Source: Labilithrix sp. (GTDB lineage Bacteria > Myxococcota_A > Polyangia > Polyangiales > Polyangiaceae). From it: a stretch of DNA of 64,000 nt. The stretch covers positions 1,146,583 to 1,210,582 of the forward strand of contig JAXLYU010000005.1 of assembly GCA_046351255.1 (NCBI GenBank), in the 5' to 3' direction. Position numbers and translations under genes: made by a program. The notes under the pieces are model-generated. The model worked only from the letters and a program-made list of their open reading frames with translations. It was not told the origin of the DNA and did no database searches. How positions within the stretch are numbered: position 1 is the stretch's first letter; each line of letters opens with the position of its first letter. Positions 1 to 64,000 of this stretch are shown piece by piece.

Positions 1-307
1 TCGTGGTGACCTCGACGCGGTCGGCGAAGCGCTTGAAGGAGCGTGCGAGTGCCTTGAGCTGGTCCGTCTCGTCGTCGACGATCAGGAGGCGCTTCTTGGC
101 CGCATCCTGGAGGTCGACGGGGATCGGCATCTCATGACGCACGAGAAACGACACGAGGTCAGCCGCGCGGATGCGACGGTGACCGCCGGGCGTGCGGAAC
201 GCCAGGAGCAGGCCGTCGTCCACCCACTTCTTGACCGAGCTGGGGTTGACCTGGAGGAGCTCCCCGACCTCGGATGAAGTTAGAAGTTGGTCGCTGACGA
301 TTTTCAC
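1..307 (-). CDS. Response regulator (5' part only; gene continues beyond the window start): excisionase/MerR-like HTH followed by a receiver domain
   Basis: Minus-strand translation from GTG at 307 gives VKIVSDQLLTSSEVGELLQVNPSSVKKWVDDGLL... (HTH), then ...KKRLLIVDDETDQ (receiver start). AAGGAG Shine-Dalgarno 6 nt upstream of the GTG. No stop before position 1. Confidence 0.6.
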   Translation of the reverse strand, partial: MKIVSDQLLTSSEVGELLQVNPSSVKKWVDDGLLLAFRTPGGHRRIRAADLVSFLVRHEMPIPVDLQDAAKKRLLIVDDETDQLKALARSFKRFADRVEVTT

Positions 308-569
308 GGATTACTCTCCTTACTCGGAATGCGAGACTTCGTCAAAACGAAATCGACAAAATCGGCTGATGCGCTTTTTGCGCCTTGAAAACGGGAAAAG
401 ATGTCGCGGTTAGGCCCGTGGCGCTCTGGGCAACCCGTGAGCATATGGCTGAATCCGGGAAATTTCGCCGGAGAAATCGACGGCGGGGGAGGTCCCCGGT
501 GAGCGACCGCTCAATCGTTAAATTGCTGGAAAACCAAAGAGTTTTCCGCGGACGACCTTCGGCTCGCCC

Positions 570-1757
570 TCACCAGCTCTGTGTCGATGGAGATATCGCA
601 GGCGCCGGGCGCCCGAGGAAATAGCCCTGGAGGTAGTCGCAGCCGAGATCGAGCAGGCAGGCAAGCTCGGCCGCGGTCTCGATCCCCTCGGCCACGACGC
701 GCATGTCGAGGTCCCGGCAGAGACGGCTCATCGAGCCCACGATCTGCCGCTTAACCGTGCTTTTCTCGATATCTCGGATGAGCGTCATGTCGAGCTTCAC
801 GACCTCGGGCTCGAACGTGGCGAAGCTGGTGAGGCCCGCGTAGCCGGCCCCCAGGTCGTCGATTGCAATTTTGAACCCCCTCCGGCGGAGCTCGGCGGCC
901 CGGTGCTTGGTCTCCGTGAGATCATCGAGGGCTGCACGCTCCGTGATCTCGAGAACGACGCGGTGGGCGATCTTCGTAAGGGGCGCGGCCCGATCGTAGA
1001 GGTCGGCGTCGAGCAGGTCGGCGGGATGCAAGTTCACGAAAAGAAGGGAGTCTTCGTCGGCGGCATGGAACCCCTCCACGGCGTGAGCGCGGACCCGACG
1101 GCCGAGGTCGTGGAGACGCCCCAGACGCTCGGCGGCCTCGAGGACCGCGCCGGGGTGGGGAAGGGAGGGCTCCTTCGTCCGCATCAGGCACTCGTAGCCC
1201 GCCGTCTTCCTCGTCCGACTATCCACGATGGGCTGGTAGACCATCGTGAGCGAGTCGAGCGCCCGATTGAGGCTCGTGTGGAGCCCGGCACGGTCGCCCG
1301 GCAGGATCGAGCCGCCGAGACCGGCGAGCGCGGCCTCCCGCTTGGTGCGCGCCAGGCGCGCGAGCTTGCCGGCCCGGAGGAGCGTCTGCTCGAGCTGGTC
1401 GTGGGAGAACGGCTTCTGGAGGTAGGTGAGCGCGCCAAGCTCGAGCGCAGCCACTGCCGTCTCGATGCTCGGCTGCCCCGTCATCAGCACGACCGGGACG
1501 TCCAGGTCGTACGAGCGCACGACGCGCAGGAGCTCCACACCCGACATCCCTGGGAGGTTGATGTCGCTGAGGACGCCGTCGAAGGTCTGGTTGACGAGCA
1601 GCTCGGCTGCGGCGGTGCCGTCACCGACCGAGACGACGTCGAAGTTTCCGTTGAGGCGACGCGCGAGCACCGTCCGGAGGCCGTCGTCGTCTTCGACGAT
1701 GAGGAGACGTGGGCGCTCACGATCGGGGGTGGTGGTCATGGCAATCCAATTTCTCAC
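570..1757 (-). CDS. Response regulator receiver + EAL domain (c-di-GMP phosphodiesterase)
   Basis: LLIVEDDDGLRTVLARRL...DINLPGMSG (receiver), then QPIVDSRTRKTAGYECLMR...EITERAAL...IAIDDLGAGYAGL...KLD (EAL signature motifs). Alternative ATG start at 1739. Confidence 0.85.
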   Translation of the reverse strand: MRNWIAMTTTPDRERPRLLIVEDDDGLRTVLARRLNGNFDVVSVGDGTAAAELLVNQTFDGVLSDINLPGMSGVELLRVVRSYDLDVPVVLMTGQPSIETAVAALELGALTYLQKPFSHDQLEQTLLRAGKLARLARTKREAALAGLGGSILPGDRAGLHTSLNRALDSLTMVYQPIVDSRTRKTAGYECLMRTKEPSLPHPGAVLEAAERLGRLHDLGRRVRAHAVEGFHAADEDSLLFVNLHPADLLDADLYDRAAPLTKIAHRVVLEITERAALDDLTETKHRAAELRRRGFKIAIDDLGAGYAGLTSFATFEPEVVKLDMTLIRDIEKSTVKRQIVGSMSRLCRDLDMRVVAEGIETAAELACLLDLGCDYLQGYFLGRPAPAISPSTQSW

Positions 1758-1913
1758 CTTCCCACCTGCAAGAGTCGTTCGTCAATCTGGGAAAGTCGTG
1801 GAAAGTATCCGCCACCGGAGAGGTGGGACTTTTGACCTCGTCGTTCATGGCAGGCGGGTGTCAGACACGACCCGCTTAAGCCGATCGAGCGATGGACGTT
1901 CTCTCTCAACACC

Positions 1914-2258
1914 ATGGACTCGTCCGAACGCCGTCGAGATATCCGCGCTCACGCTTCCCCGCCCGTCGAGATCATCCGCATCGGTTCCCTCGAAAAAGTC
2001 GAGGCACTGAACGTCAGCTTTCGCGGCCTCTTCCTGCGCATGGATGTGCCGCCCCAGCTCAACGAGCTCCTGAAGCTTCGGGTCCAGATCCCCGGTCGAA
2101 TGATCACGCTCAACGTGGTGTCGGTCCGGGTCGTCACCGACGCCCACGGCCGGGCTGGCGTCGGCGTGAAGTTCTTCGCGCTCGCCGGCGATGAGAAGCG
2201 CCAGTGGGAGTCGTACATCACCTCCCTCGTCGCTCATCACCGAAGGCAGGCCGCGTGA
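1914..2258 (+). CDS. PilZ domain protein (c-di-GMP receptor-like)
   Basis: RRRDIRAH (RxxxR motif) and NVSFRGLFL (D/NxSxxG motif), the two PilZ signatures. 114 aa. Confidence 0.65.
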   Translation: MDSSERRRDIRAHASPPVEIIRIGSLEKVEALNVSFRGLFLRMDVPPQLNELLKLRVQIPGRMITLNVVSVRVVTDAHGRAGVGVKFFALAGDEKRQWESYITSLVAHHRRQAA

Positions 2259-2387
2259 CGGTCGACCCGCCAGGGCCATGACGATCGCCAGACGGATGAC
2301 AGGGTCACAAGGAACGACACTCACGAGATCTCGACGACTTGCACGAAAAGATGGACGGCACGGCGGCTGCTTCAGGAGGTCATCACG

Positions 2388-3050
2388 ATGGAACAGACCT
2401 CTCTCTCCGGGAACAACGAAGGCTTCGCCAGCCACATGCACCTCGTGCTTGGAATCGTTGCCGACTTCATGCGCCGCGTCCCTCGCAGCGTTCAGCGCGA
2501 GGACCTCGTGGCCGCTGGCTCCGTGGGTCTTCTCCATGCTCTCCGTTCGAAGAAGCACACCTGCCCGGAGATGCTCGCCGCTTACGCGCGCATCCGCATC
2601 CGTGGCGCCATCATCGACGAGCTTCGCCGTCATGACTGGTCGCCCCGCCGCCGCCGCACCCCGCAGACCGCGAACGTGCCGGCGCCCGTGATCAAGAACA
2701 TGCCCGCGTCCGCCTCCGCCCCTGCGTGCGCCGAGAAGCCCGAAGGCGTCGTCGTCATCGGCTTCGACGACCTCCCCCCGACGCACTCGCTCCGCGAGGA
2801 AGGTCCGTCGCCGTACGAGCAGGTGCAGACCAATCGCGAGAACGGCGACCTCCGCCGCGCCGTCGGCAAGCTCCCCGCTCGCGAGCGCAGCATCATCCAG
2901 ATGCGCTACTTCGAGGACCAGTCCTCGAAGGCGATCGCGACCTCGATGGGCCTCAGCGAGGCCCGCGTCTCCCAGCTCCTCGCCCGCGCCACGTCGCAGC
3001 TCAAGACGCTGCTCGTGGAGGCGCAGAACGACGTCCACCTCGCGGCCTGA
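2388..3050 (+). CDS. Sigma-70 family RNA polymerase sigma factor, FliA/WhiG (sigma-28)-like
   Basis: Region 2 DLVAAGSVGLLHALRS...AYARIRIRGAIIDELRRH. Region 4 LPARERSIIQMRYFEDQSSKAIATSMGLSEARVSQLLARATSQLK. AGGAGG Shine-Dalgarno 8 nt upstream of the ATG. Confidence 0.8.
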   Translation: MEQTSLSGNNEGFASHMHLVLGIVADFMRRVPRSVQREDLVAAGSVGLLHALRSKKHTCPEMLAAYARIRIRGAIIDELRRHDWSPRRRRTPQTANVPAPVIKNMPASASAPACAEKPEGVVVIGFDDLPPTHSLREEGPSPYEQVQTNRENGDLRRAVGKLPARERSIIQMRYFEDQSSKAIATSMGLSEARVSQLLARATSQLKTLLVEAQNDVHLAA

Positions 3051-3676
3051 TGCAGTCGGTGGAGCAACAGATCCGAGCGCTGGTCGTCGACGACGAGAGC
3101 GGCATTCGACAGGCGGTGGCTCGCGTTCTTCGCAACGCCGGCCTCGAGACGCTGACGGCGGAGAGCGGCGAAGACGCGCTCCTGATCCTCCAGAGAGAGA
3201 GGATCGACGTGGCGGTGCTCGACATCCGCATGCCGGGGCTCACCGGGATCGACGTGCTCGCTCGCATGAAGGAAGACCGGCACCCGGCAGAGGTGGTCAT
3301 GATGACCGCGCACGCGGACGCCGAGCTCCATTTGAGCCTCACGAAGCAGGGCGCCTACGCCCTCGTGACGAAGCCGTTCCAGGCGAACGAGGCCATCGTC
3401 ATCGAAGTGGTGAACGCTGCGGCGTACAAGCGTCTCCGCGAGCAGAGCGAGCGCTTGCAGGTGCAGCTCGCCGATCGCTCGATCGCCGGAACCGTGACGA
3501 GCCTCGCGCTCCACGAGCTCGCGTTCGCAGAGGCCAAGAAGCGCGTCGTGAACGAGTTCACCAACGCCTACGTGAAGGCGCTGCTCGAAGCGACGAACAA
3601 CAATGTCTCCGAGGCGGCGCGTCGCTCGGGGCTGGATCGCTCGAACTTCCGCCGCCTCTTCCGCAAGCCGGCGTAA
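3050..3676 (+). CDS. Response regulator: receiver + Fis-type HTH (NtrC-like without AAA+ domain)
   Basis: ATG overlaps the upstream stop (ATGA at 3048-3052). LVVDDESGIRQAV...DIRMPGLTGIDVL (receiver). C-terminal NVSEAARRSGLDRSNFRRLFRK (Fis HTH). Confidence 0.8.
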   Translation: MQSVEQQIRALVVDDESGIRQAVARVLRNAGLETLTAESGEDALLILQRERIDVAVLDIRMPGLTGIDVLARMKEDRHPAEVVMMTAHADAELHLSLTKQGAYALVTKPFQANEAIVIEVVNAAAYKRLREQSERLQVQLADRSIAGTVTSLALHELAFAEAKKRVVNEFTNAYVKALLEATNNNVSEAARRSGLDRSNFRRLFRKPA

Positions 3677-3697
3677 CGCGAGCTCCGAAAGCGAAAA

Positions 3698-3724
3698 GGA
3701 GCGACGCTCACGAAGCGTTGCTCC
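3698..3724. terminator. Bidirectional hairpin terminator between convergent genes
   Basis: GGAGCGACGCT-cacga-AGCGTTGCTCC: 11-bp stem (one G-U pair) with a 5-nt loop, in the 76-bp gap between the + gene ending at 3676 and the - gene ending at 3753. Confidence 0.45.
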
Positions 3725-3752
3725 TGATGGCATTCGAGCGAGGCCGCTTCTT

Positions 3753-4784
<1,032 letters not shown>

Positions 4785-4803
4785 GATTGGCTCGTCTGGT
4801 CGA

Positions 4804-5580
4804 TCAGCTACCGAAGCCGGCCTCGAGACCGGGATAAGGAAGAGTGAAGCGGCGGCCCGACGCCGGCGCCGGCGCGTGAGCCGGGCAATACCCGCGCTTC
4901 TTCGCGCTGGGATCGAAGCTCACGTACGAGCACGTCGTACAGATCGCGAGGTAGCTCTCGTAGTCGCCCGGGCGCAGGAGGTAGTCGACCGCGAAGAGGG
5001 AGAGGACGCGATCGGCGAGGCGCGTCGTGCCCGCGGCGGGCGCCCAGGTCGGCTCGCGATATCCGTCTTCCACCCGAGCCACCGAGCCCGCGATGAGCGC
5101 GCGGAGCACGAAGCTCGAAGACTGATCGCCGCTGAGCTGAGCCAGGTTCTCGAGCACCTCCGTACGGGCGGCCCGCAAGATGCGATCGACGAGGCGGACG
5201 TCGATCTGCTTGATGAGCGGCACATCGCCGGCGATCGACGGATGGCTCTCACGCTTGGCATAGCGCGTGGCGAGGGCATAGGGGCCCGAGAGCCACATGG
5301 CGAGCTCGGGCTTCCCCCAGGTCGGCGACTCGTTCATGAACTGGACCGCGGTCTCGCGGCAGGAGCGGGCCATGTCGGCGCCGCTGAAGCCTGGCGGAAG
5401 AACAACGACGGTATCGCGGGGACCTTCCTGCGAGGGAGGTAGGGAGTGCACTTCGCTCATGATCGGAAAGGAGCAGGCATTCGCCGTACCAACGCCCGGT
5501 GTTCGTCCGATGACGAGGAACCGTCGCTCCGCCGACGCTGAGCCGTACCCCCATGACGCCTCGACGAGCAAAAGCGGCAT
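4804..5580 (-). CDS. Hypothetical protein with C-terminal Cys/His motif (CTTCSYVSFDPSAKKRGYCPAHA). Co-transcribed immediately upstream of the sigma-54 activator.
   Basis: High GC3 and protein-like composition on the minus strand; the overlapping plus-strand ORF is an Arg-rich artefact. 19-bp gap to the downstream activator gene. Start uncertain (alternative ATG at 5460). Confidence 0.5.
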   Translation of the reverse strand: MPLLLVEASWGYGSASAERRFLVIGRTPGVGTANACSFPIMSEVHSLPPSQEGPRDTVVVLPPGFSGADMARSCRETAVQFMNESPTWGKPELAMWLSGPYALATRYAKRESHPSIAGDVPLIKQIDVRLVDRILRAARTEVLENLAQLSGDQSSSFVLRALIAGSVARVEDGYREPTWAPAAGTTRLADRVLSLFAVDYLLRPGDYESYLAICTTCSYVSFDPSAKKRGYCPAHAPAPASGRRFTLPYPGLEAGFGS

Positions 5581-5587
5581 CGGTGGT

Positions 5588-5623
5588 TTGACGCTCGCGC
5601 CACGCGAATGACGAAAGCGTCAA
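5588..5623. promoter_or_regulatory. Inverted repeat TTGACGCT-N20-AGCGTCAA in a divergent intergenic region (candidate operator)
   Basis: Perfect 8-bp arms seen directly in the sequence between the minus gene ending at 5580 and the PilZ gene starting at 5740. Confidence 0.3.
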
Positions 5624-5739
5624 CCTCATGGCAACACGCGGTTTTTCTAGATTGTTTCTCAAGCTCGAGACCCTCTGACCGTTCCCCCTACGTAGAAACG
5701 CTGGCCGTCGTGAGCGGCCGTTCCGGAGGAGACAGGACG

Positions 5740-6129
5740 ATGGGTGCAGCGCTGAAGATCACGCCGGAAGAGGACTTTCGCGTTCGCGAAGACGAACGCA
5801 AGTCGCCCCGCGCGATCGCGTACCTCTGCATCGATCTGTGCTCCGAGCACAACTTCTGGACCGGGCTCACGATGAACATCTCCGAGGGCGGCGTCTTCGT
5901 CGCCACCCACGTCATGCTCCCTGCCGGCTCGCTCGTGGGCCTGCACCTCGAGCTGCCGAGTCACAAGCGCATCATGACGCTCGGCGAGGTCCGCTGGAGC
6001 CGCACGTACTCGGGTGACGACGATGTCCCGCCGGGCCTAGGCATCAAGTTCGTCGGCCTCGACCTCGCGAGCCTCGCCGCCATCCGCAAGTTCATCACGA
6101 CGATCCGCGAGCCGCTGCTCTTCGAATAG
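5740..6129 (+). CDS. PilZ domain protein
   Basis: ATG at 5740 with GGAGGA Shine-Dalgarno 10 nt upstream. EDERKSPR (RxxxR-like) and NISEGGVFV (DxSxGG). Confidence 0.65.
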   Translation: MGAALKITPEEDFRVREDERKSPRAIAYLCIDLCSEHNFWTGLTMNISEGGVFVATHVMLPAGSLVGLHLELPSHKRIMTLGEVRWSRTYSGDDDVPPGLGIKFVGLDLASLAAIRKFITTIREPLLFE

Positions 6130-6150
6130 CGCCAAACGCGCGCGAACCAG

Positions 6151-8610
6151 GTGGATTCCGCACCACTTCACGGCTACGAAGACGCCGTGAAGATTCGTCT
6201 CCTGCCCATCTTTGCCCTCCTCGCGACCATCGCGTTCGTCGCCGCCTGCGGTGACTCGAAGCCCGCGCAGTCGCCTGACCTCATCGTCGGCAAGGGTGGT
6301 GATGCAGGCGCCGAGCCGCCGCCGCCGCCGCCGCCCGCACAGGCGGAGGACGAGGCGGCCGTGCCCATCGTCGCGAACGACGCGACGCGAGGGAGCCGGC
6401 TCGCGACGGTGACGATCGTCGTCTTCTCGGACTTCCAGTGTCCGTTCTGTTCGCGTGTGGTGCCGACGCTCGACCGGCTCTACGAGCAGTACGGCGCCGA
6501 CCAGCTGCGCATCGTCTTCAAGAACAATCCGCTCCCGTTCCACCCCCAGGCGCGCATCGCGGCCGAGATCGGGCAGGGCGTCCTCGAGACGGCAGGCAAC
6601 GAGGCTTTCTGGCGTTTCCACAACGCGACGTTCGAGCACCAGAAGGAAATGGAGCCGGCGACGCTCCTGTCGTGGGCCGCTCAGGCCGGCGCGGACGAGC
6701 GCGCGATCAAGGAAGGCATCGAGCAGCACCGGTGGACGGCCAAGATCGAGGTCGACATCTCGGTCGCGCACGGTCGCGGCGCGAACGGCACGCCCACGTT
6801 CTTCATCGACGGCATCGAGCTCGTCGGCGCGCGCAGCATCGACGACTTCAAGGAGATCATCGACGAGGAGCTCGTGAAGAGCCGCGCGCTCGCGAAGGAG
6901 GGGATCCCTCGCGATCAGATCTACACGCGCCTCGCGGGTCAGAACTTCAAGTCGACGAAGGAGCGTCAGGAAGCGGACCGGCAGAAGCGCGACGTGGAGG
7001 AGCGCGAGCGAGCCGCGAGGGACGCGGCGGCCGCGAAGATCGTGCACAAGATCCCGGTCGGAAAGGCGCCGTCGCGCGGCAACCCGAACGCGCAGATCAC
7101 CATCATCGAGTTTGCCGACTACCAGTGTCCGTACTGCAAGGCATCCGAGAAGGTGATGGAGCAGATCAAGACGACGTACGGCGACAAGGTTCGCTTCGTC
7201 TGGCGCGACTTCCCGCTCTCGTTCCACCCACGCGCGGAGCCCGCGGCGGAGCTCGCGCGATTCGCGCTCGCGACGAAGGGCGAGGCGGGGTTCTGGGCGG
7301 TGCACGACGCGATCATGACCTCCACGCCGCAGCTCGAGGACTCGGATCTCGAGGCGGTCGCGACCGCGGCGAAGCTCGACGCGAAGAAGGCCATGGAGGC
7401 GGTGAAGGCGAAGTCCTACGCCTCGCAGATCGAGCTCGATCAGATCGTGGCGGACGACTTCGGCGTCGAGGGCACGCCCAACTTCTTCGTGAACGGTCGT
7501 CACGTGAAGGGAGCGAGGCAGTTCGATGCCTTCAAGGCCATCATCGACGAGGAGCTCGTGCGTGCGGACGAGCTCTTGAAAAAGGGCACCGCGAAGACGG
7601 CGCTCTACGAGGCGCTCATCAAGGACGGCGTCGCGCCCCCGGAGCCGCCGAAGAAGGCGGTCGCGGCCGTGCCTGCGAACGCGCCGTTCCGCGGCTCGCC
7701 GAACGCGAAGGTGGTCATCCAGGAGTTCGCGGACTTCCAGTGCCCGTTCTGCGCAAAGGTGAAGCCGACCATCGACGAGCTCCTGAAGTCGTACCCCGGC
7801 AAGATCAAGGTCGTGTGGCGCGACGATCCGCTCTCGTTCCACCCGGACGCGCCGCTCGCGGCGGAGGCGGCGCGCGAGGCCTACGCGCAGAAGGGGAACG
7901 AGGGCTTCAACAAGTTCACGGATCTCGTCTGGCAGCACCAGCAGGACCTGAAGCGGTCGGATCTCGAGAGCTATGCGCAGCAGGTCGGGCTCGACGCGAC
8001 GAAGTTCGCGGCCGCGCTCGACAAGCACACGCACAAGGCCACGATCGACGCGGAGCAGAAGGCGGCGAACGACGCGGAGCTCGGCGGCACGCCCGCGTTC
8101 TTCATCGGTCCTTATTTCATCTCCGGCGCGAAGGACCTGCCCAAGTTCAAGAAGCTGGTGAACCTCGCGCTCAACCTCCCGGCGGACAAGCTGACGCCGG
8201 AGGCCCCGAAGCCGAAGCCGGCGATCACGCCGCCGACCAACACGCCGCCGACCAACACGCCGCCGACCAACGTCGCCGCGCCGAAGAGCCTCGTGATCGC
8301 AGATACGCAGGTCGGCACGGGCCGCGAGGTGAAGTCGGGCGACAAGGTGAAGGTGCACTACGTCGGCCGTTTGCTCGACGGCACCGAGTTCGATGCGTCA
8401 CGGAAGCACGGGAATGATGGCTTCTCCTTCAAGGTTGGCGCAGGACAGGTGATCAAGGGATGGGATCAGGGCCTCGTCGGGATGAAGGTCGGAGGCAAAC
8501 GGAAGCTGACGATCCCGCCGGACCTTGGCTATGGTGACCGTGGTGCAGGCTCCGTCATTCCGCCGAAGGCGACGCTGGTCTTCGATATCGAGCTTCTGTC
8601 TATCGAGTAG
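6151..8610 (+). CDS. Lipoprotein: three tandem DsbA-like thioredoxin domains (CPFC, CPYC, CPFC) fused to a C-terminal FKBP-type peptidyl-prolyl isomerase
   Basis: Three repeats of ~200 aa, each with a CxxC in FADFQCPFC / FADYQCPYC / FADFQCPFC context and a ...FFI(N)G... motif. C-terminus [18 protein letters not shown]...[33 protein letters not shown] (FKBP). Lipobox FVAACG. A more likely start is the GTG at 6187 ([21 protein letters not shown]). Confidence 0.85.
8227..8271 (+). repeat. Perfect 3 x 15-bp tandem repeat (acgccgccgaccaac) encoding (TPPTN)x3 in the linker before the FKBP domain
   Basis: Seen directly: three identical 15-mers at 8227, 8242 and 8257. Confidence 0.9.
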
Positions 8611-9139
8611 CGTCGCGGTGCTGCTCGCGACGTCCGACGCGTCGGCGATCGAGCAGCAGCATCACCTCGGCCTCGCGCCGGCGTTCGGGATGCTGAACAT
8701 CAAGGACAAGTCGACGGTGAGCGCCGGCTTCGGCGGTGCGCTTCACTACGCGTACGGCCTGACCGACCAGTGGAACCTCACGCTCGACGCGAGCTCGGTC
8801 GTCGTGGCGGCGGATCAGAAGCTCGACCCTCCGGCAAACTTGCAGACGAGACCCGCCGCGGTCCATCAGGCGGGCGCCGGCGTGAGCTACGTGATCGACA
8901 TCCTGCGCGTCATCCCGTGGTTCGGGATCGAGGGTGGCGCGTGCCTCCTCACGGGCGGCACGCTCGATCGCGCCATCGTCGTGCCCGACCTCTCCGTGGG
9001 CGTCGGCCTCGACTACCAGCTCTCACGCACGTTCGCGGTCGGTGTTACAGGAAGGGAACATCTGATGATCAGCAAGCTCGACACGTATCCGAGCTATCTG
9101 ACCGCGATGCTGCGCTTCGAGGTCATGTGGGGCTACTGA
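8525..9139 (+). CDS. Putative outer-membrane beta-barrel-like protein (start ambiguous: ATG 8525 overlapping the upstream gene, or GTG 8618)
   Basis: Alternating hydrophobic beta-strand-like segments; ends in an aromatic residue (MWGY). The 8525 start gives an RRRRR + hydrophobic + ASA signal-peptide-like N-terminus. Confidence 0.4.
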
Positions 9140-9235
9140 GATCCACCGATCGCCACCACGTCATTGCGCAGCGGCCCGACTCCAGCGTCGTTTCGCGCCC
9201 CCGTCCCCCGGCACGCATGGTGCAGCCGACATCAC

Positions 9236-10462
9236 ATGGAGGCGCTGACCTATTCGACCGTGGCCGTGACGATGGGCCTCGTCGTGACGCGCCCGCGCAT
9301 CTCGCCGAAGCTTCGCCTCACGCCGGCGACGGCCGCGCTCGCGGGCGTGGCGGTGCTGACCGCGCTCGGCAGCGTGCACGTCGCCGACATCGGCTGGGCG
9401 GCGCAGACGATGTGGCGCCCGCTCCTCGGGATCGTCTCCATCATGATCATGACGGGTGTCGCGCGCCGGATGGGCGTGCTCGACGGAATCGCCGAGATCA
9501 TCTTTCGCCGCGTCGCGCGGAGCGGCGCCTCGCTCTTCGCGGCCGTGTTCGCGTTCGGCACGTTGACGGCGGCGGTCCTCAACAACGACTCCGCGATCCT
9601 CCTGCTGACGCCGCTCATCGTCGACATCGCGCGGCGGAAGCGTCCCGACCTCGTCGTCCCGCTCGCGTTCGCGGTCTTCCTCTCCGCGGGCGTCGCGCCG
9701 CTCGTCGTGTCGAACCCGATGAACATGGTCGTCGCGTCGTATGCGCACATCGGCTTCAACGACTACGCGCGCGCGATGGCGCTGCCGGCGCTCGCGGGCT
9801 GCCTCGCGACGTTCGCGACCGCGTTCTTCCTCTTCCGTCGCGAGCTCGCGGCGTCGAAGGCGGCGCCGCCGGGCGAAGCGCCGCTCGCGCCGCTCCGCGG
9901 TCTCCGCCTCGTCACGCTGCTCGCGCTCGGCGCGGTCGTCGCCGCGTACCCCGTGGTCTCGTACTTCGGCGGCCCGGTCTGGATCGTCGCGTTCGTCGGC
10001 GCGCTCCTCCTCCTCGCGATCGGCCGCGTGGCCGGCGCGAGCACGAAGGACGTGGTCAAGGACGGCATCCACCTCGACACCCTCGTCTTCCTCGTCGCGG
10101 CGCTGATCCTCAGCATCGGGCTTCGCAACGAGGGGATCGTCGAGCGGCTCTCCTCGCTCTACCAGGGCGCGGGCGCGATGCGCGTCGGTCTGATCTCGGC
10201 CGGCGGCAGCGCGCTCCTCAACAACCACCCGATGAGCCACCTCAACATGTTCGCGCTCGGCCACCACGGTGGCACGAGCGTGCTCGCCGCGCTCATCGGA
10301 GGCGACCTCGGCCCGCGCCTCTTCCCGATGGGCTCGCTCGCGGGCCTCCTCTGGCTCGAGATGCTCCGCCGCTCCGGCGTCGTGCTTCCGATGCGGAGGT
10401 TCTTGATCGTCGGCGCCGTCGCCACGCTCCCCGCGCTCGTGGTGTCCCTCGCCGCGCTTTGA
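9236..10462 (+). CDS. ArsB/NhaD-superfamily permease (arsenite or citrate-type anion transporter)
   Basis: ~10-12 predicted TM helices. Family-like motifs LLLTPLIVDIARR and VVSNPMNMVVAS. Start chosen at the ATG at 9236 (MEALTYSTV...). Confidence 0.7.
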   Translation: MEALTYSTVAVTMGLVVTRPRISPKLRLTPATAALAGVAVLTALGSVHVADIGWAAQTMWRPLLGIVSIMIMTGVARRMGVLDGIAEIIFRRVARSGASLFAAVFAFGTLTAAVLNNDSAILLLTPLIVDIARRKRPDLVVPLAFAVFLSAGVAPLVVSNPMNMVVASYAHIGFNDYARAMALPALAGCLATFATAFFLFRRELAASKAAPPGEAPLAPLRGLRLVTLLALGAVVAAYPVVSYFGGPVWIVAFVGALLLLAIGRVAGASTKDVVKDGIHLDTLVFLVAALILSIGLRNEGIVERLSSLYQGAGAMRVGLISAGGSALLNNHPMSHLNMFALGHHGGTSVLAALIGGDLGPRLFPMGSLAGLLWLEMLRRSGVVLPMRRFLIVGAVATLPALVVSLAAL

Positions 10463-10515
10463 TCGGCGAGCACGCTGGTCGGCTTGCTACCGGAGCAAGC
10501 AAGCCCACAAGCATC

Positions 10516-11322
10516 GTGTACGATGGCGATGTGGGTCGATTCACGGCGGGGCTCGTCATCCTTGCGACGGCGGCGGCAGGTCTCGTCGCGCTGGCGTGCA
10601 GCTCGTTCAGCGCGGACGGTAAGAACGACTCAGCGACCGTCGGCGATGCCGGTCGTGTGACCACCCCGGACGGTGCGAGTGCCCCCAGCTTCTGCGCGAC
10701 GGTGGACGCCGCCGCTCTGGTGCTCTGCGACGATTTCGATGATCGGTTCGACGCTGCTCCCTGGAGGCCCGAGCGGGGGGATCCCCAAGCGGCGTACCAG
10801 ATCACCGCCGACGCCTCGACGTCACCGCCGTCGAGCCTGGAGGCGGTGATAGCGCCTGGTCCCGATCCGAGCCCGGATGCCCGCTACCGCTTCGAGCTAC
10901 CGGGCTCACCGAAGCACATCGTCGTCTCGGGGATGCTGCGCGTACCCACCCGCGAGCTCAACGCTGGTGGCGTGCATGTCGCCATGATCCAGGTCGGCGA
11001 CATAGGCGGGGTCTTTCTGAACCTGAACGGCGACGTCGCCGAGGTCGTGATTCAAGACGGCGGACGGGAGTTTCAGTCGAGCCCAGGGGTCGGAGTGGTC
11101 CCCGCTGACTGGACGTCGTTCACGCTCGCGGTCGATCTCACGATCCCTGCCGCGTCGCTGCGGCTGGGCGACAAGGCGCTTGGACGCGTGCCCCTCGACA
11201 CGTCGAAGGCGGCGATCGAAGCCTTCACCCCATCGATCTACCTCGGTATCTGGGAAGGAAAGGCGTCTTCTCAGGTTGGGTTCGTCGCGCAGTTCGATGA
11301 CGTCGCGATTCGCGCTTACTGA
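10516..11322 (+). CDS. Lipoprotein of unknown function
   Basis: GTG start giving VGRFTAGLVILATAAAGLVALACSS (lipobox LAC). The rest of the listed 850-aa ORF upstream is an Arg-rich artefact. Confidence 0.5.
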   Translation: MYDGDVGRFTAGLVILATAAAGLVALACSSFSADGKNDSATVGDAGRVTTPDGASAPSFCATVDAAALVLCDDFDDRFDAAPWRPERGDPQAAYQITADASTSPPSSLEAVIAPGPDPSPDARYRFELPGSPKHIVVSGMLRVPTRELNAGGVHVAMIQVGDIGGVFLNLNGDVAEVVIQDGGREFQSSPGVGVVPADWTSFTLAVDLTIPAASLRLGDKALGRVPLDTSKAAIEAFTPSIYLGIWEGKASSQVGFVAQFDDVAIRAY

Positions 11323-11368
11323 GCGCGACGCAAGACAGACGCGGACCAAGCGATCAGGAAGGCGTCGA

Positions 11369-12622
11369 CTACTTCTTCGCTTGTGGCTCGAGCGACGGGC
11401 GCTCGTTGCCGAGGCCGAAGCCGTCGTGCAGCGCGCGCACCGCGAGCTCCGTGTACTTCTGGTGCACGAGGCAGCTCACCTTGATCTCCGACGTCGAGAT
11501 GGCCTGGATGTTGATCCCCTCGGCCGCGAGGAGCTTGAACATCTTCGCCGCGATGCCCGCGTGAGAGCGCATGCCGAGACCGACGATCGAGACCTTCACG
11601 ACGTCCTCGTCGTAGCGGACCTCGGTGGAGCCGAGCTTCTTGCCGATCTCCTCGATCCACGGACGGGCGCGCTGGAGGTCGGTCTGCGCGAGCGTGAACG
11701 TGACGTCGGCGCGGTCGCTCGCGCCGGTGGTCGCGTTCTGGATGATCATGTCGACGGAGACGTTCTTCTCCGCGAGATGCGAGAAGAGCTCCGCGACGAC
11801 GCCCGGCTTGTCGTGCAGGCCGATGACGTTCACGCGCGCCTCGTTCTTGTCGTAGGCGACGCCCGCGACGACGACGTCTTCCAGTGACTTGTCCTCCCCC
11901 GTCACCCACGTGCCCTGGGCATCGCTGAACGAGCTACGAACATGAACCGGAACGCCGTACTTCATCGCAATCTCCACGCTGCGGATCTGCAGCACCTTCG
12001 CGCCAAGTGACGCGAGCTCGAGCATCTCCTCGTAGGAGATCTTCGGAATCTTCTTCGCCGACGCGCAGATGTTGGGGTCGGTGGTGTACACGCCGTCGAC
12101 GTCGGTGAAGATCTCGCAGGCGTCGGCCTTGATGGCGGCAGCCACCGCGACGGCGGAGGTGTCCGAGCCGCCACGACCGAGCGTCGTGATGTTGCCCGCG
12201 TCGTCCGCGCCCTGGAAGCCCGCGATGACCACGATCTCGCCGCGCTTGCAGGCGTCGCGGATCTTCTCGCTGTCGATCGACTTGATGCGCGCCTTGGTGA
12301 ACGCGTCGTCGGTGAGGACCTTCACCTGGTGGCCGAGGAGCGAGCGCGCCTTGCCGCCCTCCGCCTGGATCGCCATCGAGGTGAGGGCGCAGGTGACCTG
12401 CTCGCCCGTTGCTGCGATGACGTCCATCTCGCGCTGATCCGGCACCTGGGTGACGTCGTGCGCGAGCTTGAGGAGGCGATTCGTCTCGCCGCTCATCGCG
12501 GAGACGACGACGACCACGTCGTTGCCTTCCTTCTGCGTCGCGAGCGCGCGCTTCGCCACGTTCTTGATGCGGTCGACGGTGCCGACCGACGTGCCACCGA
12601 ATTTCTGAACGATGAGAGCCAA
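11369..12622 (-). CDS. lysC: Aspartate kinase
   Basis: LIVQKFGGTSV (amino-acid kinase N-terminus), VVVVSAMSGETN, C-terminal ACT-domain repeats (VNVIGLHDKPGV..., VKVSIVGLGMRSHAG). TTG start at 12622 gives ~417 aa. Confidence 0.9.
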   Translation of the reverse strand: MALIVQKFGGTSVGTVDRIKNVAKRALATQKEGNDVVVVVSAMSGETNRLLKLAHDVTQVPDQREMDVIAATGEQVTCALTSMAIQAEGGKARSLLGHQVKVLTDDAFTKARIKSIDSEKIRDACKRGEIVVIAGFQGADDAGNITTLGRGGSDTSAVAVAAAIKADACEIFTDVDGVYTTDPNICASAKKIPKISYEEMLELASLGAKVLQIRSVEIAMKYGVPVHVRSSFSDAQGTWVTGEDKSLEDVVVAGVAYDKNEARVNVIGLHDKPGVVAELFSHLAEKNVSVDMIIQNATTGASDRADVTFTLAQTDLQRARPWIEEIGKKLGSTEVRYDEDVVKVSIVGLGMRSHAGIAAKMFKLLAAEGINIQAISTSEIKVSCLVHQKYTELAVRALHDGFGLGNERPSLEPQAKK

Positions 12623-12719
12623 GGGGCCGAGACGTCTATTCGGCCGAGCGCGATGCGTCAACACACGGGGAAGCCGCGGGGGTTGACCCCGCTCCGAAAT
12701 TCGTGGATATCGCCGCGCG

Positions 12720-13046
12720 GTGGGGCCGTACGCCGGATACATCGTGCAGACGCTGGTGACGCTGCTCGCCGTGTGCGCGCTCGCCTTCGTCGTGCTTTAC
12801 GGCGCGCGCCGCCTCGGCCTGGGCCGGCCGCGAGGCCCGATCTCCCTCGTGGGCCTGCTCCCGCTCGACGCCCGGCGCTCGATCTACCTCGTCAAGGTCG
12901 CGGGTCAGGTCATCGTCGTCGGCGCGTCCGAGGCCGGCTTCACGAAGCTCGGCGAGCTCTCCGCGGACGACGTCCCGGAGGACGTCCCCGCCGCCGCGGG
13001 CCCGTTCTCCGACGTGCTCGCGCGCGTACTGAAGACGAAGAAATGA
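12720..13046 (+). CDS. FliO-like small membrane protein
   Basis: Single TM (LVTLLAVCALAFVVLYGARRL), then SLVGLLPLDARRSIYLVKVAGQVIVVGASEAGFTKLGEL, matching the FliO pattern. Immediately upstream of fliP. Confidence 0.5.
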   Translation: MGPYAGYIVQTLVTLLAVCALAFVVLYGARRLGLGRPRGPISLVGLLPLDARRSIYLVKVAGQVIVVGASEAGFTKLGELSADDVPEDVPAAAGPFSDVLARVLKTKK

Positions 13047-13059
13047 GCGCGCGGTCCCC

Positions 13060-13728
13060 ATGACCGACTTCCTGGGAAAGCCGATCGCGCTCGTCGTCGC
13101 GCTCGCGCTGGTCTCGCTCCTTCCGTTCGTCTTCATGGGCGTCACCGCCTTCGTGAAGATCTCGACCGTCCTCCAGATCGTCCGGAGCGCGATCGGCGCG
13201 CAGTCGGTGCCCTCGAACACGGTCATCATGGCGCTCGCGACGTCGCTGACGCTCATCGCGATGGCGCCCGTCGGCCAGCGCATCTTCGATCGCGCCGCGC
13301 CGCTGGCGGCTCAGGCGGAGAAGAAGAACCAGGACACGAGCGCGCTCATCGAGCAGGGCGTCCTCGCCGTCAGCGAGCCGATGCGCGATTTTCTCGCGAA
13401 GAACTCCGCGGAGAAGGAGCAAACGCGCTTCCTCCTCGTCGCGAAGAACGCCCGGCCGGAGGCGGAGCGCGACAAGGTCGGCGCAAAGGACCTCTCCGTG
13501 CTCGTGCCCGCCTTCGTGGTGACGGAGCTGACGGAGGCCTTCGCCATCGGCTTCCTCATCTACCTGCCGTTCCTCGTCATCGATCTCGTGATCGCCAACG
13601 TGCTCCTCGCGCTCGGCATGCAAATGCTGAGTCCCACGCAGGTGAGTCTGCCCTTCAAGCTCCTCCTCTTCGTCGCCATCGACGGCTGGGGGCTCTTGGC
13701 GCAGGCCCTCGTTCAAGGCTACAGATAG
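13060..13728 (+). CDS. fliP: FliP/SctR family export-apparatus protein (flagellar or T3SS type)
   Basis: TAFVKISTVLQIVRSAIGAQSVPSNTVIMALATSLTLIAMAPV and C-terminal LPFKLLLFVAIDGW are characteristic FliP/YscR motifs. 222 aa. Confidence 0.85.
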   Translation: MTDFLGKPIALVVALALVSLLPFVFMGVTAFVKISTVLQIVRSAIGAQSVPSNTVIMALATSLTLIAMAPVGQRIFDRAAPLAAQAEKKNQDTSALIEQGVLAVSEPMRDFLAKNSAEKEQTRFLLVAKNARPEAERDKVGAKDLSVLVPAFVVTELTEAFAIGFLIYLPFLVIDLVIANVLLALGMQMLSPTQVSLPFKLLLFVAIDGWGLLAQALVQGYR

Positions 13729-13734
13729 CCCGCG

Positions 13735-13950
13735 ATGCGGGTCGTCCTCCTTCTTCTCTCCTGCGTGACGCTCGGGACCCTCGCGTGCGATCAGCTCAAC
13801 AAGCCGATGCCCGTGCCCCCGAGCGGCAGCTCCGCGTCCTCGACCGGCTCCTCGTCGACCCCCGTCGACGCCGGGCGCGACGCGGATCTCCCGGCGCTTC
13901 CGGGGGAAGGACCGCACGTCACCCCCCAGCCGGGCGACGTTCAGCTCTGA
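13735..13950 (+). CDS. Small putative lipoprotein
   Basis: MRVVLLLLSCVTLGTLACD (lipobox) followed by a low-complexity S/P-rich sequence. 71 aa. Confidence 0.3.
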   Translation: MRVVLLLLSCVTLGTLACDQLNKPMPVPPSGSSASSTGSSSTPVDAGRDADLPALPGEGPHVTPQPGDVQL

Positions 13951-14016
13951 TTCGTCGCGGCGGTGCTTGACATCGTCCGCGGCGCGAATAGAGTCCGCCG
14001 TCCCAATCAAGGAATT

Positions 14017-14089
<73 letters not shown>

Positions 14090-14434
14090 CTACTCAGAGC
14101 CGATGCCGAAAGGTGCGCCGGCGCGCGAACCGCGCCCTCTGGCTCGATGCGTGCTCGATGCGCCTTGGCTCCCCGCGACGGAGAACCCGACCAAGACGGC
14201 GCTGTCCGGTCGTGGCATCGAGCTCGTGCGTGATTGTGTAGAATACATGCAATCGGTCCGGCTCGCGCCCGCTGGCGCCAGAGAGAGGACGACCGCCGCT
14301 CGTCGGGCCACCTCACGACGCCCGGGCTGTCGCAGCCGCGCGATGGTCCGGAGCGCGTGAGAACACGCAGCGCACCGCGTCATGACAGTTTCCCGAACGC
14401 CGGTGGTCGACAAGAGGTTAATCTGAGCGTCCCA

Positions 14435-15082
14435 ATGTTCAGCCCGCGCGCCATGATTCAGGCGGCAGTAGGTTACGTGCGTAAGAACCCCGACGAGGTC
14501 GTACGCGCTGCCGTGAACGCGACGGGCCTACGCTTTGGCGTGCCGATCGCGACGCTGCGGTGGTTCGCCGGCCAGATCCAGGGCGCCAAGGCGCCGAAGG
14601 ACGTCGAGATATCGAGCGCGCCGCCGGCGCTCCGCTTCTCGGCCGTGGTCGACGCGATGGGCACGGCGGTCCGCGCCTCGGCGGCGATCAAGATCGACGA
14701 GGTGACGATCACGGAGGACTCGCTGCGGGTGGGCGTGCGCCTCCGCGAGGTGAAGCTCGCGCTCGTCGGCGACAGCGAGTCGCCGGTGGCCACGCTCATC
14801 AAGTCGGGCGCGCTCGACCTCTCGAAGCCGGGCAACCTCGTGAAGTTCATTCCAAAGCGGCCGGCCGCGGTCGTCGAGGCGGAGGGCGACCGCGTCGTCG
14901 TCGACCTCATGAAGGTCCCGAAGCTCGCCAATGACCCGCGCATCCGTCGCGCGCTCGGCATCCTGTCGCCGGTGCTCGGCATCCGGGCCATCGAGACGGA
15001 TCGCGACCATCTCTATGTGAAGCTTCGTGCCACACCGGCTGGCCTGCCCGAAGCGCTCGGCAAGCTGCGCGCGCCCGCGTAA
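14435..15082 (+). CDS. Hypothetical protein
   Basis: Protein-like composition from MFSPRAMIQAAVGYV... The upstream part of the listed ORF is Arg-rich. Confidence 0.4.
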   Translation: MFSPRAMIQAAVGYVRKNPDEVVRAAVNATGLRFGVPIATLRWFAGQIQGAKAPKDVEISSAPPALRFSAVVDAMGTAVRASAAIKIDEVTITEDSLRVGVRLREVKLALVGDSESPVATLIKSGALDLSKPGNLVKFIPKRPAAVVEAEGDRVVVDLMKVPKLANDPRIRRALGILSPVLGIRAIETDRDHLYVKLRATPAGLPEALGKLRAPA

Positions 15083-15096
15083 ACTGCGGGGCCGTC

Positions 15097-15567
15097 ATGC
15101 TCCGCGCTTCCTTGTTCGTTCTCGCGACCGCGGTGTTCGTGCCGCTGTCGGTCGTCGTGGCCTGCAACGATGTGGAGACGACGTACGCGCCAGATGCGGG
15201 CAATCGCGTCTGCGATCCCGGCCCGTTCACCTTCGGCGGTGACAACGAGAATCATGCGTCGGTCGTCGGCCTCGGCTCGAAGCCGAGCGCGCCCGCGTGC
15301 TCGTCGGACGGGACCACCTTCGACGTGATCAACAAGCTGCCGCGCGGCGGCTGGTATCTCGTTGGCTGGTCGGCGCAGATCAACGGCACGCAGGACAAGA
15401 GCGGCCAGGGCGAATGCCTGGTCATCTCGAGCTGCCGGTGCGTCGCCGGACCGGCCGACACGACGCCCGTGCCGACGCCGACCGATGCCGGCGCCGACGC
15501 CGACGCGGCGGCGGAGCCCGCGCCCGAGCCGTCGCCGTCGAGCGACGCCCACTGGGACTGCCGCTAA
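15097..15567 (+). CDS. Cys-rich secreted lipoprotein
   Basis: Signal peptide + lipobox (VVACND); 8 further Cys after the lipobox; Ala/Pro-rich C-terminus. Confidence 0.5.
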   Translation: MLRASLFVLATAVFVPLSVVVACNDVETTYAPDAGNRVCDPGPFTFGGDNENHASVVGLGSKPSAPACSSDGTTFDVINKLPRGGWYLVGWSAQINGTQDKSGQGECLVISSCRCVAGPADTTPVPTPTDAGADADAAAEPAPEPSPSSDAHWDCR

Positions 15568-15582
15568 ATTGAGCTCACGCGA

Positions 15583-16125
15583 TCACGCGAGCTCGTCGCG
15601 CGCTTCCTGATCTTCCCCGAGGGCGCAGAGCGCGCGCTCGAGGTCGATCTCGCGAACGCCCGCGTCGAGGCGCGCGCGCTCCCCCCACCATGCGGACTTG
15701 TCCGGCGGTGTTCCGAGGAGCGCTTCGTTGTAGTCCTCCGGCTCGAGCAGCAGCACGGCCTCGCGGGCCGCTTCGAGCTGGTTGTCGAGGAACTCGAGCT
15801 CTACGCCGATCTCCGTCGCGCCGGACTTCACCGCGCGGTCGAGCGTGGCGCGAGCGGAGACCGCGAAGTACACCCATTCTTCCGCGTCAGGGCGCTCATC
15901 CATGCCTTCCGCGAAGGCAGCGGCGGCGTGCTCCAGCTCGACGCGAACGCGGATGGAGCCGAGAGCGGTGAGGAGCCCGCGCGCGGTGTGAGCAATCGCG
16001 GACGGCTTTCCTTTGGCGATGGCGCGACGACAGGCCTCGAGGTCGAGCCGGTACCGTCCGAGGACGATCATCGGATCGTGGCTGATGTCGGTGAGCGTGA
16101 TCCGAGCGAGCGCGTGGAGAGTCAT
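15583..16125 (-). CDS. Hypothetical protein, translationally coupled downstream of the ECF-like sigma factor
   Basis: Start at MTLHALARI... (ATG 16125) overlaps the sigma stop by 4 nt. Confidence 0.4.
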   Translation of the reverse strand: MTLHALARITLTDISHDPMIVLGRYRLDLEACRRAIAKGKPSAIAHTARGLLTALGSIRVRVELEHAAAAFAEGMDERPDAEEWVYFAVSARATLDRAVKSGATEIGVELEFLDNQLEAAREAVLLLEPEDYNEALLGTPPDKSAWWGERARLDAGVREIDLERALCALGEDQEARDELA

Positions 16126-16931
16126 CGCGAGGCCTCGTCTCGCATCCCGCCTTCGGCGGATCCGCGGCAACCGGAGTTCAGAGTCTCGTGGTTCTCGTTG
16201 AGCGGAGGGGGAGGAGTCGTGCGAGGTGCCATCACGCGTGCCCGGACCCAGTCTCGCGCCCGTTGCAGCAGCTTGTCGACGCGGGCGCGCGCGCGCCGGC
16301 GTCGGGCGATGGCATCTTCCATCGCGGTGGTCTCTCGCGCGCGAACGCTGGTGTCGTCGACATAGGGTCTCCCGCTGGGGACAGCGAGCGACTCGCGCTC
16401 GACCTCACGGTCGACGAGCAGGTCAATCGGAGTCCCTTCGAGATATACGGCCACGAGCACCTCGCGATAACGGGGGGGCGCGGTGTGAAGCACGTGCACC
16501 ACCTGATCGATGAGCGCCTTCTCCCCGCGCTCCTCCTCCGCGCGTTCGAGGGCCGAGTGCGGATCGAGCCCGGAAGAGGCGAAGAAGTCCTCCTCGTAGC
16601 ACTCGGTCTTCTCGTAAACGCCGGAGGCCTCGCGGTGGTAATCACGCGCGCGGTTCTTCGCCGCGACGGCCAGATAACCGTCCTCGAATCCCGGCTCGAC
16701 GGATCCGGCGACGATGCGGTCGAGGACCGACAACGTCACGGACTGAGCAAGGTCCTCACGCGACTGCGGAGGAATCCCATTTTGCGAGAGGACGCGCACT
16801 GCCTCGGAGCGGAGAATCCCGGCGAGCTCGTCGCGCGCGCACCGATAGTGGTGTTCGCTCTCGAGCCCGGCCGCCCGCATCGCACGCGCCCCCATCGCCG
16901 CGCGTCCAACGACACGCGCCGCGCTATTCAT
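16122..16931 (-). CDS. ECF-like sigma-70 family sigma factor (divergent)
   Basis: GGGAGG Shine-Dalgarno 4 nt upstream of the ATG at 16931. Region 2-like EDLAQSVTLSVLDRI...GYLAVAAKNRARDYHR. Region 4-like LHTAPPRYREVLVAVYLEGTPIDLL. Confidence 0.55.
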   Translation of the reverse strand: MNSAARVVGRAAMGARAMRAAGLESEHHYRCARDELAGILRSEAVRVLSQNGIPPQSREDLAQSVTLSVLDRIVAGSVEPGFEDGYLAVAAKNRARDYHREASGVYEKTECYEEDFFASSGLDPHSALERAEEERGEKALIDQVVHVLHTAPPRYREVLVAVYLEGTPIDLLVDREVERESLAVPSGRPYVDDTSVRARETTAMEDAIARRRRARARVDKLLQRARDWVRARVMAPRTTPPPPLNENHETLNSGCRGSAEGGMRDEASR

Positions 16932-17218
16932 GGAACCTCCCGCTGCAATGAAGGATAGCCACGCAGGGGAATGGACGGAGGATCCTCCAGGTCCTGACAG
17001 ACCCATCGCCATTTAGGGAGGACGCCGCCCCACGCTGTCTCCATCTCCCGAGCTTACGATCCCCACCGGCCTCCTCGATTCTCCGAGATTCGAGGGCCTG
17101 GCACTCCCCACGGCCCACCTACCGCCGTTCTGGTGTGGGGCCCCGCCACCGTTCGCCCCACCTGCGAGCCCCTCCGATTTCCGAAGCCGAGCTGAGCGCA
17201 GTCGTCAGGCGTGACTCG

Positions 17219-18898
17219 TCACGGCGTGCAGGGCTGGCAGCCCGGAGCGCCTTCGACCATGCACGGGAGGCCGTTCACCTTGATCGCCTGAGCGGCCGAC
17301 GGCTTGTCCTTGCAGTACGTCGAGGCCACGCAGTGCGCGGGGCAGCTCATCGCTTCGCCGCCGCTGCCCGGCTCCGTCGTGACCGGCGGCGCCGTCGTCG
17401 ACTCGAGATGGCCTTCGAGCTTGCCGCAGAGCGCCGCGTGCTGCGTCTGGAAGCGCGTCGGGTAGCCCTCGCGGTGATGCACGTCGTTCAGCTTCGCCTC
17501 CGGATACGGGATCGGGATCCAGCGGCCCTTCGCGTCCATCTCCGTGAAGAAGTTCTTGTCGAACTTGAAGCGCTCCGCGCGGCGCTCGTACTTGACGACG
17601 AGCCCGTCGGGGTTCGCGATCGTGCCCTTGATGTCCGAGAACTCCGGATCTGCGGAGAGGTGCTCGTAGAGCTTCATCGCGAGGAGCTCGTCGATGGTGG
17701 CGCTGCCGTCGAAATACGAGTTCCAGTACGAGCCGTCGATGTAGCCGACTTCCATTACCTTGCGGGTGGCGTCCTCGTTCGCATAACCCTCGTGGTTGTA
17801 CGAATACCGAATATCGACGTCGCGGACCTCGAGGCCGAAGAGCGAGAGCATGTCGCGGTAGTGGAACGTCTTGCCGCCGGCCACCGTCTTCGGCGTCCGG
17901 CCGATCGCGTCCTTGACCGCGGGTGTCCACCTCGCGGGCGTGCTCCCGGAGCGACACTCGAGCAGCTCGTGGAGGAAGAGCGCGCCGAATTTATCGAAGT
18001 TCGGGTGGCTCTCGATCTTCTCCGCTGCCGACTGCGCCATGAGGCGATTCATGAGCACGCCGAAGCGGAGCGACGGACGGAACGCGAACGAGCGCGAGAC
18101 GTTCTCGATCTGCTCGCTCGTGTCCTGGCGATATGGATAGCTCGGATAGACGTCGATCCCGCGGAGGCGCGCCTTCACGTTCGCCGCGTCGTAGAGCGGG
18201 GCATAACGCGGGAGGTGCTTCGTCGACACCTCGGTGCGGAACTGCTTGTAGTCGGAGCTCTCGCGGGCCTCGACCGGCTTCGACGTATCCGTCAGCTCGT
18301 CGTTGTCGCTGCCGTAGAACGACGGCCAGTCCGGGTACATCGCGAAGATGGGTCGGTCGTTCTTGCCGTGGCACTTCGAGCATTTGCGGCCCGGCTCCGG
18401 CATGTCCGCCTCGGTCTGCCACCTTGGCGCGTGCGCGTCGTCGAACTGGAGGGCCGACAGGTGGAAGCTCTTCGTCGCGGCGTCGAACTCGAGCACGTCG
18501 AGGCGGTTCGGCTCCGTCTGACCGGACGCGCCGCCGTTGTAGCTGATCGAGAAGCCGCTCCGCTCGTCCCACAGCACCGCGCGCGGCGCGGTCGGCGAGG
18601 ATGACTGCGAGACGACCTGCTCGATGAGGTGACCGTTCTCACCCTTGTAGAGACGACCGTGCTTCAGCGTGAAGTTGATCCGGAAGTCGCCGGGCAACGC
18701 CGCCGGGAGCTGATCGAGGGAGACGAGCGGCGCGGCCATCTGCGCGAGCCGGTCCCTCGACATCGGTGGTGAGCTCGGATCGATCAGCGCTCCGTCGTCC
18801 TGGGCCACGTCCTCGCCGTCCGTGGTGACAGCGCAGGCTGCGCCGAGGAGGCCGATACCGAAGGCCGCGAGGACAGAACGAAGACGCATGGCCTGCAT
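17219..18898 (-). CDS. Secreted lipoprotein with a single CxxCH haem-binding motif (putative c-type haem protein)
   Basis: Signal peptide with LGAAC lipobox; RKCSKCHGKND (CxxCH). 559 aa. Confidence 0.6.
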   Translation of the reverse strand: MQAMRLRSVLAAFGIGLLGAACAVTTDGEDVAQDDGALIDPSSPPMSRDRLAQMAAPLVSLDQLPAALPGDFRINFTLKHGRLYKGENGHLIEQVVSQSSSPTAPRAVLWDERSGFSISYNGGASGQTEPNRLDVLEFDAATKSFHLSALQFDDAHAPRWQTEADMPEPGRKCSKCHGKNDRPIFAMYPDWPSFYGSDNDELTDTSKPVEARESSDYKQFRTEVSTKHLPRYAPLYDAANVKARLRGIDVYPSYPYRQDTSEQIENVSRSFAFRPSLRFGVLMNRLMAQSAAEKIESHPNFDKFGALFLHELLECRSGSTPARWTPAVKDAIGRTPKTVAGGKTFHYRDMLSLFGLEVRDVDIRYSYNHEGYANEDATRKVMEVGYIDGSYWNSYFDGSATIDELLAMKLYEHLSADPEFSDIKGTIANPDGLVVKYERRAERFKFDKNFFTEMDAKGRWIPIPYPEAKLNDVHHREGYPTRFQTQHAALCGKLEGHLESTTAPPVTTEPGSGGEAMSCPAHCVASTYCKDKPSAAQAIKVNGLPCMVEGAPGCQPCTP

Positions 18899-19044
18899 TC
18901 AGCATCATGTATGCCACTGTAGGTGGGTCGGGGTGATGGGATCGATCGTGCGAAATCGCGGCTGAAAACCGCTGATTCCGTCCTTGCCGGAACCGCCCCT
19001 GGTGTCCCGATCGTGCGACGCTGATCCACGATCGACGCCCAGCT

Positions 19045-20019
19045 TCATCGGCTCGCCCGTCCGTCGTGGCCGACGGCGGCGACGAGGCCGTAGACGCCAT
19101 ACTCGATCAGGTACGGCAGCGCGTGGTCGGGGTAGGCCTCCTTCGCGAGCGCGGTGATGGCCTTGCCATTGGCACCGGCGGCGCCGTGCTCCGCGACGTA
19201 CCGTGTGACGATCTCGTTCATACGCGCGAGATACGCCTTCTGCTCGGTCACCGCCGCGTCGACCGTGGTCTGCGTGCCGCGGCCGCCGTACACCGTCGCG
19301 CCCTCGTACGCGCGGAGCTCGTCGAGCGCGAGCGCCCACGAGGCGAGATCCGGGGCCGGCTTGCCGTCGACGATGCCGCCCTCGAGCCAAGCGTGCGCGC
19401 CGTGATGCACGAGATCCCCCACGACGAGGGCGTCGAGCTGCGGAACGAACGCGACCGTCTGCGTGGATGATACGCCGGCGTGCTGGAGCTCGTGCAGGCG
19501 CACCTTCGTCGCGCCCTCGAGCGGCAGGTCGAGGTCACCCCGGAAGGTGACGTCGATCCGTGCCTGCGCGGGGTAGGTCGCCTCGGTGAAGGCGTGCGCG
19601 ACGTTCACGAAGTAGCCCTTCTTGTACGCATGCACGCCTGGGATCGCGCGCGCGGTGCTCTCGCTCGCGACGACCCTCGCGCCGATCTTCTGGAACGCGC
19701 TCGCGCCGTTGAACTTGTCGGGGTTCGGATGGGTGACGACCACCCAGCGGATGGGGCTCGCCGTCTTCGCGCGAATCTCGGCGATGAGCTGGCTCGCGTA
19801 GCCCTCCGTGAACTGGGCGTCGAACACGACGACCTCGCGGCCCGTGTCGAGCCAGAACGAATGCGTGTCGAAGCCCGTTGCGTCCGACGTGAAGGTCTCG
19901 AGCCCGCGCGCGCGGTCGGGGGTGACCATCGAGGACGACGCGGAGCCCGGGCCCGGATCACGCGCATCGGCGCAGGCCACGAGGAGGAGGGCGGAGAGAG
20001 CGGCAGTGAGGATTCGCAT
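19045..20019 (-). CDS. Metallo-beta-lactamase-fold lipoprotein
   Basis: LLLVACAD lipobox. WVVVTHPNPDKFNG (MBL HxHxD-type motif variant) and downstream His residues (HELQHAG, HHGAHAW). Confidence 0.65.
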   Translation of the reverse strand: MRILTAALSALLLVACADARDPGPGSASSSMVTPDRARGLETFTSDATGFDTHSFWLDTGREVVVFDAQFTEGYASQLIAEIRAKTASPIRWVVVTHPNPDKFNGASAFQKIGARVVASESTARAIPGVHAYKKGYFVNVAHAFTEATYPAQARIDVTFRGDLDLPLEGATKVRLHELQHAGVSSTQTVAFVPQLDALVVGDLVHHGAHAWLEGGIVDGKPAPDLASWALALDELRAYEGATVYGGRGTQTTVDAAVTEQKAYLARMNEIVTRYVAEHGAAGANGKAITALAKEAYPDHALPYLIEYGVYGLVAAVGHDGRASR

Positions 20020-20088
20020 GCCGTGAACCTAGCCTCGACGCCCTTGTCCGCCTCGCCGGCTTTGGACAAACTATAAGGCGAAACGGAC

Positions 20089-20859
20089 ATGGCCCATCTC
20101 GACCCCGATCGGGCTCCGCGCGCCGCCTTCGTGCTCGCGGAGTCGTACGAGCCGACCGCTGGCAGCTGGCACACGCATCGGCGCGCGCAGCTCGTCCATG
20201 CGGCGGCGGGCGTCCTGACGGTCGCGACGGAGGCCGGCCGCTGGATCGCCCCACCGCAGCGCGCGATCTGGGTGCCGGGAGGGATGAAGCATCGCGTGGC
20301 GTCGGCGCGGCCCTTCCGCCTCCTCACGCTCTATGTCGATCCGCACGTGCTGCGCCGAACGACCTGCGCCGTCGTGGCCGTCGACCGACTCGTCGCGGAG
20401 CTGCTCGAGACGGCGGGCACGTTCGGTCCCGGCTACCCGAAGACCGGGCCCGAGGCGCGGCTCGTCCAGGTCCTCCTCGATCGCCTGCCGGCGCTCGCGA
20501 TCGCTCCTCTCCTTCATCTCCCGCGACCCACGAGCCCCGAGCTCGTTCGCATCGCGAAGGCGATCGCTCAGGAGCCTGCAGACCGGCGCACCCTGGAAGA
20601 GTGGGCCGCGCTGGTTGGGCTCGGCCCCAAGACGGCGGCTCGCCGGTTCCAGGCCGAGACCGGCCTCACCTTCGGGCGCTGGCGCCAGCAGTGCCGGCTC
20701 CTGGCGGCGATCGAGCACCTCGCGGCCGGTAGCAGCGTCACCCGGACCGCGTTCGAGGTCGGCTACGACGATGTCTCCTCGTTCATCGCGACGTTCAAGG
20801 CATCCATGGGGACGACGCCCGCCCGTTACTTCGGCCCTGACCGCCGATCCATGGGGTGA
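20089..20859 (+). CDS. AraC-family transcriptional regulator (cupin N-domain + AraC HTH)
   Basis: N-terminus WHTHRRAQLVHAAAGVL...WIAPPQRAIWVPGGMKH (cupin). C-terminus WAALVGLGPKTAARRFQAETGLTFGRWRQQCRL...AFEVGYDDVSSFIATFK (AraC HTH). Confidence 0.85.
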   Translation: MAHLDPDRAPRAAFVLAESYEPTAGSWHTHRRAQLVHAAAGVLTVATEAGRWIAPPQRAIWVPGGMKHRVASARPFRLLTLYVDPHVLRRTTCAVVAVDRLVAELLETAGTFGPGYPKTGPEARLVQVLLDRLPALAIAPLLHLPRPTSPELVRIAKAIAQEPADRRTLEEWAALVGLGPKTAARRFQAETGLTFGRWRQQCRLLAAIEHLAAGSSVTRTAFEVGYDDVSSFIATFKASMGTTPARYFGPDRRSMG

Positions 20860-21007
20860 AACGCGCACCAGGTAGGATGCCGCCGTACCCCACCCTCTTG
20901 GGCACAACTCTGCGCAAGTGGTCGAAATCACTCGTTCACCCCCACTGGAAACTTGTGGTCCGGGGTGTGCTGAAGGGAGAGACACAACGTCAACGGAGGA
21001 TTCGCCA

Positions 21008-22087
21008 ATGTTCAGCCGCATCTCGAAGGTTCTCGTTCTCGCTCTCTCCCTCACCGCCTCCACCGTCGCGGTGGGCTGCGCGGGCAACGCGGAAGAGAAC
21101 GTCGGCTCGGACGAGGGCGCGGCGACCTCCAGTACGCTCTCGCACGACTACGAAGGCACGATCGGCAACAACAAGGTCTTCGTCCGCATCGACCGCGTCG
21201 GCGCCGCCATCACCGGCAGCTACTTCTACGACAAGCCCGGCACGAGCGACGACGTCCTCGTCCTCAAGGGTTCGCTCGCGGGCACGAAGCTCACGATGAC
21301 GGAGTCGGTCAACGCGGCGGGCGCGGACACGGGCGCGTTCAACGGCAACGTCTCGGGCGACAGCATCACGGGCACGTGGAAGGCTGGCAACACGACGCTC
21401 CCGCTCAAGCTCACCGCCATCAAGTCGCTCAAGACGGTTCAGCACAAGTACGTCGCGAACATCAAGGCGGTGAAGGTGCCGGGCCAGGAGTGGCAGCCGC
21501 GTGACTGCTCGCTCGAGGCGGACGGTGTCGAGATCTTCGGTCTCGATCCGGCGGCCGAGAAGGCGATGATGGACGCTCTCAAGATCGAGCGCCTCGACCG
21601 TGACCAGGAAGGTCACTGCGAGAGCGATATCCGTTACGTCAGCCAGTCGGTCGAGCTGAACGACAAGGGCTTCCTCACGATTCACGTCGCGACCGAGTAC
21701 GACGGCGGCGCGCACCCGGAGAACGCGTCCGAGTATTACAACTTCCAGGTCGCCACCGGTCAGAACATCGGCCCGAACGAGATCTTCCAGGCCGGCTCCG
21801 AGGCGAAGGTGAAGGAGCTCATGATCCAGGCGATGCAGAAGCAGCAGACGCCGGACTTCACCGCGGAAGACATCAAGGCGCAGATCGAGGAGTTCGAGCA
21901 GCACTTCGGCGCCGATACGAAGCTCGAGAACATCCAGATGGGCGTCCTGGCGGATGGCCTCCACATCGACATGGGCAACAACTACCCGCACGTCATCCTC
22001 GCTCTCGCGCCGGCGGTCACCATCCCGTGGTCCGACGTGAAGCCGCTCATGACCTCCTGGAGCGCGGCTCAGGTCATGGCGAAGTGA
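21008..22087 (+). CDS. Lipoprotein, DUF3298/DUF4163 (RsiV-like) domain
   Basis: GGAGGA Shine-Dalgarno 8 nt upstream. Lipobox VAVGCAG. EYDGGAHPENASEYYNFQVATGQ resembles the Y-GGAHG core of DUF3298. Confidence 0.5.
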   Translation: MFSRISKVLVLALSLTASTVAVGCAGNAEENVGSDEGAATSSTLSHDYEGTIGNNKVFVRIDRVGAAITGSYFYDKPGTSDDVLVLKGSLAGTKLTMTESVNAAGADTGAFNGNVSGDSITGTWKAGNTTLPLKLTAIKSLKTVQHKYVANIKAVKVPGQEWQPRDCSLEADGVEIFGLDPAAEKAMMDALKIERLDRDQEGHCESDIRYVSQSVELNDKGFLTIHVATEYDGGAHPENASEYYNFQVATGQNIGPNEIFQAGSEAKVKELMIQAMQKQQTPDFTAEDIKAQIEEFEQHFGADTKLENIQMGVLADGLHIDMGNNYPHVILALAPAVTIPWSDVKPLMTSWSAAQVMAK

Positions 22088-22125
22088 GCTGATCGCCCTG
22101 GCGTCATCGCCAATCGACGAACACG

Positions 22126-23463
22126 CTAGGCCGCGGTCTCCGGTGACGGAGACGCGGCCTTCGTGGCTTTCGAGGCGAAGAGGCCGATGACGATCGCCAC
22201 CACCGAGAAGAGAGCGAGCAGGGCGAGGAGCCCGAACGCCACGTCGTACGAGAAGCCGAACGCGCGCTGCGGAAATACCTGGGAGAGCGCCCACTCGATC
22301 ACGCCGTTCCAGACGAGCGCGGCGGCCCCGGTGCCGAAGACGCACCCGAGAATGCGACCGGCGCGCGACGGTCGCTTCGCCCAGACACGCCCGAGCGTCA
22401 CCGAGGCCGTGATCGTCGCCAGCGCCATCACGGCGATGAGAATGAGCCAGTAACCCTTCGTCTGCTCCATTCCGAAGAGGAGGCCGCGCCGCGACATGAC
22501 CTCCATGGAGAGCTCGCCCGGGGGCAGACCCGGGAGATTCGCGCGATAGGAGGTGCCGTTCGACTCCGGAGTGAAGGGGACCGACGACGAACGCAGCTTC
22601 GTATCGGGAGGGAGCTGAAGATCGACGTGCAGCTCGCCGAATCGAGCCCACCGCCGGGCCGGCGAAAGCAGATATTCGTAATGGAAGACGGTATTCACCG
22701 CCCGCCCCGAGTCGCTGCCGGCGATATGCGTATAGCGAACGACGACGGCTCGTGAGGCGCCGGCCGGGATCGCCAGCGGAAACGTCAGCCAGGAGAGCGG
22801 CGCGTGGTAGGAGCGCGTGGTCCACCCTCGCTGCAGCTTCGGGATCTCCTCGGGGATCGCCTCCGCGGCGGCGCGCAGCACGTCGTTCCGCGTCGGCGCC
22901 GGGCGGGACGCATACCAGCGAAGGAGATCGGAGCAGTCGCCGTCGCAGCCTTTCGCGAAGCGGCGCAGCCTCTCCGTATCTCGATATCCAGGATGACGGT
23001 CGAGCGCGTCGAGGGCCTCGAGCTCGTGCGCCGCCTCCGGGTTCGCTCCGAGCCAGCGCTCGAGGAGCGGCCCCAGCACGTCGGCCTCCGTCACGAGCCG
23101 GCCGGTGACAGGCGCGCCGTCGATCGTGACCTTGGCCTCGACCTCGGGCCGGCCGTGCTCGGCCGAGACCATCACGAAGGCGACGTCGGCCTGAGTATCG
23201 GCGTGTCCGCCGTTCGTCATGCGGTAGGTGGCGGTGACCTCGGCGGACGCGAGCGTCGGTGCGACCACGAACGAGAGGTCCTCGGAGTCGACACGGACCT
23301 CGGTATCGTTCTGCGGAACGAGCGAGCCGTGGGACGCGCCTTCGCTCCACCACTTCGCCATGTTCGCGCGCGCGTCGTGCGTGGCCAGCAGACCGGCGCC
23401 GAGCAGCGGCGCGACGCGGAGCCAGTGACGCGAGCGCGGCCGATTCATCACGGGGAGCATCAC
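22126..23463 (-). CDS. Membrane protein, unknown function (N-terminal signal peptide, large extracytoplasmic domain, four C-terminal TM helices)
   Basis: Hydrophobic helices YWLILIAVMALATITASV..., ILGCVFGTGAAALVW..., FGLLALLALFSVVAIVIGLF. Confidence 0.5.
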   Translation of the reverse strand: MMLPVMNRPRSRHWLRVAPLLGAGLLATHDARANMAKWWSEGASHGSLVPQNDTEVRVDSEDLSFVVAPTLASAEVTATYRMTNGGHADTQADVAFVMVSAEHGRPEVEAKVTIDGAPVTGRLVTEADVLGPLLERWLGANPEAAHELEALDALDRHPGYRDTERLRRFAKGCDGDCSDLLRWYASRPAPTRNDVLRAAAEAIPEEIPKLQRGWTTRSYHAPLSWLTFPLAIPAGASRAVVVRYTHIAGSDSGRAVNTVFHYEYLLSPARRWARFGELHVDLQLPPDTKLRSSSVPFTPESNGTSYRANLPGLPPGELSMEVMSRRGLLFGMEQTKGYWLILIAVMALATITASVTLGRVWAKRPSRAGRILGCVFGTGAAALVWNGVIEWALSQVFPQRAFGFSYDVAFGLLALLALFSVVAIVIGLFASKATKAASPSPETAA

Positions 23464-25463
23464 GTCGAAGAAGGATCGTCGGGCCGCGAGCGACGGCGCG
23501 CGGCGGCGAGCATTCCAAGCAATAGCAGGCCGAACGGATTGTCGGTCGAGGCCTCACCGACCGCGCGGCACCCACACTTCGAGCTCGGCTTGGGCTCAGC
23601 CTCGACTCGTCCGGCGTCCTGGTTCGCCGCGTTCGTCGCGGTGGACGGGCCGGCGTCGGTGTCCTTCGCGCCGAGAGGCGTCCCGCCGAGGTCGGCATTC
23701 GCGGCCGTGGTGAAGGCGCTCAGCGTGGTCGTGCCGTGCGGCTGGAGGCCGAGCTTCGTCGCGCTCGTGGTCTCTTGTTTCGCACCGGCGTCGGGCCAGG
23801 GCCCGCCCCACGTCCCGCGGTGTGGCTCCTTGCATTCGATGGGGCCGGTCCAGGGATGGCGAATGGCATAACGCGCCTGGAAGCTGCTCGTGGTCGACGC
23901 CTTGGCCGCGCCGTGATCGAGCTTGTTGTCCTCGCTCCACAGCTCGCGTCCGCCCACGATGGGGTGAGCGACACGGAAGACGAGATCCTGTCCGAGCGAG
24001 CCCTGGCCGTAGCGCGCGTGGAGGCGCGTCACGACGAGCGGCGCGGCGAGCGAGAGGCCGCCCGACCCTCCGACCCCGCCGCCGCCCGGCGCGAAGGTGA
24101 TCGGGTACGTGACAGTCACCTTCTTCTTGCCGTCGGGCTGCGGGAACGTGAGCCCCTGGAAGGCTCTCACCACGCAATCGACGACCGTCTTGTCGGGGAG
24201 ATCCGAGCCGCCGTCCTTCGCCGAGGCCACCGACCCATCGGGCGCGATATCGAACTTCACCACGACCCTGCCGTTCAGGGTGGGATTCAGGCGGAGTCCG
24301 TTCTCGTAGCAGAGGCGATACCGGCCGAAGCTCTGGCGCACGATCCGGTGCACGACCTCGGGCGCCAGGCCGGGTGAGACCTCGGTCGCGCCCATACGCA
24401 CGGTCGGCGGGCTGCTGCGAACGCCTCCGGAACCTGTCAGGGTCGGCACCACGTCGGCGCCGAGCGAGGCGATGTCGGCTCCCGTCATGCCCGTGGTGTC
24501 TCCGGGGCAAGGATCGCACGACGTGGCCTGCCATGCGTACTCGGTGACGACGGCGCCGGGGTTCTGCTCGACGGTGTGGTCGTAGAGGCTCGAGTAGAAT
24601 GCCCCGAACTCACCGCGCGCCTTCTCCGAGACATCGAGGTTCGTCGGGATGGTGACGTTGGTGAAATTGGCCACTTCGTAGCGCTCGCGGCCGAGCACGT
24701 AAACGATGAGGTCCTGCGTGCCCGACGAGTTCAGGAGCCCGAGCTTGACGGGTAGTTCGAGCTTCTCGCTGTCGTAGTGGAAGCGCAGAGGGGAGAGCGC
24801 GGCGCGGCCCCCGCTGTCGAATTTCACCTTGCTGATATCCACTTTGGCGACGAAGAACTTCGAGCCGCTCTCCACATAAGGCTTCAGCACGTCGGCCGCG
24901 CCCGCGGGGATCTTGTAGTGGTTGTCGCGTAGCCACGCGTCGAGCCCGGTCGAGTCCTTGGCGCCCAGGATGAGGATGTCGTATTCGCCGACGCTGAACT
25001 CGGCGGCGATGGTGACGCCGTAGTCTCCGCCGCCGGCGCGGCCGTGACCGCTGCCGAAGCCCTGGCCAGTGCCAGTGCCGGCGCCGTGACCGATCGTGCC
25101 GAGGCCACCGAGACCGACGGCGCAGGGATCTTGCTCCCAGTACTCGACGAGGCGCGGCGCGGTGAGCTTGTCGATCCGATCGAAGACGTCCTTCGAGAGC
25201 GTCTTCACGTTCTCCTTCTGGAGGACGACGGGGACGGGCACGACGAGCGCGAAGTCGGCGGGCGGTCCCTTGTAGTCGTTCTGCATCGAGAGCACGGTCC
25301 GCGTGCCGTCGCGCATGAGCACGACCTGCGTCGCGTCGTTGAACATCTTCGCGTCCGCCCCGCTCACGTAGAAGCCGCAGAACGCGTCCGCGCTTCGCGA
25401 GGCGAAGAGCGAGAGACCAAGTCCGACCGCCAGGCCCGAGACGACACGCCGCCCACCCATCAT
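23460..25463 (-). CDS. Secreted DUF2330-like protein with a MYXO-CTERM-type C-terminal sorting tag
   Basis: Signal peptide, then FCGFYVS...LMRDGTRTVLSMQNDYKGPPADFALVVPVP. Ends ...SKCGCRAVGEASTDNPFGLLLLGMLAAARRRSRP (Cys motif, then hydrophobic, then RRR). Paralog of the gene at 51776..53185. Confidence 0.7.
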   Translation of the reverse strand: MMGGRRVVSGLAVGLGLSLFASRSADAFCGFYVSGADAKMFNDATQVVLMRDGTRTVLSMQNDYKGPPADFALVVPVPVVLQKENVKTLSKDVFDRIDKLTAPRLVEYWEQDPCAVGLGGLGTIGHGAGTGTGQGFGSGHGRAGGGDYGVTIAAEFSVGEYDILILGAKDSTGLDAWLRDNHYKIPAGAADVLKPYVESGSKFFVAKVDISKVKFDSGGRAALSPLRFHYDSEKLELPVKLGLLNSSGTQDLIVYVLGRERYEVANFTNVTIPTNLDVSEKARGEFGAFYSSLYDHTVEQNPGAVVTEYAWQATSCDPCPGDTTGMTGADIASLGADVVPTLTGSGGVRSSPPTVRMGATEVSPGLAPEVVHRIVRQSFGRYRLCYENGLRLNPTLNGRVVVKFDIAPDGSVASAKDGGSDLPDKTVVDCVVRAFQGLTFPQPDGKKKVTVTYPITFAPGGGGVGGSGGLSLAAPLVVTRLHARYGQGSLGQDLVFRVAHPIVGGRELWSEDNKLDHGAAKASTTSSFQARYAIRHPWTGPIECKEPHRGTWGGPWPDAGAKQETTSATKLGLQPHGTTTLSAFTTAANADLGGTPLGAKDTDAGPSTATNAANQDAGRVEAEPKPSSKCGCRAVGEASTDNPFGLLLLGMLAAARRRSRPDDPSST

Positions 25464-25610
25464 GGTGCACGAAGGTACTACGCCCTTGCCGCAGTCGTCC
25501 CCGTACCCCGCGAAAACCTCGCCATTTTCGCCAAATCGAACGATCGTCCTGTGCCAAAGTCACCAACCCGTGTCGCCCCCGCGCGAACGCGTGCTAACTA
25601 AGGAGCGAAA

Positions 25611-25687
25611 CGGGGCGTCGCACAGCCTGGTAGTGCACGAGCTTTGGGTGCTCGTTGTCGTGGGTTCAAATCCCTCCGCCCCGACCC
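25611..25687 (+). tRNA. tRNA-Pro (anticodon TGG)
   Basis: Acceptor cggggcg/cgccccg (7/7 pairs), D-arm gcac-agcctggta-gtgc, anticodon stem cgagc/gctcg with loop ttTGGgt, T-arm gtggg-ttcaaat-ccctc (one U:U mismatch), discriminator A. Confidence 0.8.
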
Positions 25688-25695
25688 GAGATCGT

Positions 25696-25740
25696 GGCGA
25701 GACGAAAGTCTCGCCCGGTCCACCACGCGTCACGGACCGG
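25696..25740 (+). terminator. Two consecutive hairpins after tRNA-Pro
   Basis: GGCGAGAC-gaaa-GTCTCGCC and CCGGTCC-N12-GGACCGG, seen directly. No T-tract, so function (terminator or processing site) is uncertain. Confidence 0.3.
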
Positions 25741-25832
25741 GCACGGCCACCCGGTCGAAAACATAAGGCTCAGCCGAAAAAAAGATCGCGCGAGCACTAA
25801 CGACGCCGTGCCGTGGGCCGTTTTGAGTTCTC

Positions 25833-27758
25833 ATGGGTAGCCGGCTCGACGAGCTCGCGGCAAGGCTCGTCCTCCTCGACGATCACGACGACGAGGGGAT
25901 CGCGGAGCTCGTCGGTGAGCTTCGTGCGGCCGCGGCGGCGAGCGACGACACGCGCGTCGTGTCGAGCATTCTGCCGGCCGCGGACGCCGTCACGACGACG
26001 ACTGGTCCCGCGCGCATCGCCGCGCTCGCCCGCCTGCGCCAGGTCGTGGCGGACGCGCACCAGGCGGCGAAGCCACCCATCATCCTCTTCAGCGAGGCCG
26101 ACAAGGAGCTCTTCGGTGAGTTCGTGGAGGAGTCGCGCCGGAACCTCTCGGACGCAGAGGCCGCGCTCCTCGCGCTCGAGAGCAGCCCGCACGATCGCGA
26201 GGCGATCGCCACCGTCTTTCGTGCGTTCCACACGATCAAGGGAACGGCGGCTTTTCTCGCGCTCGACGAGGTCTCCCGCTTCGCTCACGCCGCCGAGAAC
26301 CTCCTCTCCCAGATGCGCGCGGGGGAGGTGCACTGCGTCGGGCGCAACGCAAATCTAGCGCTGCGATCCATCGATATCCTCCGCGCGTTCATCGAGGAGG
26401 TGGCGCAGAGCTCGCGCAGCGGACTGCCGCCGTCGCCTCCGCCGGAGGCGATCGCGCTCACCATCGAGCTCGCACGTCCGGACAAGCCCGATGCGGCCGG
26501 GGAGGCGTTCTCTTCCATGATGCCGGTCGACGAGACGACGCGCGAGGCGACGCGTGGACGGTCCGGCGAAGAGAGCACCTGGATGCGCGTTCGGACCGAG
26601 CGCCTCGATCGGTTGATCGACGTGGTCGGTGAGCTCGTCATCGCGCAGTCCATGGTGTCGCAGGACCCGAGCGTGGCCCAGGGGGAGCGCGAGGACCTGC
26701 GACGCAAGGTGGGTCACGCGGCGAAGATCGTGCGCGAGCTGCAGGGGCTCAGCATGAGCCTGCGCATGGTGCCGCTGAAGCCGACGTTCCAGAAGCTGAC
26801 GCGGCTCGTGCGCGACCTCGCGCGGCGTACGGGGAAGGATGTCCGGTTCGCCACGGAGGGAGACGACACGGAGATCGACCGCAACATGGTCGACACCATC
26901 GCCGATCCCCTCGTGCACATGATCCGAAACGCGATCGACCACGGGCTCGAGGACCCCAAGGTGCGGCTCGAGGCGGGCAAGCCGATCCATGGAACGGTCA
27001 CGTTGGCCGCGTCTCACTCGGGCGGAGACCTCGTGCTGCAGCTCTCGGACGACGGCAAGGGAATGGATCCCGCGATCATCGTGCGCAAGGCGATCGAGCG
27101 AGGGCTCATCCGCTCCGAGAGCGCAATGAGCGAGGCGGAGATCCTCGGGCTCGTCTTCGAGCCAGGCTTCTCGACGCGCGACAGCGTGAGCGATCTCTCG
27201 GGACGCGGCGTCGGCATGGACGTCGTGAAGCGCGCGGTCGAGGCCTTGAAGGGGCGGATCGAGACCGCGTCCATCGTGGGATCCGGCACGAAGTTCACGA
27301 TCCGCGTCCCGCTCACGCTGGCCGTGACGGACGGCATGCTCGTTCGCGTCGGGGAGGAGCGCTTCATCTTTCCGACGGCGGCGATCCGGACGACCTTCCG
27401 GCCGACCCGCGAGATGGTCTCGACCATCGCCGAGCGCGGCGAATACGTTCGCGTGCGTGACGAGAACGTCCCTCTCTTCCGCCTGCACCACGTGTTCGAC
27501 GTGCCGGGAGCGGAGAAGGATCCGACGCGAGCCCTCATCGTGGTCCTGGACGCGCCCGACGGCCGCGTCGGCTTCCTGGTCGACGAGCTCCTCGGCCAGC
27601 AACAGGTCGTGAGCAAGGCGCTCTCGCACTCGATCCTCGTCGTGCGCGGGATCGGGGGCGGCGCCATCCTCGGCGACGGACACGTCGGGCTCATCGTCGA
27701 TCCGCCGGGGCTGATCGCGCTGGCTCAAGACCTGACGGCGTTTCGACGCGCGGCGTAG
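25833..27758 (+). CDS. cheA: Chemotaxis histidine kinase CheA
   Basis: Hpt (FRAFHTIKGTAAF), HATPase (DDGKGMD...GRGVGMDVV) and a C-terminal CheW-like domain. Confidence 0.9.
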   Translation: MGSRLDELAARLVLLDDHDDEGIAELVGELRAAAAASDDTRVVSSILPAADAVTTTTGPARIAALARLRQVVADAHQAAKPPIILFSEADKELFGEFVEESRRNLSDAEAALLALESSPHDREAIATVFRAFHTIKGTAAFLALDEVSRFAHAAENLLSQMRAGEVHCVGRNANLALRSIDILRAFIEEVAQSSRSGLPPSPPPEAIALTIELARPDKPDAAGEAFSSMMPVDETTREATRGRSGEESTWMRVRTERLDRLIDVVGELVIAQSMVSQDPSVAQGEREDLRRKVGHAAKIVRELQGLSMSLRMVPLKPTFQKLTRLVRDLARRTGKDVRFATEGDDTEIDRNMVDTIADPLVHMIRNAIDHGLEDPKVRLEAGKPIHGTVTLAASHSGGDLVLQLSDDGKGMDPAIIVRKAIERGLIRSESAMSEAEILGLVFEPGFSTRDSVSDLSGRGVGMDVVKRAVEALKGRIETASIVGSGTKFTIRVPLTLAVTDGMLVRVGEERFIFPTAAIRTTFRPTREMVSTIAERGEYVRVRDENVPLFRLHHVFDVPGAEKDPTRALIVVLDAPDGRVGFLVDELLGQQQVVSKALSHSILVVRGIGGGAILGDGHVGLIVDPPGLIALAQDLTAFRRAA

Positions 27759-27775
27759 GCGGCAGGGAGAAAGCA

Positions 27776-28276
27776 ATGACGACGGAGATCAGCAACGTGA
27801 GCGAGCGACTCGGCGGTAAGTACCTCACCTTCGGGCTCGGCGAGGAGGAGTACGGAGTCCGGATCGGTCACGTGCAGGAGATCATCGCGATGCTCCCCGT
27901 CACCCGCGTCCCCAAGACGCCCGAGGTGGTGCTCGGTGTGATCAACCTTCGCGGCAAGATCGTTCCGATCTTCGATCTTCATCGGAAGCTCGGGATGACC
28001 TCGGCCACGACGACCCGGCATACCTGCATCATCGTCGTGAAGGTCGACCAGACCGCGGTCGGGATCGTGGTCGACCGCGTGCGCGAGGTCATGGCGATCG
28101 GAGACGACCAGATCCAGCCAGCGCCGACCTTCGGCGCGGACGTCTCGACCGCGCACTTGCTCGGCATCGCGACCACGAGCGGCGGTGCGCGCCTGCTCCT
28201 CGCGATCGAGCGAGTCCTGTCGACCAGCGAAGTGCTCGCGATCGGGGACGAAGTAGGCGAAGCGGTGGCGGCCTGA
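27776..28276 (+). CDS. cheW: Chemotaxis coupling protein CheW
   Basis: YLTFGLGEEEYGVRIGHVQEI...VINLRGKIVPIFDL is the canonical CheW fold signature. 166 aa. Confidence 0.9.
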   Translation: MTTEISNVSERLGGKYLTFGLGEEEYGVRIGHVQEIIAMLPVTRVPKTPEVVLGVINLRGKIVPIFDLHRKLGMTSATTTRHTCIIVVKVDQTAVGIVVDRVREVMAIGDDQIQPAPTFGADVSTAHLLGIATTSGGARLLLAIERVLSTSEVLAIGDEVGEAVAA

Positions 28277-28313
28277 GAGGCCCGTAGAACAGAAAAAAGA
28301 AGGAACAGGGGTC

Positions 28314-30767
28314 ATGAAGAAGACGAGTACGCGACGTGGGGCCCGGACGAAGAAGGTGAGCCGTCGGACGGCGCGGTTCACCCCGCCGGCTCCGAGTCGG
28401 ATCACCGCCACCGCGAGCGAGGCGCGCCGGATCATCGCCGCGAGCGGACTCGGCGATGAACACCTCGCGCTCCTCGCTTCACAGCGCGAGCCGATCCTCG
28501 CGCACCTAGGTCAGGTGCTCGACGCCTTCTACGCCAAGGTCACCGACCACTCCGAGACGCGCTCGGTGCTCCTCACGCACTCGACCGTCGATCGCCAGCG
28601 CCCCATCCTCGACCGCTTCCTTCGGACGCTGTTCGCCGGTCAGATCGACGACGCGTGGGTCGCGCTCCGTAACGTCGTCGGCGTGCGGCACGACAAGATC
28701 GATCTCCCGGCCGCCTACTTCATCGCCATGTATTCCGTCCTCGAGGACGAGTTCATCGCCGTTGCGGAGCAACGAGTGAGGCTGCGAGGAACCAAGCTCT
28801 CGGCGTTCCGCGACGCGCTCTCGCGCATCCTCGACGTCGACAAGAACCTCGTCCTCAACGCCTTCGACGAGTCCCGCCGCGCGCGCATCTCCGACGTGGT
28901 CCAGGCGCGTCTGAAGCCGATCGATCGCGTGATGGCGGTCATCGAGCTCGACCTCGCGGGCAACGTCATCGAGGCGAACGACAACTTCCTCAAGCTCACC
29001 GAGTATTCGCACGACGAGATCAAGGGGAAGCACCACCGTCTCTTCGTCGACCCGACCGAGGCTGCCTCGCCCGCCTACGCGGACCTGTGGAACGCGATGA
29101 ACCGAGGGCAGGTCGTCGCGGGCGAGGAGCGTCGCTTCGGCAAGGGCGGCAAGGAGCTATGGCTCCAGGCATCGTACAACCCGGTATTCAATCGCGCGGG
29201 GGTCGTCGAGCGCGTCGCGATCTTCGCGACCGACATCACCGCGGAGAAGACTCGCGCCGTCCTCTACGAGGCGCAGATCAAGGCTATCCATCGTGGCATG
29301 GCCGTCGTCGCCTTCGACCCGACGGGCAAGATCCTCGAGGCGAACGAGAACTTCAGCCGCGTGATGGGGTACGACGCCGAGGAGGTCCGCGGCCGGCACC
29401 ATCGGATGTTCGTCGACGCGGCATACGCTGCCTCGCCCGAGTACACCGAGTTCTGGCGCAAGCTCGCAGATGGTCAGTTCCAGAGCGGCGAGTTCAAGCG
29501 GGTCTCCAAGCACGGGGAGCGGTGGCTCCAGGCGTCCTACAACCCGATTGTCGACGCGAGCGGGAAGCTCAGTCGCGTGATGAAGTTCGCGACCGACATC
29601 ACGGACGCGAAGACCGCGCAGCAGAAGCAGGAGGAGCTCGCGGCGATGGTCGCCCGCGACGCCGCCGTCGCGGACGCCTTCCTCAAGGAGGCCGGCGGCG
29701 TCCTCGAGCGCATGGCGTCGCGTGACCTCACAGCGAGGATCGACGGCGAGTACACCGGTCCTTACCTGCGCTTGAAGGAGCTCCTGAACGGGGCCATCTC
29801 GAACCTCGAGCGCACGCTCGGCCAGGTGAACGCCGCTTCGCAGCAGGTCGCGGTGGCGTGCAACGAGATCACGAGCGCGAGCCAGACGCTCGCCCAGGCC
29901 ACGTCACGCGGCGCGAGCACGATCGAGGAGGTGTCCCACAGCCTTCAAGAGATGGCCTCGATGGCGACGCAGAACGCGCGCAACTCGCAGGAGGCACGGA
30001 CGCTCGCGGAGGCCGCTCGCGGCGCGGCGGACAAGGGAGCGCAGAGCATCGGCCGCCTCGCGCAGTCGATCGAGAAGATCAAGTCGTCGTCCGACGAGAC
30101 GGCGAAGATCGTCAAGACGATCGACGACATCGCCTTCCAGACCAACCTCCTCGCGCTGAACGCGGCGGTCGAAGCGGCGCGTGCCGGCGACGCCGGCCGA
30201 GGCTTCGCGGTCGTGGCGGAGGAGGTCCGCAACCTCGCGATGCGGAGCGCCGAGGCGGCTCGCGTCACCGCGCAGCTCATCGACGGCTCGGTCAAGAACG
30301 CGGAGGCCGGAGTCGAGTTCAACGCCGAGGTGCTCCAGAACCTGAGCGAGATCACGACCCGAGTGGCGCGCGTCGGCGATGTCATGAACGAGATCGCGAC
30401 CGCGTCCGAGGCGCAGAGCCATGCCGTCGGACAGGTGACGTCGTCGATGGACGAGCTCTCGAAGCTCACGCAGCAGAATGCGGCCACGAGCGAGGAGACC
30501 GCCGCCGCGTCGGAGGAGCTGAGCGGACAGGCCGGCAGTCTCCTCGATCTCGTGTCGGAGTTCGTCCTGGGCGACGATGAGAGCCCCGCCGAGCGCGTAC
30601 CTCAGCGCACGGTCGAGGCTCGATCCTCGCGCCAGCGCGCGCGCTCGCTGCGCCCGGCGGCGCGACGTACGAACGTGCGCCCGAGCCCGCCGGCTCGGGC
30701 GACGACCAACGGGCGCGCCGCCGACCCGTTCCCCATGGAAGACGACGACATCCTCTCGCAGTTCTGA
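28314..30767 (+). CDS. Soluble methyl-accepting chemotaxis protein: sensor-globin (globin-coupled sensor) + 2 PAS + MCP signalling domain
   Basis: N-terminus VGVRHDKIDLPAAYFIAMYSVL matches the G-VH-RIGLP--WY proximal-His region of HemAT-type sensor globins. Two PAS domains (GNVIEANDNFLKLTEY...HHRLFV; GKILEANENFSRVMGY...HHRMFV). MCP core TNLLALNAAVEAARAGDAGRGFAVVAEEVRNLA. No TM helices. Confidence 0.8.
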   Translation: MKKTSTRRGARTKKVSRRTARFTPPAPSRITATASEARRIIAASGLGDEHLALLASQREPILAHLGQVLDAFYAKVTDHSETRSVLLTHSTVDRQRPILDRFLRTLFAGQIDDAWVALRNVVGVRHDKIDLPAAYFIAMYSVLEDEFIAVAEQRVRLRGTKLSAFRDALSRILDVDKNLVLNAFDESRRARISDVVQARLKPIDRVMAVIELDLAGNVIEANDNFLKLTEYSHDEIKGKHHRLFVDPTEAASPAYADLWNAMNRGQVVAGEERRFGKGGKELWLQASYNPVFNRAGVVERVAIFATDITAEKTRAVLYEAQIKAIHRGMAVVAFDPTGKILEANENFSRVMGYDAEEVRGRHHRMFVDAAYAASPEYTEFWRKLADGQFQSGEFKRVSKHGERWLQASYNPIVDASGKLSRVMKFATDITDAKTAQQKQEELAAMVARDAAVADAFLKEAGGVLERMASRDLTARIDGEYTGPYLRLKELLNGAISNLERTLGQVNAASQQVAVACNEITSASQTLAQATSRGASTIEEVSHSLQEMASMATQNARNSQEARTLAEAARGAADKGAQSIGRLAQSIEKIKSSSDETAKIVKTIDDIAFQTNLLALNAAVEAARAGDAGRGFAVVAEEVRNLAMRSAEAARVTAQLIDGSVKNAEAGVEFNAEVLQNLSEITTRVARVGDVMNEIATASEAQSHAVGQVTSSMDELSKLTQQNAATSEETAAASEELSGQAGSLLDLVSEFVLGDDESPAERVPQRTVEARSSRQRARSLRPAARRTNVRPSPPARATTNGRAADPFPMEDDDILSQF

Positions 30768-30769
30768 CC

Positions 30770-31561
30770 ATGGTCTTCCCCGACGAAGCCTCCGATCGGG
30801 AGGGGCTCCAGGCGGTCTGCCGACTGGTGGAGGACCGGACGGGGATCCTCCTCCCGGTCGAGAAGCACGCGATGGTCACGGCGCGCATCGCCCGCCGCGT
30901 CCAGCGGCTCGGTCTGGCTCGGTACGCGAGCTATGCCGAGCACGTGGTCCAGCCGGAGAACGCGAGCGAGCTCACCGCGCTCGTAGACGCCCTGACCACG
31001 AACAAGACGTCGTTCTACCGCGAGCGGGCTCACTTCGACGTGCTCGCGCGACACCTCGCGGGGCCCGCGGCTCGCACGGCGAGCCCGCGCCTGTGGAGCG
31101 CGGGCTGCTCCTCCGGTCAGGAGCCGTACACGATGGCCATCACCGCCCTCGCGAGCGGAGCGTCGCGGGTGCGCATCCTCGCGACGGACCTCTCGACGCG
31201 CGTGCTCGACATCGCCAGGGCGGGTCGTTATCCGTTCGCGGAGGCAGCGGACATCCCGAAGCAGAAGCTGGCGACGCACTTCGCGCGCGAAGGGGCCGAG
31301 GTCGTCGTCAGCCCGGAGCTCCGCGCTCGCGTCGCCTTCGCTCAGCTGAATTTCCGCGACTCGTGGCCGATGCGAGGGCCATTCGAGGCCATCTTCTGCC
31401 GCAACGTCATGATCTACTTCGATCGGGCGATGCGGACCGACCTCGTCGCGCGGTTCCGCGAGCTGCTCTCGCCGGGGGGCCTGCTCTTCATCGGGCTCAG
31501 CGAGGGGCTCGTCGGTGAGCACGGGCTTCGGCTCGTCGCGCCCGGTGTGTATCGACGATGA
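30770..31561 (+). CDS. cheR: Chemotaxis methyltransferase CheR
   Basis: RLWSAGCSSGQEPYTMAI (SAM-binding) and NVMIYFD, typical CheR motifs. Confidence 0.9.
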   Translation: MVFPDEASDREGLQAVCRLVEDRTGILLPVEKHAMVTARIARRVQRLGLARYASYAEHVVQPENASELTALVDALTTNKTSFYRERAHFDVLARHLAGPAARTASPRLWSAGCSSGQEPYTMAITALASGASRVRILATDLSTRVLDIARAGRYPFAEAADIPKQKLATHFAREGAEVVVSPELRARVAFAQLNFRDSWPMRGPFEAIFCRNVMIYFDRAMRTDLVARFRELLSPGGLLFIGLSEGLVGEHGLRLVAPGVYRR

Positions 31562-32595
31562 GCGCACGTCGAATCCGCATCCTCATCGTCGACGACTCTG
31601 CCCTCGTCCGGCGCCTCCTGACCCAGCAGCTCGCGAGCGTGCCGGACTTCGAGGTCGTTGGGTGCGCCACCGATCCCTATGCCGCGCGCGACCGCATCCT
31701 CGAGCTCCAGCCCGACGTCATCACGCTCGATATCGAGATGCCGCGCATGGACGGGCTCGAGTTCCTCGAGCGAGTGATGCGCTACCACCCGCTCCCCGTC
31801 GTCATCGTCAGCTCGCTCGCGCCCGAGGGGAGCGACGCGGCGTTCCGTGCGCTCGAGCTCGGCGCGATCGAGATCGTCGCCAAGCCGCGGAATCAGTACT
31901 CCGCGCCCGACGTGCGTGACGGTCTGATCCGAGCCATCCGCGCCGCGGGGCAGGCGAAGGTCGCACCGCGGGCGAGGCCGGCCGCGGGCGCGAGGCCCGT
32001 GGTGCGCGGTGTGTCGGCGTTGAAGACCACCGACCGCGTCGTCGCGATCGGCGCGTCCACCGGCGGAACGGTCGCACTCGAGCGCGTGATCCTCGGCTTG
32101 CCGGCGGCCATTCCGGGGATCGTCATCGTCCAGCACATGCCTCTGGGCATGACCGCGCCATTCTCGCGTCGACTCCAGTCACTGACGAAGCTCACCGTTC
32201 GCGAGGCGCGCGACGGCGACGTCATCGCCCCCGGTCTCGTCCTCGTCGCGCCCGCCGGCCATCATGCCGTCGTCCATCGCTCCGGCGCGCAGCTCGTGGT
32301 GCGACTGAAGGACGGGCCGCGCGTGCATCATCAACGACCCGCGGTCGACATCCTCTTCAAGTCCGTGGCGGCGGCAGCGGGACAGAACGCGATCGGCGTG
32401 CTGCTGACCGGGATGGGCGCGGACGGCGCGGAAGGCCTCCTCGCCATGAAGGACGCCGGCGCGGAGACGATCGGCGAGTCGGAGGAGTCGTGTGTCGTCT
32501 ACGGGATGCCGCGCGCGGCCGCAGAGCTCGGGGCGGTGAAGCGCGTCGTGGCGCTCGACGAGGTGGCGAACACGATCGTCAGGGCGTGTGCCTGA
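31558..32595 (+). CDS. cheB: Chemotaxis methylesterase CheB (receiver + CheB methylesterase)
   Basis: ATGA overlap with cheR. ILIVDDSALVRR...DIEMPRMDG (receiver). IGASTGG...QHMPLGMT...GMGADGAEG (methylesterase catalytic motifs). Confidence 0.9.
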   Translation: MSARRIRILIVDDSALVRRLLTQQLASVPDFEVVGCATDPYAARDRILELQPDVITLDIEMPRMDGLEFLERVMRYHPLPVVIVSSLAPEGSDAAFRALELGAIEIVAKPRNQYSAPDVRDGLIRAIRAAGQAKVAPRARPAAGARPVVRGVSALKTTDRVVAIGASTGGTVALERVILGLPAAIPGIVIVQHMPLGMTAPFSRRLQSLTKLTVREARDGDVIAPGLVLVAPAGHHAVVHRSGAQLVVRLKDGPRVHHQRPAVDILFKSVAAAAGQNAIGVLLTGMGADGAEGLLAMKDAGAETIGESEESCVVYGMPRAAAELGAVKRVVALDEVANTIVRACA

Positions 32596-32837
32596 CGCGG
32601 CACCGGCAGAGGTGAAGGGTATGATGGCGGCCTCACGGCGAGAAGGTGCTTGCCATCGCGAATGGCCTCACGTCCACCGAGCTGAAGCTGGGACCCCTTC
32701 CTCGAGGCGATCGACGATTTGGAGACGAAGTCGCTCGCGTTCTTCGGCCGCATCGTCGAGCCGAAGGCCCTGTGAGCGCGGGCGTCGGACACGAGGGGGG
32801 ACAAGCGGCGGCGCGCAACTGCTAGAACCAGCAGGCG

Positions 32838-34910
32838 ATGAGGCTGGGTGCGCCGAAATTCTTCCTCTCGGCCACCGCCGCGCTGGGGGTCCTCGGCGCG
32901 GCGCTGATGACGTTGTTCGCCACCTCGTCACCGTCGCTCGGGCCTCGCTTCGTCGAGCCGGGGCACGTCGTCGTCGCGATCGGGGATGGCCGCGAACGCG
33001 TCGCCATCGACGCGGATGCGCTCGTCGAGGACCCGGACTTCCTCCCGTCCTACGCGAAGCGCGACGTCTTCTTCGAGAAGCACGCGCGCCTCTCGAAGGT
33101 GCTCGAGTCGCCGGAGGTCGTCCTCTATTCGGCCGACGGGACAGAGGAGCGCGTTCGCCCGCAGCCGCGCACCGTCGCGATGCTGCCGTTCGTCTTCTGG
33201 TACCAGCTCTTCTGCGGGCTCATCGCGCTCCTCACTGGAGCGACCGTGTTCGCGTTTCGTCGTGACCAGCCCGCCGCCCGCCTCTACGGGCTGACGGGGC
33301 TCTCGTTCGCGATCATCACGTACACCGCTGCCTCCTACAGCGTGCGCGAGCTCACGCTCGAGCCGCGGCTATTTCGAGTACTGGCGGCAGCGGATCACTT
33401 CGGGTCGATGGCGTTTGCGCTCTTCTACGTCGCGCTCGTTCATCAGTATCCGACGCGGCTATCCCGCTTTCCGCTGGAGCGCGTCCTCGGCGTCGTGCTG
33501 GGCGCGACGTTCGTCCTCGACACGGTCGGTCTCTTGCCGAGCCCCGACTGGGGAATTCGTATTCCGATCATCGTCGGGCAGCTGACCGGGATTGTCTTCG
33601 GCGCCATTCAGTGGCGACGTACGCAGCGCGACCCCGTCGGTCGCGCTCGCGTGCAGTGGCTGCTCCTCTCCATGCTGCTCGGCGGATCGGCGTTCGTGGT
33701 GTCCGTCTTCGTCACCGTCACGCTCGGACACGATCCGTTCGTATCGCAGGGATACGCGTTCGGGTTCGTGCTCACGATGTATCTCGGTATCGCGCTCGGG
33801 GTGACGCGATATGGGATCTTCCAGCTCGAACGCTGGTGGGTCTCGGTGTGGCTCTGGGTCGTTGCCGGCGCGGCGGTGGTCGTCGTCGACCTCACGCTGA
33901 TGTCCGCGCTCCAGCTCGGTCGCGCGACGGCGGCGAGCGGCTCGGTCCTCCTCGTGGGATGGGCCTACTTTCCAGTCCGGCAATGGATCCTTGCTCGCCT
34001 CGGTCGCCGTCGCGATGTCGATCTGCAGCGTCTGCTCCCCCGCATCGTGAAGCTCGGCCTGCGCGACGTAGCGGCCCACGACCTCGCGCTCGACTGGCGA
34101 GCCCTCCTGAAGGAGGCGTTCGATGCCCTGGAGGTGACAGACACGGCCGAGGAGGTTCGCGACGTGCGGGTGGCGGAGGACGGCCTCGCGCTCCTCGTCC
34201 CGGGCATCGCGGGACAGCCGGCGACGCGCATCGCGCTCGCGCATCGGGGCTCGCGTCTCTTCACTCCGAGCGAGTGTCAGACCGTGCAGGCTCTCGTGGA
34301 GCTCATCGAGCACACGCTCGAGCAACGCAAGGCCTACGATCGCGGGGCGAAGAACGAGCGCGAGCGCGTCGCCCGCGATCTGCACGATGACATCGGAAGC
34401 CGTCTCCTCACGCTCGTCCATCGCTCCGAGGGCGGGCCCGCCGCGGAGCTCGCGCGGGACGCGCTGCGCGAGCTCCGCACCGTCGTGTCCACGCTCGGCG
34501 CGGGGCCGGCGCCGCTGACCGCCCTCGTCGCGGACTGGCGCAACGAGGCGGCCGACCGGTGCGAGGCGGCGGGCATCACGCTCGCGTGGGAGCAGCACGA
34601 CGTGGCGGACGAGGTATGGATCGACGCCACCACCCACACGAACGTGCTGCGCGTGCTCCGCGAGGTCCTCTCGAACGCCCTGCGCCATGCCCGGCCGGGC
34701 CGCATCGAGATCGTGGTCTCCGTGACGGACGGAGCACTCGTTTTCGACGTGCTCGACGACGGGCAGTCTCCGGCGCCCTCGAGCTGGGCCCGGGGCCGCG
34801 GACTATCGAATATCCGGCAGCGTCTGGACGCGCTCGGCGGAAAGCATGATATTCGAGCACGTGAGCCCAGCGGGACGCACGTGACGTTCCGGGTGCCCTT
34901 CACCTCATGA
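32838..34910 (+). CDS. Sensor histidine kinase: N-terminal TM + extracytoplasmic domain + 7TM bundle (7TMR-DISM-like) + HisKA_3 + HATPase
   Basis: ERERVARDLHDDIGSRLLTL is the HisKA_3 (NarX/DegS-type) H-box. C-terminus LSNALRHARPG...LDDGQS...RGRGLSNIRQR (ATPase). Confidence 0.8.
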   Translation: MRLGAPKFFLSATAALGVLGAALMTLFATSSPSLGPRFVEPGHVVVAIGDGRERVAIDADALVEDPDFLPSYAKRDVFFEKHARLSKVLESPEVVLYSADGTEERVRPQPRTVAMLPFVFWYQLFCGLIALLTGATVFAFRRDQPAARLYGLTGLSFAIITYTAASYSVRELTLEPRLFRVLAAADHFGSMAFALFYVALVHQYPTRLSRFPLERVLGVVLGATFVLDTVGLLPSPDWGIRIPIIVGQLTGIVFGAIQWRRTQRDPVGRARVQWLLLSMLLGGSAFVVSVFVTVTLGHDPFVSQGYAFGFVLTMYLGIALGVTRYGIFQLERWWVSVWLWVVAGAAVVVVDLTLMSALQLGRATAASGSVLLVGWAYFPVRQWILARLGRRRDVDLQRLLPRIVKLGLRDVAAHDLALDWRALLKEAFDALEVTDTAEEVRDVRVAEDGLALLVPGIAGQPATRIALAHRGSRLFTPSECQTVQALVELIEHTLEQRKAYDRGAKNERERVARDLHDDIGSRLLTLVHRSEGGPAAELARDALRELRTVVSTLGAGPAPLTALVADWRNEAADRCEAAGITLAWEQHDVADEVWIDATTHTNVLRVLREVLSNALRHARPGRIEIVVSVTDGALVFDVLDDGQSPAPSSWARGRGLSNIRQRLDALGGKHDIRAREPSGTHVTFRVPFTS

Positions 34911-35533
34911 AGCAAGCATTGGTGGTCGAAGATCTTCCCACCGCGCGGGAATGGCTGAGCGACATCATCGTGCTCGCCTTTCCGGGGATCACGGTCAAGG
35001 CCGCGGAGGGCCTGGCGCAGGCGCGCGCAGCCTGCGCGGAGACGACCTTCGACCTCGTGCTCGTCGATCTCAACCTTGGCGACGGCTCCGGCGTGGACCT
35101 GATTCGGGAGCTGAGCGAGCGTTCTCCGTCGACGGACTGCGTGGTCGCCACCCTCTACGACGACGACCAGCATCTCTTTCCCGCGCTCCAGGCGGGCGCT
35201 CGCGGATATCTGCTGAAGGAATACGAGAAGCATCAGCTCGTGACGTCGCTGAAAGGCATCCTCGCCGGCGCGCCGCCGCTCTCGCCGAAGATCGCGCGCC
35301 GCGTGATCCAGCACTTCCACGCACCGAAGCACGCGGACGGCCCGAAGCTCACGCCGCGCGAGATCGAGGTCCTCACGCTCGCGGCGAAGGGCCTTCGGGT
35401 GAAGGAGATCGCAGAGGCGACCGGCATGAGCCCCCACACCGCAGGGGACCATCTGAAGGCGATCTACAAGAAGCTGAACGTCTCGTCCCGAGCGGAAGCC
35501 ACGCTCGAGGCCTCTCGTCGCGGTCTCGTCTAG
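34907..35533 (+). CDS. NarL/LuxR-family response regulator
   Basis: ATGA overlap with the kinase gene. ALVVEDLPTAREWL...DLNLGDGSG (receiver). LTPREIEVLTLAAKGLRVKEIAEATGMSPHTAGDHLKAIYKKLNV (LuxR HTH). Confidence 0.9.
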   Translation: MKQALVVEDLPTAREWLSDIIVLAFPGITVKAAEGLAQARAACAETTFDLVLVDLNLGDGSGVDLIRELSERSPSTDCVVATLYDDDQHLFPALQAGARGYLLKEYEKHQLVTSLKGILAGAPPLSPKIARRVIQHFHAPKHADGPKLTPREIEVLTLAAKGLRVKEIAEATGMSPHTAGDHLKAIYKKLNVSSRAEATLEASRRGLV

Positions 35534-35604
35534 CGCGCGAGAACCACGTTCGTTCATGCGAAGCATGAGTCGCCGTCCAGTCACGCGGTGGTCGCCGCGT
35601 ATCG

Positions 35605-37566
35605 CTATGCCCGGGCGCGCAGCGCTTCGTCGATCGCGGCGAGCACGTCCTGCGAGCGGAACGGCTTCTCGATGAAGCGATACGCGTCTGCCTCGATCCC
35701 TTCGACGATGAGCTGCTCGCGCACATAGCCCGAGCAGACGAGGACCGGCGCCCCAGGATGCGTGGCGACGAATCGCTGGATGAGATCGCCCACTCCGCCG
35801 CCCGGGACGACGGAGTCCGTGAGCAGACAGTCGAACTCCTCGGTCTCGAGCGCGCGTCGGGCGGTCGCGGCGACCTCGTGGCTCGACACCTCGTGCCCGG
35901 CCTTCGCGAGCGTCCGCTCGAGCACCCGGCGGACGCCGGCCTCGTCTTCGAGGAGGAGGACCCGCGCCGGGCGCTGGGCGGAGGCACGCGAGACGGCGGC
36001 CGGGTCGGCGACCGCGGCCGGCGGCGGCGCACGGCGAGGAAACGCGATGCGGAAGGACGCGCCTTTGTCGGGGGCGGAGTCGACATCGATGGTCCCGCCG
36101 GCCGCGATGACGGTCCCCCACACCGTGGCGAGCCCGAGCCCCACCGCCTTCTCGCCCTTCGTCGTGAAGAACGGCTCGAAGATGCGCGCACGAGTGGCCT
36201 CGTCCATTCCGATGCCGCTGTCGATCACCTCGATGACGACCTCTTCACCGACGGTCCGGGAGCGCAGGGTGAGCGCGCCGCCTCCGCCCATCGCGTCGCG
36301 GGCGTTCGAGACGAGGTTCAGGAGCGTTTGCTCGAGCAACCCTTCGGGGAGGGCGATGAGATCGTCGCCGGTGCACTCGGTGGAGAACGTGATGTTCTCG
36401 GGCAGCATGCGCCGTAGTCCGACCGCGAACCGCTCGAGCACCTGCCGCGGGTTCGAGGTGCCCTCCGCCGTCGGGTTGCCGCGCGAGAACGTGAGGAGCT
36501 GGCGCGCGGTGCTGGAGGCGTTGCGCGCGCTCTGCTCGATGTCGTCGAGGATCTGACGCTGCTCCTCCGCGTCGTCGCAGGTCCGCAGGGCCTCGGTCCC
36601 GCCGAGGACGACGCTGAGCGCATTGTTGAAGTCGTGGGCGACGCCCCCGGCGAGGCGACCGAGGCTCTCGAGGCGTTGCTGGGACGCGGTGGCGCGGATG
36701 AGCCGGTCGCGCTCTTCGGCGTAGCTCTCGATTTGCAGGGTCCGCTCGCGAACGCGCTCCTCGAGGTCGGCGTTCGCGCCGAGGAGGTTCTTTCGTGCGG
36801 TGTCGAGCTCCTCGATGAGCCCGAGGTTCTCGAAGCGCAGGCGCAGCGACTCGACGATGGAGCCGTTCACCCCCTGCGCCACGCGGGCGATGAGGACAGC
36901 ATAGAGCATGGCCATCGCGCTCATCGCGTAGTGCGCGCCATCGCCCGCCATCGCGAGCTTGACGATGAGCGGCAGCATCGCGGGGAACAGGAACGCGTAG
37001 AAGGCAGGGAGGTAGCAGGCGAGGGTGCCGGCGGCGCTCGCGACCATCCCGCCGAGCACGAAGGCCATGACGAGCTGCGAGGTCGGGGACGAGGGCGTGA
37101 CGAAGAGGACACCGCCGCCTCCCCAGAGCACGCCCGCGACGAAGGTGCCGGTGAGCGCCGCGCGAGTCCATCGCGGCAGCTCCTCGGAGGCACGCGTCGC
37201 GCGAAGGTACGCGCGACGAACCTGCCAGCGAAGCGCGACCATGAACGCGATCGCGCCCGTCCAGCCGAGGAGCAGGGAATGGGGCTCCGTGTTCCAGAGG
37301 GCAATGGACACGATGGTCGCGTTGACGACGTTCGCCAGGAGGACGACCACACCATGCCCATAGAGCGCGCGGACCTGCTCGTCTGCGACGCGTTCGTCGA
37401 TCGAGTCACGTCCCGGGCTCGCTTCGGTCGCCGCGGCCTCCGGTGATTCGCTGAAAAGGTGCAAGGCGTGACATTGACTATAGATCCCACAATACGCGCG
37501 TGGCGATGGCCAGTTCGCTGACTCGCTCCGTACCGTCGAATCTCGGGGAAATCGCGGGAGCGCCAA
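35605..37566 (-). CDS. Hybrid sensor histidine kinase (multi-TM sensor + HisKA + HATPase + C-terminal receiver)
   Basis: HDFNNALSVVLGG (H-box), ATPase motifs (NARDAMGGGG...DSGIGMD), C-terminal RVLLLEDEAGVRRV...DSVVPGG (receiver). Confidence 0.8.
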   Translation of the reverse strand: MALPRFPRDSTVRSESANWPSPRAYCGIYSQCHALHLFSESPEAAATEASPGRDSIDERVADEQVRALYGHGVVVLLANVVNATIVSIALWNTEPHSLLLGWTGAIAFMVALRWQVRRAYLRATRASEELPRWTRAALTGTFVAGVLWGGGGVLFVTPSSPTSQLVMAFVLGGMVASAAGTLACYLPAFYAFLFPAMLPLIVKLAMAGDGAHYAMSAMAMLYAVLIARVAQGVNGSIVESLRLRFENLGLIEELDTARKNLLGANADLEERVRERTLQIESYAEERDRLIRATASQQRLESLGRLAGGVAHDFNNALSVVLGGTEALRTCDDAEEQRQILDDIEQSARNASSTARQLLTFSRGNPTAEGTSNPRQVLERFAVGLRRMLPENITFSTECTGDDLIALPEGLLEQTLLNLVSNARDAMGGGGALTLRSRTVGEEVVIEVIDSGIGMDEATRARIFEPFFTTKGEKAVGLGLATVWGTVIAAGGTIDVDSAPDKGASFRIAFPRRAPPPAAVADPAAVSRASAQRPARVLLLEDEAGVRRVLERTLAKAGHEVSSHEVAATARRALETEEFDCLLTDSVVPGGGVGDLIQRFVATHPGAPVLVCSGYVREQLIVEGIEADAYRFIEKPFRSQDVLAAIDEALRARA

Positions 37567-37659
37567 CGTAGGGCCATCTCGTGAAAGGCGGCTTGTCGGT
37601 GTACGGCGTCGGTCGGATGGCCGCTCCTGGTCGTGGACTTCCGCTAACCTCGTGGAGGC

Positions 37660-38715
37660 ATGGGGAGGTCGCTGCTACGCGCCATCTTCCTCGGGAGCGT
37701 CACGTCCGCGTTCGTCGCGTGCAACGCGATCACGGGGCTCGGCGATCTCGTGACCGAGCCCGATGCGCCGGACGCGTCCGAGGCGAGCGTCGCCCCATTG
37801 CCCACGACGACCGGCACCGTGCCTGCTCCGGGGCTCGACGCCGGCAGGGACGGTGGCAGCCTCGGCACCGTCGATGCGGAGGTGGTCGACGGCTGCAGCA
37901 CGACGAGCTGCGAGGCGCTCCCGCTGGGCTTCCAGCTCGTCGCGATTGGCCCACGGAACGATGCGTGTCCCAACGGCTTCGGTCAGCCGCTCGATGCGGT
38001 CGAAGAGCCGGCGGTCGGTGCTGGCGCGTGTACGTGCGGCTGCGATCTGAAGCAAGCGCCGAGCTGCACCGTCGGAGGCGGTGCGACCATCACGCTCGGC
38101 TACGGAGCGGTCGGGAGCGGCACCTGCGCGATGGCCGGCCAGGACGTTCCGACCGGCTGTTCGACCGCGGGATTCATGGGCCCGTTCCTCCCTTACGAGC
38201 GAAGCTATACCGCGCCGCTGGCGACGCTGACCGGCGGCGCGTGCGACGTGAAGGTCGTCACCGACGACACCAAGCTCTCTACGAAGAGCCTCCGGGTGTG
38301 CCAGGCGACGGTGCTGCCACAGTGCGAAGGAAAGACGTGCCCGCCCGCGCTCACCGGATTCACCGCGTGCATCGCAGCGACGGGAGACGTGGCATGCCCC
38401 GCCGCTTGGCCGACGAAGCACCTCGTCGGTACGAGCGCGAGCTTCACGTGCAGCGCCGGATGCTCGTGCACGGTGGGCGGCCAGTGCTCGACCACGGGCA
38501 CGCTCAAGTACTACCCGACCGCGAACTGCACCGGCGGCGCGGACCTGACATACCCCGTCGGCGGCTGCGGGGCGACGCCCGGCTCCGGCGCGACCGTCTA
38601 TGGCTCGCACCGCTACGATCCGGCCGGGCCGTCGAGCACGCGGTGCAACACGGGCGGAACCTCGACGCCGAGCGCGCCGTCGCTCGCCCAGCCGTCGACG
38701 GTGTGCTGTCGCTGA
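37660..38715 (+). CDS. Cys-rich secreted lipoprotein (37 Cys)
   Basis: Lipobox FVACN. Repeated C-x-x-C, C-T-C-G-C and CSAGCSC motifs. Protein-like G/T/A-rich composition, versus an Arg-rich antisense artefact. Confidence 0.55.
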   Translation: MGRSLLRAIFLGSVTSAFVACNAITGLGDLVTEPDAPDASEASVAPLPTTTGTVPAPGLDAGRDGGSLGTVDAEVVDGCSTTSCEALPLGFQLVAIGPRNDACPNGFGQPLDAVEEPAVGAGACTCGCDLKQAPSCTVGGGATITLGYGAVGSGTCAMAGQDVPTGCSTAGFMGPFLPYERSYTAPLATLTGGACDVKVVTDDTKLSTKSLRVCQATVLPQCEGKTCPPALTGFTACIAATGDVACPAAWPTKHLVGTSASFTCSAGCSCTVGGQCSTTGTLKYYPTANCTGGADLTYPVGGCGATPGSGATVYGSHRYDPAGPSSTRCNTGGTSTPSAPSLAQPSTVCCR

Positions 38716-38834
38716 CGTGTTGATCAGCTCGCCGCGCGCAGCGTCAGGAGGGCGCAGATCAGCACGTCGGTCTGCACCAGCAAATGAAGCTTGCGCGAAG
38801 CGCGGTCTCGCGCACGTTCGCAGGCGCCGGGCGC

Positions 38835-39761
38835 TCACTCCGTCGCGGCCTTGGGCTTTGGCTTCCTCTTCTTCTTCGGTGGCACCGCGGACGCCGACGC
38901 GGACGGTGCGGCGGAGGCGGACGCGGACACGCTGGCCGGCGCGGCGGACGCGGAGGCCGACGCGACGAGCTTCGCGCCCGCGTCGCCATCGGTCACGCCG
39001 CGGAGCGCGGCTTCGACCTTCTTGTCGTCGATCGAGCCGTCGATGTCGATGTCCCAGTCGGTCTCGGTCGTGCCCGTCGCGAGCACGCCGGTGAGGAGCA
39101 GGCCCTTCACGGTGATGACGACGCGGTCGCCTTCGTGGAGCTTGTCTCCGATCGCGGCCCGGAGATCCACGATGAGATCCTCCCGGCCCTTCGATGTCAC
39201 GTCCGAGAGATGCGAGTACTGGATGTCGATGAAGACGCGGCGGGGCGCCGGCTCCGTGATCTGCGTGATCACGCCGAGCTCCGCCTTCTTGAAGCCTCGA
39301 TCCACGACGAGGGCTGCACACACGGCGTCGGCGAGCTCCTGCGCGCCCGGACCTTCGCCCCAGGTCGTGCCCGTGAGCAGATGCTCCTCGAGGCGCATCA
39401 CCTCCTTGTGCTCGGGGGTCGGCGGCGGCGGCGGCGGCGCAGTCGCGACCGCGATACCGATGAAGACGAAGAACGCGAGCATGCCTCCGCCGAGCACGAT
39501 GAATGGCACGAGGATGCCGCTGCGATCGAGGAAAGGCATCTTCGGGATCGGGTAGGGCGGGCGCCCGTACACGGAGTAACCGCACACGGTGCAGGTGGCG
39601 CTGATCTGCTCGCCGAACGAGAAGAGCGGGAAGAAGAAGAAGTGGCCGGTCTTGTACTGACGGCGCCAGTGGATCTGCGCCACGTTCTGGCAGCGCGGAC
39701 AGCGGTCCGACGAGGGCGGTAGCATGACGTCCCGCTGGTATCGCCCAAAGATGAGAAGCAT
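38835..39761 (-). CDS. Zn-ribbon membrane protein with poly-Pro, Ala/Ser-rich and Lys-rich C-terminal segments
   Basis: CPRCQ...CTVCGY (zinc ribbon), one TM helix (ILVPFIVLGGGMLAFFVFIGIAVA), PPPPPPTP, ASASASAAPASVSASASAAP, KKKRKPKPK tail. Start at the ATG at 39761. Confidence 0.5.
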   Translation of the reverse strand: MLLIFGRYQRDVMLPPSSDRCPRCQNVAQIHWRRQYKTGHFFFFPLFSFGEQISATCTVCGYSVYGRPPYPIPKMPFLDRSGILVPFIVLGGGMLAFFVFIGIAVATAPPPPPPTPEHKEVMRLEEHLLTGTTWGEGPGAQELADAVCAALVVDRGFKKAELGVITQITEPAPRRVFIDIQYSHLSDVTSKGREDLIVDLRAAIGDKLHEGDRVVITVKGLLLTGVLATGTTETDWDIDIDGSIDDKKVEAALRGVTDGDAGAKLVASASASAAPASVSASASAAPSASASAVPPKKKRKPKPKAATE

Positions 39762-39866
39762 CGACGGGGCGTAGCATTTGCGGCGGGGTGCGCCACGTTC
39801 GGACGGGACGCGCTCGAACCGTGAGAAGCGGGAAACATTCGAGATTTCAGGGTAGGATCCGCGGCC

Positions 39867-41159
39867 ATGTCCTCGGCGATGGAGCGAGCGCGGGCGGTCC
39901 TGGCGACGGCCAAAGCAAAGGCCGACCAGCTGGCGTCGATCGAGCCGTACCTCATCGATCTGTCCCTGCGCGAGAACGTCTTCGGGTCCGACGTTGGCCA
40001 GACCCTCGCTGACAAGCTCGCCATCCTCCCGCAGCTCCGCGCGTTCGGCTTTCAGAACATCCTCCTCGGGACGCTCGACTACGCCCTCTCCGACGAGCCC
40101 GAGGTCGACGACGACTTCATGCAATACCTCCGCGATCACCAGATCGACATGACCGGAGGGTTTGCGTTCACCGACATCGGCCTCGCCGACGGCAGCGGCA
40201 ACTTCACGCCGTCGGTGTCGATGCAGAAGCTCCAGAGCTATCGCGTCCCGAACACGCTCCACGAGATCTACGTGAGCCCGCAAGGCATGAAGTCCGCCGG
40301 GTACGACTTCACCACGATGTATCGCAGCCTGGGCCCGACCATCGCCTGGCTCAACGAGAACGTCGTCGGGGATCACGGCGGCAAGCCCCGCATCCTCATC
40401 AACATCGTCGACGGGTGCGACGCGCTCATGGAGAACATGGACCAGACCGCGGAGGTCCTCTCGTTCCTGGCCACGCAGCCGATCGAAGGCGTGAGCATCG
40501 AGGACGATCGCGGGACGTACATGCCGTTCCAGGTCGGCGCCATCGTGGCTGCGGCGCGGAGCCTCTTGCCTCCGCCGCTCAAGATCCTCGTCCACATGCA
40601 CACGGGCGCGGGCTTCGAGAACGCCTCCGTCATCGAGGCGCTCCTGAACGGCGCGGACGGCGCCTGGGGCGGCCTTCCCAAGCGCGCCGCCATCATCGGC
40701 CATGCGTCGCTCGGCGAGCTCATCGCGAACCTGGTGCGCGTCGGCAATCCGAACATGGCCTCCGCGTACCAGGTGAAGGATCTGCTTCCGCTCGCGACCC
40801 GGCTGCAAGAGCTCGACAGCGAGTCCAGCGTCCCCGACGACGAGCCGATCCTCGGCGCAAATGCTTATCGCCTCACGCTCGACTTCTTTCGCCAGACGAG
40901 CACGCGCTTCATGGATCTCCCGCCGGACGTCATCGGGGGCGCGTACGGATATCGGGTTTGCCCGCTGGCGGCCGACGCGATCGTCCTCGCGGGCCGTCTC
41001 GCGGAGGTCACCGGCCGGGATCCGGCGAGCTTCCCCGCCGAGGTCCTCGAGATGATGATTCGCATCATGCGCCGCGACCTGCGGAGCGCTCGAAAGATCG
41101 TGTACGACGAGCCCACGGCGCTCCTCGACCTCCATGCGCGTGCAGGAGGCAAGTCATGA
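39867..41159 (+). CDS. DRE-TIM metallolyase (HMGL-like / pyruvate carboxyltransferase) family protein
   Basis: N-terminus IDLSLRENVF parallels the DTTLRDGEQ motif. LVHMHTGAGFENASVIEALLNGADGAWGGL...GHASLGELIANL parallels the HxH...G.AN..AA..AGA...GLGER.GN..LEE pattern of HMG-CoA lyase and isopropylmalate synthase. Confidence 0.5.
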   Translation: MSSAMERARAVLATAKAKADQLASIEPYLIDLSLRENVFGSDVGQTLADKLAILPQLRAFGFQNILLGTLDYALSDEPEVDDDFMQYLRDHQIDMTGGFAFTDIGLADGSGNFTPSVSMQKLQSYRVPNTLHEIYVSPQGMKSAGYDFTTMYRSLGPTIAWLNENVVGDHGGKPRILINIVDGCDALMENMDQTAEVLSFLATQPIEGVSIEDDRGTYMPFQVGAIVAAARSLLPPPLKILVHMHTGAGFENASVIEALLNGADGAWGGLPKRAAIIGHASLGELIANLVRVGNPNMASAYQVKDLLPLATRLQELDSESSVPDDEPILGANAYRLTLDFFRQTSTRFMDLPPDVIGGAYGYRVCPLAADAIVLAGRLAEVTGRDPASFPAEVLEMMIRIMRRDLRSARKIVYDEPTALLDLHARAGGKS

Positions 41160-42115
41160 GCGAGGGCGCGGGTGGACCGATGTCGAAGTCGTCGCGCTTC
41201 GTCGACGGCAGTATCTACAAGACATTGCTCGAGTCGACGAAGGCGATCCCGTGGAAGATCGACTGGGCGACGTCGACGTTCGCGTACATCGGACCGCAGA
41301 TCGAGGACCTCCTCGGCTGGACGCCGGAGAGCTGGGAGACGGTGCAAGATTGGGCGTCGCGCATGCACCCGGACGATCAGAAATGGGTCGTCGACTTCTG
41401 CGTCGCGCAGTCGAAGGCCGGCGTCGATCACGAGGCCGATTACCGCGCGATGACGAAGGACGGCAAATACATCTGGATCCGCGACGTCGTGCACGTCGTT
41501 CGAGACGACGCCGGAAACGTGCTGTCGCTCATCGGGTTCATGTTCGACATCAGCGAGCGAAAGCGCACCGAGGAGCAGCTCTTGAAGCTCCAGCGCGAGC
41601 TCGAAGACCTCTCGTACCGCGACGGCCTCACGAACGTCGCCAATCGCCGCCATTTCGACAGTCAGTTCGAGATCGAGTGGAAATCGGCGCGGCGGAACAA
41701 GGTGCCGCTCTCGCTCGCCCTCATCGATATCGACTTCTTCAAGCAGTACAACGACACGTACGGTCACGTTCGGGGCGACGAGTGCCTGAAGCGCGTGGCG
41801 GCCACGCTCGTTGGGCGGGTATCACGCCCGCGCGACATGGTCGCCCGCTTCGGCGGAGAGGAGTTCGCCCTCCTCCTGCCCGAGACCGACGCGCCGGGCG
41901 CGCTTCACATCGCGACCGCCTGCCTCGAGTCGATCTCCGGCGAGAAGATCACCCACGACCGCTCCGAGGCGGCGCCGGTGGTCACGATCAGCGTGGGCGT
42001 CGGAACGGTGGTGCCGTCCTCCGACGACGATCCCACCCGCTTCCTGGACGAGGTCGACCAGTGCCTCTATCGCGCGAAGCAGTCCGGCCGCAACCGGCTC
42101 ATCGCGCGGAAGTGA
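41156..42115 (+). CDS. PAS + GGDEF diguanylate cyclase
   Basis: ATGA overlap with the upstream gene and a GGAGG Shine-Dalgarno. PAS domain (YRAMTKDGKYIWIRDVVHVVRDDAGNVLSLIGFMFDISERKR). RFGGEEFALLL (GGEEF active site) with RxxD-like upstream context. Confidence 0.85.
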   Translation: MSEGAGGPMSKSSRFVDGSIYKTLLESTKAIPWKIDWATSTFAYIGPQIEDLLGWTPESWETVQDWASRMHPDDQKWVVDFCVAQSKAGVDHEADYRAMTKDGKYIWIRDVVHVVRDDAGNVLSLIGFMFDISERKRTEEQLLKLQRELEDLSYRDGLTNVANRRHFDSQFEIEWKSARRNKVPLSLALIDIDFFKQYNDTYGHVRGDECLKRVAATLVGRVSRPRDMVARFGGEEFALLLPETDAPGALHIATACLESISGEKITHDRSEAAPVVTISVGVGTVVPSSDDDPTRFLDEVDQCLYRAKQSGRNRLIARK

Positions 42116-43091
42116 CGCTCATCGCGATCACGAGGATGTTGGCGATCACGTAGAGGGCCGGCAATCCGAGGGCGAATCGCCGGTCGATGCGCTTCGACGC
42201 GTCTTCGCGGCCGTGCTCGAAGAGCCAGAGCGAATACGTCGACTGGGCGAGCGTGACGAAGATCGCCGCGTACGCGACCACGTGCAGCTTGTCGGCGAGG
42301 GTCGCGGCGCCGATCTCGGGGAGGCCGCTCGATACGGTGTATTCGCTCGCAATGGCAGCGAAGATGGCGCCGACGCCGAGGCCGAAGCGGGGGTCCACGT
42401 TCGTGGGCTTGATGAAGAAGCAGAGGAAGGCGATCGCGGCCGCGATCCAGAGCGCGAAGAAGAGCTTGGCGAAGTAGGTATTCCCCTCGCGGCCCATCGT
42501 GATGGACGTGGTGATTCGCGAGTAGTCGCTCTCGTGATCCTTCGGGAGCGTGGTGTCGCCGAAGTTGGAGCGATAATGGCCAGTCCCGGCCTTCGTGCCC
42601 AGGAAGGTGAGGACGTAGCCCGGCATCTGCACCGAGGGAGCGATGGCGGAGTTCTCCTCGTCCGCCTCGTAGCGGATCACGGTGACGTCCTCCTTGTCCT
42701 CCTCGAGCGAGATATCGAGCTGATAGCGATCGAGCGGATACTTCCGGACGTCCCAGTACTTCGTGATCTTCACGACCACGCGATACGAGAAATAGTTGCT
42801 GCCGTCCGGTAGCGTGCGATTGCCGGTCTCGGTCTTCGAGTCGATGCGCCCGTCGATGAAGGAGAAGCTCTCGTTCGGCTTCGCGTCGCCCTTCCAGCGA
42901 AACCAGACGTAGAGATCGACCACGAAGAAGTTCTCCTTCAGGTTCATCTCGTGGATCTGGTTCAGGTACATCCCCGTCTTCACGACGGTGACGCCGGTGG
43001 GCGCGGCGGGCGCGGGCGTCGCGACCGCCCCGGCGTTCGAGGTGGTGAGCAGGGCGACGACGAAGGTCAGGGCGACGAGGAGCGCGCGCAC
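42099..43091 (-). CDS. Prokaryotic pentameric ligand-gated ion channel (Cys-loop receptor family, GLIC/ELIC-like) homolog
   Basis: Signal peptide, ~190-aa beta-rich ectodomain, then 4 TM helices. C-terminal SKRIDRRFALGLPALYVIANILVIAM closely parallels GLIC M4 TRASRIAFPVVFLLANIILAFLF. Confidence 0.6.
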   Translation of the reverse strand: MRALLVALTFVVALLTTSNAGAVATPAPAAPTGVTVVKTGMYLNQIHEMNLKENFFVVDLYVWFRWKGDAKPNESFSFIDGRIDSKTETGNRTLPDGSNYFSYRVVVKITKYWDVRKYPLDRYQLDISLEEDKEDVTVIRYEADEENSAIAPSVQMPGYVLTFLGTKAGTGHYRSNFGDTTLPKDHESDYSRITTSITMGREGNTYFAKLFFALWIAAAIAFLCFFIKPTNVDPRFGLGVGAIFAAIASEYTVSSGLPEIGAATLADKLHVVAYAAIFVTLAQSTYSLWLFEHGREDASKRIDRRFALGLPALYVIANILVIAMSVTSAR

Positions 43092-43095
43092 GCGC

Positions 43096-43413
43096 CTACG
43101 ATATACCGGTCTCCGCCAGCGCGTGAGCCAGTGCGCGCCGGCGCCGTGCGCGCGGCGCGTCGCCGAGCAGCTCGGAGACCTCCGCGTCGGTCTCGAGCAG
43201 CTTCACGAGCGCCCCGACTTTGTCTCCGGACATCATGCGGATGGACGCGGGGTCGAGGCGGTCGAGAACGAGGGTCGGCACGCCGACCTGCGAATACGCT
43301 GCGTCGATCTCGCGGCGCGTCTCCGTCGGGTGCTCGGCGGCGCGCCCGATCACGCGATTCGCGAGCTGCGCCATCTCCTCGAGGAGACGTTCGAGATAGT
43401 CGCGCTTGATCAC
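43096..43413 (-). CDS. Small hypothetical protein, GTGA-coupled to the upstream small gene
   Basis: GTG at 43413 overlaps the TGA of the upstream ORF (gtga). Translates to VIKRDYLERLLEEMAQLANRVIGRAAEHP... Confidence 0.35.
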   Translation of the reverse strand: MIKRDYLERLLEEMAQLANRVIGRAAEHPTETRREIDAAYSQVGVPTLVLDRLDPASIRMMSGDKVGALVKLLETDAEVSELLGDAPRARRRRALAHALAETGIS

Positions 43414-43712
43414 GAGGGGCTCCCCGGCGCGTCCGCGCGTTCCTGGACCAGGACGAAGGGCTGCACGACGAGCGCGGTCCAGGGCGAGCCCGTGCGCTTC
43501 GACCATTGCTCAATCGTCTCGAGGGTCGGCTTGCCGATGAGGCCGCGCTCGATCCACTCCGCCACGCGTGCCTTGTCGTCGCGGGCGACCGCCTCACCGA
43601 CCTCGAGAAGGTCGAGCTCGAGGGCGACCGTGATGACCGCGCCGCGGGTGAGGTGGGCGCGCAGGTCGGAGAATTCGATCGGGCCCATCCCCTCTTCCAG
43701 CTGCTTGCGCAT
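43410..43712 (-). CDS. Small conserved hypothetical protein (possibly DUF2288-like)
   Basis: MRKQLEEGMGPIEFSDLRAHLTRGAVITVALELDLLEVGEAVARDDKARVAEWIERG...PFVLVQE. 100 aa. Confidence 0.4.
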   Translation of the reverse strand: MRKQLEEGMGPIEFSDLRAHLTRGAVITVALELDLLEVGEAVARDDKARVAEWIERGLIGKPTLETIEQWSKRTGSPWTALVVQPFVLVQERADAPGSPS

Positions 43713-43808
43713 GTGCGACGCCTACCACGCGTGGTACGCAAACGACGTGGGCTTTGTTCCGTCTTTCTCACGCAACCGGCTCGAGCCGGCGGCCGAGGAT
43801 AGGCAAGG

Positions 43809-46800
43809 ATGAGCGTCCTCGTCGTCGCGGAGAAGCCGAGCGTGGCGCGTGACATCGCGCAGGTGCTGGGCGCTCGCTCGCGCGGCGAAGGCTATTTCCA
43901 CGGCGGCGCGTGGGTCGTCACCTGGGCCATTGGCCATCTCGTGGCGCTCGCCGAGCCTCACCAGATGAACGCGGCGTGGAAGAAGTGGCGCCTCGACGAC
44001 CTGCCCATCCTTCCCGAGCGCTGGCCGCTGGTACCGGGCGAGAAGACGCGCGACCAGTACGACGTCGTTCGTCGTTTCCTGCTCGACCCGGCGGTACGCG
44101 GCGTGGTCTGCGCGACGGACGCGGGGCGCGAGGGCGAGCTCATCTTTCGCTACGTCTACGAGGCGGCGCGCTCGAACAAGCCGGTGAAGCGGCTGTGGAT
44201 CTCGTCGCTCACCGCGGAGGCGATCGCGCAGGGCTTCAAGTCCCTCGCGCCGGGGGCCGACTTCGACCGTCTCGCGGACGCGGCGCGCGCGCGTAGCCGT
44301 GCGGACTGGCTCGTCGGCATGAACCTCTCGCGCGTGTACAGCCTCCTGCACGACGACAACCTCAGCGTCGGGCGCGTCCAGACGCCGACGCTCGCGATGC
44401 TCGTCGCGCGCGAGCTCGAGATCCGCGACTTCGTGCCCGAGGACTACCTCGAGGTCGTCGTGGACTTCGGACCGGAGAAATATTCCGGCACGTTCGTCGG
44501 CGAAAAGAAGGAAGCGGCGCGGCTCGAGCCCGACGGGGAGGCGGCGAACGCGATCGTCGCGCGGGCGAAGACGGGGCAGGCGGCGGTCGAGTCGGTCGAG
44601 CGAAAGACGCGGAGGCTCCCGCCGCCGCAGCTCTACGATCTGACGGAGCTCCAGCGCCACGCGAATCGGCTTTACGGCTTCACCGCGCAGCGCACGCTCC
44701 AGATCGCGCAGAAGCTCTACGAGGAGCGAAAGCTGATCACGTATCCGCGTACGGGCAGCCGGCATCTCTCCCGCACCGTCGCCGAGCAGCTCCCGAACGT
44801 GGTGCGCGCGATCGAGGAGCCGTACCGGGCCATGCTCGCGGCGGGCACCGGCGCCCGCCCGCTCGGGCCGCGCTTCGTGGACGACACGGAGGTGACCGAC
44901 CACCACGCCATCATCCCGACGGAGAAAGAGGCCCCGGGCGATCTGCCTCCCGACGAGAAGCGCATCTACGACCTCGTGTGCCGGCGCCTGCTCTCGGCGT
45001 GGCACGGCGATCACGTCTTCGCGGTCACGAGCGTCATCACCGCGATCGTGAATCCCGATCATCATGATCGCTATCTGAGCTCCGGCACGAGCGTGGAGGA
45101 GCAAGGCTGGAAGGTGCTCGATATCGGCTTTGGCCGCCCGCCGAAGGACGCTCCACCGACGCTCCCGGGCGGGCTCGCGCGAGGGCAGAAGAAGGTCGTC
45201 CTGGACGCGAAGGCGGTGAAGAAGCAGACGCGTCCGCCGCCGCGCTTCACCGACGCAACACTCCTCACCATGATGGAGACGGCGGGGCGCCTCGTCGACG
45301 AGCGCGAGCTCTCCCAGGCGATGCGCGAATGCGGCCTCGGCACGCCCGCGACGCGCGCGGCGATCATCGAGACGCTGCTCGCGCGCGAGTACATCGTTCG
45401 AGACGGCAAGGCCTTCTCCGCGACGGACAAGGGCATCGCTCTCATCGGGCTCGTCCACCCGCACGTGAAGAGCCCGGCGATGACGGGCGACTGGGAGTCG
45501 AAGCTCGCGCGCATCGAGCGGGGAACGGAGAGCCTCGACGGCTTCATGAAGGCGATCGAGGCCTGGGTGAAGGAGGTCGTCGGCAACGTCGCCGCGTCCA
45601 CGCCGGCGCCCCCGCGCCCCCGCACGCCCGCGCCCGGAGCGGCGGCGCCGCCGCCCTCCGGAGCGGCGCGCCCCCCGAAGACGGAGCGCACGCGCGAGCT
45701 CGGGCCGCTCCTGCGCGACGCCTTCGGCTTCACCGAGTTTCGGCCGTATCAGGAGGAGGTGTGCAAGGCCGCGGCGGGCGGGCGCGACGTGCTCCTCGTG
45801 ATGCCCACCGGCGCGGGCAAGTCGCTCTGCTATCAGCTCCCGGGGCTCGCGCGCGGCGGCACGACGCTCGTGATCAGCCCACTCATCGCGCTGATGGAAG
45901 ACCAGGTCGCGCAGCTCACGAAGCGCGGCTTCGCGGCGGAGCGCATTCACTCCGGCCGGCCGCGGCTGGCGTCGCGCGAGGCGTGCCAGGCGTATCTCGC
46001 GGGCGATCTCGATTACCTCTTCATCGCGCCCGAGCGGCTGCGCGTGCCGGGATTCCCGGAGATGCTCGCGCGCCGCAAGCCGGCGCTCATCGCCATCGAC
46101 GAGGCGCATTGTATTTCGCAATGGGGACACGATTTCCGTCCCGACTACCGGCTCCTCGGCGACCGGCTGCCACTCTTGTGTCCGTCGCCGGTGATCGCGC
46201 TCACCGCGACCGCCACGCCAGGCGTGCAGGACGATATCGCGGCCCAGCTTCGGCTCGACAACGCCGCGCGCTTCATTCACGGATTCCGGCGCACGAATAT
46301 CGGTGTCGAGGTGGTGGAGCGCAATCCCGGCGAGCGCGCCGCCATCGTCGTCGACCTGCTCTCGAAGGCCGAGCGGCGGCCCGCGATCGTCTATGCCCCG
46401 ACACGCAGCGATGCGGAGAAGCTCGCCAGCGAGCTGAAGAAGCTCCGCGCCGCCGCGTACCACGCCGGGCTCGGCGCTGACGTGCGCGATCGCGTACAGG
46501 CCGCCTTCCTCGGCGGCAAGCTCGACGTCATCGTCGCGACGATCGCGTTCGGGATGGGCATCGACAAACCCGACGTGCGCACCGTCGTCCATACCGCGCT
46601 GCCGTCGTCCGTCGAGGGTTACTACCAGGAGATCGGTCGCGCCGGGCGCGACGGCAAGCCTTCGCGTGCCGTCCTCTTGCACTCCTTCGTCGACACGAAG
46701 ACGCACGAGTTCTTCCTCGAGCGCGACTATCCCGACGTCGACGTCGTCGCGAAGGTGGCGAAGGCGCTCGCCGCCTCCGGCGAGGACGCGACGGCCGCGA

Positions 46801-47456
46801 AGATCGCCAAGAAGGCGAAGGTGAAGACGGAGATCGTGCAGAAGGCGCTCGAGAAGCTGCAGATCCACGGCGCGGACCCCGACTGGCGCCGCGCCTACGA
46901 GGCGCAGCGCGCGCACAAGCGGGACGCGCTCGACCGCATGCGGCGCTTCGCAGAGAGCGCCACGTGCCGGATGCTCCAGCTCGTCACGCACTTCGGCGAC
47001 GAGCGCGACGGCGGCGCGCCGTGCGGGATCTGCGACGTATGCGACGCGAGCGCGTGCATCGCCCTCTCGTTCCGCGCGCCGAGCGCGCTCGAGAGCGACG
47101 CCGCCGAGCGCATCGTCGCCGCGCTCCGCGGGAAGGACGGTCGCTCCGTCGGCCAGATCCTGCGCGAGGTGTTTCCGGAGAACGAGCTCGATCGCCGCGG
47201 GCTCGACCACGTGCTCGCCGCCCTCTCCCGCGCGGGGGTGGTCGAGCTCGTGAACGACGAGTTCGTGAAGGACGGCAAGACGATCCCGTTCCAGCGTGTC
47301 TGGCTCGAGAGCGCAGACGGTACGACCAGCGCTCCGCTCCGCGTCGTCATCACGCCGCCGAAGAAGGCGAAGCGCGGGAAGGGGGCGACGAAGAGCGACT
47401 CCGCGCGCCGAGCGTTCTTCGCGCGCCGAGCGAAGGGGAAGAAGAAGCGGAAATGA
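43809..47456 (+). CDS. Fusion protein: type IA DNA topoisomerase III (N-terminal ~600 aa) + RecQ-family DEAH helicase with RecQ-Ct zinc module (C-terminal ~580 aa)
   Basis: Toprim [18 protein letters not shown] and the Topo IA active-site Tyr region [13 protein letters not shown]. After a Pro-rich linker: FRPYQEEV...[18 protein letters not shown] (helicase motif I), [20 protein letters not shown] (DEAH), [32 protein letters not shown] (motif VI), [13 protein letters not shown]...CGICDVCD (Zn-binding RecQ C-terminal region). One uninterrupted 1215-aa reading frame. Confidence 0.9.
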
Positions 47457-48058
47457 GGTTCGAGCTCGGCCACGCCTGGAAGGACGAAGCTCGCCTCGCC
47501 GAGGCGTGGCGGGCGGCGACACCATTTCCCCATCTGATCTTCGACGATCTCCTCGCCGCCGGGCCGCTGTCCGAGCTCATGGCGGTTCTGGAAGAGGAGG
47601 CAATTGACCATTACGAGAACGATATTTACTCGTTCGACGCGTCCTCTCCGACGGCGATCTCCGAGCCGCTCCGGCGCGTGCGCGACGCATTCGGCCAGAC
47701 GTTCGCGCCCCCGCTCGCTCGCATCACCGGCAAGCCGGTGAGCCACGCCGATATGCGCGCTTACGCCTACCGGCCGGGGCATTTCTTGCTCCCGCACTCC
47801 GATCATCAGACGGGCGTGGGCCGGCAGCTGGCGTATGCCTACTACGCGCCTTCCCCCGAGCCGCCCGATGACGGGGCGCTCGAGCTCTATCGTTGCGAGC
47901 TCGAGGACGGGGAGGTCGTGCACGCGGAGAGCGCTCGCCTCATCGAGCCGCGCGCGAATCGCCTCGTCGTCTTCGACGTGAGCGACGTGTCGCTCCACCA
48001 GGTGCGCGAGGTCATGGCGGGCCTCCGCGTGTCGCTCGCGGGATGGTTCTACCCATGA
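47453..48058 (+). CDS. 2OG-Fe(II) oxygenase (prolyl-hydroxylase-like; PF13640-type)
   Basis: ATGA overlap with the topo-RecQ stop. [14 protein letters not shown] (HxD), VSLHQV (distal His), RVSLAGWF (2OG-binding Arg-x-Ser and the C-terminal W-F typical of this family). Confidence 0.65.
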
Positions 48059-48582
48059 CCACCGCGAGCGCTCGCCTCTGGCGATCGGCGACGATGCCTG
48101 CGGTCGTCGTGCCGGATGCGATCGGCTCCGAGCTCGCGGCAGACGCCCGCGCTCGCCTCGAACGGGCGGGCTATTCGCGATACGGCCGCATCGATCGAGC
48201 GAGCTACGACCACGTCGACGACCCGCCGCTGCCCGAGCTCGTCGAGGCCCTCTTGGGCATCGCAGAGGCGGTGACGGGCCGCGCCGGGAAGGTCTCGGCG
48301 GTGCGCGCGATCCGCCTCGAGCCCGGCGATTATCTCCTCACCCGACACGACCGCGTTCTCGACGACCGGCCGCTCGAGCTGGTGCTCGATCTGTCCGCCT
48401 CGCCCGTCGATCGTGCGGAGGTTCACTTCCGCCACCGCGGGCAAGTGTTCTTCACGATGACGTCGCAGCCCGGCGCGCTGGCCATCGTCGAGCGCGGCCC
48501 GACCGTGATGAGCAATCACACGTACGTCAGCAAGCGGCTCCGCGGCTCGGTGGTGCGCCTGGTCGTCCATCTGGCCGCATAG
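48055..48582 (+). CDS. 2OG-Fe(II) oxygenase-like paralog with degenerate metal-binding motif
   Basis: ATGA overlap with the upstream oxygenase. Similar spacing but HxD replaced by YLLTRHDRV. 175 aa. Confidence 0.45.
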   Translation: MTTASARLWRSATMPAVVVPDAIGSELAADARARLERAGYSRYGRIDRASYDHVDDPPLPELVEALLGIAEAVTGRAGKVSAVRAIRLEPGDYLLTRHDRVLDDRPLELVLDLSASPVDRAEVHFRHRGQVFFTMTSQPGALAIVERGPTVMSNHTYVSKRLRGSVVRLVVHLAA

Positions 48583-48587
48583 GGCGA

Positions 48588-49472
48588 TCAGGGACTCGCG
48601 GCGAGCCGTCGCAGCATGTCTCGCGCGCTCGACGTGACGATGCCGACGACGTTGCCGCCGTCGCAGCTCCCGGGATGCGTGATCGTGCCCGGCAGCGGGC
48701 CGCCGGAGACGACCGCGACGACCTCGAATCCGGTCGCGGTCGGCCGGAGCATCGGTCCGCCCGAGTCGCCATGGCAGGTCTGAACGGCTGGCGCGGAGAG
48801 ATAGGCCTCGTAGCCGGCGAGCAGCGTGCGGCGGTAGGTGAGCGTGAAGTCTTCGACCTCGAACTCGCCCAGATCGTGGCCCGAGTGCTCCGCCGCGGCG
48901 TCGAGCCAGCGATCGAGCGTGGTGTATCGAAGCGGGAGCGGCGCGCCGCTCACGGCGAGCACCGAGAGCGGGCCGGCCTTGCGCGTATCCGCCGAGCCGC
49001 CCGTGCCCTGGGCGCCGTAGCCGACGGCGACGACCGTCTTGCCGACGTCGGTCGCGTCGAGCGCGCGCGTGGCGACGGCGACGGGCGCGATGTCCGTGAT
49101 CGCCTCCGCGAGGATCACGCCCGCGACGTCGCTCCCGAGACGCATGAAGCCTCCGCGCTCGGGCAGGGCGCGCTCGAACCGATCGATGGCGACGACCCGG
49201 TCCGGGTGGCGCGCGTCGGCGCCGAACGCGAAGGCGGCGTCCGCGGGGAGATCGAGCGTGCAGTGCTTCGCCGTCACCACCACGCGCGGCGCGACGAGCG
49301 TGCCGGTGCAGAACGACTTGCGATGCGCGTCGTCTCCGGTGACGAACGCGCCGACCGCGACGTGGCGGGCGTCGGCCTCGCCGCCGATGAGGGCGTCGTC
49401 GCCGCCGGTCACGTCATCGGCGGGCGACGAGCACCCGAAGACGACCAGCGCGAGCAGTCCCGACCAACGCAC
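48588..49472 (-). CDS. Secreted trypsin-like (S1 family) serine protease lipoprotein
   Basis: Lipobox FGCSS. LIGGEAD...FCTGTLVAPRVVVTAKHC (His active-site motif) and CHGDSGGP (Ser active site). Confidence 0.8.
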   Translation of the reverse strand: MRWSGLLALVVFGCSSPADDVTGGDDALIGGEADARHVAVGAFVTGDDAHRKSFCTGTLVAPRVVVTAKHCTLDLPADAAFAFGADARHPDRVVAIDRFERALPERGGFMRLGSDVAGVILAEAITDIAPVAVATRALDATDVGKTVVAVGYGAQGTGGSADTRKAGPLSVLAVSGAPLPLRYTTLDRWLDAAAEHSGHDLGEFEVEDFTLTYRRTLLAGYEAYLSAPAVQTCHGDSGGPMLRPTATGFEVVAVVSGGPLPGTITHPGSCDGGNVVGIVTSSARDMLRRLAASP

Positions 49473-49508
49473 GCCGGCACAAAAGCACGTATTTGCGCCC
49501 GCGCAAGC

Positions 49509-50609
49509 CTAAGCGCGTCGCTGCGCCTCCAGCCGGTCGTAGTGGCGGTAGCCGAGCTTTTCGATCGTGCTCTTCGGGGCGAGGCCGATGTCGACGAGCG
49601 TCTTCAGCGCATAGGTGCCCGCAAGCACCGGTGGCCCGTAATTCTTGCGCTCTTCCAGGCCGAGGAACGGCTTCAGCGGGTAGAGGATGCGGTTCGGGTT
49701 TGCGTGCACGAAATGCGCAGCCGAGTCCCGGGCCCAGCCCGCGACGCCCGGCGCGGTGATGACGTGCGGCGTGGCGACGAAGCGCCCGCCGGTGAGGATC
49801 TCGAGCTGCTGCCCGATCTGCGCCACGATGCAGCCCTCCGGCGGACGACCGCGGACCTGCACGCCCGCCGGATTCTCGGGCGTGCCGCGCGTGCGGAGGA
49901 AGAGCCCGCTCTTGTCGTCGGGCTTCGGGGCCGTCTTGCCTTCGGGGCTCACGAAGCGTCCGCCGGGGAGGAGCGTCAGCAGGTTGAAGTCGGTGTGCTC
50001 CTCGCCCCAGAGGATGCCCTTGTCGATCTGATCGGGCTTCAGCGCGAGGTAGTGGAGGATGCGCGTGACGTGAGCGCCGCCCTCGCAGACGTCGACGAAG
50101 ACGCCGGGCTCGAGGCCCAGCGCTCGGGCCGCGCCGCGCAGGAGCTCGTTGCCGGCCTCGTGGAGCGCGCGCCCCATCTCGATGTACTCGCGCCGCCACG
50201 TCTCCGCGTTCGGGATCGTCTCCGGCCAGACGTTCGCGCAGAAGATCTCCGGATACTGCGCCGCGATCTCGGGATCGCTGTCGTACGGCGCCGCGAAGTA
50301 GCACTCCTTGAAGTCGGGCTGACCGCCGCCCGCGACCGCGGTCTCGGTGTTCGGCGGCGTCCAGCCGCGCTGGTACCACTCGGCGCGGCGCGCGAGGCGC
50401 TCCTTCTCGTCGGGCGGGAGCTTCGTGATGGCGCGGAAGCCGTCGAACACGCGACCTACGGCCTCCTGATCGACGCCGTGGCCTTTCACGTAGACGAGAC
50501 CGTAGACGCCGAACGCCTCGCGGAGCGAAGCGCAGGCGGTCTCGAGGCGGGCCGGGTCGTTGGAGCGGAGATCGTCGAGGTCGACGGTGGGAATCGCAGG
50601 AGCGGACAT
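49509..50609 (-). CDS. 2OG-Fe(II) oxygenase, isopenicillin-N-synthase-like family
   Basis: N-terminal non-haem dioxygenase region (VDLDDL...), WGEEHTDFNLLTLL (HxD), ATPHVI (distal His). Confidence 0.7.
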   Translation of the reverse strand: MSAPAIPTVDLDDLRSNDPARLETACASLREAFGVYGLVYVKGHGVDQEAVGRVFDGFRAITKLPPDEKERLARRAEWYQRGWTPPNTETAVAGGGQPDFKECYFAAPYDSDPEIAAQYPEIFCANVWPETIPNAETWRREYIEMGRALHEAGNELLRGAARALGLEPGVFVDVCEGGAHVTRILHYLALKPDQIDKGILWGEEHTDFNLLTLLPGGRFVSPEGKTAPKPDDKSGLFLRTRGTPENPAGVQVRGRPPEGCIVAQIGQQLEILTGGRFVATPHVITAPGVAGWARDSAAHFVHANPNRILYPLKPFLGLEERKNYGPPVLAGTYALKTLVDIGLAPKSTIEKLGYRHYDRLEAQRRA

Positions 50610-50779
50610 GCTGAGGCGCCCCAGCGTACTGCGATCACGATCGGGGTGATGACCGCGGTCATGGTTCAGGCGCTCGAGATCGCACGCCTTCGGCGAGGGT
50701 GGGGAGAGCGCTATCCGCCCCGGCTTTTCCGAGGCTTCCGCGAATTCTTTCAGGATCTCGCGGCGGCACGAGGTGTGCG

Positions 50780-51676
50780 ATGGGGTGGAATGTGGGCAAG
50801 CTCCTCTCCTTTGGTCACTTCAGAATTCTCGCGCTAGCGGCCTTTGCGTCGTTCGCGGCGACGGCGCTCGGCTGCGCGGCGCCGACCGCGGACAGCGAAG
50901 ACGAAGAAGAGCAAGGCTCGACCGAGAGCAGCATCGTGCAGAACGGTGGTGGCGCGTGCCCGGTCGATGCGCGCATGTCGCAAGGCTTCAGCCGCGCGCA
51001 CGATGGCGTCGATCTCGCCAACAAGATCGGCACGCCGATCTTCGCGGTCATGGCCGGCAAGGTCGTCGCGTCCGGTCCGGCGCAGGGCTACGGCCAGTGG
51101 ATCCGCATCCAGCACAACGACGGCAGCATGACCGAGTACGGACACATGTCGAAGCGCCTCGTGCAGGTCGGCGCGACGGTCAAGGCCGGCCAGAAGATCG
51201 CGCTCGTCGGGTCGGAAGGTCGTTCGACGGGCCCGCATCTCCATCTCCGCACGTACCGCAGCGCCGCGAAGAACGGCTCCGGCAACGGCATGAACCCCGT
51301 CGAGTACCTGAAGGCGCGCGGCGTCTCGCTGCCGTGCAAGCCGAGCGGCGTGGTCGACGACGCGCCGCCGGTCGATGTCGCGGGCGAAGGCAACGACGGC
51401 GAGTCGGACGGCTCCGTCACGTTCTGGGCGGCGACCGAGGTCCACACGACGCCGTCGGAAGGGTCGGCCGTGGTCGCGACGGTGCAGGCGAAGGCGACCG
51501 CAGAGGCCGACTGCTGGACCGAAGGCGACACCGTGACCGAGGGCAAGTACTCCCATGACAAATGGGTGAAGGTCGAAGTGAATGGCAAGGAAGGCTTCGT
51601 CAGCGGCGTCTACCTGAAGGGCGACGAGACCGGCGGCATCACGAAACAGTGCGCAGGCGGGACGAACTCCGACTGA
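50780..51676 (+). CDS. M23-family (LytM-type) metallopeptidase lipoprotein with C-terminal SH3-like domain
   Basis: GAGGTG Shine-Dalgarno. Lipobox ALGCAAP. HDGVDLA...GYGQWIRIQHNDGSMTEYGHM...GPHLHL (HxxxD...HxH M23 motifs). Confidence 0.8.
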   Translation: MGWNVGKLLSFGHFRILALAAFASFAATALGCAAPTADSEDEEEQGSTESSIVQNGGGACPVDARMSQGFSRAHDGVDLANKIGTPIFAVMAGKVVASGPAQGYGQWIRIQHNDGSMTEYGHMSKRLVQVGATVKAGQKIALVGSEGRSTGPHLHLRTYRSAAKNGSGNGMNPVEYLKARGVSLPCKPSGVVDDAPPVDVAGEGNDGESDGSVTFWAATEVHTTPSEGSAVVATVQAKATAEADCWTEGDTVTEGKYSHDKWVKVEVNGKEGFVSGVYLKGDETGGITKQCAGGTNSD

Positions 51677-51775
51677 CCACTACGGCTCAATCCGGCACAC
51701 CTCCGCGACCAGGAAATCACGGTTGCCCGCGGATTCTCGCTCGGCACGCGACGTGCTCCGCCAGCGAGAAGAGGT

Positions 51776-53185
51776 ATGCGGATGGCAAAGCTCGGCACAG
51801 TCGCTCTTGGCATGATCGCGGGCGCCGCGGCGCTCGGGGTAGCCCCGGCGGAGGCCCGCGCATGTGGCGGATGCTTCGTCCCGACCGACAATCCCACCGT
51901 CGTCACCGACCATCGCATGATCATGACGATCGCGAAGGACGAGTCGACGCTCTACGACCAGATCAAGTACAGCGGCGACCCTTCGAGCTTCGCCTGGGTG
52001 TTGCCGTACTCGGGTGAGATCAAGGTCGGGCTCTCCGCCGACGTCGTGTTCACCGCGCTCGACTCGCTCACGCAGACCACGATCCTGCCCCCGCCCGGCT
52101 GCGGGAGCTTCAACAATCCGAGCGCGGGCGCGAGCTCCGGCGGCACGAGCGGCACGAGCGGGCAGTCGTCCGGCGGCTCCGGCGGGGTCACCGTCATCAA
52201 GCACGAGGTCGTCGGTCCTTACGACACGGTGCAGCTCGCCGCGACGAACCCGAAGGCGCTCGAGGACTGGTTGAAGGCGAACCTGTTCGTCATTCCCGGT
52301 GACGTCCAGCCGGTCGTCGATCAGTACGTCAACGAGCACTTCAACTTCCTCGCCCTGAGGCTCGTTCCCAACAAGGGTATTCAGGACATGCGCCCAGTGC
52401 GCGTGACGACGAAGGGCGCGAATATCGCGCTTCCGCTGCGCATGGTCGCGGCCGGCACTGGCAGCACGGTCGGTATTTCGCTTTGGGTCATCGGGGAAGG
52501 CCGCTACGAGCCGCAGAACTACGGCTCCTTCATCATCGACGACAACGACCTCGGCTGGGACGTGCCCAATCAGACGAGCAATTACAAGGCGGTGCGAGCG
52601 GCGCTCACCGCCAAAGGCAATAACTCGGTCTGGGAGATCGAGAGCTCGACGTTCCTGAATACGAATCAGCTCTACTCCACGGTCGTCTATTCCTCGGGCA
52701 ACACCTCGTCGAGCGGAGCCAGCGGTCAGAACGGCGCGGACGACGACTATCTGCCGGAGAAGGACGGCGCCGGCAACGTCACGAAGACGGCGACCCAGGT
52801 GCGCGAGGAGGACCTCGACCTCCTCATGCCGGCCGACGCTGCCACGCGGGTCACGCGCATGCGCGCCGACCTCGCCCACACGGCGCTCTCGCGCGACCTC
52901 CTCCTGACCGCCTCGCAGGATCAGTCGCTCCTTTCCAATACGCACCAGCTCTTTCGCTGCGGCCTGCCTGGCGATCCCAGCTCCACGATCATTCGCCCCG
53001 GAGACAACGCCGTCCCCGCCACGAGCAGCGGCTCGGTCACGCCATCGGCCCAGCCGGCGGGCGGCACCGGTGACGGAACATTCACCTGCAATACCGGCCG
53101 CGGAAACGACCGCGCCTTCGGGACGATCGGCTTCTCGATCCTCGGGCTCGCGCTCGCGCGAGCGATCCGTCGTCGCCGCAAGTAG
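51776..53185 (+). CDS. Secreted DUF2330-like protein with MYXO-CTERM-type tag (paralog of 23460..25463)
   Basis: Signal peptide, then ACGGCFVP...HRMIMTIAKDESTLYDQIKYSGDPSSFAWVLPYS. C-terminus ...CNTGRGNDRAFGTIGFSILGLALARAIRRRRK. Confidence 0.7.
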   Translation: MRMAKLGTVALGMIAGAAALGVAPAEARACGGCFVPTDNPTVVTDHRMIMTIAKDESTLYDQIKYSGDPSSFAWVLPYSGEIKVGLSADVVFTALDSLTQTTILPPPGCGSFNNPSAGASSGGTSGTSGQSSGGSGGVTVIKHEVVGPYDTVQLAATNPKALEDWLKANLFVIPGDVQPVVDQYVNEHFNFLALRLVPNKGIQDMRPVRVTTKGANIALPLRMVAAGTGSTVGISLWVIGEGRYEPQNYGSFIIDDNDLGWDVPNQTSNYKAVRAALTAKGNNSVWEIESSTFLNTNQLYSTVVYSSGNTSSSGASGQNGADDDYLPEKDGAGNVTKTATQVREEDLDLLMPADAATRVTRMRADLAHTALSRDLLLTASQDQSLLSNTHQLFRCGLPGDPSSTIIRPGDNAVPATSSGSVTPSAQPAGGTGDGTFTCNTGRGNDRAFGTIGFSILGLALARAIRRRRK

Positions 53186-53337
53186 CCCTCGCCAAGGTGA
53201 TACGTTCGGGCGATGGTGCGTCGTGACGCGAAGGAAGGCCCTTCGGGGCCGGAGTTCGCTCGCTGCGCTTCTTCAGAAGGAAAGCCCGATCTCTGCGCGG
53301 CGAAGATGGCGTGCGAGCAGCCCGAACAGAGGCCCTG

Positions 53338-54687
53338 ATGCTCGAGATCGTCGCGGAGCCGCTGACCCCGGGGACGCTGCTCGCCGATATCTATCGGCTC
53401 GAGCGCGTGCTCGGCCAGGGCGGCATGGGCGTGGTGTGGGCGGCGCGCGACGAGAAGACCGGCCGAGACGTGGCTTTGAAGGTGCTCGCCGACGATCGCG
53501 CGACGGATCCGACGCAGCAGGCACGCATCCTCCGCGAGGCCTCGGCCGCGATGACGATCGATCACCCGAACGTGGTGAAGGTCTCCGCCGTCCTCGAGAC
53601 GGAGGCGGGGGTCCCGTTCATCGTGATGGAGCGTCTCGACGGCGAGCCGCTGCGCGCGCTGCTCCTGCGTCGCGGGACACTCGACGCGGCGACGTGCCTC
53701 CCCATTCTGCTCGGCGTGATCGAGGCGATCGCGGCGGCGCATGCGGCTGGCATCGTTCATCGCGATCTGAAGCCCGAGAACGTCTTCTTGCTCCCGGGCG
53801 GCGGGGTGAAGGTGCTCGACTTCGGCATCGCGAAGCGCATCGCGCGCGGGGACCTCGAGTCGGCCACCGCCGAAGCTTCCCTCACGTCGACCGGCGCCGT
53901 CATCGGCACGCCCTACTACATGGCGCCGGAGCAGGTCTTCGGCGACGAGGATGTCGATGCGCGCGCCGACGTGTGGTCGCTAGGCGTCATCCTCTACGAG
54001 TGTCTCGCCGGCGTGCGTCCGACGGAGGCGGAGGGCTTCGGTCCCATCCTCAAGAAGATCACGTCGGCTCGATTCGACGCGCTGCCGGAGAGCGTGCCTC
54101 CGCGACTGGCGTCGATCGTGATGCGCATGCTCTCGCGCGATCGGGCGGCGCGCCCTTCGCTCGACGAGGTCCGCACGACGCTCTCGAATCTGGACGAGCC
54201 CTCGCCTGCGTCGCTCGCCCGCACCGCCGAGACCACGGCGACGCGCCGGCGGAGCACGCTCGCGATCGCCGTCATCGTCGTCGCCGCGGGGGCTGGTGCG
54301 GTGGCGATGAAGTCGCGCGTCCACGCCGCGGTCGTCGAGCCGTCACTCGAGGCGGGCTCGGACTCGCTCGGCTCGCCCGGAAGCAACGAGGGTCAGCTGT
54401 TCCTCGCGGCCTCGAGCTTCCAGGCCAAGCGCGATGGCAAGTCGTGCCTCGATCGGCTCGACCAGCACGACCGCTTGCCGACGCGCAGTCTTCCGAAGAC
54501 CACCGACATCACGGGTGGCTACTCGGGGGTTCGCGCCACCTGCATGATGCTGGTCGGGGACTGCGAGGAGGGGCGAAAGCTCTATCGCGCATGGCTGCCG
54601 CTCCACACGCCCCTCGCGCAGGACGACGCCTTCTACGACTCCGCCACGGACATGGTCATGAAGCAGTTTTGCCAGCCGAAGCCTTGA
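53338..54687 (+). CDS. Ser/Thr protein kinase (Hanks-type) with C-terminal TM and extracytoplasmic segment
   Basis: LGQGGMGVVWAARD...ALK (ATP site), HRDLKPENVFL (catalytic loop), DFGIA, GTPYYMAPE. TM helice IAVIVVAAGAGAVA. Confidence 0.85.
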   Translation: MLEIVAEPLTPGTLLADIYRLERVLGQGGMGVVWAARDEKTGRDVALKVLADDRATDPTQQARILREASAAMTIDHPNVVKVSAVLETEAGVPFIVMERLDGEPLRALLLRRGTLDAATCLPILLGVIEAIAAAHAAGIVHRDLKPENVFLLPGGGVKVLDFGIAKRIARGDLESATAEASLTSTGAVIGTPYYMAPEQVFGDEDVDARADVWSLGVILYECLAGVRPTEAEGFGPILKKITSARFDALPESVPPRLASIVMRMLSRDRAARPSLDEVRTTLSNLDEPSPASLARTAETTATRRRSTLAIAVIVVAAGAGAVAMKSRVHAAVVEPSLEAGSDSLGSPGSNEGQLFLAASSFQAKRDGKSCLDRLDQHDRLPTRSLPKTTDITGGYSGVRATCMMLVGDCEEGRKLYRAWLPLHTPLAQDDAFYDSATDMVMKQFCQPKP

Positions 54688-57163
54688 GCTCCTCGTGGAG
54701 GACGCGGCCGAGCTCGTCGACGGTGTTGGGCTTCACGACGAGGGCATGAAGGCCGAGCGACTCCGCCGTCCGCACGTCCTCGGCGCGGAAGGCGCCCGAC
54801 GTCACCACGATCGGCACGTCCACGCGCTCTCTTCGCAGCGCTTGCACGAGCTGGAACCCGTTCAAGCCGGGCATGTCGATGTCGGTCACGACCGCGTCGA
54901 AGTCGCCCGGCGCCTTCGCGAAGGCCTCGAGCGCCTCCTGGGAGTCGGTGAAGCTCGTGACGCGATAGCCGATGCGCTGGAGGATACGGGCCGTCAGGAC
55001 CACGAGGGTCTCCTCGTCGTCGACGTGGAGGATGTGCTCGCGACGGACGGTTGCGGGGGAGAGGACCTCGCGCGCCTTCGCCAGGAGCGCGTCCGGCGTG
55101 ATCGGCTTCGGCAGGAACGCGACGCCGGGGTCCAGGAGCCCATGCTTCACCGCGGCGTCCCCGGTGTAGCCGGACATGTAGAGAACATGGATCTCCGGCC
55201 GGAGCTTCTTCACGCTCGCGGCCAGCTCGCGACCCATCGTGTGCGGCAGCACGACGTCGGTGAGGAGCAGGTCGATGCGTCCCTCGTGCCTCTTGCAGAG
55301 CTGGAGCGCGTCGGTCGCGCTGGACGCCGACAGCACGACGTAGCCCGCCCGCCGCAGGATCGCGCACGTGATGGCCCGCACCGCCTCCGCGTCTTCCACG
55401 ACGAGGATGGTCTCCGTGCCCTGCTGCATCGCGGGGCGCGAAGGCTGCTCCGTCGGTGTGCGCGCGGCCTCGGCGGGCTCGTTCGTCTGCGGGAAGTAGA
55501 CCTTGAACGTCGTGCCGACGCCGACCTCGCTGTAGACCCAGATGTGGCCGCCGCTCTGCGTGACGATGCCGTACACGGTCGCGAGCCCCAGTCCGGTGCC
55601 CTTGCCTTTTTCCTTCGTCGTGAAGAACGGCTCGAAGATGCGCTCGCGTGTGGACTCATCCATGCCGTGGCCGTTGTCGGTCACGGCGAGCATCACGTGC
55701 GGCCCAGCCGTCACGCCGTGATGCTCTGCGGCGTAGGTCTCGTCGAGCAGGACGTCGGCCATCTCGACCGTGATCTTGCCGTTCCTCCCCACCGCGTCGC
55801 TGGCGTTGAGGACGAGGTTCATGATCACCTGCTCGATCTGTCCCTGGTCCGCGAAGATGGCGGCGAGCGACTCGGGGCGGATGACGGCGAACGTGACCCC
55901 GTTGTCGAGGACGCGACGGAGCATCCTCTCGAAGCCGCTCACGACCTCGCGGACGTCGAGCCTTCGCGGCGTGGTCGCCTGCTGACTGCTGAACGTCAGC
56001 AGCTGGCGCGTCAGCTCGGACGCGCGCTTTCCCGCGCCGTGAATCTGCTCGAGGTCGCCGCGGAGGGGATCGTCGATCGGCAGACCGCCGATCATGAACG
56101 CAGAGTAGCTGAGGATGACGGAGAGGAGGTTGTTGAAGTCGTGCGCGACGCCGCCCGCGAGACGCCCGATGGCGTCCATCTTCTCCGCTTGGCGGAGCTG
56201 ATCCTCGAGACGGCGTCGCTCGTCGATGTCCTGCAGCGCGCCGTGAATGCGGATGATCTTGCCGGCCGCGTTGCGCTCGGGCGCGCCGATGGCCCGGATC
56301 CACACGCGGCGTCCAGTGGCGGTGATGATCTGGAGCTCCGTGTCGAACGGCGTGCCGTCACGGATGCAGGCATTCATCGTCTTGTTCGCGATGGCCTGAA
56401 ACTCGGGCGCGCAGGACGCGAGCGCGTCTTTCATGCTCGGCGGTGACCCGAGCGGCACCTCGTGCAGCGCGTAGAGCTGCTCCGACCATAGGACGCGCCG
56501 CGACGCGAGATCGACACTCCAGCCGCCGACCTTGGCCGCCATACCGGCGATCCGGAGCTGGGCGATGTTCTCGCGTAGGCGGCTCTCCGCAGCACGCTGC
56601 TCGATCGCGGACCAGCATCGCTCCACCGTCTCCTGGACCAGGGAGACCTCGTGCTTGCTCCAGAGTCGCGGCGCGTTGTGGTTGACGGACATGAGCGCGC
56701 GCAGCTTTCCGTGGCGTATGAGCGCGCAGGCCACGACGGAGCGGAGCTCGATGGCGGCGAAGACCTTCGCTTCGACCTCGGGAAACTCCTCGTGCACGTC
56801 GGTGACGACGAACGGCTCCTTTCCGCTACGCAGCGCGCTCGCGAACCGCGGACCGAAGCTCGAGAGACGGTGCTCGCCCACGATGCTCGCGCAGCCGTCG
56901 CAGTAGTCCTGGGCGACGAAGATGCGGTCCTCGTCGGGATCGAGCTCGCCGTAGACGCACCGCGACACGCCCAGCTTCTGGCCGAGGAGGGTGAGCGACG
57001 CGCGGAGCAGCGCGTTCGCGTCGGGGGCCATGCGCGCGATGGTCGCGAGCTCGTGGAGGAAGCCGAGACGCTCCTCGGCCTCGAGCAGCGCCCTGCGCGT
57101 CTGGGCGTGCTCCAGCCTCAGCGCCGCGAGCTGCGCCGCGAGGTCGTCGACGGCGCGCCCCAT
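54656..57163 (-). CDS. Hybrid sensor kinase: GAF/PAS sensor + HisKA + HATPase + two receiver domains
   Basis: HDFNNLLSVIL (H-box), DNGHGMD...GTGLGLATV (ATPase), two receivers (ILVVEDAEAVR...; HVDDEETLVVL...DIDMPGLNG). Confidence 0.85.
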   Translation of the reverse strand: MGRAVDDLAAQLAALRLEHAQTRRALLEAEERLGFLHELATIARMAPDANALLRASLTLLGQKLGVSRCVYGELDPDEDRIFVAQDYCDGCASIVGEHRLSSFGPRFASALRSGKEPFVVTDVHEEFPEVEAKVFAAIELRSVVACALIRHGKLRALMSVNHNAPRLWSKHEVSLVQETVERCWSAIEQRAAESRLRENIAQLRIAGMAAKVGGWSVDLASRRVLWSEQLYALHEVPLGSPPSMKDALASCAPEFQAIANKTMNACIRDGTPFDTELQIITATGRRVWIRAIGAPERNAAGKIIRIHGALQDIDERRRLEDQLRQAEKMDAIGRLAGGVAHDFNNLLSVILSYSAFMIGGLPIDDPLRGDLEQIHGAGKRASELTRQLLTFSSQQATTPRRLDVREVVSGFERMLRRVLDNGVTFAVIRPESLAAIFADQGQIEQVIMNLVLNASDAVGRNGKITVEMADVLLDETYAAEHHGVTAGPHVMLAVTDNGHGMDESTRERIFEPFFTTKEKGKGTGLGLATVYGIVTQSGGHIWVYSEVGVGTTFKVYFPQTNEPAEAARTPTEQPSRPAMQQGTETILVVEDAEAVRAITCAILRRAGYVVLSASSATDALQLCKRHEGRIDLLLTDVVLPHTMGRELAASVKKLRPEIHVLYMSGYTGDAAVKHGLLDPGVAFLPKPITPDALLAKAREVLSPATVRREHILHVDDEETLVVLTARILQRIGYRVTSFTDSQEALEAFAKAPGDFDAVVTDIDMPGLNGFQLVQALRRERVDVPIVVTSGAFRAEDVRTAESLGLHALVVKPNTVDELGRVLHEELKASAGKTAS

Positions 57164-57187
57164 GCGCAGACCTTATCGCAATTCGTG

Positions 57188-58597
57188 TTAGTCGCGGAGA
57201 CCGTGTTTCTTGACGAGACGCTTCAACACATGTCGGTTCGCGAGCCCGAGATCCCGCCAGGCCTGCTCCTGACTGCCGGCCCTCTCGATCGCGGCCCGGA
57301 CGACTTCCGCCGAGAGATCGCGCACGTCCACGCGGGAGCCCTGGCTCGGAGCGCCCTCGGTCAGCGCCGTTTCCACCTCCGGCACGAGCTCCGCCGTATC
57401 TCCGTGGCTCTCCGACAGTGCAGCCCAGAGGAGCATGTCCAGCTCGCGAATATGTGTGGAATACGCATGCAATACGAGCGCGCGCATGAGGCCGAGACCG
57501 ATGCGCGGCTCACCGGTCTTTCCGTCCCAGCCGGCGAAGAAGCGCTCGCCGATGGCCGGGTCTTCGACCGCGGCGCGCTGCAGGAGATGACGGGCGAGGA
57601 GCGGAATGTCCTCTCGGCGCTCCTCGAGGCCCGGCGTCGAGATGCGCAGCTTGAACCGCGCCGCGACGTCGGACTTGAGCGAGGCCGCGGCGCGGTTCGT
57701 GGCCGCGATGAGGCGGAACTTCGACGTGCGCGCCCGCGTGTCGCCGAGGCGCTGGTACTCGCCGCGATCGTCGAGGACGCGGAGGAGCTTCGTGGCGAGC
57801 TCGGCGGGCAGCTCGCCGATCTCGTCGAGGAAGAGCGTGCCGCCATCGGCTTCGCCCACGAGGCCCGGGCGCTCCGGCATTCCCGCGTTCGGATAGTTGG
57901 CGACGTGCCCGAAGAGCTCTGCGTCGATGAGCCCGGACGGTAGCGTGGCGGCGTTTCGGCTCACGAGGCGCTTGGAGCCTCGTGACAGCTCGTGAACGGA
58001 GCGCGCGACGATCTCCTTGCCAGTGCCGCTCGCGCCGAGAAGGAGCACGTGCGCGGAGCGCGCCGCCACGAACGCGGCGCTGTCGCGGAGCCGCCACGCG
58101 GCGGGGCTCTCGCCGACGAAGCCGTGCGCATCGGCGTGGCCGAACGCCGGGCGTTCCGTCGGGAGGTTCTTGAGCGCCGGCATCACGCGCGGGCGCCGCG
58201 CCGCGAGGAGGAGGAGACGGCCCTTGATCTCGATGACCTCGCCCTCCTTCACGGTGTCCTCGGAGACGGAGTGGCCGTCGACGAGCAGCTCCCGCTTGCC
58301 GAGGTTCTCGACGTGAATGCCGTCTCCGCGGGCAGTGAGCCGGAGCTGATCGCGCGAGAGGAACGGATCCTCGAGCGCCGGCGCGTCCTCCGTGAGGCCT
58401 GGGCGCTGCCTTACGGGGACGACCCCGCGCCCGAGCACGAACGGCCGATCGCCATGGAGGAGCGGTAGCCACGCGCCGAGCAGCGCGGACCCGGCGTCGG
58501 GCGCCGTGCCGACGATGACGAAGCCCGGATCCGCCGGCTCCCGATGGCGCTCGGCGACCCGGGAGTCGGTATCGAGGGTGTCGTCACGCGCAGCCAC
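57188..58597 (-). CDS. FHA domain + sigma-54 interaction domain + HTH transcriptional activator
   Basis: N-terminal FHA-like (PFVLGRG...DPFLSRDQLRL...LVDGHSV). VLLLGASGTGKE, GHVANYPNAGMPERPG (GAFTGA variant), LFLDEIGEL. C-terminal HTH. Confidence 0.85.
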   Translation of the reverse strand: MAARDDTLDTDSRVAERHREPADPGFVIVGTAPDAGSALLGAWLPLLHGDRPFVLGRGVVPVRQRPGLTEDAPALEDPFLSRDQLRLTARGDGIHVENLGKRELLVDGHSVSEDTVKEGEVIEIKGRLLLLAARRPRVMPALKNLPTERPAFGHADAHGFVGESPAAWRLRDSAAFVAARSAHVLLLGASGTGKEIVARSVHELSRGSKRLVSRNAATLPSGLIDAELFGHVANYPNAGMPERPGLVGEADGGTLFLDEIGELPAELATKLLRVLDDRGEYQRLGDTRARTSKFRLIAATNRAAASLKSDVAARFKLRISTPGLEERREDIPLLARHLLQRAAVEDPAIGERFFAGWDGKTGEPRIGLGLMRALVLHAYSTHIRELDMLLWAALSESHGDTAELVPEVETALTEGAPSQGSRVDVRDLSAEVVRAAIERAGSQEQAWRDLGLANRHVLKRLVKKHGLRD

Positions 58598-58722
58598 CGC
58601 CGCTCGTTACCCCGGGGGCGCGCCCGGGCGCGCCCGCGAAGTGACCGGCGGCGCCGGCGTGCGAAGGAGCGTTTTTCCGAGAAAAATGCCTCGCCCTGCG
58701 GCGAAAAGGGCGCGCCCGCCCC

Positions 58723-58738
58723 TGGACCATCGGTTGCT
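58723..58738 (+). promoter_or_regulatory. Candidate sigma-54 (-24/-12) promoter
   Basis: TGGACC-ATCGG-TTGCT (consensus TGGCAC-N5-TTGCW; GG and GC spaced correctly), ~55 bp upstream of the lipoprotein gene at 58792 and next to the divergent FHA-sigma-54 activator gene. Confidence 0.45.
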
Positions 58739-58791
58739 CGAGGGGCGCACGCGGGTCGCCATGACCCTCGTTCATTCGAAGGAGAGCAATC

Positions 58792-60114
58792 TTGAAGAGC
58801 ACTTCTCTGGGCTTCGTCGGTCTTTCGACTCTGATCACGACCGCAGCGGCCGTCATCGCGCTCACCGCCGCGTGCGCGCAGCAGAACAAGGACGACGATG
58901 ACGCGGATGGTGGGTCGACGTCCTCCGGTGGCGCCTCGTCGTCGGGTGGGATCGGCGACGGTGGTCCGGGCTCGAGCAGCGGCAACAGCTCCGGCGGCAG
59001 CACGTCGAGCGGCGCGCCGATCGGGAGCTGCTCGACCGCGACGCTCTGGGCGGGCAACCCGACGTTCGATGCGCCGGACCCGAGCACGCGTCCCACGGAT
59101 GGCACGGGCATCCTCGCGGACCCGCCGTTCCAGTGGGGCAGCCTGACCTTCGTCGGCAACACGCTCTTCACGCGTGACACGGGCGAGATCTGGTACGTCG
59201 ACACGTCCGCCGCGTCGCCGGTGGAGAAGCACCTCATCGGCAAGAACGCGGGGGACGAGACGAAGATCAAGTTCGGCGCCTGCAACGCGGCGCTGCTCGG
59301 CGCCATCCAGGGCATGGCCGTCTTGAAGGATGGCTCGCTCGTCGCCCCGGACGCGTGGGCGAACGACGTCATTCACATCAAGGATCCGCAGGGCGCCGGC
59401 TGTACGGTGGAGTCGTGGGCGGGCACGAAGGACGATGTCACCTTCACGGGGACGAACTATCCGAACCTCGGCGACATCGATGGCCCGCTCGGGACCTCGA
59501 AGATCGGTTATCCGACCGCGGTCGCCACCGACGGCACGGATACCGTCTATTTCTATGACGGCCAGGCGCGCAAGTTCAAGAAGATCGCCAATGACGCCAC
59601 TCACACCGTCTCGACGATCGGCAAGATGCCGGACGACCTCGATATCTGTTACGGCATGATCAACATCGGGAGCACGATTTACGCTCTCGGATATGGCACG
59701 AGCGCCGACGGCAGTGTGACCAATATCTACAAGATCGACGGCACGAACATCACCAAGGTGGGCGGCGGCACGGCCGATTACTGGGGTCTCGGTACCACCC
59801 CGCAGCTCGGCGGTATCACCACCGACGGTACGAACATCATCGTCGCGGGCATGGGCTACATGTGGCTCGTCACGCTCTCCGACGCCAAGGCCAAGGTCAT
59901 CGCGGGGAGCGGCGAGCGTGTCGATCTCGTGAAGGCGGGATATGACCCGAAGGCCTCGCATCCCGCGCTCGAGGTCACGCTCAAGCCCAAAGGCAGCGCG
60001 AGCTTCGCCTCGGTCGGATCACCCGACTACCTCGCGTTCAAGGACGGCGCCGTCTACTACCGCGGCCACGGCGTGAGCACCGCGTCGTACGTCGAGAAGA
60101 TTCAGTGCCAATAG
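58792..60114 (+). CDS. Secreted lipoprotein, probable beta-propeller (NHL-like repeats)
   Basis: Lipobox LTAACAQ. Gly/Ser-rich linker. Repeated ...DG..YV.D... blades (IWYVDTS, TVYFYDGQ, NIYKIDGTN, GAVYYRGHG). Confidence 0.55.
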   Translation: MKSTSLGFVGLSTLITTAAAVIALTAACAQQNKDDDDADGGSTSSGGASSSGGIGDGGPGSSSGNSSGGSTSSGAPIGSCSTATLWAGNPTFDAPDPSTRPTDGTGILADPPFQWGSLTFVGNTLFTRDTGEIWYVDTSAASPVEKHLIGKNAGDETKIKFGACNAALLGAIQGMAVLKDGSLVAPDAWANDVIHIKDPQGAGCTVESWAGTKDDVTFTGTNYPNLGDIDGPLGTSKIGYPTAVATDGTDTVYFYDGQARKFKKIANDATHTVSTIGKMPDDLDICYGMINIGSTIYALGYGTSADGSVTNIYKIDGTNITKVGGGTADYWGLGTTPQLGGITTDGTNIIVAGMGYMWLVTLSDAKAKVIAGSGERVDLVKAGYDPKASHPALEVTLKPKGSASFASVGSPDYLAFKDGAVYYRGHGVSTASYVEKIQCQ

Positions 60115-60212
60115 TGGCCTGAACGTCGAACGCCGCGCAGACCTCCGTCCACTGCTCTTCGGCGCGGAGGCTGCGCGGCGTGCGGCGAGCCATCGGGGCC
60201 GGGAGGCACTCT

Positions 60213-61418
60213 TCAGTCGCGATCGATGGTCGAGCCACGGGACTTCGCGTACCGCGCGAGTCCCAGGGCCTGGTCCTTCGTGAGCACCGTCTTGAACGAC
60301 GGCATCGCGCTACCGGGCTTCGACGCTTGCGGATCGAGGATCCACTCCGCGATCTGCTCATCGCTCCTGGCCGCCGCGTTGGCGAGCTTGTCGCGATGGG
60401 GGCCGTTCGGACCGTGGCACGTGATGCAGCCCAGATTCGTGAAGAGGAGCTCGGGCGGATCGTTCACGCTCGGCTTCTGCAGCGGCGCCCCGCCGGCCGT
60501 GTTCGAGCGCACCACCTTCGGTACCGTGCGGAGGTACGCGTAGATCGCTTCGATGTCCGTCCGGTCGAGACGCGAGAAGAGCGGCATCGGTCTTCGCACG
60601 AGATAACCGTCCGGCGTGATGCCTCGTCCGACGGCGCGCTCGAAGTCGTCGACGCTCCACTTGCCGATCCCCGTCGCCTCGTCGGGCGTGATGTTCTTCG
60701 ACCAGATCTTCGCGCCCGCCGGGTCGACCAGATCGAAGCCGCCCGCGAACGCGTTCGGATCGTGCATCTTGTCGTCGCCAAAGCCCTCCGTGTGGCACGT
60801 GGCGCAGTCGAGCACCTCGACCATGTAGCGGCCGTACTCGACGCTGGGCGCCTTCGGCGGGACCGGCACGCCCGAGGCCTGGCCTCGCACCTGGAGGCTG
60901 GCGGCGTAGGTGATCACGAGCGCGCCCGTGATCGTGAGCTTCGTGTGCGGCTGAGCCTCGCCCGCGGGATCGAAGACGGGCGTGCTCGAGCGCATGTAGC
61001 CGAGGATGGCGGCCACGTCGGCATCGCCGATCGCGCTGAAGCTGCTCATGGCGGGCGAGAGTCGCCCGTCCGGCAGGACGCCGTGGCGGATGGCGCGCGC
61101 GATCTGACCGTCGCTCAGCTTCCGGACGCCCTCGGTCGGGTGGACGAGGTTCGCGGAGTAGAAGTCACCGAGGAACTTCGGGACCTCGTCGAGGTGCTTG
61201 CCGGTCGGGCGCCCGTCCGGACCGCCGTGGCACTCGAGGCAGATCGAGTGAAAGAGGAGCTCGCCGCGTGCGACACCGGTGGGGGAGCGATCCGCGACGA
61301 TGGGCGGCTCGGCGACCTCCGCGTAACTGCGCGACACCACGTACTCCGCCCGCGCGACCAGCCCGGCCACGACGACGACCACCCCCACCAGAAGCCATTT
61401 CCACCACTTGCGAGCCAT
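60213..61418 (-). CDS. Membrane-anchored tri-haem c-type cytochrome
   Basis: N-terminal TM anchor. Three CxxCH motifs (CLECHG, CATCHT, CITCHG), each followed by Met-containing segments. Confidence 0.8.
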   Translation of the reverse strand: MARKWWKWLLVGVVVVVAGLVARAEYVVSRSYAEVAEPPIVADRSPTGVARGELLFHSICLECHGGPDGRPTGKHLDEVPKFLGDFYSANLVHPTEGVRKLSDGQIARAIRHGVLPDGRLSPAMSSFSAIGDADVAAILGYMRSSTPVFDPAGEAQPHTKLTITGALVITYAASLQVRGQASGVPVPPKAPSVEYGRYMVEVLDCATCHTEGFGDDKMHDPNAFAGGFDLVDPAGAKIWSKNITPDEATGIGKWSVDDFERAVGRGITPDGYLVRRPMPLFSRLDRTDIEAIYAYLRTVPKVVRSNTAGGAPLQKPSVNDPPELLFTNLGCITCHGPNGPHRDKLANAAARSDEQIAEWILDPQASKPGSAMPSFKTVLTKDQALGLARYAKSRGSTIDRD

Positions 61419-61450
61419 CGAACCCGCTAGTGGCGCTCGGCGTCTCTACG

Positions 61451-61999
61451 TTACACGCCGTTCGGCGCCGACCAGTCCAGCTCGAGCAAGAGCTGCTTCT
61501 CACCGGCGCGATGGCCCCAGAAACGCGTGATCACGGCGCCCATGGCGTCTGCCCGTCGGGCGAGCGAGGCCTCGCAACAGAGATAGATGGCGTCGCCACC
61601 CTTCTCGAAGAGGACGTCGGGCATCGTCTTCACGGAGCCGATGCCCTCGACGAGGTTCTCCACGTCCACGCGGTCCACGCTCGCGAGGTCGAGCGGGACC
61701 TTGATGATGAGGAGCTCCGCGTCCGGCGGGATCTCCCAGGCGCCGGCCATGGTATCGACGTAGAAGACGCGGCCGCCCTCCTGGCGCAGTCGTTCGGCCT
61801 GGGCGGCGGTGGCGAAGTTCGGCAGCGTTCCGCGCCTCGCGAGATCGAACAGCGAGGCGGTGAGCGAGTCGAACGCGACGAGCTCCCTTGCGGTCCCCGC
61901 GAGCGCTCGCGCGAAGAGCTCCTCCTCGTACGCCTCGTCGTCGTCGCGCTCTTCGCCGCGGACGTAGTCGTCGAGTCGCTCGAGGAGCTTGTCTCTCAT
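61451..61999 (-). CDS. Putative anti-sigma factor / sigma-coupled protein
   Basis: ATG at 61999 overlaps the ECF sigma stop (ATGA). Soluble acidic protein with no recognisable domain. Assignment is by position only. Confidence 0.35.
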   Translation of the reverse strand: MRDKLLERLDDYVRGEERDDDEAYEEELFARALAGTARELVAFDSLTASLFDLARRGTLPNFATAAQAERLRQEGGRVFYVDTMAGAWEIPPDAELLIIKVPLDLASVDRVDVENLVEGIGSVKTMPDVLFEKGGDAIYLCCEASLARRADAMGAVITRFWGHRAGEKQLLLELDWSAPNGV

Positions 62000-62577
62000 C
62001 GTGCCTGCTCCCAGGTTAGCTTCGGAGACGACTCCACGCACTGACGCAGCGCAGCGATGCTGCGATGGCGGATCACCCGCACGTTCGCCGGTGAGAGCTC
62101 CATCCTCGCCGCGATCTCGGCGTCGGTCGCGTCCTCGAAGTAGCTCCCGTGCAGCACGTTCTGCGCTTTGCCCGTGAGGAGCGAGAGACAGTCCTCGAGG
62201 CGCGCGCGCTCGAGCAGCACGGGCTCCTGCGCCTCCGTCACACCCGTGAAGTCGGCGAACTTCTCCCAGGCGCTCTGCCGGCGATCGCGCACCTTGGCGC
62301 GCTCGCGGGCGAGGTTGTGGCAGATGCCGAGCGCGAACGACGCGGCCCGGCTGGGATCGTCGATGCGGTCGTCCTGGACCGCCTCGACGAACGCGAGGAG
62401 AGCGTCCTGCGTGAAGTCGTCGACCGCCTCGCGCTGGCCAAGCCGGCGACGCGCGTACGCGCGGACGGCCGGGGCGAGGCGACCGAGGAGCTCCTGGTAC
62501 GCGGCTCCGTCCCCCGAACGCGCCTTCGTCAGCAGCTCGGCGGTCGGCGAAGGCTGGATCGGTGCGCCTTCTTGCAT
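61996..62577 (-). CDS. ECF (sigma-E-like) sigma factor
   Basis: Region 2 FTQDALLAFVEAVQD...ICHNLARERAKVRDRR. Region 4 VLHGSYFEDATDAEIAARMELSPANVRVIRHRSIAALRQC. Confidence 0.85.
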   Translation of the reverse strand: MQEGAPIQPSPTAELLTKARSGDGAAYQELLGRLAPAVRAYARRRLGQREAVDDFTQDALLAFVEAVQDDRIDDPSRAASFALGICHNLARERAKVRDRRQSAWEKFADFTGVTEAQEPVLLERARLEDCLSLLTGKAQNVLHGSYFEDATDAEIAARMELSPANVRVIRHRSIAALRQCVESSPKLTWEQAR

Positions 62578-62596
62578 CGATCCTCTTCTAGCGGGC

Positions 62597-63916
62597 TCAC
62601 TTAAGGAAGTCGATGGCGACGTCGATCTCCTTCAGGCGGCCAGTATCGCTCCCATCGCTCGCGCGGTCGCCGCGGACGCGCTTCACGGCGTCCGCATACT
62701 CGGGCTTGTTCGACGCCTTTGCGAGGAACGTGTTGAAGCTCTTCTTCGCGTCCTCGAGCGTCGCGATCGTCTTCGCCTTGTCACCGCCCGCCTTCGCCTT
62801 GAACTCCTGTGTGAGAATGCCCTCGTTGTAATAGGCATCGGCGCGATTCGGGTCGATCCTCTTCGCCGCGTCGAGCTCGGCCTGCGCCGCGCGCACGAGG
62901 TCTTCGTAGTTGGTCTCGGCGCCGGTGATGGGACCGCGGAGCGCGAGCGAGAGCCCGAGGTGGGCGTCGTAGTCGTTCGGGCGGATCTCGAGCGCGTGCC
63001 GATACGCCTGTTCTGCTTGCTTGAAGCCGCGGAAGCCGAGGTTCACGGCCGCGTAGTTCATGTGCGCTTCGAAGAACCGGGGGTCGAGCTCCGCGGCCTG
63101 GCGGAACTCGCTCACCGCGCCGTTCACGTGGCTCAACGCATTTTCGATGAGCCCCGCGGTATTGTGAATGGGCGCGTAACTGGGATTCCGCTTGATGGCT
63201 TGTGAGCACACGAGCGCCGCGAGCTCGAGCTGCTGCACGTCGGCCTTCTTCCCTCCGCCGGCGCGCTTCCGGGCGAGCTGGAGGTAATAGAGCGCGAGCT
63301 GGTTCGACGCGGGCATGAAGGTCTCGTCGATGGCGAGCGCGCGCTGGAGATTCAGCTTCGCGCAGTCCATGTCGTCCTTGCAGCCGGTCCCGCCCTGCGC
63401 GCTGTCACGGGCCATCTGGACCGCCGCGAGATCGACCAGCGCGGGGACATTGCGGAACTCGGCGTCCGCGACCGCCTGCTGGAGCGCGCCGATGGCGGCG
63501 TCCTTGTTGCCGTCGGACTTGTACCGATAGAGCGCGAGCTGAGCGCGCGCGTGATGGAGCTTTGGGTTCACGACGAGCGCAGCCTCGAGCTTCGCCTGCG
63601 CGTTCCGGTCGTCGCTGCAGCGTTGATAGGCGAGGCCGGCGTCGTAGAGCGCCTGGGCGTTCCTCGGTACGGCGTCGAACGCGGCGACGACCTCGGCGCA
63701 CACGGCGGGCGTCCAGTCGTTCTTCTTGTCGTGGGCGACGAAGAGGTCGACCGCGGCGTCGAACTTCGCTGCTTCCTCGACCGTCGGCTTTGGCGGCGGC
63801 TCGGCCGGCGGCGTGAGCTTCGGCGGTGCGGTCGAGGTGACGCCACATGCGGCGGTGAGGAGGAGAGCTCCGGTGCCCAGGATCCCGAGGAGACGTCGCA
63901 TCTCCGCGTCCGACAC
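62597..63916 (-). CDS. TPR-repeat lipoprotein
   Basis: Lipobox LLTAACG. Multiple 34-aa TPR-like repeats (AQALYDAGLAYQRCSDDRNAQAKLEAAL..., HMNYAAVNLGFRGFKQAEQAYRHALEI..., AYYNEGILTQEFKAKAG...). Confidence 0.75.
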   Translation of the reverse strand: MSDAEMRRLLGILGTGALLLTAACGVTSTAPPKLTPPAEPPPKPTVEEAAKFDAAVDLFVAHDKKNDWTPAVCAEVVAAFDAVPRNAQALYDAGLAYQRCSDDRNAQAKLEAALVVNPKLHHARAQLALYRYKSDGNKDAAIGALQQAVADAEFRNVPALVDLAAVQMARDSAQGGTGCKDDMDCAKLNLQRALAIDETFMPASNQLALYYLQLARKRAGGGKKADVQQLELAALVCSQAIKRNPSYAPIHNTAGLIENALSHVNGAVSEFRQAAELDPRFFEAHMNYAAVNLGFRGFKQAEQAYRHALEIRPNDYDAHLGLSLALRGPITGAETNYEDLVRAAQAELDAAKRIDPNRADAYYNEGILTQEFKAKAGGDKAKTIATLEDAKKSFNTFLAKASNKPEYADAVKRVRGDRASDGSDTGRLKEIDVAIDFLK

Positions 63917-64000
63917 GAGCGGTCGGGCTTGCTTGGGTCAGCGATCCGGAAAAAGCTTCATTTCTTCGTGCGGAGCGTGCGAAGCCAGGCCTTCATCTCG

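Follow-up and report, generated by a model that had tools for sequence, protein, structure and literature searches.

Eight neighbouring genes at the start of a 64-kb window (the whole stretch of DNA analysed) from a Labilithrix MAG, a soil/sludge myxobacterium, raise the question of whether they work as one regulatory system and, if so, which elements connect them. The sequence-only reading had taken all eight for signalling components. Domain searches with Pfam and NCBIfam HMMs reproduced all its calls (HTH_17-REC, REC-EAL, two PilZ proteins, sigma factor, REC-HTH_8 and bEBP), and seven of the eight are demonstrably of that kind, while in the Cys protein no signalling domain was recognised, and it matched no family in Pfam or NCBIfam. 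The features are collected in Table 1, where gene calls and promoter positions set the lengths of PilZ-2 and the Cys protein at 129 and 218 aa, instead of the 173 and 258 aa noted earlier.

Table 1. Genes and candidate regulatory elements of the cassette
Feature	Position	Strand	Evidence or remark
HTH_17 (excisionase/MerR-like) + receiver response regulator	1..306	-	Pfam HTH_17 39.8 bits; 3′ part cut by window edge
REC-EAL response regulator, 389 aa	570..1739	-	Pfam EAL 194 bits, Response_reg 85 bits
Candidate sigma-28-type promoter of PilZ-1, TTAAG-N14-GACGTTCT	1876..1901	+	CTTAA and GACGTTC invariant
PilZ-1, single-domain c-di-GMP receptor, 114 aa	1914..2258	+	Pfam PilZ 36.1 bits (cutoff 22.5)
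Candidate enhancer (UAS) for the sigma-gene promoter, two direct repeats GCCA-N6-TGAC(G/A)	2269..2301	+	
Predicted sigma-54 (-24/-12) promoter of sigma gene, CGGCACGGCGGCTGCT	2356..2371	+	17 nt before sigma ATG
FliA/WhiG-derived sigma factor, 220 aa	2388..3050	+	Pfam Sigma70_r2 and r4
REC-HTH_8 response regulator, 208 aa	3050..3676	+	Pfam REC and HTH_8; in-frame AAA+ deletion, junction 3475/3479
Terminator-like hairpin between convergent response regulator and activator genes	3704..3718	-	
Receiver-less sigma-54 activator (bEBP), 343 aa: AAA+ with GAFTGA, lid, HTH_8	3753..4784	-	Pfam Sigma54_activat 231 bits, AAA_lid_14
Cys protein, 218 aa, invariant CxxC...C(xxH) motif	4804..5460	-	First gene of operon, before activator
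Predicted sigma-54 promoter of Cys/activator operon, TGGTACGGCGAATGCC	5476..5491	-	16 nt before Cys-protein ATG
Palindromic candidate enhancer GCCA-N6-TGACGAAAGCGTCA-N6-TGGC	5599..5632	.	
Candidate sigma-28-type promoter of PilZ-2/DsbA-FKBP operon, TCAAG-N14-ACCGTTCC	5659..5684	+	T.AAG ... CCGTT conserved
PilZ-2, TIGR02266-type PilZ, 129 aa, highly conserved	5740..6129	+	Pfam PilZ 45.1 bits; TIGR02266 60.3 bits
Lipoprotein, three DsbA-like thioredoxin domains + C-terminal FKBP isomerase	6151..8610	+	Pfam (3x DsbA/Thioredoxin_4 + FKBP_C)

Gene content and synteny of the cassette

Related genomes show the cassette in synteny. Synteny of the entire block, REC-EAL gene included, extends to the genomes of seven GTDB species representatives (L007-L012 and L014) and to three metagenome relatives that are closer (L085-L087), with the gene order preserved between species at 65–76% sigma identity. 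The core, formed by sigma with its downstream regulator and by the activator with the Cys protein, is found in the majority of the genomes farther away, with sigma identity as low as 44%. The clustering of these genes exceeds chance, because the block is syntenic across genomes. PilZ-1 adjoins the sigma gene in the Labilithrix sub-clade only.

Concerning the flanking genes, the HTH_17-REC regulator, which is seen complete, with its REC domain, in L001 (200 aa in full), is very strongly conserved (dN/dS 0.01–0.05). The REC-EAL protein, aligned to the solved EAL enzyme 6ifq, has all the signature residues (ExLxR, N, ExxE, DD, KxD, EGxE and QGY) and is predicted to be an active c-di-GMP phosphodiesterase. 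Both PilZ proteins pass the HMM check (36 and 45 bits) and display, like their orthologues, the motifs RxxxR and (D/N)xSxxG, in the form of RRDIR and NVSFRG in PilZ-1, kept in 11 orthologues, and of RKSPR and NISEGG in PilZ-2. The PilZ pair and the EAL enzyme look functional, and no diguanylate cyclase occurs in the island. As had been read, PilZ-2 leads into the triple-DsbA-FKBP lipoprotein gene, which starts 21 nt past it, is syntenic in relatives and matches in NCBIfam a Rcas_1661-family thioredoxin-like lipoprotein (201 bits) and a BamJ-type FKBP (72 bits).

The description of the remaining operon as a receiver-less sigma-54 activator with a Cys-motif neighbour was also correct, with Sigma54_activat, AAA_lid_14 and HTH_8 found and no receiver. 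The GAFTGA motif was read from the translation, and the PDB matches of the protein include ZraR, NtrC1, FleQ, FlrC and PspF.

Upstream motifs linking the transcription units

The cis-elements were compared over about 50 related loci. Upstream of the sigma gene, GGCA.G....TGC is invariant in the 10 aligned close loci, and of the 12 distant orthologous loci examined 9 have TGGCAC-N5-.TGCT, cultured Labilithrix luteola among them; the two nearest loci with an ordinary FliA do not have the site. Within the window alone this site, with two mismatches, is not significant. The enhancer motif occurs once or twice, 70–120 bp ahead of the promoter, in 11 of these 12 distant loci. Before the Cys-protein gene, TGG.A.......TGC is invariant in 11 loci, and the promoter is present in 16/18 orthologous loci (the window and 17 independent metagenome contigs); both promoter and palindrome are absent at that position in the two distant paralogues, which lack the activator. 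The palindrome precedes the Cys/activator promoter by about 120 bp and that of PilZ-2 by about 40 bp.

The exact sequence GCCA-N6-TGACG has only three matches in 64 kb, all of them in the island, at these two upstream regions. It is probably bound by the receiver-less activator, as L085 retains the repeats upstream of sigma despite loss of the downstream response regulator, and this points to the activator as the binder; the HTH of the response regulator or another protein could also bind it.

The two candidate sigma-28-type promoters have identical spacing. Upstream of PilZ-1, CTTAA and GACGTTC are unchanged across 10 loci in an otherwise 42%-identical intergenic region, and upstream of PilZ-2 the T.AAG ... 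CCGTT pattern is conserved in 11 loci, plus further metagenome contigs. A degenerate CTNAA-N17-CGTT gives three matches in the window, two of which are these sites, and in the background the sigma-28-type pattern turns up at a rate of 0.004 per 200 nt. Its -10-like element, CGTT, is not the canonical GCCGATAA. The predicted sigma-54 sites and the PilZ-1 site are only 12–17 nt ahead of the start codons, which would imply leaderless or near-leaderless mRNAs.

The conserved sigma-54 promoters, the common upstream motif and the promoters of sigma-28 geometry link the genes and support the interpretation of the cassette as a two-tier cascade, from sigma-54 to a sigma-28-like factor and from this to PilZ and DsbA-FKBP, to which a probability of roughly 0.6 is given. 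Concerning the earlier idea of a self-contained c-di-GMP-responsive switch, the shared cis-elements support a self-contained unit, whereas control by c-di-GMP, like any c-di-GMP effect, should be taken as presumptive. The PilZ proteins and the EAL enzyme appear as outputs or neighbours of the cascade, without a physical link to the sigma factor.

The sigma factor and its shortened neighbour

The assignment of the sigma factor to a FliA-like, sigma-28 family is backed by its Pfam domains and by FliA/WhiG TIGR02479, which is the best NCBIfam family although the score (118 bits in two stretches) is under the 189.6 cutoff. The protein has sigma2 and sigma4 and lacks a sigma3 domain, with a gap at its place relative to the best PDB matches, FliA and WhiG. 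A check of the DNA-recognition residues found FliA-like segments retained in region 2 (YARIRIRGAIIDELRRHDWSPR) and in region 4.2 (LSEARVSQL). The C-terminus is -LAA. All 120 homologues considered end in AA (99/120 in LAA), and this end occurs in 19/19 genomic orthologues versus 1/45 ordinary FliA, with a background of 3/46 genes; all sets together, 139/139 orthologues end in -AA, mostly LAA. PilZ-1 itself ends in -QAA. As in the ssrA-type ClpX degron (C-motif 1, ...LAA), a free (L)AA follows a variable segment in the 139 sigma factors and in 10 of 11 PilZ-1 orthologues but, unlike the ssrA tag, this putative degron is genetically encoded and not added by tmRNA. The sigma factor is probably short-lived through this tail, acting as a ClpXP-type degron.

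The response regulator gene had been described as coupled to sigma by ATGA; the actual junction is TGATG, a one-base overlap at 3048–3052, and it is not conserved, since L087 has a 21-nt gap. The claim that the regulator has no AAA+ domain was right. A full-length NtrC-type REC-AAA+-HTH_8 protein of 507–585 aa is encoded after sigma in all of the more distant orthologous loci, and alignment to these orthologues indicates that the whole AAA+ is gone: in tblastn with the L008 protein, residues 10–158 and 442–507 are retained and 159–441 are missing. Judging from these alignments, the regulator of the window arose from an NtrC-type activator by the exact, in-frame removal of AAA+. Sister lineages have only its HTH (L086) or have lost it wholly (L085), and the REC-HTH_8 gene is undergoing reductive evolution. 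A regulator follows sigma in all orthologous loci but L085 and the paralogue locus L013.

REC is joined straight to a Fis-type HTH in the window and in L087, as in RegA/PrrA/ActR, and the free HTH_8 protein of L086 (about 95 aa) is similar to Fis, whose descent from the C-terminal domain of NtrC Morett and Bork are said to have described in 1998. Both are architectures proposed to derive from NtrC-type proteins. In contrast to RegA/PrrA/ActR and Fis, the cassette regulator has its full-length parent still preserved in sister species; the deletions are therefore recent and can be seen directly. Membership of the regulator in the NCBIfam ActR_PrrA family was rejected (score 60.6 against a cutoff of 250).

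Alternative explanations and the proposed cascade

The cassette resembles the flagellar cascades (Vibrio cholerae FlrA/FlrC/FliA; Pseudomonas FleQ/FleR/FliA) in combining a sigma-54 master activator that lacks a phosphorylatable receiver with a response regulator of the NtrC type and a sigma factor of the sigma-28 family. As in Vibrio, a predicted sigma-54 promoter precedes the sigma-28-type gene and, as with the sigma-28-dependent FlgZ of Pseudomonas, a PilZ gene lies behind a candidate sigma-28-type promoter. Unlike those cascades, its sigma factor lacks domain 3 and has the LAA tail, and its outputs would be PilZ proteins and a DsbA-FKBP lipoprotein; unlike FleQ, the activator lacks the c-di-GMP-binding Arg after Walker A, because that segment is GKELIVAALH. 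The host lineage, as far as Labilithrix luteola represents it, is not known to be flagellated. In Streptomyces, also non-flagellated and developmentally complex, the sigma-28-family factor sigma-WhiG takes part in c-di-GMP signalling, with c-di-GMP working via the coiled-coil anti-sigma RsiG (PMC7005675; PMC12871210). The cassette likewise re-uses a sigma-28-family factor, with WhiG chains among its PDB matches, amid c-di-GMP components but, unlike WhiG/RsiG, these are PilZ and EAL proteins and an RsiG-like gene is not evident.

It is doubtful, though worth considering, that FleQ/FlrA-like, FleR/FlrC-like, FliA and YcgR/FlgZ-like parts outlived the loss of the flagellum in this myxobacterial lineage and were rewired to new targets. 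The composition and the order from sigma-54 to sigma-28 parallel the cascades of Vibrio and Pseudomonas, which run in that order, the nearest solved relatives of the sigma factor are FliA proteins, the activators have FleQ, FlrA and FlrC among their PDB matches, and the promoter geometry is that of sigma-28. However, ZraR and NtrC1 are no worse as matches of the activators, which indicates no specific flagellar affinity, and FlgM and flagellar genes are absent from the window and from all orthologous loci examined. Such an origin is compatible with the cascade, as it does not concern the mechanism. That signalling genes merely came to lie side by side is highly improbable: myxobacterial genomes are packed with them (sigma-54 activators, PilZ proteins and response regulators in great number), and PilZ-1 and REC-EAL accompany sigma only in the closer sub-clade, but this reading is largely refuted by the synteny and by the cis-motifs shared between transcription units.

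Two other explanations concern the response regulator. It is unlikely to be a pseudogene remnant, without function and without a part to play in the cassette. AAA+ was lost by at least three lesions within one clade (internal deletion, N-terminal deletion and complete loss), and the dN/dS of the regulator gene is 2–3 times higher than that of neighbouring genes; nevertheless, the frame is intact with the catalytic REC residues present, dN/dS is 0.32 overall and 0.07–0.24 in the HTH, and the 200–208-aa form persists in six 90%-identity clusters (that of the window and five others), down to 74% identity. Even less probable is a dedicated pair, in which the regulator would act on sigma as an anti-sigma or co-activator, as had been suggested, or as an RssB-like adaptor, in a c-di-GMP-responsive switch. 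The one-base overlap, the recurrent position after sigma (L085 and L013 excepted), the intact phospho-acceptor residues of REC and the LAA tail, which would suit adaptor-mediated proteolysis as of sigma-S by RssB, speak in its favour. Against it, the overlap lacks conservation, sigma originally had an ordinary NtrC-type activator with AAA+ as its partner, and the most constrained part of the regulator is the DNA-binding HTH, needless for an anti-sigma. Moreover, the sigma genes remain intact and under purifying selection (dN/dS 0.10–0.29) also in L086, with the HTH only, and in L085, with no regulator. So, an anti-sigma role is unsupported, since the regulator derives by AAA+ deletion from an ordinary activator and was reduced or lost in sister lineages.

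In the preferred two-tier cascade, the receiver-less activator would be made from its sigma-54-dependent operon, co-expressed with the conserved 218-aa, zinc-ribbon-type Cys protein, and would probably act on its own operon through the upstream palindrome (auto-activation) and on the sigma gene through the direct repeats ahead of it. The Cys protein would be the best candidate for a sensor or modulator that controls the activator in trans, to judge from PspA/PspF or HrpV/HrpS, where, as in the cassette, an AAA+-HTH activator without sensory domain is encoded beside a small conserved protein; auto-regulation from a sigma-54 promoter, predicted here, is another common trait. In the second tier, sigma-54 RNA polymerase would transcribe the sigma gene, giving a domain-3-less, probably short-lived factor. 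The ATPase-less regulator would still be phosphorylatable and DNA-binding, but unable to remodel sigma-54, and would most likely be a phosphorylation-controlled DNA-binding repressor or competitor, or a classical activator, at ancestral sites, while the divergent REC-EAL enzyme, once phosphorylated, would lower c-di-GMP. As far as the compared genomes indicate, the cassette is specific to the Labilithrix group of myxobacteria and conserved across its species. As its output, the sigma factor would read the T.AAG-N14-.(C/A)CGTT promoters before PilZ-1 and the PilZ-2/3xDsbA-FKBP operon, which would connect the switch with c-di-GMP receptors and with the oxidative folding of proteins in the periplasm.

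Gene content and conservation of the island

The island was mapped from the ORF listing, translation and HMM scans, with the results summarized in the table. The gene content claimed in the sequence-only reading was borne out apart from details. Two ORFs are shorter than had been taken, and the sigma gene and the gene of the REC-HTH_8 regulator (RR), said to be coupled by ATGA, meet at TGATG with a one-base overlap. The statement that all eight genes encode signalling components agreed with the domain calls except for the Cys protein, the first gene product of the activator operon, which has no recognisable signalling domain.

Features of the island and the two predicted sigma-54 promoters (window positions)
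Feature	Position	Strand	Remarks
HTH_17-REC	1..306	-	partial
REC-EAL	570..1739	-	
PilZ-1	1914..2258	+	
Predicted sigma-54 promoter of the sigma gene	2356-2371	+	reads CGGCACGGCGGCTGCT in the window
Sigma factor	2388..3050	+	with regions 2 and 4
REC-HTH_8 (RR)	3050..3676	+	
AAA+(sigma-54)-HTH_8 (activator)	3753..4784	-	without receiver
218-aa protein (Cys protein)	4804..5460	-	no family match
Predicted sigma-54 promoter of the Cys/activator operon	5491-5476	-	TGGTACGGCGAATGCC, 16 nt before the Cys-protein ATG
PilZ-2	5740..6129	+	
3xDsbA-FKBP lipoprotein	6151..8610	+	

The whole block from REC-EAL to DsbA-FKBP was found by tblastn with the window proteins in the species-representative genomes L007-L012 and L014, and its core (sigma factor with downstream RR; activator with Cys protein) also in most of the more distant loci. 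The closer metagenome relatives L085-L087, found by exact-protein look-up, keep the gene order of the window, and the Cys-protein gene is followed by the activator gene on sixteen further metagenome contigs. This conservation of gene order across related loci largely rules out a chance clustering of the island genes. The window sigma protein itself is identical to one annotated in a Labilithrix sp. MAG (Myxococcota), and it recurs on 22 contigs of several assemblies made independently from activated-sludge and other metagenomes, so the window sequence is not an assembly oddity. In a scan of one genome per species, sigma orthologues (44-76% identity) occurred in only 19 loci, hosted by Labilithrix, "Polyangiaceae" and "Myxococcales" MAGs and by the cultured Labilithrix luteola; the remaining matches (<=35% identity) were ordinary FliA of flagellated bacteria. 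The L. luteola locus (L017) encodes the sigma factor, a full-length RR, the activator and the Cys protein, and no PilZ-1, PilZ-2 or DsbA-FKBP gene was found there. PilZ-1 accompanies the sigma factor only in the Labilithrix sub-clade and was rejected as its universal neighbour, since that place is taken in distant loci by HlyD-like, TolC-like or small secreted proteins.

Concerning the surroundings, the contigs with the window sigma protein carry, upstream of the window edge, genes for a TPP enzyme, a KAS III and three hybrid histidine kinases. Among the genes of the neighbourhood HTH_17-REC, compared with its L085-L087 orthologues, is under much the strongest constraint (96-99% amino-acid identity; dN/dS 0.01-0.05 at dS 0.5-1.0). 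The DsbA-FKBP gene is followed by an ORF at 8525-9139 (+), of 173-202 aa by gene callers and with no Pfam match on record, which displays a signal-like segment at its start and a C-terminus (...FEVMWGY) typical of outer-membrane beta-barrels; it is kept 3' of the DsbA-FKBP gene in both contigs showing that region (L001 and L085). Two tRNA genes (14017-14089 and 25611-25684) were the sole Rfam matches in the 64 kb, no riboswitch or other RNA was matched by Rfam in window 1-9000 at E<=1, and the PADLOC models for defence systems gave no meaningful match.

The sigma factor, the activator and their predicted promoters

The analysis supports an interpretation of the island as a self-contained cascade leading from sigma-54 to a sigma-28-like factor. 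The solved structures closest to the latter are FliA and WhiG. Its residues 17-89 align to FliA 32-104, with YARIRIRGAIIDELRRHDWSPR, and the FliA-type 2.4/3.0 segment (..DELR..DW.PR) of region 2 is present and invariant in orthologues (Sigma70_r2, 33 bits by Pfam), in agreement with the FliA-like assignment made earlier. Region 4 (Sigma70_r4, 51 bits by Pfam) contains LSEARVSQL in 4.2 as in FliA. The generic sigma-70 superfamily model TIGR02937 was passed (99 vs cutoff 42.9), and the FliA/WhiG model TIGR02479 scored 118.1 bits, under its family cutoff of 189.6, matching the protein as two separate stretches. Neither this match nor the alignment to the solved relatives revealed a domain 3 between regions 2 and 4; in its place, residues 90-131 form a Pro/Ala-rich linker, of different length between orthologues, followed by a conserved VVV.GFDDLP...SP.E segment.

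The C-terminus of the sigma factor is AA in 120/120 best homologues, and LAA in 99 of them, after a variable stretch; AA ends 19/19 genomic sigma orthologues vs 1/45 ordinary FliA proteins, with a window background of 3/46 likely genes. A C-terminal (L)AA is the ssrA-type ClpX recognition motif, and the sigma factor has the free LAA/AA end that defines the ClpX C-motif-1 (ssrA-like) degron. This match suggests that the protein turns over constitutively, and that an alternative sigma may here be unstable by design. Literature searches turned up no paper on the family, nor any on sigma factors of Labilithrix.

Cis-elements were derived from alignments of intergenic regions between loci. Immediately 5' of the sigma ATG, GGCA.G....TGC was invariant in ten loci with flanks of about 50% identity. 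The form TGGCAC-N5-.TGCT occurred upstream of the sigma gene in 9/12 distant orthologous loci examined, L. luteola among them, and in neither of the two closest sigma loci that are not orthologous. This conserved element is a predicted -24/-12 sigma-54 promoter. The one predicted for the Cys/activator operon lies where the Cys gene and PilZ-2 diverge, and it recurred in 16 of the 18 orthologous loci compared, one being the window and the other 17 independent metagenome contigs. A sigma-54 consensus scan of the window alone was not above chance; the case for these promoters rests on conservation.

Direct repeats of the candidate enhancer half-site GCCA-N6-TGACG are located 60-120 bp 5' of the predicted sigma-54 promoter of the sigma gene, two in the window clade and three in the L007 clade. 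A palindrome of the same half-site, GCCA-N6-TGACGAAAGCGTCA-N6-TGGC, is located about 120 bp 5' of the Cys/activator promoter; distant paralogues without the activator have neither the palindrome nor the promoter at the corresponding position. The exact half-site has three matches in the 64-kb window, all in the two sigma-54 upstream regions. With a spacing of N7 the match count was at chance level, and N6 was taken as correct. A second sigma copy (69% identity) was observed at L013:8001-8594, in the same MAG as L012, with its own predicted sigma-54 promoter, two GCCA-N6-TGAC sites and no other island genes; it could be a paralogue or the product of a mixed bin.

The activator belongs to the bacterial enhancer-binding proteins (bEBPs) by its Pfam matches (PF00158, 231 bits; HTH_8, 42.5 bits), its translation has GAFTGA intact, and its structural matches are generic (ZraR/NtrC1/FleQ/PspF-like). 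The Cys protein gave 68 relatives by word-indexed search and 659 cluster representatives by full HMM scan, with invariant residues that include R35, W56, C174 and C177, and a nearly invariant C192 often followed by xxH. It had no match in Pfam, in NCBIfam or in a lenient Pfam search of 40 members, its profile matched no PDB sequence, and ten distant family members contained no Pfam domain. The ABATE/CGNR zinc-finger proteins (DUF1470, PDB 3h0n) were considered as a candidate family for it. Because it is strictly paired with a sensor-less activator, our best guess is that it regulates the latter in trans, in a PspA/PspF-like relation.

As to the order of events, the activator most likely binds the GCCA-N6-TGACG motif and would turn on, via sigma-54, its own operon and the sigma operon. 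It is favoured as the motif binder because the repeats 5' of the sigma gene are kept in L085, a locus without a downstream RR. The sigma factor would then read the sigma-28-like promoters of PilZ-1 and of PilZ-2/DsbA-FKBP. Two candidates were found for these: an invariant CTTAA-N15-GACGTTC upstream of PilZ-1 and a conserved T(G/C/T)AAG-N14-(G/A)CCGTT upstream of PilZ-2, identical in spacing and united in the conserved joint pattern T.AAG-N14-.(C/A)CGTT. The E. coli sigma-28 consensus is TAAAG-N14-GCCGATAA, of equal spacing. The degenerate sigma-28-like pattern had three matches in 64 kb, two of which are the PilZ-1 and PilZ-2 sites; the third, at 18876-18902 (-), extends over the ATG of a 559-aa ORF (17219-18898), and we took it to be there by chance. 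A scan of window 1-8800 found no sigma-70-type promoter. The predicted sigma-54 sites and the PilZ-1 promoter stand 12-17 nt before the start codons, which implies that the leaders of these predicted transcripts are very short.

Two more elements were observed. A conserved block CGTCAA..TGGGA...TCGTGGAAA occupies window 1778-1808 in the stretch from REC-EAL to PilZ-1; the candidate PilZ-1 promoter follows about 70 nt further on. In distant loci a sigma-28-like motif, CTGAAG-N..-GCCGTT (L017:12503(-), L019:13566(-), L021:7225(-) and L025:4728(-)), is located within the 3' part of the gene for the receiver-less activator or shortly behind it, directed towards same-strand downstream genes, and may be an internal promoter; in L. 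luteola the gene downstream of the activator encodes a histidine kinase (10563-12047).

The c-di-GMP components

Both PilZ proteins were confirmed by HMM, with 36.1 and 45.1 bits vs a gathering score of 22.5 (PF07238), and both contain the RxxxR and (D/N)xSxxG motifs, conserved in orthologues; they are predicted c-di-GMP receptors of the PilZ family. The EAL domain (PF00563, 194 bits), aligned residue by residue to 6ifq, has all the catalytic residues (ExLxR, N, ExxE, DD, KxD, EGxE and QGY). Concerning the activator, FleQ, FlrA and VpsR-type proteins bind c-di-GMP through several motifs, one of them with an Arg directly after Walker A (FleQ R185) (PMC10714721). The comparison, which covered this post-Walker-A Arg motif alone, showed GKELIVAALH in the activator, with no such Arg, and a FleQ-type site was rejected. 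This, together with the lack of any diguanylate cyclase in the island and the confinement of PilZ-1 to a sub-clade, gave no support to a c-di-GMP input. The self-contained c-di-GMP-responsive switch of the sequence-only reading is thus retained in part: the conserved predicted cis-elements favour a switch, in the form of the sigma-54 to sigma-28-like cascade, but not its control by c-di-GMP.

Such control would be restored if PilZ-1 were the missing anti-sigma or stabiliser of the sigma factor, sequestering it or shielding it from ClpXP in the c-di-GMP-bound form, with the adjacent, phosphorylation-controlled EAL enzyme releasing it. By design this would be a PilZ-based analogue of Streptomyces RsiG/WhiG, and would close a feedback loop, the PilZ-1 gene being predicted to be transcribed by the sigma factor. 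PilZ-1 and the sigma factor both carry ssrA-like -AA tails, found in 10/11 PilZ-1 orthologues. We consider this role of PilZ-1 improbable; if true, it would make the system a c-di-GMP-gated, proteolysis-timed sigma-54 to sigma-28 switch in a non-flagellated bacterium.

The regulator downstream of the sigma factor, and relation to known systems

The RR had been said to lack an AAA+ domain, and indeed only REC and HTH_8 were found by Pfam. The accompanying suggestion of an anti-sigma role was not sustained: nothing points to it, and the RR is an NtrC-type activator with the AAA+ domain deleted. In every locus outside the immediate clade of the window, the gene after the sigma gene encodes a REC-AAA+-HTH_8 protein of 507-585 aa. 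Aligned to the L008 orthologue, the window RR retains residues 10-158 and 442-507, and 159-441, with the entire AAA+ domain and its linker, are missing in frame. This makes the RR a derivative of a bEBP rather than a bEBP. The RR of L087 has the same deletion junction. L086 keeps only residues 431-511, as a free HTH_8 protein, and this deletion was independent because it spares residues lost from the window allele. L085 has no RR remnant, and an unrelated Cys-rich membrane protein stands instead. In a tree of REC-EAL, PilZ-1 and the sigma factor, the window and L085-L087 form one clade (200/200 bootstraps), sister to a group with full-length RR.

Concerning these loci, the stand-alone HTH_8 protein (L086:6930-7217; 95 aa, about Fis size) begins 5 nt after the sigma stop, and right after it L086:7245-7400 is markedly AT-rich, with an inverted repeat, in surroundings of about 66% GC; this may be a rearrangement scar or a mobile fragment. 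The replacement protein (L085:8733-9017; 94 aa) has a C-terminal membrane helix. In full-length orthologues, e.g., L008:8660-10219, the sigma-54 contact motif reads GAFT(T/S)A and not the canonical GAFTGA, and the ancestral regulator may already have been an atypical activator.

It seems reasonable to interpret that the deletion-form gene is not dead, because its dN/dS is 0.32, its phospho-acceptor residues are intact in the alignment, and proteins of the 200-208-aa form fall into six clusters at 90% identity, with identities down to 74%. By parts, dN/dS was 0.28 for REC and 0.24 for HTH (0.07 for HTH between window and L086), and neighbouring genes gave 0.10-0.14 in comparisons with L087 and L086, below the RR value. 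Judging from its domains, the RR cannot activate sigma-54, and DNA binding under the control of phosphorylation is the most plausible role in which it persists. Its architecture is that of the ActR/PrrA/RegA regulators, but its descent is different; the ActR_PrrA/RegA model NF033791 gave 60.6 bits, under the cutoff of 250, in the REC domain only. VfmH ("Fis-family RR") was discarded as a precedent for the truncation since it has an AAA+ domain.

Among known systems, the cassette comes closest to the flagellar sigma-54/sigma-28 hierarchies and to Streptomyces WhiG/RsiG (PMC7005675, PMC12871210). The cassette is real and conserved, and its regulatory logic is known, in a variant form. Two features deserve follow-up: a sigma-28-derived sigma factor without domain 3, with a universal -AA (mostly LAA) end and predicted sigma-54 control, and the visible domain-loss series of an NtrC-type activator. 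Current concepts are not overturned, the value being in the variant architecture and the evolutionary snapshot. The RR series lets one follow, as is seldom possible, how domains were lost step by step in closely related lineages, from NtrC-type activator to REC-HTH, to free Fis-sized HTH, to nothing; Fis- and RegA-type regulators have long been suggested to have arisen by this route. For the uncharacterised myxobacterial sigma family, one member of which occurs in the cultured Labilithrix luteola DSM 27648, the outcome is a concrete, testable wiring diagram with predictions for the promoters, the enhancer motif and the outputs. The family would add a second example to that of Streptomyces WhiG, in which a flagellar-type sigma has been put to use for functions other than motility.

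Follow-up and report, generated by a model that had tools for sequence, protein, structure and literature searches.

Introduction

Multivalent DsbA-like isomerases have been described in several bacteria, namely, PmScsC (PMC5524982), CcScsC (PMC8900818), and Wolbachia alpha-DsbA2 (PMC6450060). Their functional unit comprises three DsbA-like domains with flexible linkers and is a homotrimer assembled on an N-terminal coiled-coil stalk. Oligomerization has been proposed to block the oxidation of DsbA-like proteins by DsbB (PMC5524982, PMC8900818, PMC6450060, PMC11634996), and whether valency and oligomerization decide between an oxidase and an isomerase role is an open question (PMC11634996). 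More generally, thiol oxidoreductases of the BdbD/MdbA/ScsC type (4pwp, 3eu3, 4xvw, 6nen, and 4gxz) are built on a thioredoxin core that carries a helical insert. These extracytoplasmic, membrane-tethered enzymes carry a CPxC motif and a Thr-cisPro pair and have one catalytic domain per chain; those that are multivalent owe this to oligomerization stalks.

A DsbA-like domain can also be joined to a module of the FKBP family. Francisella tularensis DsbA/FipB is an outer membrane lipoprotein with DsbA and FKBP-N domains and with both oxidoreductase and isomerase activity (PMC4688374, PMC5160417). It is bifunctional, serving as an oxidoreductase and as an isomerase/chaperone. It has a single DsbA domain, and its FKBP-N is a dimerization domain, not a catalytic FKBP_C. 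In eukaryotes, the protein disulfide isomerase (PDI; a-b-b'-a') carries several thioredoxin-fold domains and more than one catalytic CxxC per chain; these are plain thioredoxin domains, two of them noncatalytic, with no attached peptidyl-prolyl isomerase (PPIase). The substrates of PDI are unfolded secretory proteins, and it acts together with PPIases.

Here, we analyze a gene of Labilithrix sp., called the foldase gene below, whose product links three paralogous DsbA-like domains and an FKBP domain in one lipoprotein. The gene is real, is conserved in relatives, and is built solely from well-known folding-enzyme parts. Since the types of all its modules are well understood, it leaves current concepts unchanged. 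Our literature search returned no paper on DsbA-FKBP fusions, tandem DsbA domains, or Labilithrix disulfide biology with this architecture. The protein is probably a membrane-tethered, multivalent catalyst of oxidative folding in the cell envelope, and judging from its domains it most likely forms or reshuffles disulfides and isomerizes prolines.

An intact reading frame encodes a four-module lipoprotein

The locus is found in a 64-kb window, i.e., the whole stretch of DNA that was analyzed, on contig JAXLYU010000005.1 of Labilithrix sp. assembly GCA_046351255.1; position 1 is the start of the window. The longest open reading frame (ORF) extends over 6151-8610 on the forward strand and counts 819 aa from its first GTG. 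Because of the N termini of the orthologues and of an NCBI protein of 807 aa that is 100% identical (P0001), we set the start at GTG 6187. The foldase gene (6187..8610, +) thus encodes an 807-aa lipoprotein with three DsbA-like domains and an FKBP domain, a model based on the ORF, Pfam, P0001, and an AlphaFold2 (AF2) prediction. In the initial annotation the feature spanned 6151-9139, which does contain the foldase ORF but takes in a second gene in its last part.

We considered whether the fused ORF might stem from an error of assembly or annotation or might be a decaying pseudogene. The reading frame is uninterrupted, without the frameshift that the initial annotation had named as fatal to its proposal. 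The NCBI database contains the identical protein P0001, two copies with approximately 99% identity come from independent assemblies, and the same architecture is present in more than 100 orthologous clusters. The GC3 value of the gene, 0.90, is typical for coding sequence of the Labilithrix genome analyzed. The artifact or pseudogene reading is effectively refuted by these observations, and we give it practically no credence.

The whole protein contains exactly seven Cys residues, that of the lipobox and those of three CxxC motifs (CPFC, CPYC, and CPFC). Across 45 orthologues with identities as low as 47%, none of the seven varies, and the same is true of the three Thr-cisPro pairs and of nine residues in the FKBP active site. 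The full-chain AF2 model has a mean pLDDT of 90.9, and disorder (pLDDT <50) is confined to residues 20-42, in an N-terminal tether, and 681-696, in a linker. The pTM is 0.61, so the model is no reliable guide to how the modules are placed relative to one another. Pfam matches, the seven Cys, conservation, and the AF2 model all agree with the description first given of this protein as a lipoprotein with three DsbA-like domains, a repeat linker, and an FKBP; the catalytic residues of the DsbA-like domains are intact, and the linker is flexible.

Export signal and tether

The protein starts with a signal peptide that ends in a V-A-A-C lipobox (6187..6249, +; sequence pattern), whose Cys21 is the putative lipidated N terminus. 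C21 is invariant in the 45 orthologues; among the best 120 homologues, 101 carry the FKBP, and 92 of these show the lipobox pattern. The signal peptide and the conserved lipobox predict export to an oxidizing compartment, as in the DsbA-like family. In M. xanthus, Lys at position +2 marks inner membrane lipoproteins (PMC3222651). The +2 residue is Gly in the foldase analyzed and in 81 of the 92 proteins with a lipobox pattern, and it is Lys in none of the 92. By the M. xanthus sorting rule, extrapolated here to Polyangia, a class to which Myxococcus does not belong, this Gly points to a location at the inner face of the outer membrane. An M. xanthus-type ECM signal, Ala at +7, is present in the foldase but unconserved (44/92 Pro, 27/92 Ala) and was discounted.

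Residues 22-55 (6250..6351, +) form a disordered Pro-rich tether, in line with the low pLDDT from residue 20 to 42. It includes a (CCG)n poly-Pro tract (6315-6335, +; TRF, (GCC)7) with 7 Pro in the analyzed sequence versus 6 in the near-identical strains P0121 and P0122. As this tether is what AF2 places N-terminal to domain 1, the foldase has no trimerization stalk of the ScsC or alpha-DsbA2 kind. It shares with those proteins the three DsbA-like domains per functional unit and the flexible linkers, whereas its trivalency is covalent. Further differences are its diverged domains, its lipid anchor, and the added PPIase; an isomerase role like theirs is putative.

Three DsbA-like domains

Full-length Pfam searches returned Thioredoxin_4 over three stretches (E = 5.7e-76), DSBA, and FKBP_C (E = 3e-36). 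The initial annotation had proposed these searches as a check, and the domains also pass in isolation, with Thioredoxin_4 scores of 75.7, 96.2, and 94.1 bits for domains 1, 2, and 3 (cutoff, 23.2 bits), DSBA scores of 71.9, 81.8, and 82.3 bits (cutoff, 25.6 bits), and an FKBP_C score of 128.8 bits. Domain 1, including a helical extension at its C terminus, covers residues 56-256 (6352..6954, +), domain 2 with its extension residues 289-480 (7051..7626, +), and domain 3 residues 499-665 (7681..8181, +). Their pairwise identity is 36-40%. The active sites are CPFC in domain 1 (6439-6450, +; C85 and C88), CPYC in domain 2 (7126-7137, +; C314 and C317), and CPFC in domain 3 (7741-7752, +; C519 and C522), and the matching Thr-cisPro pairs, T202-P203, T430-P431, and T635-P636, are invariant like the Cys residues. 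All three domains have a G-T-P loop, with the cis conformation predicted. In the AF2 model, the pLDDT of the DsbA domains, including domain 1, exceeds 95, and strands and helices follow the order expected of the DsbA fold. Domains 1 and 2 are connected by an ER/K-rich helix (residues 257-288; 6955..7050, +; helix at 257-284 in AF2), which is weakly conserved (majority frequency, 0.33); most orthologues have poly-Asp instead.

In a separate sequence search with residues 53-671 (819-aa numbering), the PDB relatives of the DsbA region were extracytoplasmic thiol oxidoreductases, namely, 4pwp, BdbD (3eu3), and ScsC (4xvw, 6nen, and 4gxz). The top relative of domain 3 was 4pwp, a "DsbA" that has CPFC as well (E = 5e-16). 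A full-length PDB sequence search and a Foldseek search with the full-length model gave FKBP only among the matches listed. Each foldase domain resembles the BdbD/MdbA/ScsC-type enzymes in its thioredoxin core with helical insert, its CPxC and Thr-cisPro, and its predicted extracytoplasmic, membrane-tethered location; unlike them, the foldase has three linked paralogous domains and an FKBP. Several thioredoxin-fold domains with more than one catalytic CxxC per chain are found in PDI as well, but that kinship is at the level of the thioredoxin superfamily only. A match to the Rcas_1661 (seleno)lipoprotein family (NF041057) was rejected: the full-length score of 201 bits (cutoff, 190 bits) is the sum of the three domains, each of which scores 68-73 bits, whereas in that family the score comes from one domain of ~247 aa.

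The proximity to ScsC bears on the direction of catalysis. The foldase could be mainly a reductive, isomerase, or stress-defense enzyme like ScsC or DsbC, kept reduced by a membrane reductase of the DsbD/ScsB type; its task would then be the repair of misoxidized proteins or of sulfenylated cysteines, or copper sequestration, rather than making disulfides de novo, and covalent triplication would stand in for ScsC trimerization. ScsC is indeed among the closest solved relatives, domain 2 has CPYC, and the known trimeric DsbA-like proteins are isomerases (PMC5524982, PMC8900818, PMC6450060, PMC11634996). We nevertheless regard this alternative as rather unlikely, in view of a best PDB match that is DsbA-type with identical CPFC and of the absence of scsB, dsbD, and copper-resistance genes from the foldase locus and the syntenic loci. 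Moreover, the flexible, poorly conserved interdomain linkers should leave each active site sterically accessible, unlike in compact trimers. CPFC and CPYC are found both in oxidases (4pwp) and in reductases/isomerases (ScsC), so the motif leaves the catalytic direction unfixed; so does relatedness, as ScsC was also found to act both as an oxidase and as a reductase in vivo (PMC11634996).

Repeat linker and FKBP domain

Domain 3 is followed by a disordered Pro/Thr/Ala linker (residues 666-700; 8182..8286, +), which contains the second low-pLDDT segment and is the least conserved part of the foldase (majority frequency, 0.21). Within it, three perfect tandem copies of a 15-bp unit (8227-8271, +) encode TPPTN x3, as first noted from the sequence. 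TRF reports 8226-8271 with a period of 15, 3.1 copies, and 100% matches, and by exact count the 15-mer ACGCCGCCGACCAAC has three head-to-tail copies at 8227-8271 versus 0.03 expected by chance. The initial annotation also saw in the repeat a potential slippage-prone linker of variable length. The copy number does differ between related lineages, with three TPPTN copies in the analyzed protein, one in P0002 and P0003, and about four degenerate copies in P0004; in contrast, the repeat is the same across three strains with approximately 99% identity, in which the poly-Pro tract of the tether varies instead. By this pattern, the repeat resembles a low-complexity linker of the ordinary kind that evolves fast, not a proven switch.

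The C-terminal module (residues 701-807; 8287..8607, +) is an FKBP-type peptidyl-prolyl isomerase domain, with 51% identity to human FKBP12 and ~60% identity, at an rmsd of 0.8 Å, to BPSS1823, an active Mip-like FKBP of Burkholderia pseudomallei (Foldseek). The pocket residues Y725, F735, D736, F746, V755, I756, W759, Y782, and F799, all invariant in the 45 orthologues, align with FKBP12 Y26, F36, D37, F46, V55, I56, W59, Y82, and F99. With all the active-site residues of the Mip/FkpA/FKBP12-type PPIases, the domain is a canonical FKBP_C and a predicted prolyl isomerase. Mip and FkpA have an FKBP_N helix and are stand-alone or dimeric, whereas this FKBP, the last module of a Dsb lipoprotein, comes without it; no Pfam match to the FKBP_N dimerization domain was found in the foldase, and FkpA/FklB models matched the C-terminal catalytic part only, far under their cutoffs. 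The foldase resembles FipB as a lipoprotein in which DsbA-like and FKBP-family modules are joined, with the order of the domains reversed.

Proposed function of the foldase

Three intact DsbA-like domains, a flexible linker, and an FKBP on a lipoprotein are naturally read as a tethered periplasmic folding catalyst. The protein would be exported by Sec, lipidated at Cys21, and hang off the membrane via its ~35-residue disordered tether. Its three DsbA modules (CP[F/Y]C plus Thr-cisPro), each predicted to be independently redox active, would swap disulfides with exported Cys-containing proteins, and the FKBP, on a second flexible linker of ~35 residues, could catalyze cis/trans isomerization of Xaa-Pro bonds in the same clients. 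One beads-on-a-string enzyme would then handle both slow covalent folding steps. Three active sites per chain should favor fast oxidation of multicysteine clients as well as the rearrangement of incorrect disulfides.

The active sites would need recycling by a membrane partner encoded elsewhere, of the DsbB/VKOR type for oxidation or the DsbD type for reduction. A heuristic screen for small multi-transmembrane (TM), Cys-containing proteins found no DsbB-, VKOR-, or DsbD-like gene in the 64-kb window. The same TM/Cys screen for DsbB/VKOR-like genes at 87 loci, 79 of them from the contig scan matches listed, gave 43 heterogeneous candidates, none recurrent, and the literature on VKOR and DsbB in Myxococcota yielded no redox partner of the triple-DsbA-FKBP protein.

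Myxobacteria export very many cysteine-rich proteins, and the foldase suggests how they may organize folding in the envelope. A single-chain helper of this kind could also be of use for folding recombinant disulfide-rich proteins.

The triple-DsbA cassette is widespread in Myxococcota

More than 100 clusters (46-100% identical) share the foldase architecture, with all seven Cys and the FKBP retained; where they are named, the names are Labilithrix sp., L. luteola, or Myxococcales. Nearly all of the best 120 clusters retain all three CxxC, and so do nearly all of the 101 in which the FKBP motif is present. The four-module architecture, called rare in the initial annotation, is so outside the clade but common within it, given these 101 of 120 best clusters. 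Across the Myxococcota, the cassette occurs without FKBP in forms that have three to six domains, a TM anchor, or a fused Ser/Thr kinase, and in one relative (L084) an FKBP-less form occupies the same genomic slot. A contig scan returned FKBP-less relatives only, among at least 79 loci listed, and is no guide to the frequency of the FKBP form among species.

Ser/Thr kinases of other Myxococcota (P0237, P0239, P0249, and P0297) have the cassette as their extracytoplasmic part, and there it must be a sensor or binding domain rather than a bulk foldase. By analogy, the three domains of the foldase might be primarily a redox-sensing or client-binding scaffold, not a turnover catalyst, and recruit unfolded clients to the FKBP. 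Some representatives of the wider family also appear to lack one or more CxxC. Within the orthologous group, by contrast, the three CxxC and the cisPro loops are (nearly) invariant, as expected for catalysis and not for mere binding, and we consider a primarily scaffolding role highly improbable.

The foldase belongs to a family of natural covalently trivalent DsbA proteins with variants of three to six domains, which offers a comparative system for the question of valency. The FKBP-bearing lineage can be compared with a sister lineage that has an FKBP-less orthologue in the same slot.

Genomic neighborhood

The genomic context of the foldase gene was taken from orthologue loci. Directly upstream lies a PilZ-domain gene (5740..6129, +; Pfam PilZ, E = 1.3e-11), with a likely start at ATG 5740 and a product of 129 aa; its longest ORF begins at 5608, and its score for NCBIfam TIGR02266, 60.3 bits, is under the 68.7 cutoff. 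In four relatives (L002, L003, L086, and L087), an orthologue of 129-130 aa precedes the foldase gene at a distance of 33-60 nt, so the PilZ gene described as leading into the foldase is a syntenic neighbor.

At the 3' end, the overlapping outer membrane-like ORF of the initial annotation proved to be a real, syntenic gene for a small 8-stranded outer membrane beta-barrel (8531..9139, +), as judged from orthologues, AF2, and Foldseek. The stretch for its signal peptide lies, in another reading frame, within the final ~80 nt of the sequence that codes for the FKBP, and the overlap recurs, with 80 nt in L086 and 68 nt in L002. Orthologues of the barrel show 45-77% identity, with WGY or WGF as their last residues; AF2 predicts 8 strands at a pLDDT of 84, and Foldseek matches are NspA, Ail, OmpX, OmpW, and the OmpA TM domain. 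The barrel gene is also present 3' of the FKBP-less orthologue in L084. Between 5400 and 10600, a promoter and terminator scan gave no promoter-like site, and terminator-like matches were at background level, which leaves spacing, overlap, and synteny as the only basis for the operon structure. An ArsB/CitMHS permease neighbor was discounted, as neither the L. luteola loci nor the L084 locus has it.

The triple-DsbA and barrel genes are adjacent or overlapping in all close relatives examined, with or without FKBP, and the barrel family is similar in size to the foldase family and restricted to the same clade. The foldase might hence be a dedicated outer membrane biogenesis factor, with the cotranscribed barrel as docking partner or client and an FKBP that acts like BamJ, an FKBP lipoprotein at the BAM complex of Bacteroidota (PMC12578637). 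FKBP_C lipoproteins can serve as BAM subunits (PMC12578637), and the foldase has no inner membrane retention residue. However, the barrel has a single, nonconserved Cys and is thus not a disulfide client, the BamJ model (NF053689) gave 72.5 bits against a cutoff of 100 over the FKBP_C part only, i.e., generic similarity, and the barrel neighbor occurs at just 5 of 79 Myxococcota triple-DsbA loci among the matches listed. A dedicated role of this kind appears quite unlikely.

An extended form of the oxidative-folding model, which taken as a whole is very unlikely, would make the chain an outer membrane-anchored, periplasm-spanning disulfide relay or assembly line that docks at the cotranslated barrel. 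The span would be made up by the tether, the DsbA domains (three, of ~4 nm each), the helical spacer, the 35-residue linker, and the FKBP, and oxidizing or reducing equivalents from an inner membrane partner would pass from domain to domain toward folding sites at the outer membrane. The cassette would have been reused in other Myxococcota as the sensory input of Ser/Thr kinases that monitor the redox or folding state of the envelope.

The initial annotation suggested that the foldase may service the many Cys-rich secreted lipoproteins of the window, a putative link, and cited a Cys-rich gene at 37660, which lies 30 kb from the foldase gene. The initial annotation credited it with 37 Cys, and our count is 25.

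A lipoprotein with three DsbA-like domains and an FKBP domain

The gene at 6187 to 8610 on the plus strand of the window, whose G+C content is 68%, codes for an 807-residue lipoprotein, here called the foldase. It lies in a single unbroken open reading frame (6151 to 8610), and its start was placed at the GTG codon at 6187 based on the N termini of the identical NCBI protein and of orthologues (MKIRLL..., MKTLPRF...). The protein is already deposited with a generic annotation, 'thioredoxin domain-containing protein [Labilithrix sp.]' (P0001, 807 aa), and its domains are ordinary. The initial annotation had described three DsbA-like domains, each with its own CxxC motif, and an FKBP domain on one polypeptide, within a span reaching 9139. 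This description was accurate; that span includes a second gene. Pfam searches matched Thioredoxin_4/DSBA in three stretches and FKBP_C once. Tested alone, the excised DsbA domains scored 75.7, 96.2, and 94.1 bits with Thioredoxin_4 (cutoff, 23.2), and the excised FKBP domain scored 128.8 bits with FKBP_C; the DsbA modules are all genuine members of the Thioredoxin_4/DSBA family, and the last module is a genuine FKBP_C domain. No frameshift splits the gene, and none of the three domains failed thioredoxin prediction. Pairwise identity among them is 36 to 40%. The foldase has exactly seven cysteines, namely, that of the lipobox and those of the CPFC, CPYC, and CPFC motifs.

The protein begins with a signal peptide ending in a V-A-A-C lipobox (residues 1 to 21) and a Pro-rich tether (22 to 55). 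DsbA domain 1 with a short helical extension (56 to 256), an ER/K-rich helix (257 to 288), DsbA domain 2 with its extension (289 to 480), a short Pro-rich connector (481 to 498), and DsbA domain 3 (499 to 665) follow, and a Pro/Thr/Ala linker with a TPPTN repeat (666 to 700) leads to the FKBP domain (701 to 807). The connector between domains 1 and 2 (6955 to 7050) is predicted to form a single ER/K-rich helix here (residues 257 to 284); in most orthologues its place is taken by a poly-Asp stretch. An AlphaFold2 model built with 45 orthologues as input had a mean pLDDT of 90.9, with disorder only at the extreme N terminus (1 to 4), in the tether (20 to 42), and in the repeat linker (681 to 696). 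Its pTM of 0.61 makes the mutual arrangement of the modules unreliable.

In the 45-sequence alignment, C21, the six active-site cysteines, and the Thr-Pro pairs of the three cis-Pro loops are invariant, as are Y725, F735, D736, F746, V755, I756, W759, Y782, and F799 of the FKBP domain, which a pairwise alignment identified as the equivalents of FKBP12 active-site residues. The majority residue frequency is high in the four domains (0.69 to 0.78), whereas it is low in the connectors (0.21 to 0.47). The catalytic residues of all three DsbA-type modules are under strong constraint, the FKBP domain is canonical with a fully conserved pocket, and flexible spacers link one module to the next.

The TPPTN repeat lies in the most variable part of the foldase, the linker between DsbA domain 3 and FKBP, whose length ranges widely among homologues. 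As initially noted, the tandem repeat is perfect: TRF reported a period-15 array at 8226 to 8271 (3.1 copies, 100% matches), with the 15-mer head to tail three times (0.03 expected by chance), encoding TPPTN three times. The proposed length variability held among relatives, with one copy in P0002 and P0003, which are about 80% identical to the foldase, and about four degenerate copies in P0004. However, when copy number was compared among strains as suggested, P0121 and P0122, about 99% identical copies from other assemblies, also had exactly three, and there was no evidence for a role as a switch. What differs in those copies is a (CCG)n poly-Pro tract in the tether (6315 to 6335), with 7 Pro in the window and P0001 and 6 in P0121 and P0122. 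Given this pattern, the TPPTN repeat is a recent product of slippage or duplication in a fast-evolving spacer.

Distribution of the architecture

We searched a collection of 5.8 billion proteins for homologues and took the best 120 clusters, which showed 46 to 100% identity with nearly full-length coverage; their source names, where given, were Labilithrix sp., L. luteola, or Myxococcales. The FKBP motif was present in 101 of the 120, nearly all of which had three CP[F/Y]C motifs and a lipobox, typically with seven cysteines. These shared motifs define the architecture as that of a conserved orthologous group, and the four-module arrangement, initially considered rare, is not so within this clade. 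The remainder comprised FKBP-less forms of about 660 aa and four- or five-domain forms with an N-terminal transmembrane anchor and no lipobox.

A scan of species-representative genomes detected at least 594 relatives across Myxococcota, including, among the matches listed, Sorangium, Chondromyces, Nannocystis, Sandaracinaceae, Myxococcaceae, Anaeromyxobacteraceae, and Bradymonadia. The listed matches span only the triple DsbA part and do not measure the frequency of the FKBP form; likewise, no FKBP was found within 6 kb at any of the 79 loci examined among them, a count that does not estimate that frequency either. Each DsbA domain of the foldase is closest to the same-position domain in the Sorangium and Chondromyces proteins, and hence the triplication predates the Labilitrichaceae-Polyangiaceae split. 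No such correspondence was found with the Myxococcaceae, Anaeromyxobacteraceae, or Bradymonadia proteins.

When 1.84 billion representatives clustered at 50% identity were searched exhaustively with HMMER, 2,974 proteins passed E ≤ 1e-30. Local HMM counts on the best 150 of these gave three DsbA domains in 114, four in 21, and five or six in four, and only about nine combined DsbA with FKBP. Several proteins of about 1,000 aa from other Myxococcota (P0237, P0239, P0249, and P0297) carry an N-terminal Ser/Thr kinase followed by the triple DsbA cassette, presumably periplasmic, which suggests envelope redox or folding sensing. P0233 and P0236 have five and six DsbA-like domains in a single chain, and P0266 (758 aa) is made of six FKBP_C domains.

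The literature searched contained no paper on Myxococcota proteins with several DsbA domains in tandem or on fusions of such proteins to FKBP. The foldase is chiefly of value as a DsbA that is naturally and covalently trivalent and has both FKBP-plus and FKBP-less orthologues, which suits it to tests of how valency affects Dsb function.

Predicted function of the foldase

By its sequence, the foldase is predicted to be exported, and it carries a lipidation signal. From established family knowledge, it would be expected to catalyze thiol-disulfide exchange with exported proteins and prolyl isomerization, and so both of the slow covalent steps in protein folding. Among 92 orthologues, residue +2 is Gly in 81 and Lys in none. 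Lys at this position marks inner-membrane lipoproteins in Myxococcus xanthus (PMC3222651); extrapolating this rule across classes, the foldase would sit at the inner face of the outer membrane. Its modules may cooperate on the same client, and a membrane partner encoded elsewhere would recycle it; heuristic screens revealed no candidate partner in the window and none recurrent near related loci.

The closest solved relative of the DsbA domains is 4pwp, presumably a Corynebacterium diphtheriae protein, which was deposited as 'DsbA' and has the same CPFC motif. ScsC proteins, which act as reductases or isomerases, are nearly as close. The characterized trivalent DsbA-like enzymes are all isomerases (PMC5524982, PMC8900818, PMC6450060), and oligomerization is proposed to block DsbB-driven oxidation (PMC11634996). 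As there are relatives of both kinds, we favor as the probable function a general catalyst of oxidative folding that can act as an oxidase and also reshuffle disulfides. A mainly reductive or isomerase role, one of its two main rivals, we consider unlikely.

In function, the foldase comes closest to the Francisella lipoprotein DsbA/FipB, which combines DsbA with a noncatalytic FKBP-N domain (PMC4688374), and to the trimeric ScsC isomerases; eukaryotic PDI is an analogue in concept. Assignment to the Mip/FkpA or FipB type was rejected for lack of FKBP_N, and to the trimeric ScsC type for lack of a trimerization stalk. The whole protein does not belong to the Rcas_1661 family either, as its above-threshold score there is the sum of three subthreshold domains, and it is not BamJ, scoring 72.5 bits with that model (cutoff, 100).

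An overlapping barrel gene and the neighborhood

The second gene (8531 to 9139, plus strand) codes for an outer membrane protein (OMP) with 45 to 77% identity to its orthologues and, as is typical of barrel proteins, an aromatic C terminus (WGY or WGF). It was modeled as an 8-stranded barrel (pLDDT, 84) resembling NspA, Ail, OmpX, OmpW, and the transmembrane domain of OmpA. The family comprises about 110 clusters, with named members mostly from Labilithrix sp. and one weak match (E = 7e-18) named Polyangiaceae. The start needed for its conserved signal peptide lies in a different frame, about 80 nt within the FKBP coding sequence, so that 8531 to 8610 encodes both the conserved FKBP C terminus and the OMP signal peptide. 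Independent gene calls show the same overlap in two relatives (80 nt in L086, 68 nt in L002); it is absent from L. luteola. The NCBI call in the window genome (P0123, 173 aa) omits the signal peptide.

Close relatives share the gene order PilZ, foldase, small OMP, ArsB/CitMHS permease, aspartokinase (opposite strand), FliO, and FliP. L. luteola (L001, 5826 to 10310) has two triple DsbA genes in tandem, with a 670-aa FKBP-less paralogue directly upstream, and lacks the PilZ and permease genes at this locus. In another relative (L084, 4319 to 8977), a 658-aa FKBP-less triple DsbA gene sits ahead of the OMP and aspartokinase genes, in the position orthologous to the foldase gene, and is preceded by a 674-aa paralogue, indicating that this locus either gained or lost FKBP. 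The triple DsbA protein and the small OMP thus form the conserved core, with FKBP a lineage-specific addition at the C terminus. This pairing would suit a foldase dedicated to the outer membrane or to the barrel, the other main rival reading, but the barrel has a single, nonconserved cysteine, and such a role appears very improbable.

A PilZ gene just upstream of the foldase gene (5740 to 6129, plus strand) and, farther upstream, a sigma-54 activator gene (3753 to 4784, minus strand) were confirmed by Pfam. A 114-aa ORF at 1914 to 2258 occupies the position of another PilZ gene in syntenic loci, where it is flanked by an EAL-domain response regulator. This regulatory neighborhood is syntenic in close relatives. 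Downstream, a long plus-strand ORF (8770 to 11322) seems to contain at its C-terminal end, from about 10560, another lipoprotein gene in its own right (...LVALAC SSF...), which lies between those for the permease and the aspartokinase. Two plus-strand ORFs (12720 to 13728) occupy the positions of FliO- and FliP-family genes in the syntenic loci L001 to L003 and L086. The divergent aspartokinase gene (11369 to 12742, minus strand) adjoins them, a conserved pairing that is odd for a myxobacterium. Finally, a putative 351-aa lipoprotein is encoded 30 kb from the foldase gene (37660 to 38715, plus strand). The initially proposed link between the two has little or no support; the lipoprotein has 25 cysteines rather than the 37 initially counted.

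What the first reader, a model, noticed from the sequence alone, without database searches (positions are those of the whole stretch)
12720..13950. Orphan FliO-FliP export-gate pair without other flagellar or T3SS core genes
FliP/SctR (clear motifs) and a FliO-like gene sit between lysC and tRNA-Ala. No fliQ, fliR, flhB or flhA follows. The next ORF is a small lipoprotein. With the MYXO-CTERM proteins pointing to a myxobacterium (non-flagellated), and a FliA-like sigma factor 10 kb upstream, this looks like a flagellar/T3SS remnant or a repurposed minimal export gate.
Basis: partly seen in the sequence, partly recalled or inferred. Interest (0 to 1): 0.55.

Follow-up and report, generated by a model that had tools for sequence, protein, structure and literature searches.

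The report
Isolated FliO–SctR secretion-gate gene pair
Two intact, strongly conserved genes for one part of a type III protein-export gate sit alone beside housekeeping genes in a Labilithrix-like myxobacterium, and are most likely one piece of a secretion machine whose genes are scattered round the genome, not a decaying relic.

Summary
Window 12720-13046 encodes a FliO-family protein and 13060-13728 a full-length FliP-family protein. No other type III secretion or flagellar gene lies in the 64 kb window or 8 kb beyond its left end.

The interpretation needs correcting. The FliP-family protein is the non-flagellar type, SctR, by curated model scores and by a tree. It is not a remnant. The same lysC / fliO-sctR / tRNA-Ala arrangement recurs in about 70 Polyangiaceae/Labilithrix genomes, including the complete Labilithrix luteola chromosome. 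SctR evolves as slowly as LysC (62-89% identity, dN/dS 0.07-0.25), and a sigma-70-like promoter is conserved upstream.

FliO next to SctR is already known from Myxococcus T3SS* clusters. The closest full clusters found here, in Thermoanaerobaculia, have the order FliO-SctR-S-T-U-V.

Equally isolated, highly conserved sctV and sctU genes exist in Myxococcota-type metagenome genomes. A published gene table lists SctR, SctS/T, SctU and SctV at distant positions within single Polyangiales bins.

Best reading (about 0.55): one piece of a dispersed, needle-less T3SS-like export gate. I could not show the partner genes in this window's own genome, so a stand-alone role remains possible.

The parts
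12683..12711 (+). Sigma-70-like promoter candidate for fliO-sctR: TTGACC (12683-12688), 17-nt spacer, GATATC (12706-12711). It ends 8 nt before the GTG start, so the mRNA may be nearly leaderless.
   Evidence: Sequence read. TTGAC is invariant, and a (C)GATNNT box lies about 17 nt downstream, in all 15 aligned upstream regions of Labilithrix-clade loci, although the rest of the spacer does not align. A strict regular expression finds the motif in 24 of 68 loci against 2 of 68 random control stretches. The tool's generic consensus scan did not report it. Function is inferred, not shown.
12720..13046 (+). fliO-like gene (108 aa): one N-terminal transmembrane helix followed by a FliO domain. Predicted assembly factor for SctR.
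   Evidence: Pfam FliO 1.9e-11, 44.3 bits, above the cut-off of 22. NCBIfam FliO equivalog 44.6 bits, below its cut-off of 55.25. Single hydrophobic segment at residues 3-34. Found directly upstream of sctR in 70 of 80 related loci. dN/dS 0.16-0.31. A FliO-domain gene holds the same position in Thermoanaerobaculia T3SS clusters and in both M. xanthus T3SS clusters.
13060..13728 (+). sctR (222 aa): FliP-family core subunit of the type III export gate, non-flagellar type.
   Evidence: PF00813 2e-61 over the full profile. NF009438 EscR/YscR/HrcR 248 bits (cut-off 179) and TIGR01102 SctR 219.3 (cut-off 208.6), while TIGR01103 FliP scores 184.8, below its cut-off of 217.45. End-to-end alignment to solved SpaP 6PEM, 8e-39. 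Tree placement with SpaP/Spa24. dN/dS 0.07-0.25.
13735..13950 (+). Small ORF (71 aa) with a signal peptide/lipobox-like N-terminus and a low-complexity tail. Whether it belongs to the unit is doubtful.
   Evidence: ORF. No family match. tblastn finds it only in the window's own strain set and L007. More distant relatives have different or no ORFs here.
13967..14090 (+). tRNA-Ala(cgc) (14017-14090) with its own promoter-like site (13967-13994). This is the downstream boundary of the unit.
   Evidence: ARAGORN. TTGACA-16-TAGAGT promoter-like site. The tRNA follows sctR in most of the 10 relatives examined.
11369..12622 (-). lysC (aspartate kinase, 417 aa), transcribed divergently. This is the upstream boundary; the intergenic spacer is 97 bp.
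   Evidence: AA_kinase plus ACT domains. lysC lies next to fliO-sctR in nearly all Polyangiaceae loci.

Best explanation
[quoted passage not shown] It sits at a fixed chromosomal place in Labilithrix/Polyangiaceae, divergent from lysC and followed by tRNA-Ala. It is under purifying selection, and a sigma-70-like promoter candidate is conserved upstream in the Labilithrix subclade. Inferred from what is established for FliO/FliP and SctRST: the single-pass membrane protein FliO helps SctR assemble into the pentameric core. That core, with one SctT and four SctS, forms the helical export gate in the inner membrane. SctU and a SctV ring join it and drive proton-motive-force-dependent protein export. 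Inferred from related genomes: in this lineage the other gate genes are not next to sctR but lie at separate, equally isolated loci. The pair would then be one piece of a genomically dispersed, needle-less T3SS*-like export apparatus rather than a relic. What it exports is unknown. By analogy with M. xanthus T3SS*, it may serve contact-dependent prey lysis together with a Tad/Kil system.
For: Identity and type. Integrity and selection: SctR is uninterrupted in 73 of 80 loci; dN/dS is 0.07-0.25 against lysC 0.12-0.39; 9 of 9 strain-level differences are synonymous; SctR identity of 62-89% tracks LysC identity of 66-90%; more than 120 protein clusters share 82-99% identity. Fixed locus: about 74 myxobacterial loci, including the L. 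luteola DSM 27648 chromosome, carry FliO+SctR beside lysC, with no SctS/T/U/V within 10 kb on either side. Promoter. FliO belongs to this T3SS type: Thermoanaerobaculia clusters have the order FliO-SctR-S-T-U-V, and M. xanthus has MXAN_2446/2447 and MXAN_5648/5647. Dispersed partners exist: a large family of sctV genes labelled Myxococcota, 71-90% identical to each other, stands alone among housekeeping genes, and isolated full-length sctU genes keep the NPTH motif. Same-genome evidence from the literature: Table S5 of PMC11821767 lists SctR, SctS/SctT, SctU and SctV at distant gene numbers within single Polyangiales bins. These include g__JAAFHV01, whose representative genome is my locus L071, and g__SCUS01, where FliO_06410 and SctR_06411 are adjacent. 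PMC11509652 reports the SctV and SctR KEGG orthologues among the genes common to more than 90% of the Myxococcota genomes it compared; L. luteola appears in that paper's genome table, though I did not check that it was in the subset used for that analysis.
Against: I never showed SctS/T/U/V in the window's own genome or in L. luteola. None of the roughly 240 SctV homologues listed carried a Labilithrix label or lay on a contig that also holds an SctR locus. The published table used permissive BLAST thresholds; its SctN/L/D hits are probably ATP-synthase or FHA paralogues. Its 'SctU 14 genes from SctR' in g__Ga0077539 has no counterpart in this window. No ATPase, C-ring or basal-body gene was linked to the pair. 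The central Met of the gate's Met gasket is Gln here (GMQMLSP), so the gate chemistry differs from solved systems.
Confidence: 0.55

Rival explanations
1. Stand-alone module. FliO and SctR work without SctS/T/U/V, for example as a FliO-scaffolded SctR ring that serves as a membrane channel or assembly platform with a new, non-T3SS role.
For: No partner gene within 10 kb on either side in about 74 genomes. The pair has its own promoter in a housekeeping neighbourhood. Conservation is unusually strong for a secretion gene. The gasket residue is altered. No Labilithrix-labelled SctV was seen. From my own knowledge: FliP alone can form ring oligomers in vitro with FliO's help (Fukumura et al. 2017).
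Against: All SctS/SctT-facing hallmark motifs of SctR are retained. Published tables list SctS/T/U/V homologues in bins of the same families. Equally isolated, equally conserved sctV and sctU genes exist in the phylum, which is what a dispersed complete gate predicts.
Confidence: 0.22
2. Extra paralogue. The genome has a complete clustered T3SS with its own sctR elsewhere, and this pair is a second copy that feeds or regulates it.
For: In PMC11821767 Table S5 several f__Ga0077539 bins (E1_bin123, E1_bin389, F1_Cluster.31_sub, H1_Bin.162_sub) show a contiguous Q-R-S-T-U(-V) cluster plus a further isolated SctR.
Against: Bins of g__Ga0077539, g__JAAFHV01 and g__SCUS01 show only dispersed genes and no cluster. 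In the bins that do have a cluster, additional isolated SctS/T, SctU and SctV hits accompany the extra SctR, which suggests a second, dispersed set rather than a lone spare. The genome scan found only one SctR locus in L. luteola, although its patterns were strict.
Confidence: 0.15
3. Decaying remnant of a lost T3SS or flagellum (pseudogene in the making).
For: Isolation from all other T3SS genes. Myxobacteria lack flagella (my own knowledge).
Against: Intact ORFs in 73 of 80 genomes. dN/dS 0.07-0.25, and all 9 strain-level substitutions synonymous. 62-89% identity across a family-level clade, matching LysC. Conserved promoter. Full-length match to solved SpaP. Non-flagellar type.
Confidence: 0.03

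Closest known systems
Myxococcus xanthus needle-less T3SS* (MXAN_2434-2464) and T3SS(2) (MXAN_5643-5654)
   Same: Non-flagellar SctR preceded by a FliO-family gene (MXAN_2446/2447 and MXAN_5648/5647). Myxococcota host. No needle or secretin genes nearby.
   Different: In M. xanthus, SctR lies within one cluster with SctS/T/U/V, N, L, Q, J, D and LcrH chaperones. Here it stands alone with FliO beside lysC. No M. xanthus sequence was available, so orthology to either cluster was not tested.
Thermoanaerobaculia / Acidobacteriota T3SS clusters (loci L080-L084, L107, L108)
   Same: Closest clustered relatives found (42-49% identity). A FliO-domain gene lies directly before sctR. The Met gasket is also altered (GMHMLSP).
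   Different: These are full clusters: SctJ, SctN, an FHA-FliN fusion, FliO, SctR, S, T, U, V. A sister relationship to the isolated family is not resolved (16 of 100 bootstraps).
Salmonella SpaP / Shigella Spa24 (SctR in solved export gates, PDB 6PEM, 6R6B)
   Same: Same length, no signal peptide, and end-to-end alignment with all hallmark motifs. Same clade in the tree.
   Different: About 35-40% identity by eye in the printed alignment (not computed). The gasket is MMMM there and MQML here. From my own knowledge, injectisomes of enteric pathogens have no FliO.
Flagellar FliO-FliP (assembly factor plus gate subunit)
   Same: Gene order fliO then fliP, and a single-pass FliO.
   Different: TIGR01103 FliP score is below its cut-off. 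No cleavable N-terminal extension. No flagellar genes in the window.
Scattered T3SS loci of Chlamydiales
   Same: Precedent for a functional non-flagellar T3SS whose core genes lie at several loci (PMC3459982).
   Different: Chlamydial loci still hold several core genes each. Here the pieces appear to be single genes or pairs. The lineage is unrelated.
'CORE' export apparatus proposed as a nanotube platform (FliO/P/Q/R, FlhB/A)
   Same: That paper notes that Myxococci retain CORE genes without the rest of a flagellum or injectisome, and mentions isolated orphan CORE components (PMC6456723).
   Different: A functional proposal from Bacillus subtilis, with no evidence here for nanotubes.

Membership tests
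FliP/SctR family (Pfam PF00813) | Full-length profile match above the gathering score | tested here: met
   207.7 bits against 26.9; profile positions 2-191 of 191.
FliP/SctR family (Pfam PF00813) | Hallmark motifs of solved gate subunits (VRxALG..Q.PSN; PAF..SEL..AF.IGF; LPF..IDL; LALGMxMxSP; PFK..LFV..DGW) | tested here: met
   Residue-by-residue alignment to SpaP, Spa24 and FliP. One variation: the gasket is GMQMLSP instead of GMMM(M/L)SP.
Non-flagellar SctR (NCBIfam TIGR01102 / NF009438) | Score above the curated cut-off of the SctR models | tested here: met
   TIGR01102 219.3 against 208.6; NF009438 248 against 179. The L. luteola orthologue scores 220.9. More distant members L075 and L079 pass only NF009438.
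Non-flagellar SctR (NCBIfam TIGR01102 / NF009438) | Phylogenetic grouping with injectisome SctR rather than FliP | tested here: met
   NJ tree of 60 sequences and 217 columns. The clade holding the isolated family and SpaP excludes FliP-type sequences in 99 of 100 bootstraps. Labels of 9 of the tree's sequences were checked with NCBIfam. Only three solved reference sequences and no M. xanthus sequence were available.
Flagellar FliP (NCBIfam TIGR01103) | Score above the curated equivalog cut-off | tested here: not met
   184.8 against 217.45. Genuine FliP sequences from flagellar loci score 284-294.
FliO (Pfam PF04347 / NCBIfam TIGR03500) | Domain match | tested here: inconclusive
   The Pfam model passes (44.3 against 22). 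The NCBIfam flagellar equivalog does not (44.6 against 55.25). This fits a FliO-family protein that is not the flagellar orthologue.
FliO (Pfam PF04347 / NCBIfam TIGR03500) | Single N-terminal transmembrane helix, and a gene placed immediately upstream of the FliP-family gene | tested here: met
   Hydrophobic segment at residues 3-34. 13-nt gap to sctR in the window, a 4-nt overlap in L007 and L008, and adjacency in 70 of 80 loci.
Complete non-flagellar T3SS / injectisome | Co-located core genes sctS, T, U, V, N, J, Q (and the secretin sctC) | tested here: not met
   None in the 64 kb window or 8 kb to its left. None within 10 kb on either side in about 74 related genomes. The one ATPase hit (L088) is F1 alpha.
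Myxococcus-type needle-less T3SS* | FliO-SctR adjacency in a non-flagellar system of Myxococcota | tested here: met
Myxococcus-type needle-less T3SS* | Presence in the same genome of SctS/T/U/V, N, L, Q, J, D | not testable with these tools
There is only indirect support from published tables and from isolated sctV/sctU loci in other Myxococcota-type genomes.
Bacterial flagellum | Rod, hook, motor and filament genes | tested here: not met
   None in the window. The che genes at 25.8-32.6 kb are chemosensory only.

The most novel reading that the evidence does not exclude
Polyangia, and perhaps Myxococcota generally, keep a housekeeping-like type III export gate. Its genes (fliO-sctR, sctS-sctT, sctU, sctV) are each parked at their own conserved locus among core genes, driven by ordinary promoters, and conserved as tightly as central metabolism. 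There would be no dedicated ATPase, C-ring, needle or secretin. This would be a minimal export gate driven by the proton-motive force, of the kind postulated as the ancestor of flagella and injectisomes, with unknown substrates. A more extreme version is that FliO-SctR alone forms an autonomous membrane ring.
Probability: 0.25. Interest if true: 0.75.

Novelty: new variant of a known kind. Interest (0 to 1): 0.42.

Why it matters
Type III secretion genes are almost always clustered. Myxobacterial systems are held to be the earliest branch of the non-flagellar T3SS (PMC3459982), and in Myxococcus they take part in killing prey. Suppose a whole family of abundant soil and activated-sludge predators keeps the gate subunits as single, highly conserved genes scattered among housekeeping genes. 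Cluster-based detection tools would then score these genomes as lacking T3SS and under-count the system. It would also offer a natural test of what the bare export gate can do without needle, secretin and perhaps ATPase. L. luteola is cultured and has a complete genome, so the question can be tested directly.

Tried and rejected
1. Profile hits of 'SctS' in many myxobacterial loci were artefacts. One seed ORF (L082) ran in another frame across sctR. I ignored them.
2. The ATPase hit in L088 is ATP synthase alpha, not SctN.
3. 'SctU 14 genes from SctR' in g__Ga0077539 bins. I found nothing like SctU within about 14 genes on either side of the window's sctR: no profile hit, no NPTH motif, and nothing 8 kb beyond the left end. 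This is unexplained.
4. Same-contig proof of SctR plus SctV. I compared the contig lengths and accession prefixes of about 240 SctV homologues with those of the SctR loci and spent four look-ups (and earlier). No match.
5. The SctV search with the P0238/P0195 profile returned no Labilithrix-labelled protein. The 719-aa SctV group lies in an sctU-TPR-TPR-sctV partial cluster, not alone.
6. Metagenome loci with S-T-U but no R (L119, L171) are alphaproteobacterial-type flagellar operons (flgB/C, fliE, fliQ/R, flhB), not partners.
7. I looked by eye for a FliA-type or sigma-54-type promoter upstream of fliO in the sequence. Only the sigma-70-like element is there.
8. A single-sequence AlphaFold model of the conserved neighbour p215 gave pLDDT 42, which is unusable. 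No fold search was run.
9. The 71-aa 'lipoprotein' as a conserved partner: it is not conserved beyond the nearest relatives.
Full report
**What is there.** The window is 68% G+C. On the plus strand, 12720-13046 encodes a 108-aa protein and 13060-13728 a 222-aa protein, with a 13-nt gap between them.

- The first protein matches Pfam FliO (44.3 bits, cut-off 22). It falls below the flagellar FliO equivalog of NCBIfam (44.6 against 55.25). It has one N-terminal hydrophobic helix.
- The second protein matches Pfam FliP over the whole profile (2e-61).
- Upstream lies lysC on the opposite strand (11369-12622), with a 97-bp spacer. Downstream lie a 71-aa ORF with a lipoprotein-like N-terminus and tRNA-Ala(cgc) at 14017-14090, which has its own promoter-like site.

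**Is the pair really alone?** Yes, at the locus level. I scanned about 45 window genes against Pfam or NCBIfam and used precomputed Pfam calls for the neighbours. I searched the window with tblastn and with profiles built from SctS, T, U, V, N, J and Q of complete clusters. I also looked for the SctU NPTH motif. Nothing was found in 64 kb, nor in 8 kb beyond the left end. The rest of the window holds regulators, a che cluster and unrelated enzymes.

**Flagellar or not?** Not flagellar.

- The protein passes the curated SctR models (TIGR01102 219.3 against 208.6; NF009438 248 against 179) and fails the FliP equivalog (184.8 against 217.45).
- It aligns end to end with solved SpaP (6PEM, 8e-39) and Spa24. 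It has the same length and no N-terminal signal extension, and it keeps every hallmark motif.
- In a neighbour-joining tree of 60 FliP-family sequences, the family containing the window is monophyletic in 100 of 100 bootstraps. The clade joining it to SpaP/Spa24 and to other non-flagellar clusters excludes FliP-type sequences in 99 of 100. I checked the labels of 9 of the tree's sequences with NCBIfam.
- The immediate sister group is unresolved.
- One peculiarity: the Met gasket reads GMQM(L/M)SP in this family and GMHMLSP in the Acidobacteriota clusters, against GMMM(M/L)SP in solved structures.

**Remnant or functional?** Functional, by every sequence test available.

- More than 120 protein clusters share 82-99% identity with the window's SctR. 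The named ones are Labilithrix sp..
- A scan of one genome per species returned 80 loci. About 74 are from Polyangiaceae/Labilithrix/Myxococcales genomes, including the complete L. luteola DSM 27648 chromosome, at 50-87% identity.
- SctR is uninterrupted and near full-length in 73 of 80 loci. A FliO gene lies directly upstream in 70. In L007 and L008 the two genes overlap by 4 nt.
- The divergent lysC / fliO-sctR arrangement holds in nearly all myxobacterial loci. tRNA-Ala(cgc) follows sctR in most of the 10 relatives examined.
- SctR identity to the window (62-89%) tracks LysC identity (66-90%) locus by locus.
- Pairwise dN/dS is 0.07-0.25 for SctR, 0.16-0.31 for FliO, 0.12-0.39 for lysC and 0.4-0.65 for a neighbouring DsbA-like gene. 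Between strains of the window's own species, all 9 differences in sctR are synonymous.
- Upstream of fliO, in a spacer that otherwise does not align, TTGAC(C/G) followed 17 nt later by GATNNT is conserved in all 15 aligned loci. A strict pattern finds it in 24 of 68 loci, against 2 of 68 random controls. In the window it lies at 12683-12711, 8 nt before the GTG start.
- This looks like an ordinary sigma-70-type promoter. It does not point to the weakly FliA/WhiG-like sigma factor at 2388-3050 (118 bits, cut-off 189.6).

**Where does the FliO-SctR pairing come from?**

- The closest complete clusters that the scan found are in Thermoanaerobaculia/Acidobacteriota (42-49% identity). They read SctJ ... 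SctN ... FHA-FliN fusion - FliO - SctR - SctS - SctT - SctU - SctV.
- Both M. xanthus non-flagellar systems also carry a FliO gene beside SctR (MXAN_2446/2447 and MXAN_5648/5647). This appears in Table S5 of PMC11821767 and is stated in PMC12403147.
- FliO plus SctR is therefore a known feature of this early-branching, needle-less T3SS type (PMC3459982; PMC10433427).

**Are the partners elsewhere?** This is the crux, and I could only approach it indirectly.

(a) A search with SctV from a Thermoanaerobaculia cluster returned about 52 relatives of its own type. It then returned a large family of 714-723-aa SctV proteins labelled Myxococcota or Deltaproteobacteria.
- Every context I fetched for this family shows sctV alone among housekeeping genes: PP2C-sctV-rpsI/rplM, frr-pyrH-lexA-sctV-ABC transporter, and nuo...sctV.
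- Members are 71-90% identical across genomes of 50-66% G+C.

(b) A metagenome scan with an SctS+T+U alignment found isolated, full-length sctU genes with an intact NPTH motif. L186 (72% G+C) lies beside a PriA-like gene. L164 lies beside rpsB, pyrH and frr.

(c) Table S5 of PMC11821767 lists M. xanthus T3SS homologues per gene for 46 activated-sludge Myxococcota bins. In several Polyangiales bins, SctR, SctS/SctT (often adjacent), SctU and SctV carry gene numbers hundreds to thousands apart.
- These bins include g__Ga0077539 (67% G+C, 9 Mb).
- They include g__JAAFHV01, the genus of my locus L071.
- They include g__SCUS01, where FliO_06410 and SctR_06411 are adjacent.

(d) PMC11509652 reports the SctV and SctR KEGG orthologues among the genes common to more than 90% of the Myxococcota genomes it compared. 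L. luteola appears in that paper's genome table, though I did not check that it was in the subset used for that analysis.

Together these make a dispersed export gate the most economical reading.

**Caveats.**
- I did not find SctS/T/U/V in the window's genome or in L. luteola.
- No SctV hit carried a Labilithrix label or shared a contig with an SctR locus.
- The published table used loose BLAST thresholds, so its SctN/L/D hits are likely paralogues.
- Its 'SctU 14 genes from SctR' is not reproduced in this window.

**Mechanism proposed.** Steps 3 to 5 are inferred.
1. Shown: the two genes are a conserved unit.
2. Shown: a promoter candidate is conserved upstream of it in the Labilithrix subclade; that it functions as the unit's promoter is inferred.
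3. By homology: FliO, a single-pass membrane protein, assists SctR oligomerisation.
4. By homology: SctR5-SctT1-SctS4 forms the gate, and SctU and SctV9 attach to it.
5. By analogy with M. xanthus T3SS*: export is driven by the proton-motive force and may serve prey lysis. Labilithrix is reported to carry the Tad/Kil-like genes that work with T3SS* in Myxococcus (PMC10196010).

**Rivals.**
- A stand-alone FliO-SctR module (about 0.22).
- An extra paralogue beside a complete cluster (about 0.15). Some f__Ga0077539 bins show a cluster plus an extra isolated SctR.
- A decaying remnant (about 0.03).

**Verdict.** 'Flagellar remnant' is rejected. What remains is an isolated but functional FliO-SctR unit of the myxobacterial non-flagellar T3SS type, probably one piece of a genomically dispersed gate. 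The gene families and the FliO-SctR pairing are known. The fixed, isolated, housekeeping-like placement across a whole family, mirrored by isolated sctV and sctU genes, is a variant I did not find described in the papers I read. Interest is moderate (0.42). It would rise if the dispersed minimal gate were confirmed.

Noticed in passing
window 14438-15082 (+): A 214-aa protein with no Pfam or NCBIfam match lies just after tRNA-Ala. In the Labilithrix subclade it is more conserved than SctR (73-94% identity, dN/dS 0.07-0.22). It is absent within 10 kb in more distant Polyangiaceae.
   Followed up: partly
window 14090-25611; L007, L008, L012, L016, L025, L036: The stretch between tRNA-Ala(cgc) and tRNA-Pro(tgg) is 11.5 kb in the window but about 1-5.6 kb in relatives, and its content varies. 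L008 has an integrase and phage-like genes just past tRNA-Pro. It looks like a variable island between two tRNA genes.
   Followed up: partly
window 570-4919: A conserved regulatory cluster: EAL response regulator, PilZ protein (1914-2258), a sigma factor best matching FliA/WhiG but below cut-off (2388-3050), a response regulator, and a sigma-54 activator. A further PilZ gene lies at about 5740-6129. At least the sigma factor, sigma-54 activator and second PilZ gene are syntenic in L007, and the whole cluster recurs in L091.
   Followed up: partly
L095-L106, L187 (loci fetched via SctV homologues): A large family of sctV (FHIPEP) genes standing alone among housekeeping genes in Myxococcota-labelled genomes of 50-66% G+C. 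Members are 71-90% identical to each other, with lineage-specific stable contexts (PP2C-sctV; frr-pyrH-lexA-sctV-ABC transporter).
   Followed up: partly
L186 2581-3633; L164 3088-4233: Isolated full-length sctU genes (Bac_export_2, NPTH intact) beside a PriA-like gene (by N-terminal sequence) in one locus, and beside rpsB, pyrH and frr in the other, in metagenome contigs of 72% and 54% G+C.
   Followed up: partly
window 13645-13665 region of sctR; L011-L090: The Met 'gasket' loop of the export gate reads GMQM(L/M)SP in the isolated family and GMHMLSP in the Thermoanaerobaculia clusters, instead of GMMM(M/L)SP in solved SpaP and FliP.
   Followed up: partly
L079 9611-10672; L049; L086: Possible FliO-SctR fusion ORFs (about 350 aa) in some distant members. 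L086 may instead be frameshifted, because its match is split.
   Followed up: no
L090 (Acidobacteriota, 597 kb contig): A partial T3SS locus: SctJ, an FHA-FliN-type protein, FliO and SctR are present, but sctS/T/U/V do not follow. The next gene is a 1414-aa protein on the other strand. This is another case of a broken-up cluster outside Myxococcota.
   Followed up: no
L080 8069-9640 and homologues in L081-L084: The gene before fliO in the Thermoanaerobaculia clusters fuses an FHA/YscD-cytoplasmic-type domain to a FliN C-terminal (SctQ-like) domain.
   Followed up: no
window 43803-47456 (+): A 1217-aa protein combines Toprim plus type IA topoisomerase domains with DEAD/Helicase_C and a RecQ zinc-binding domain. 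It is a topoisomerase-RecQ-like helicase fusion.
   Followed up: no
window 23460-25463 (-) and 51677-53185 (+): Two DUF2330 proteins. The first ends in a Cys-rich hydrophobic tail resembling a MYXO-CTERM sorting signal.
   Followed up: no
window 25827-32595: A chemosensory cluster (CheA, a protoglobin-PAS methyl-accepting protein, CheR, CheB) in a non-flagellated lineage. It starts right after tRNA-Pro.
   Followed up: no
L188 1230-8160 (JACKEN010000004.1): A 719-aa SctV group lies in a partial cluster, sctU - two TPR (LcrH-like) proteins - sctV, without sctR/S/T immediately upstream. It resembles the U-to-V part of M. xanthus T3SS*.
   Followed up: no
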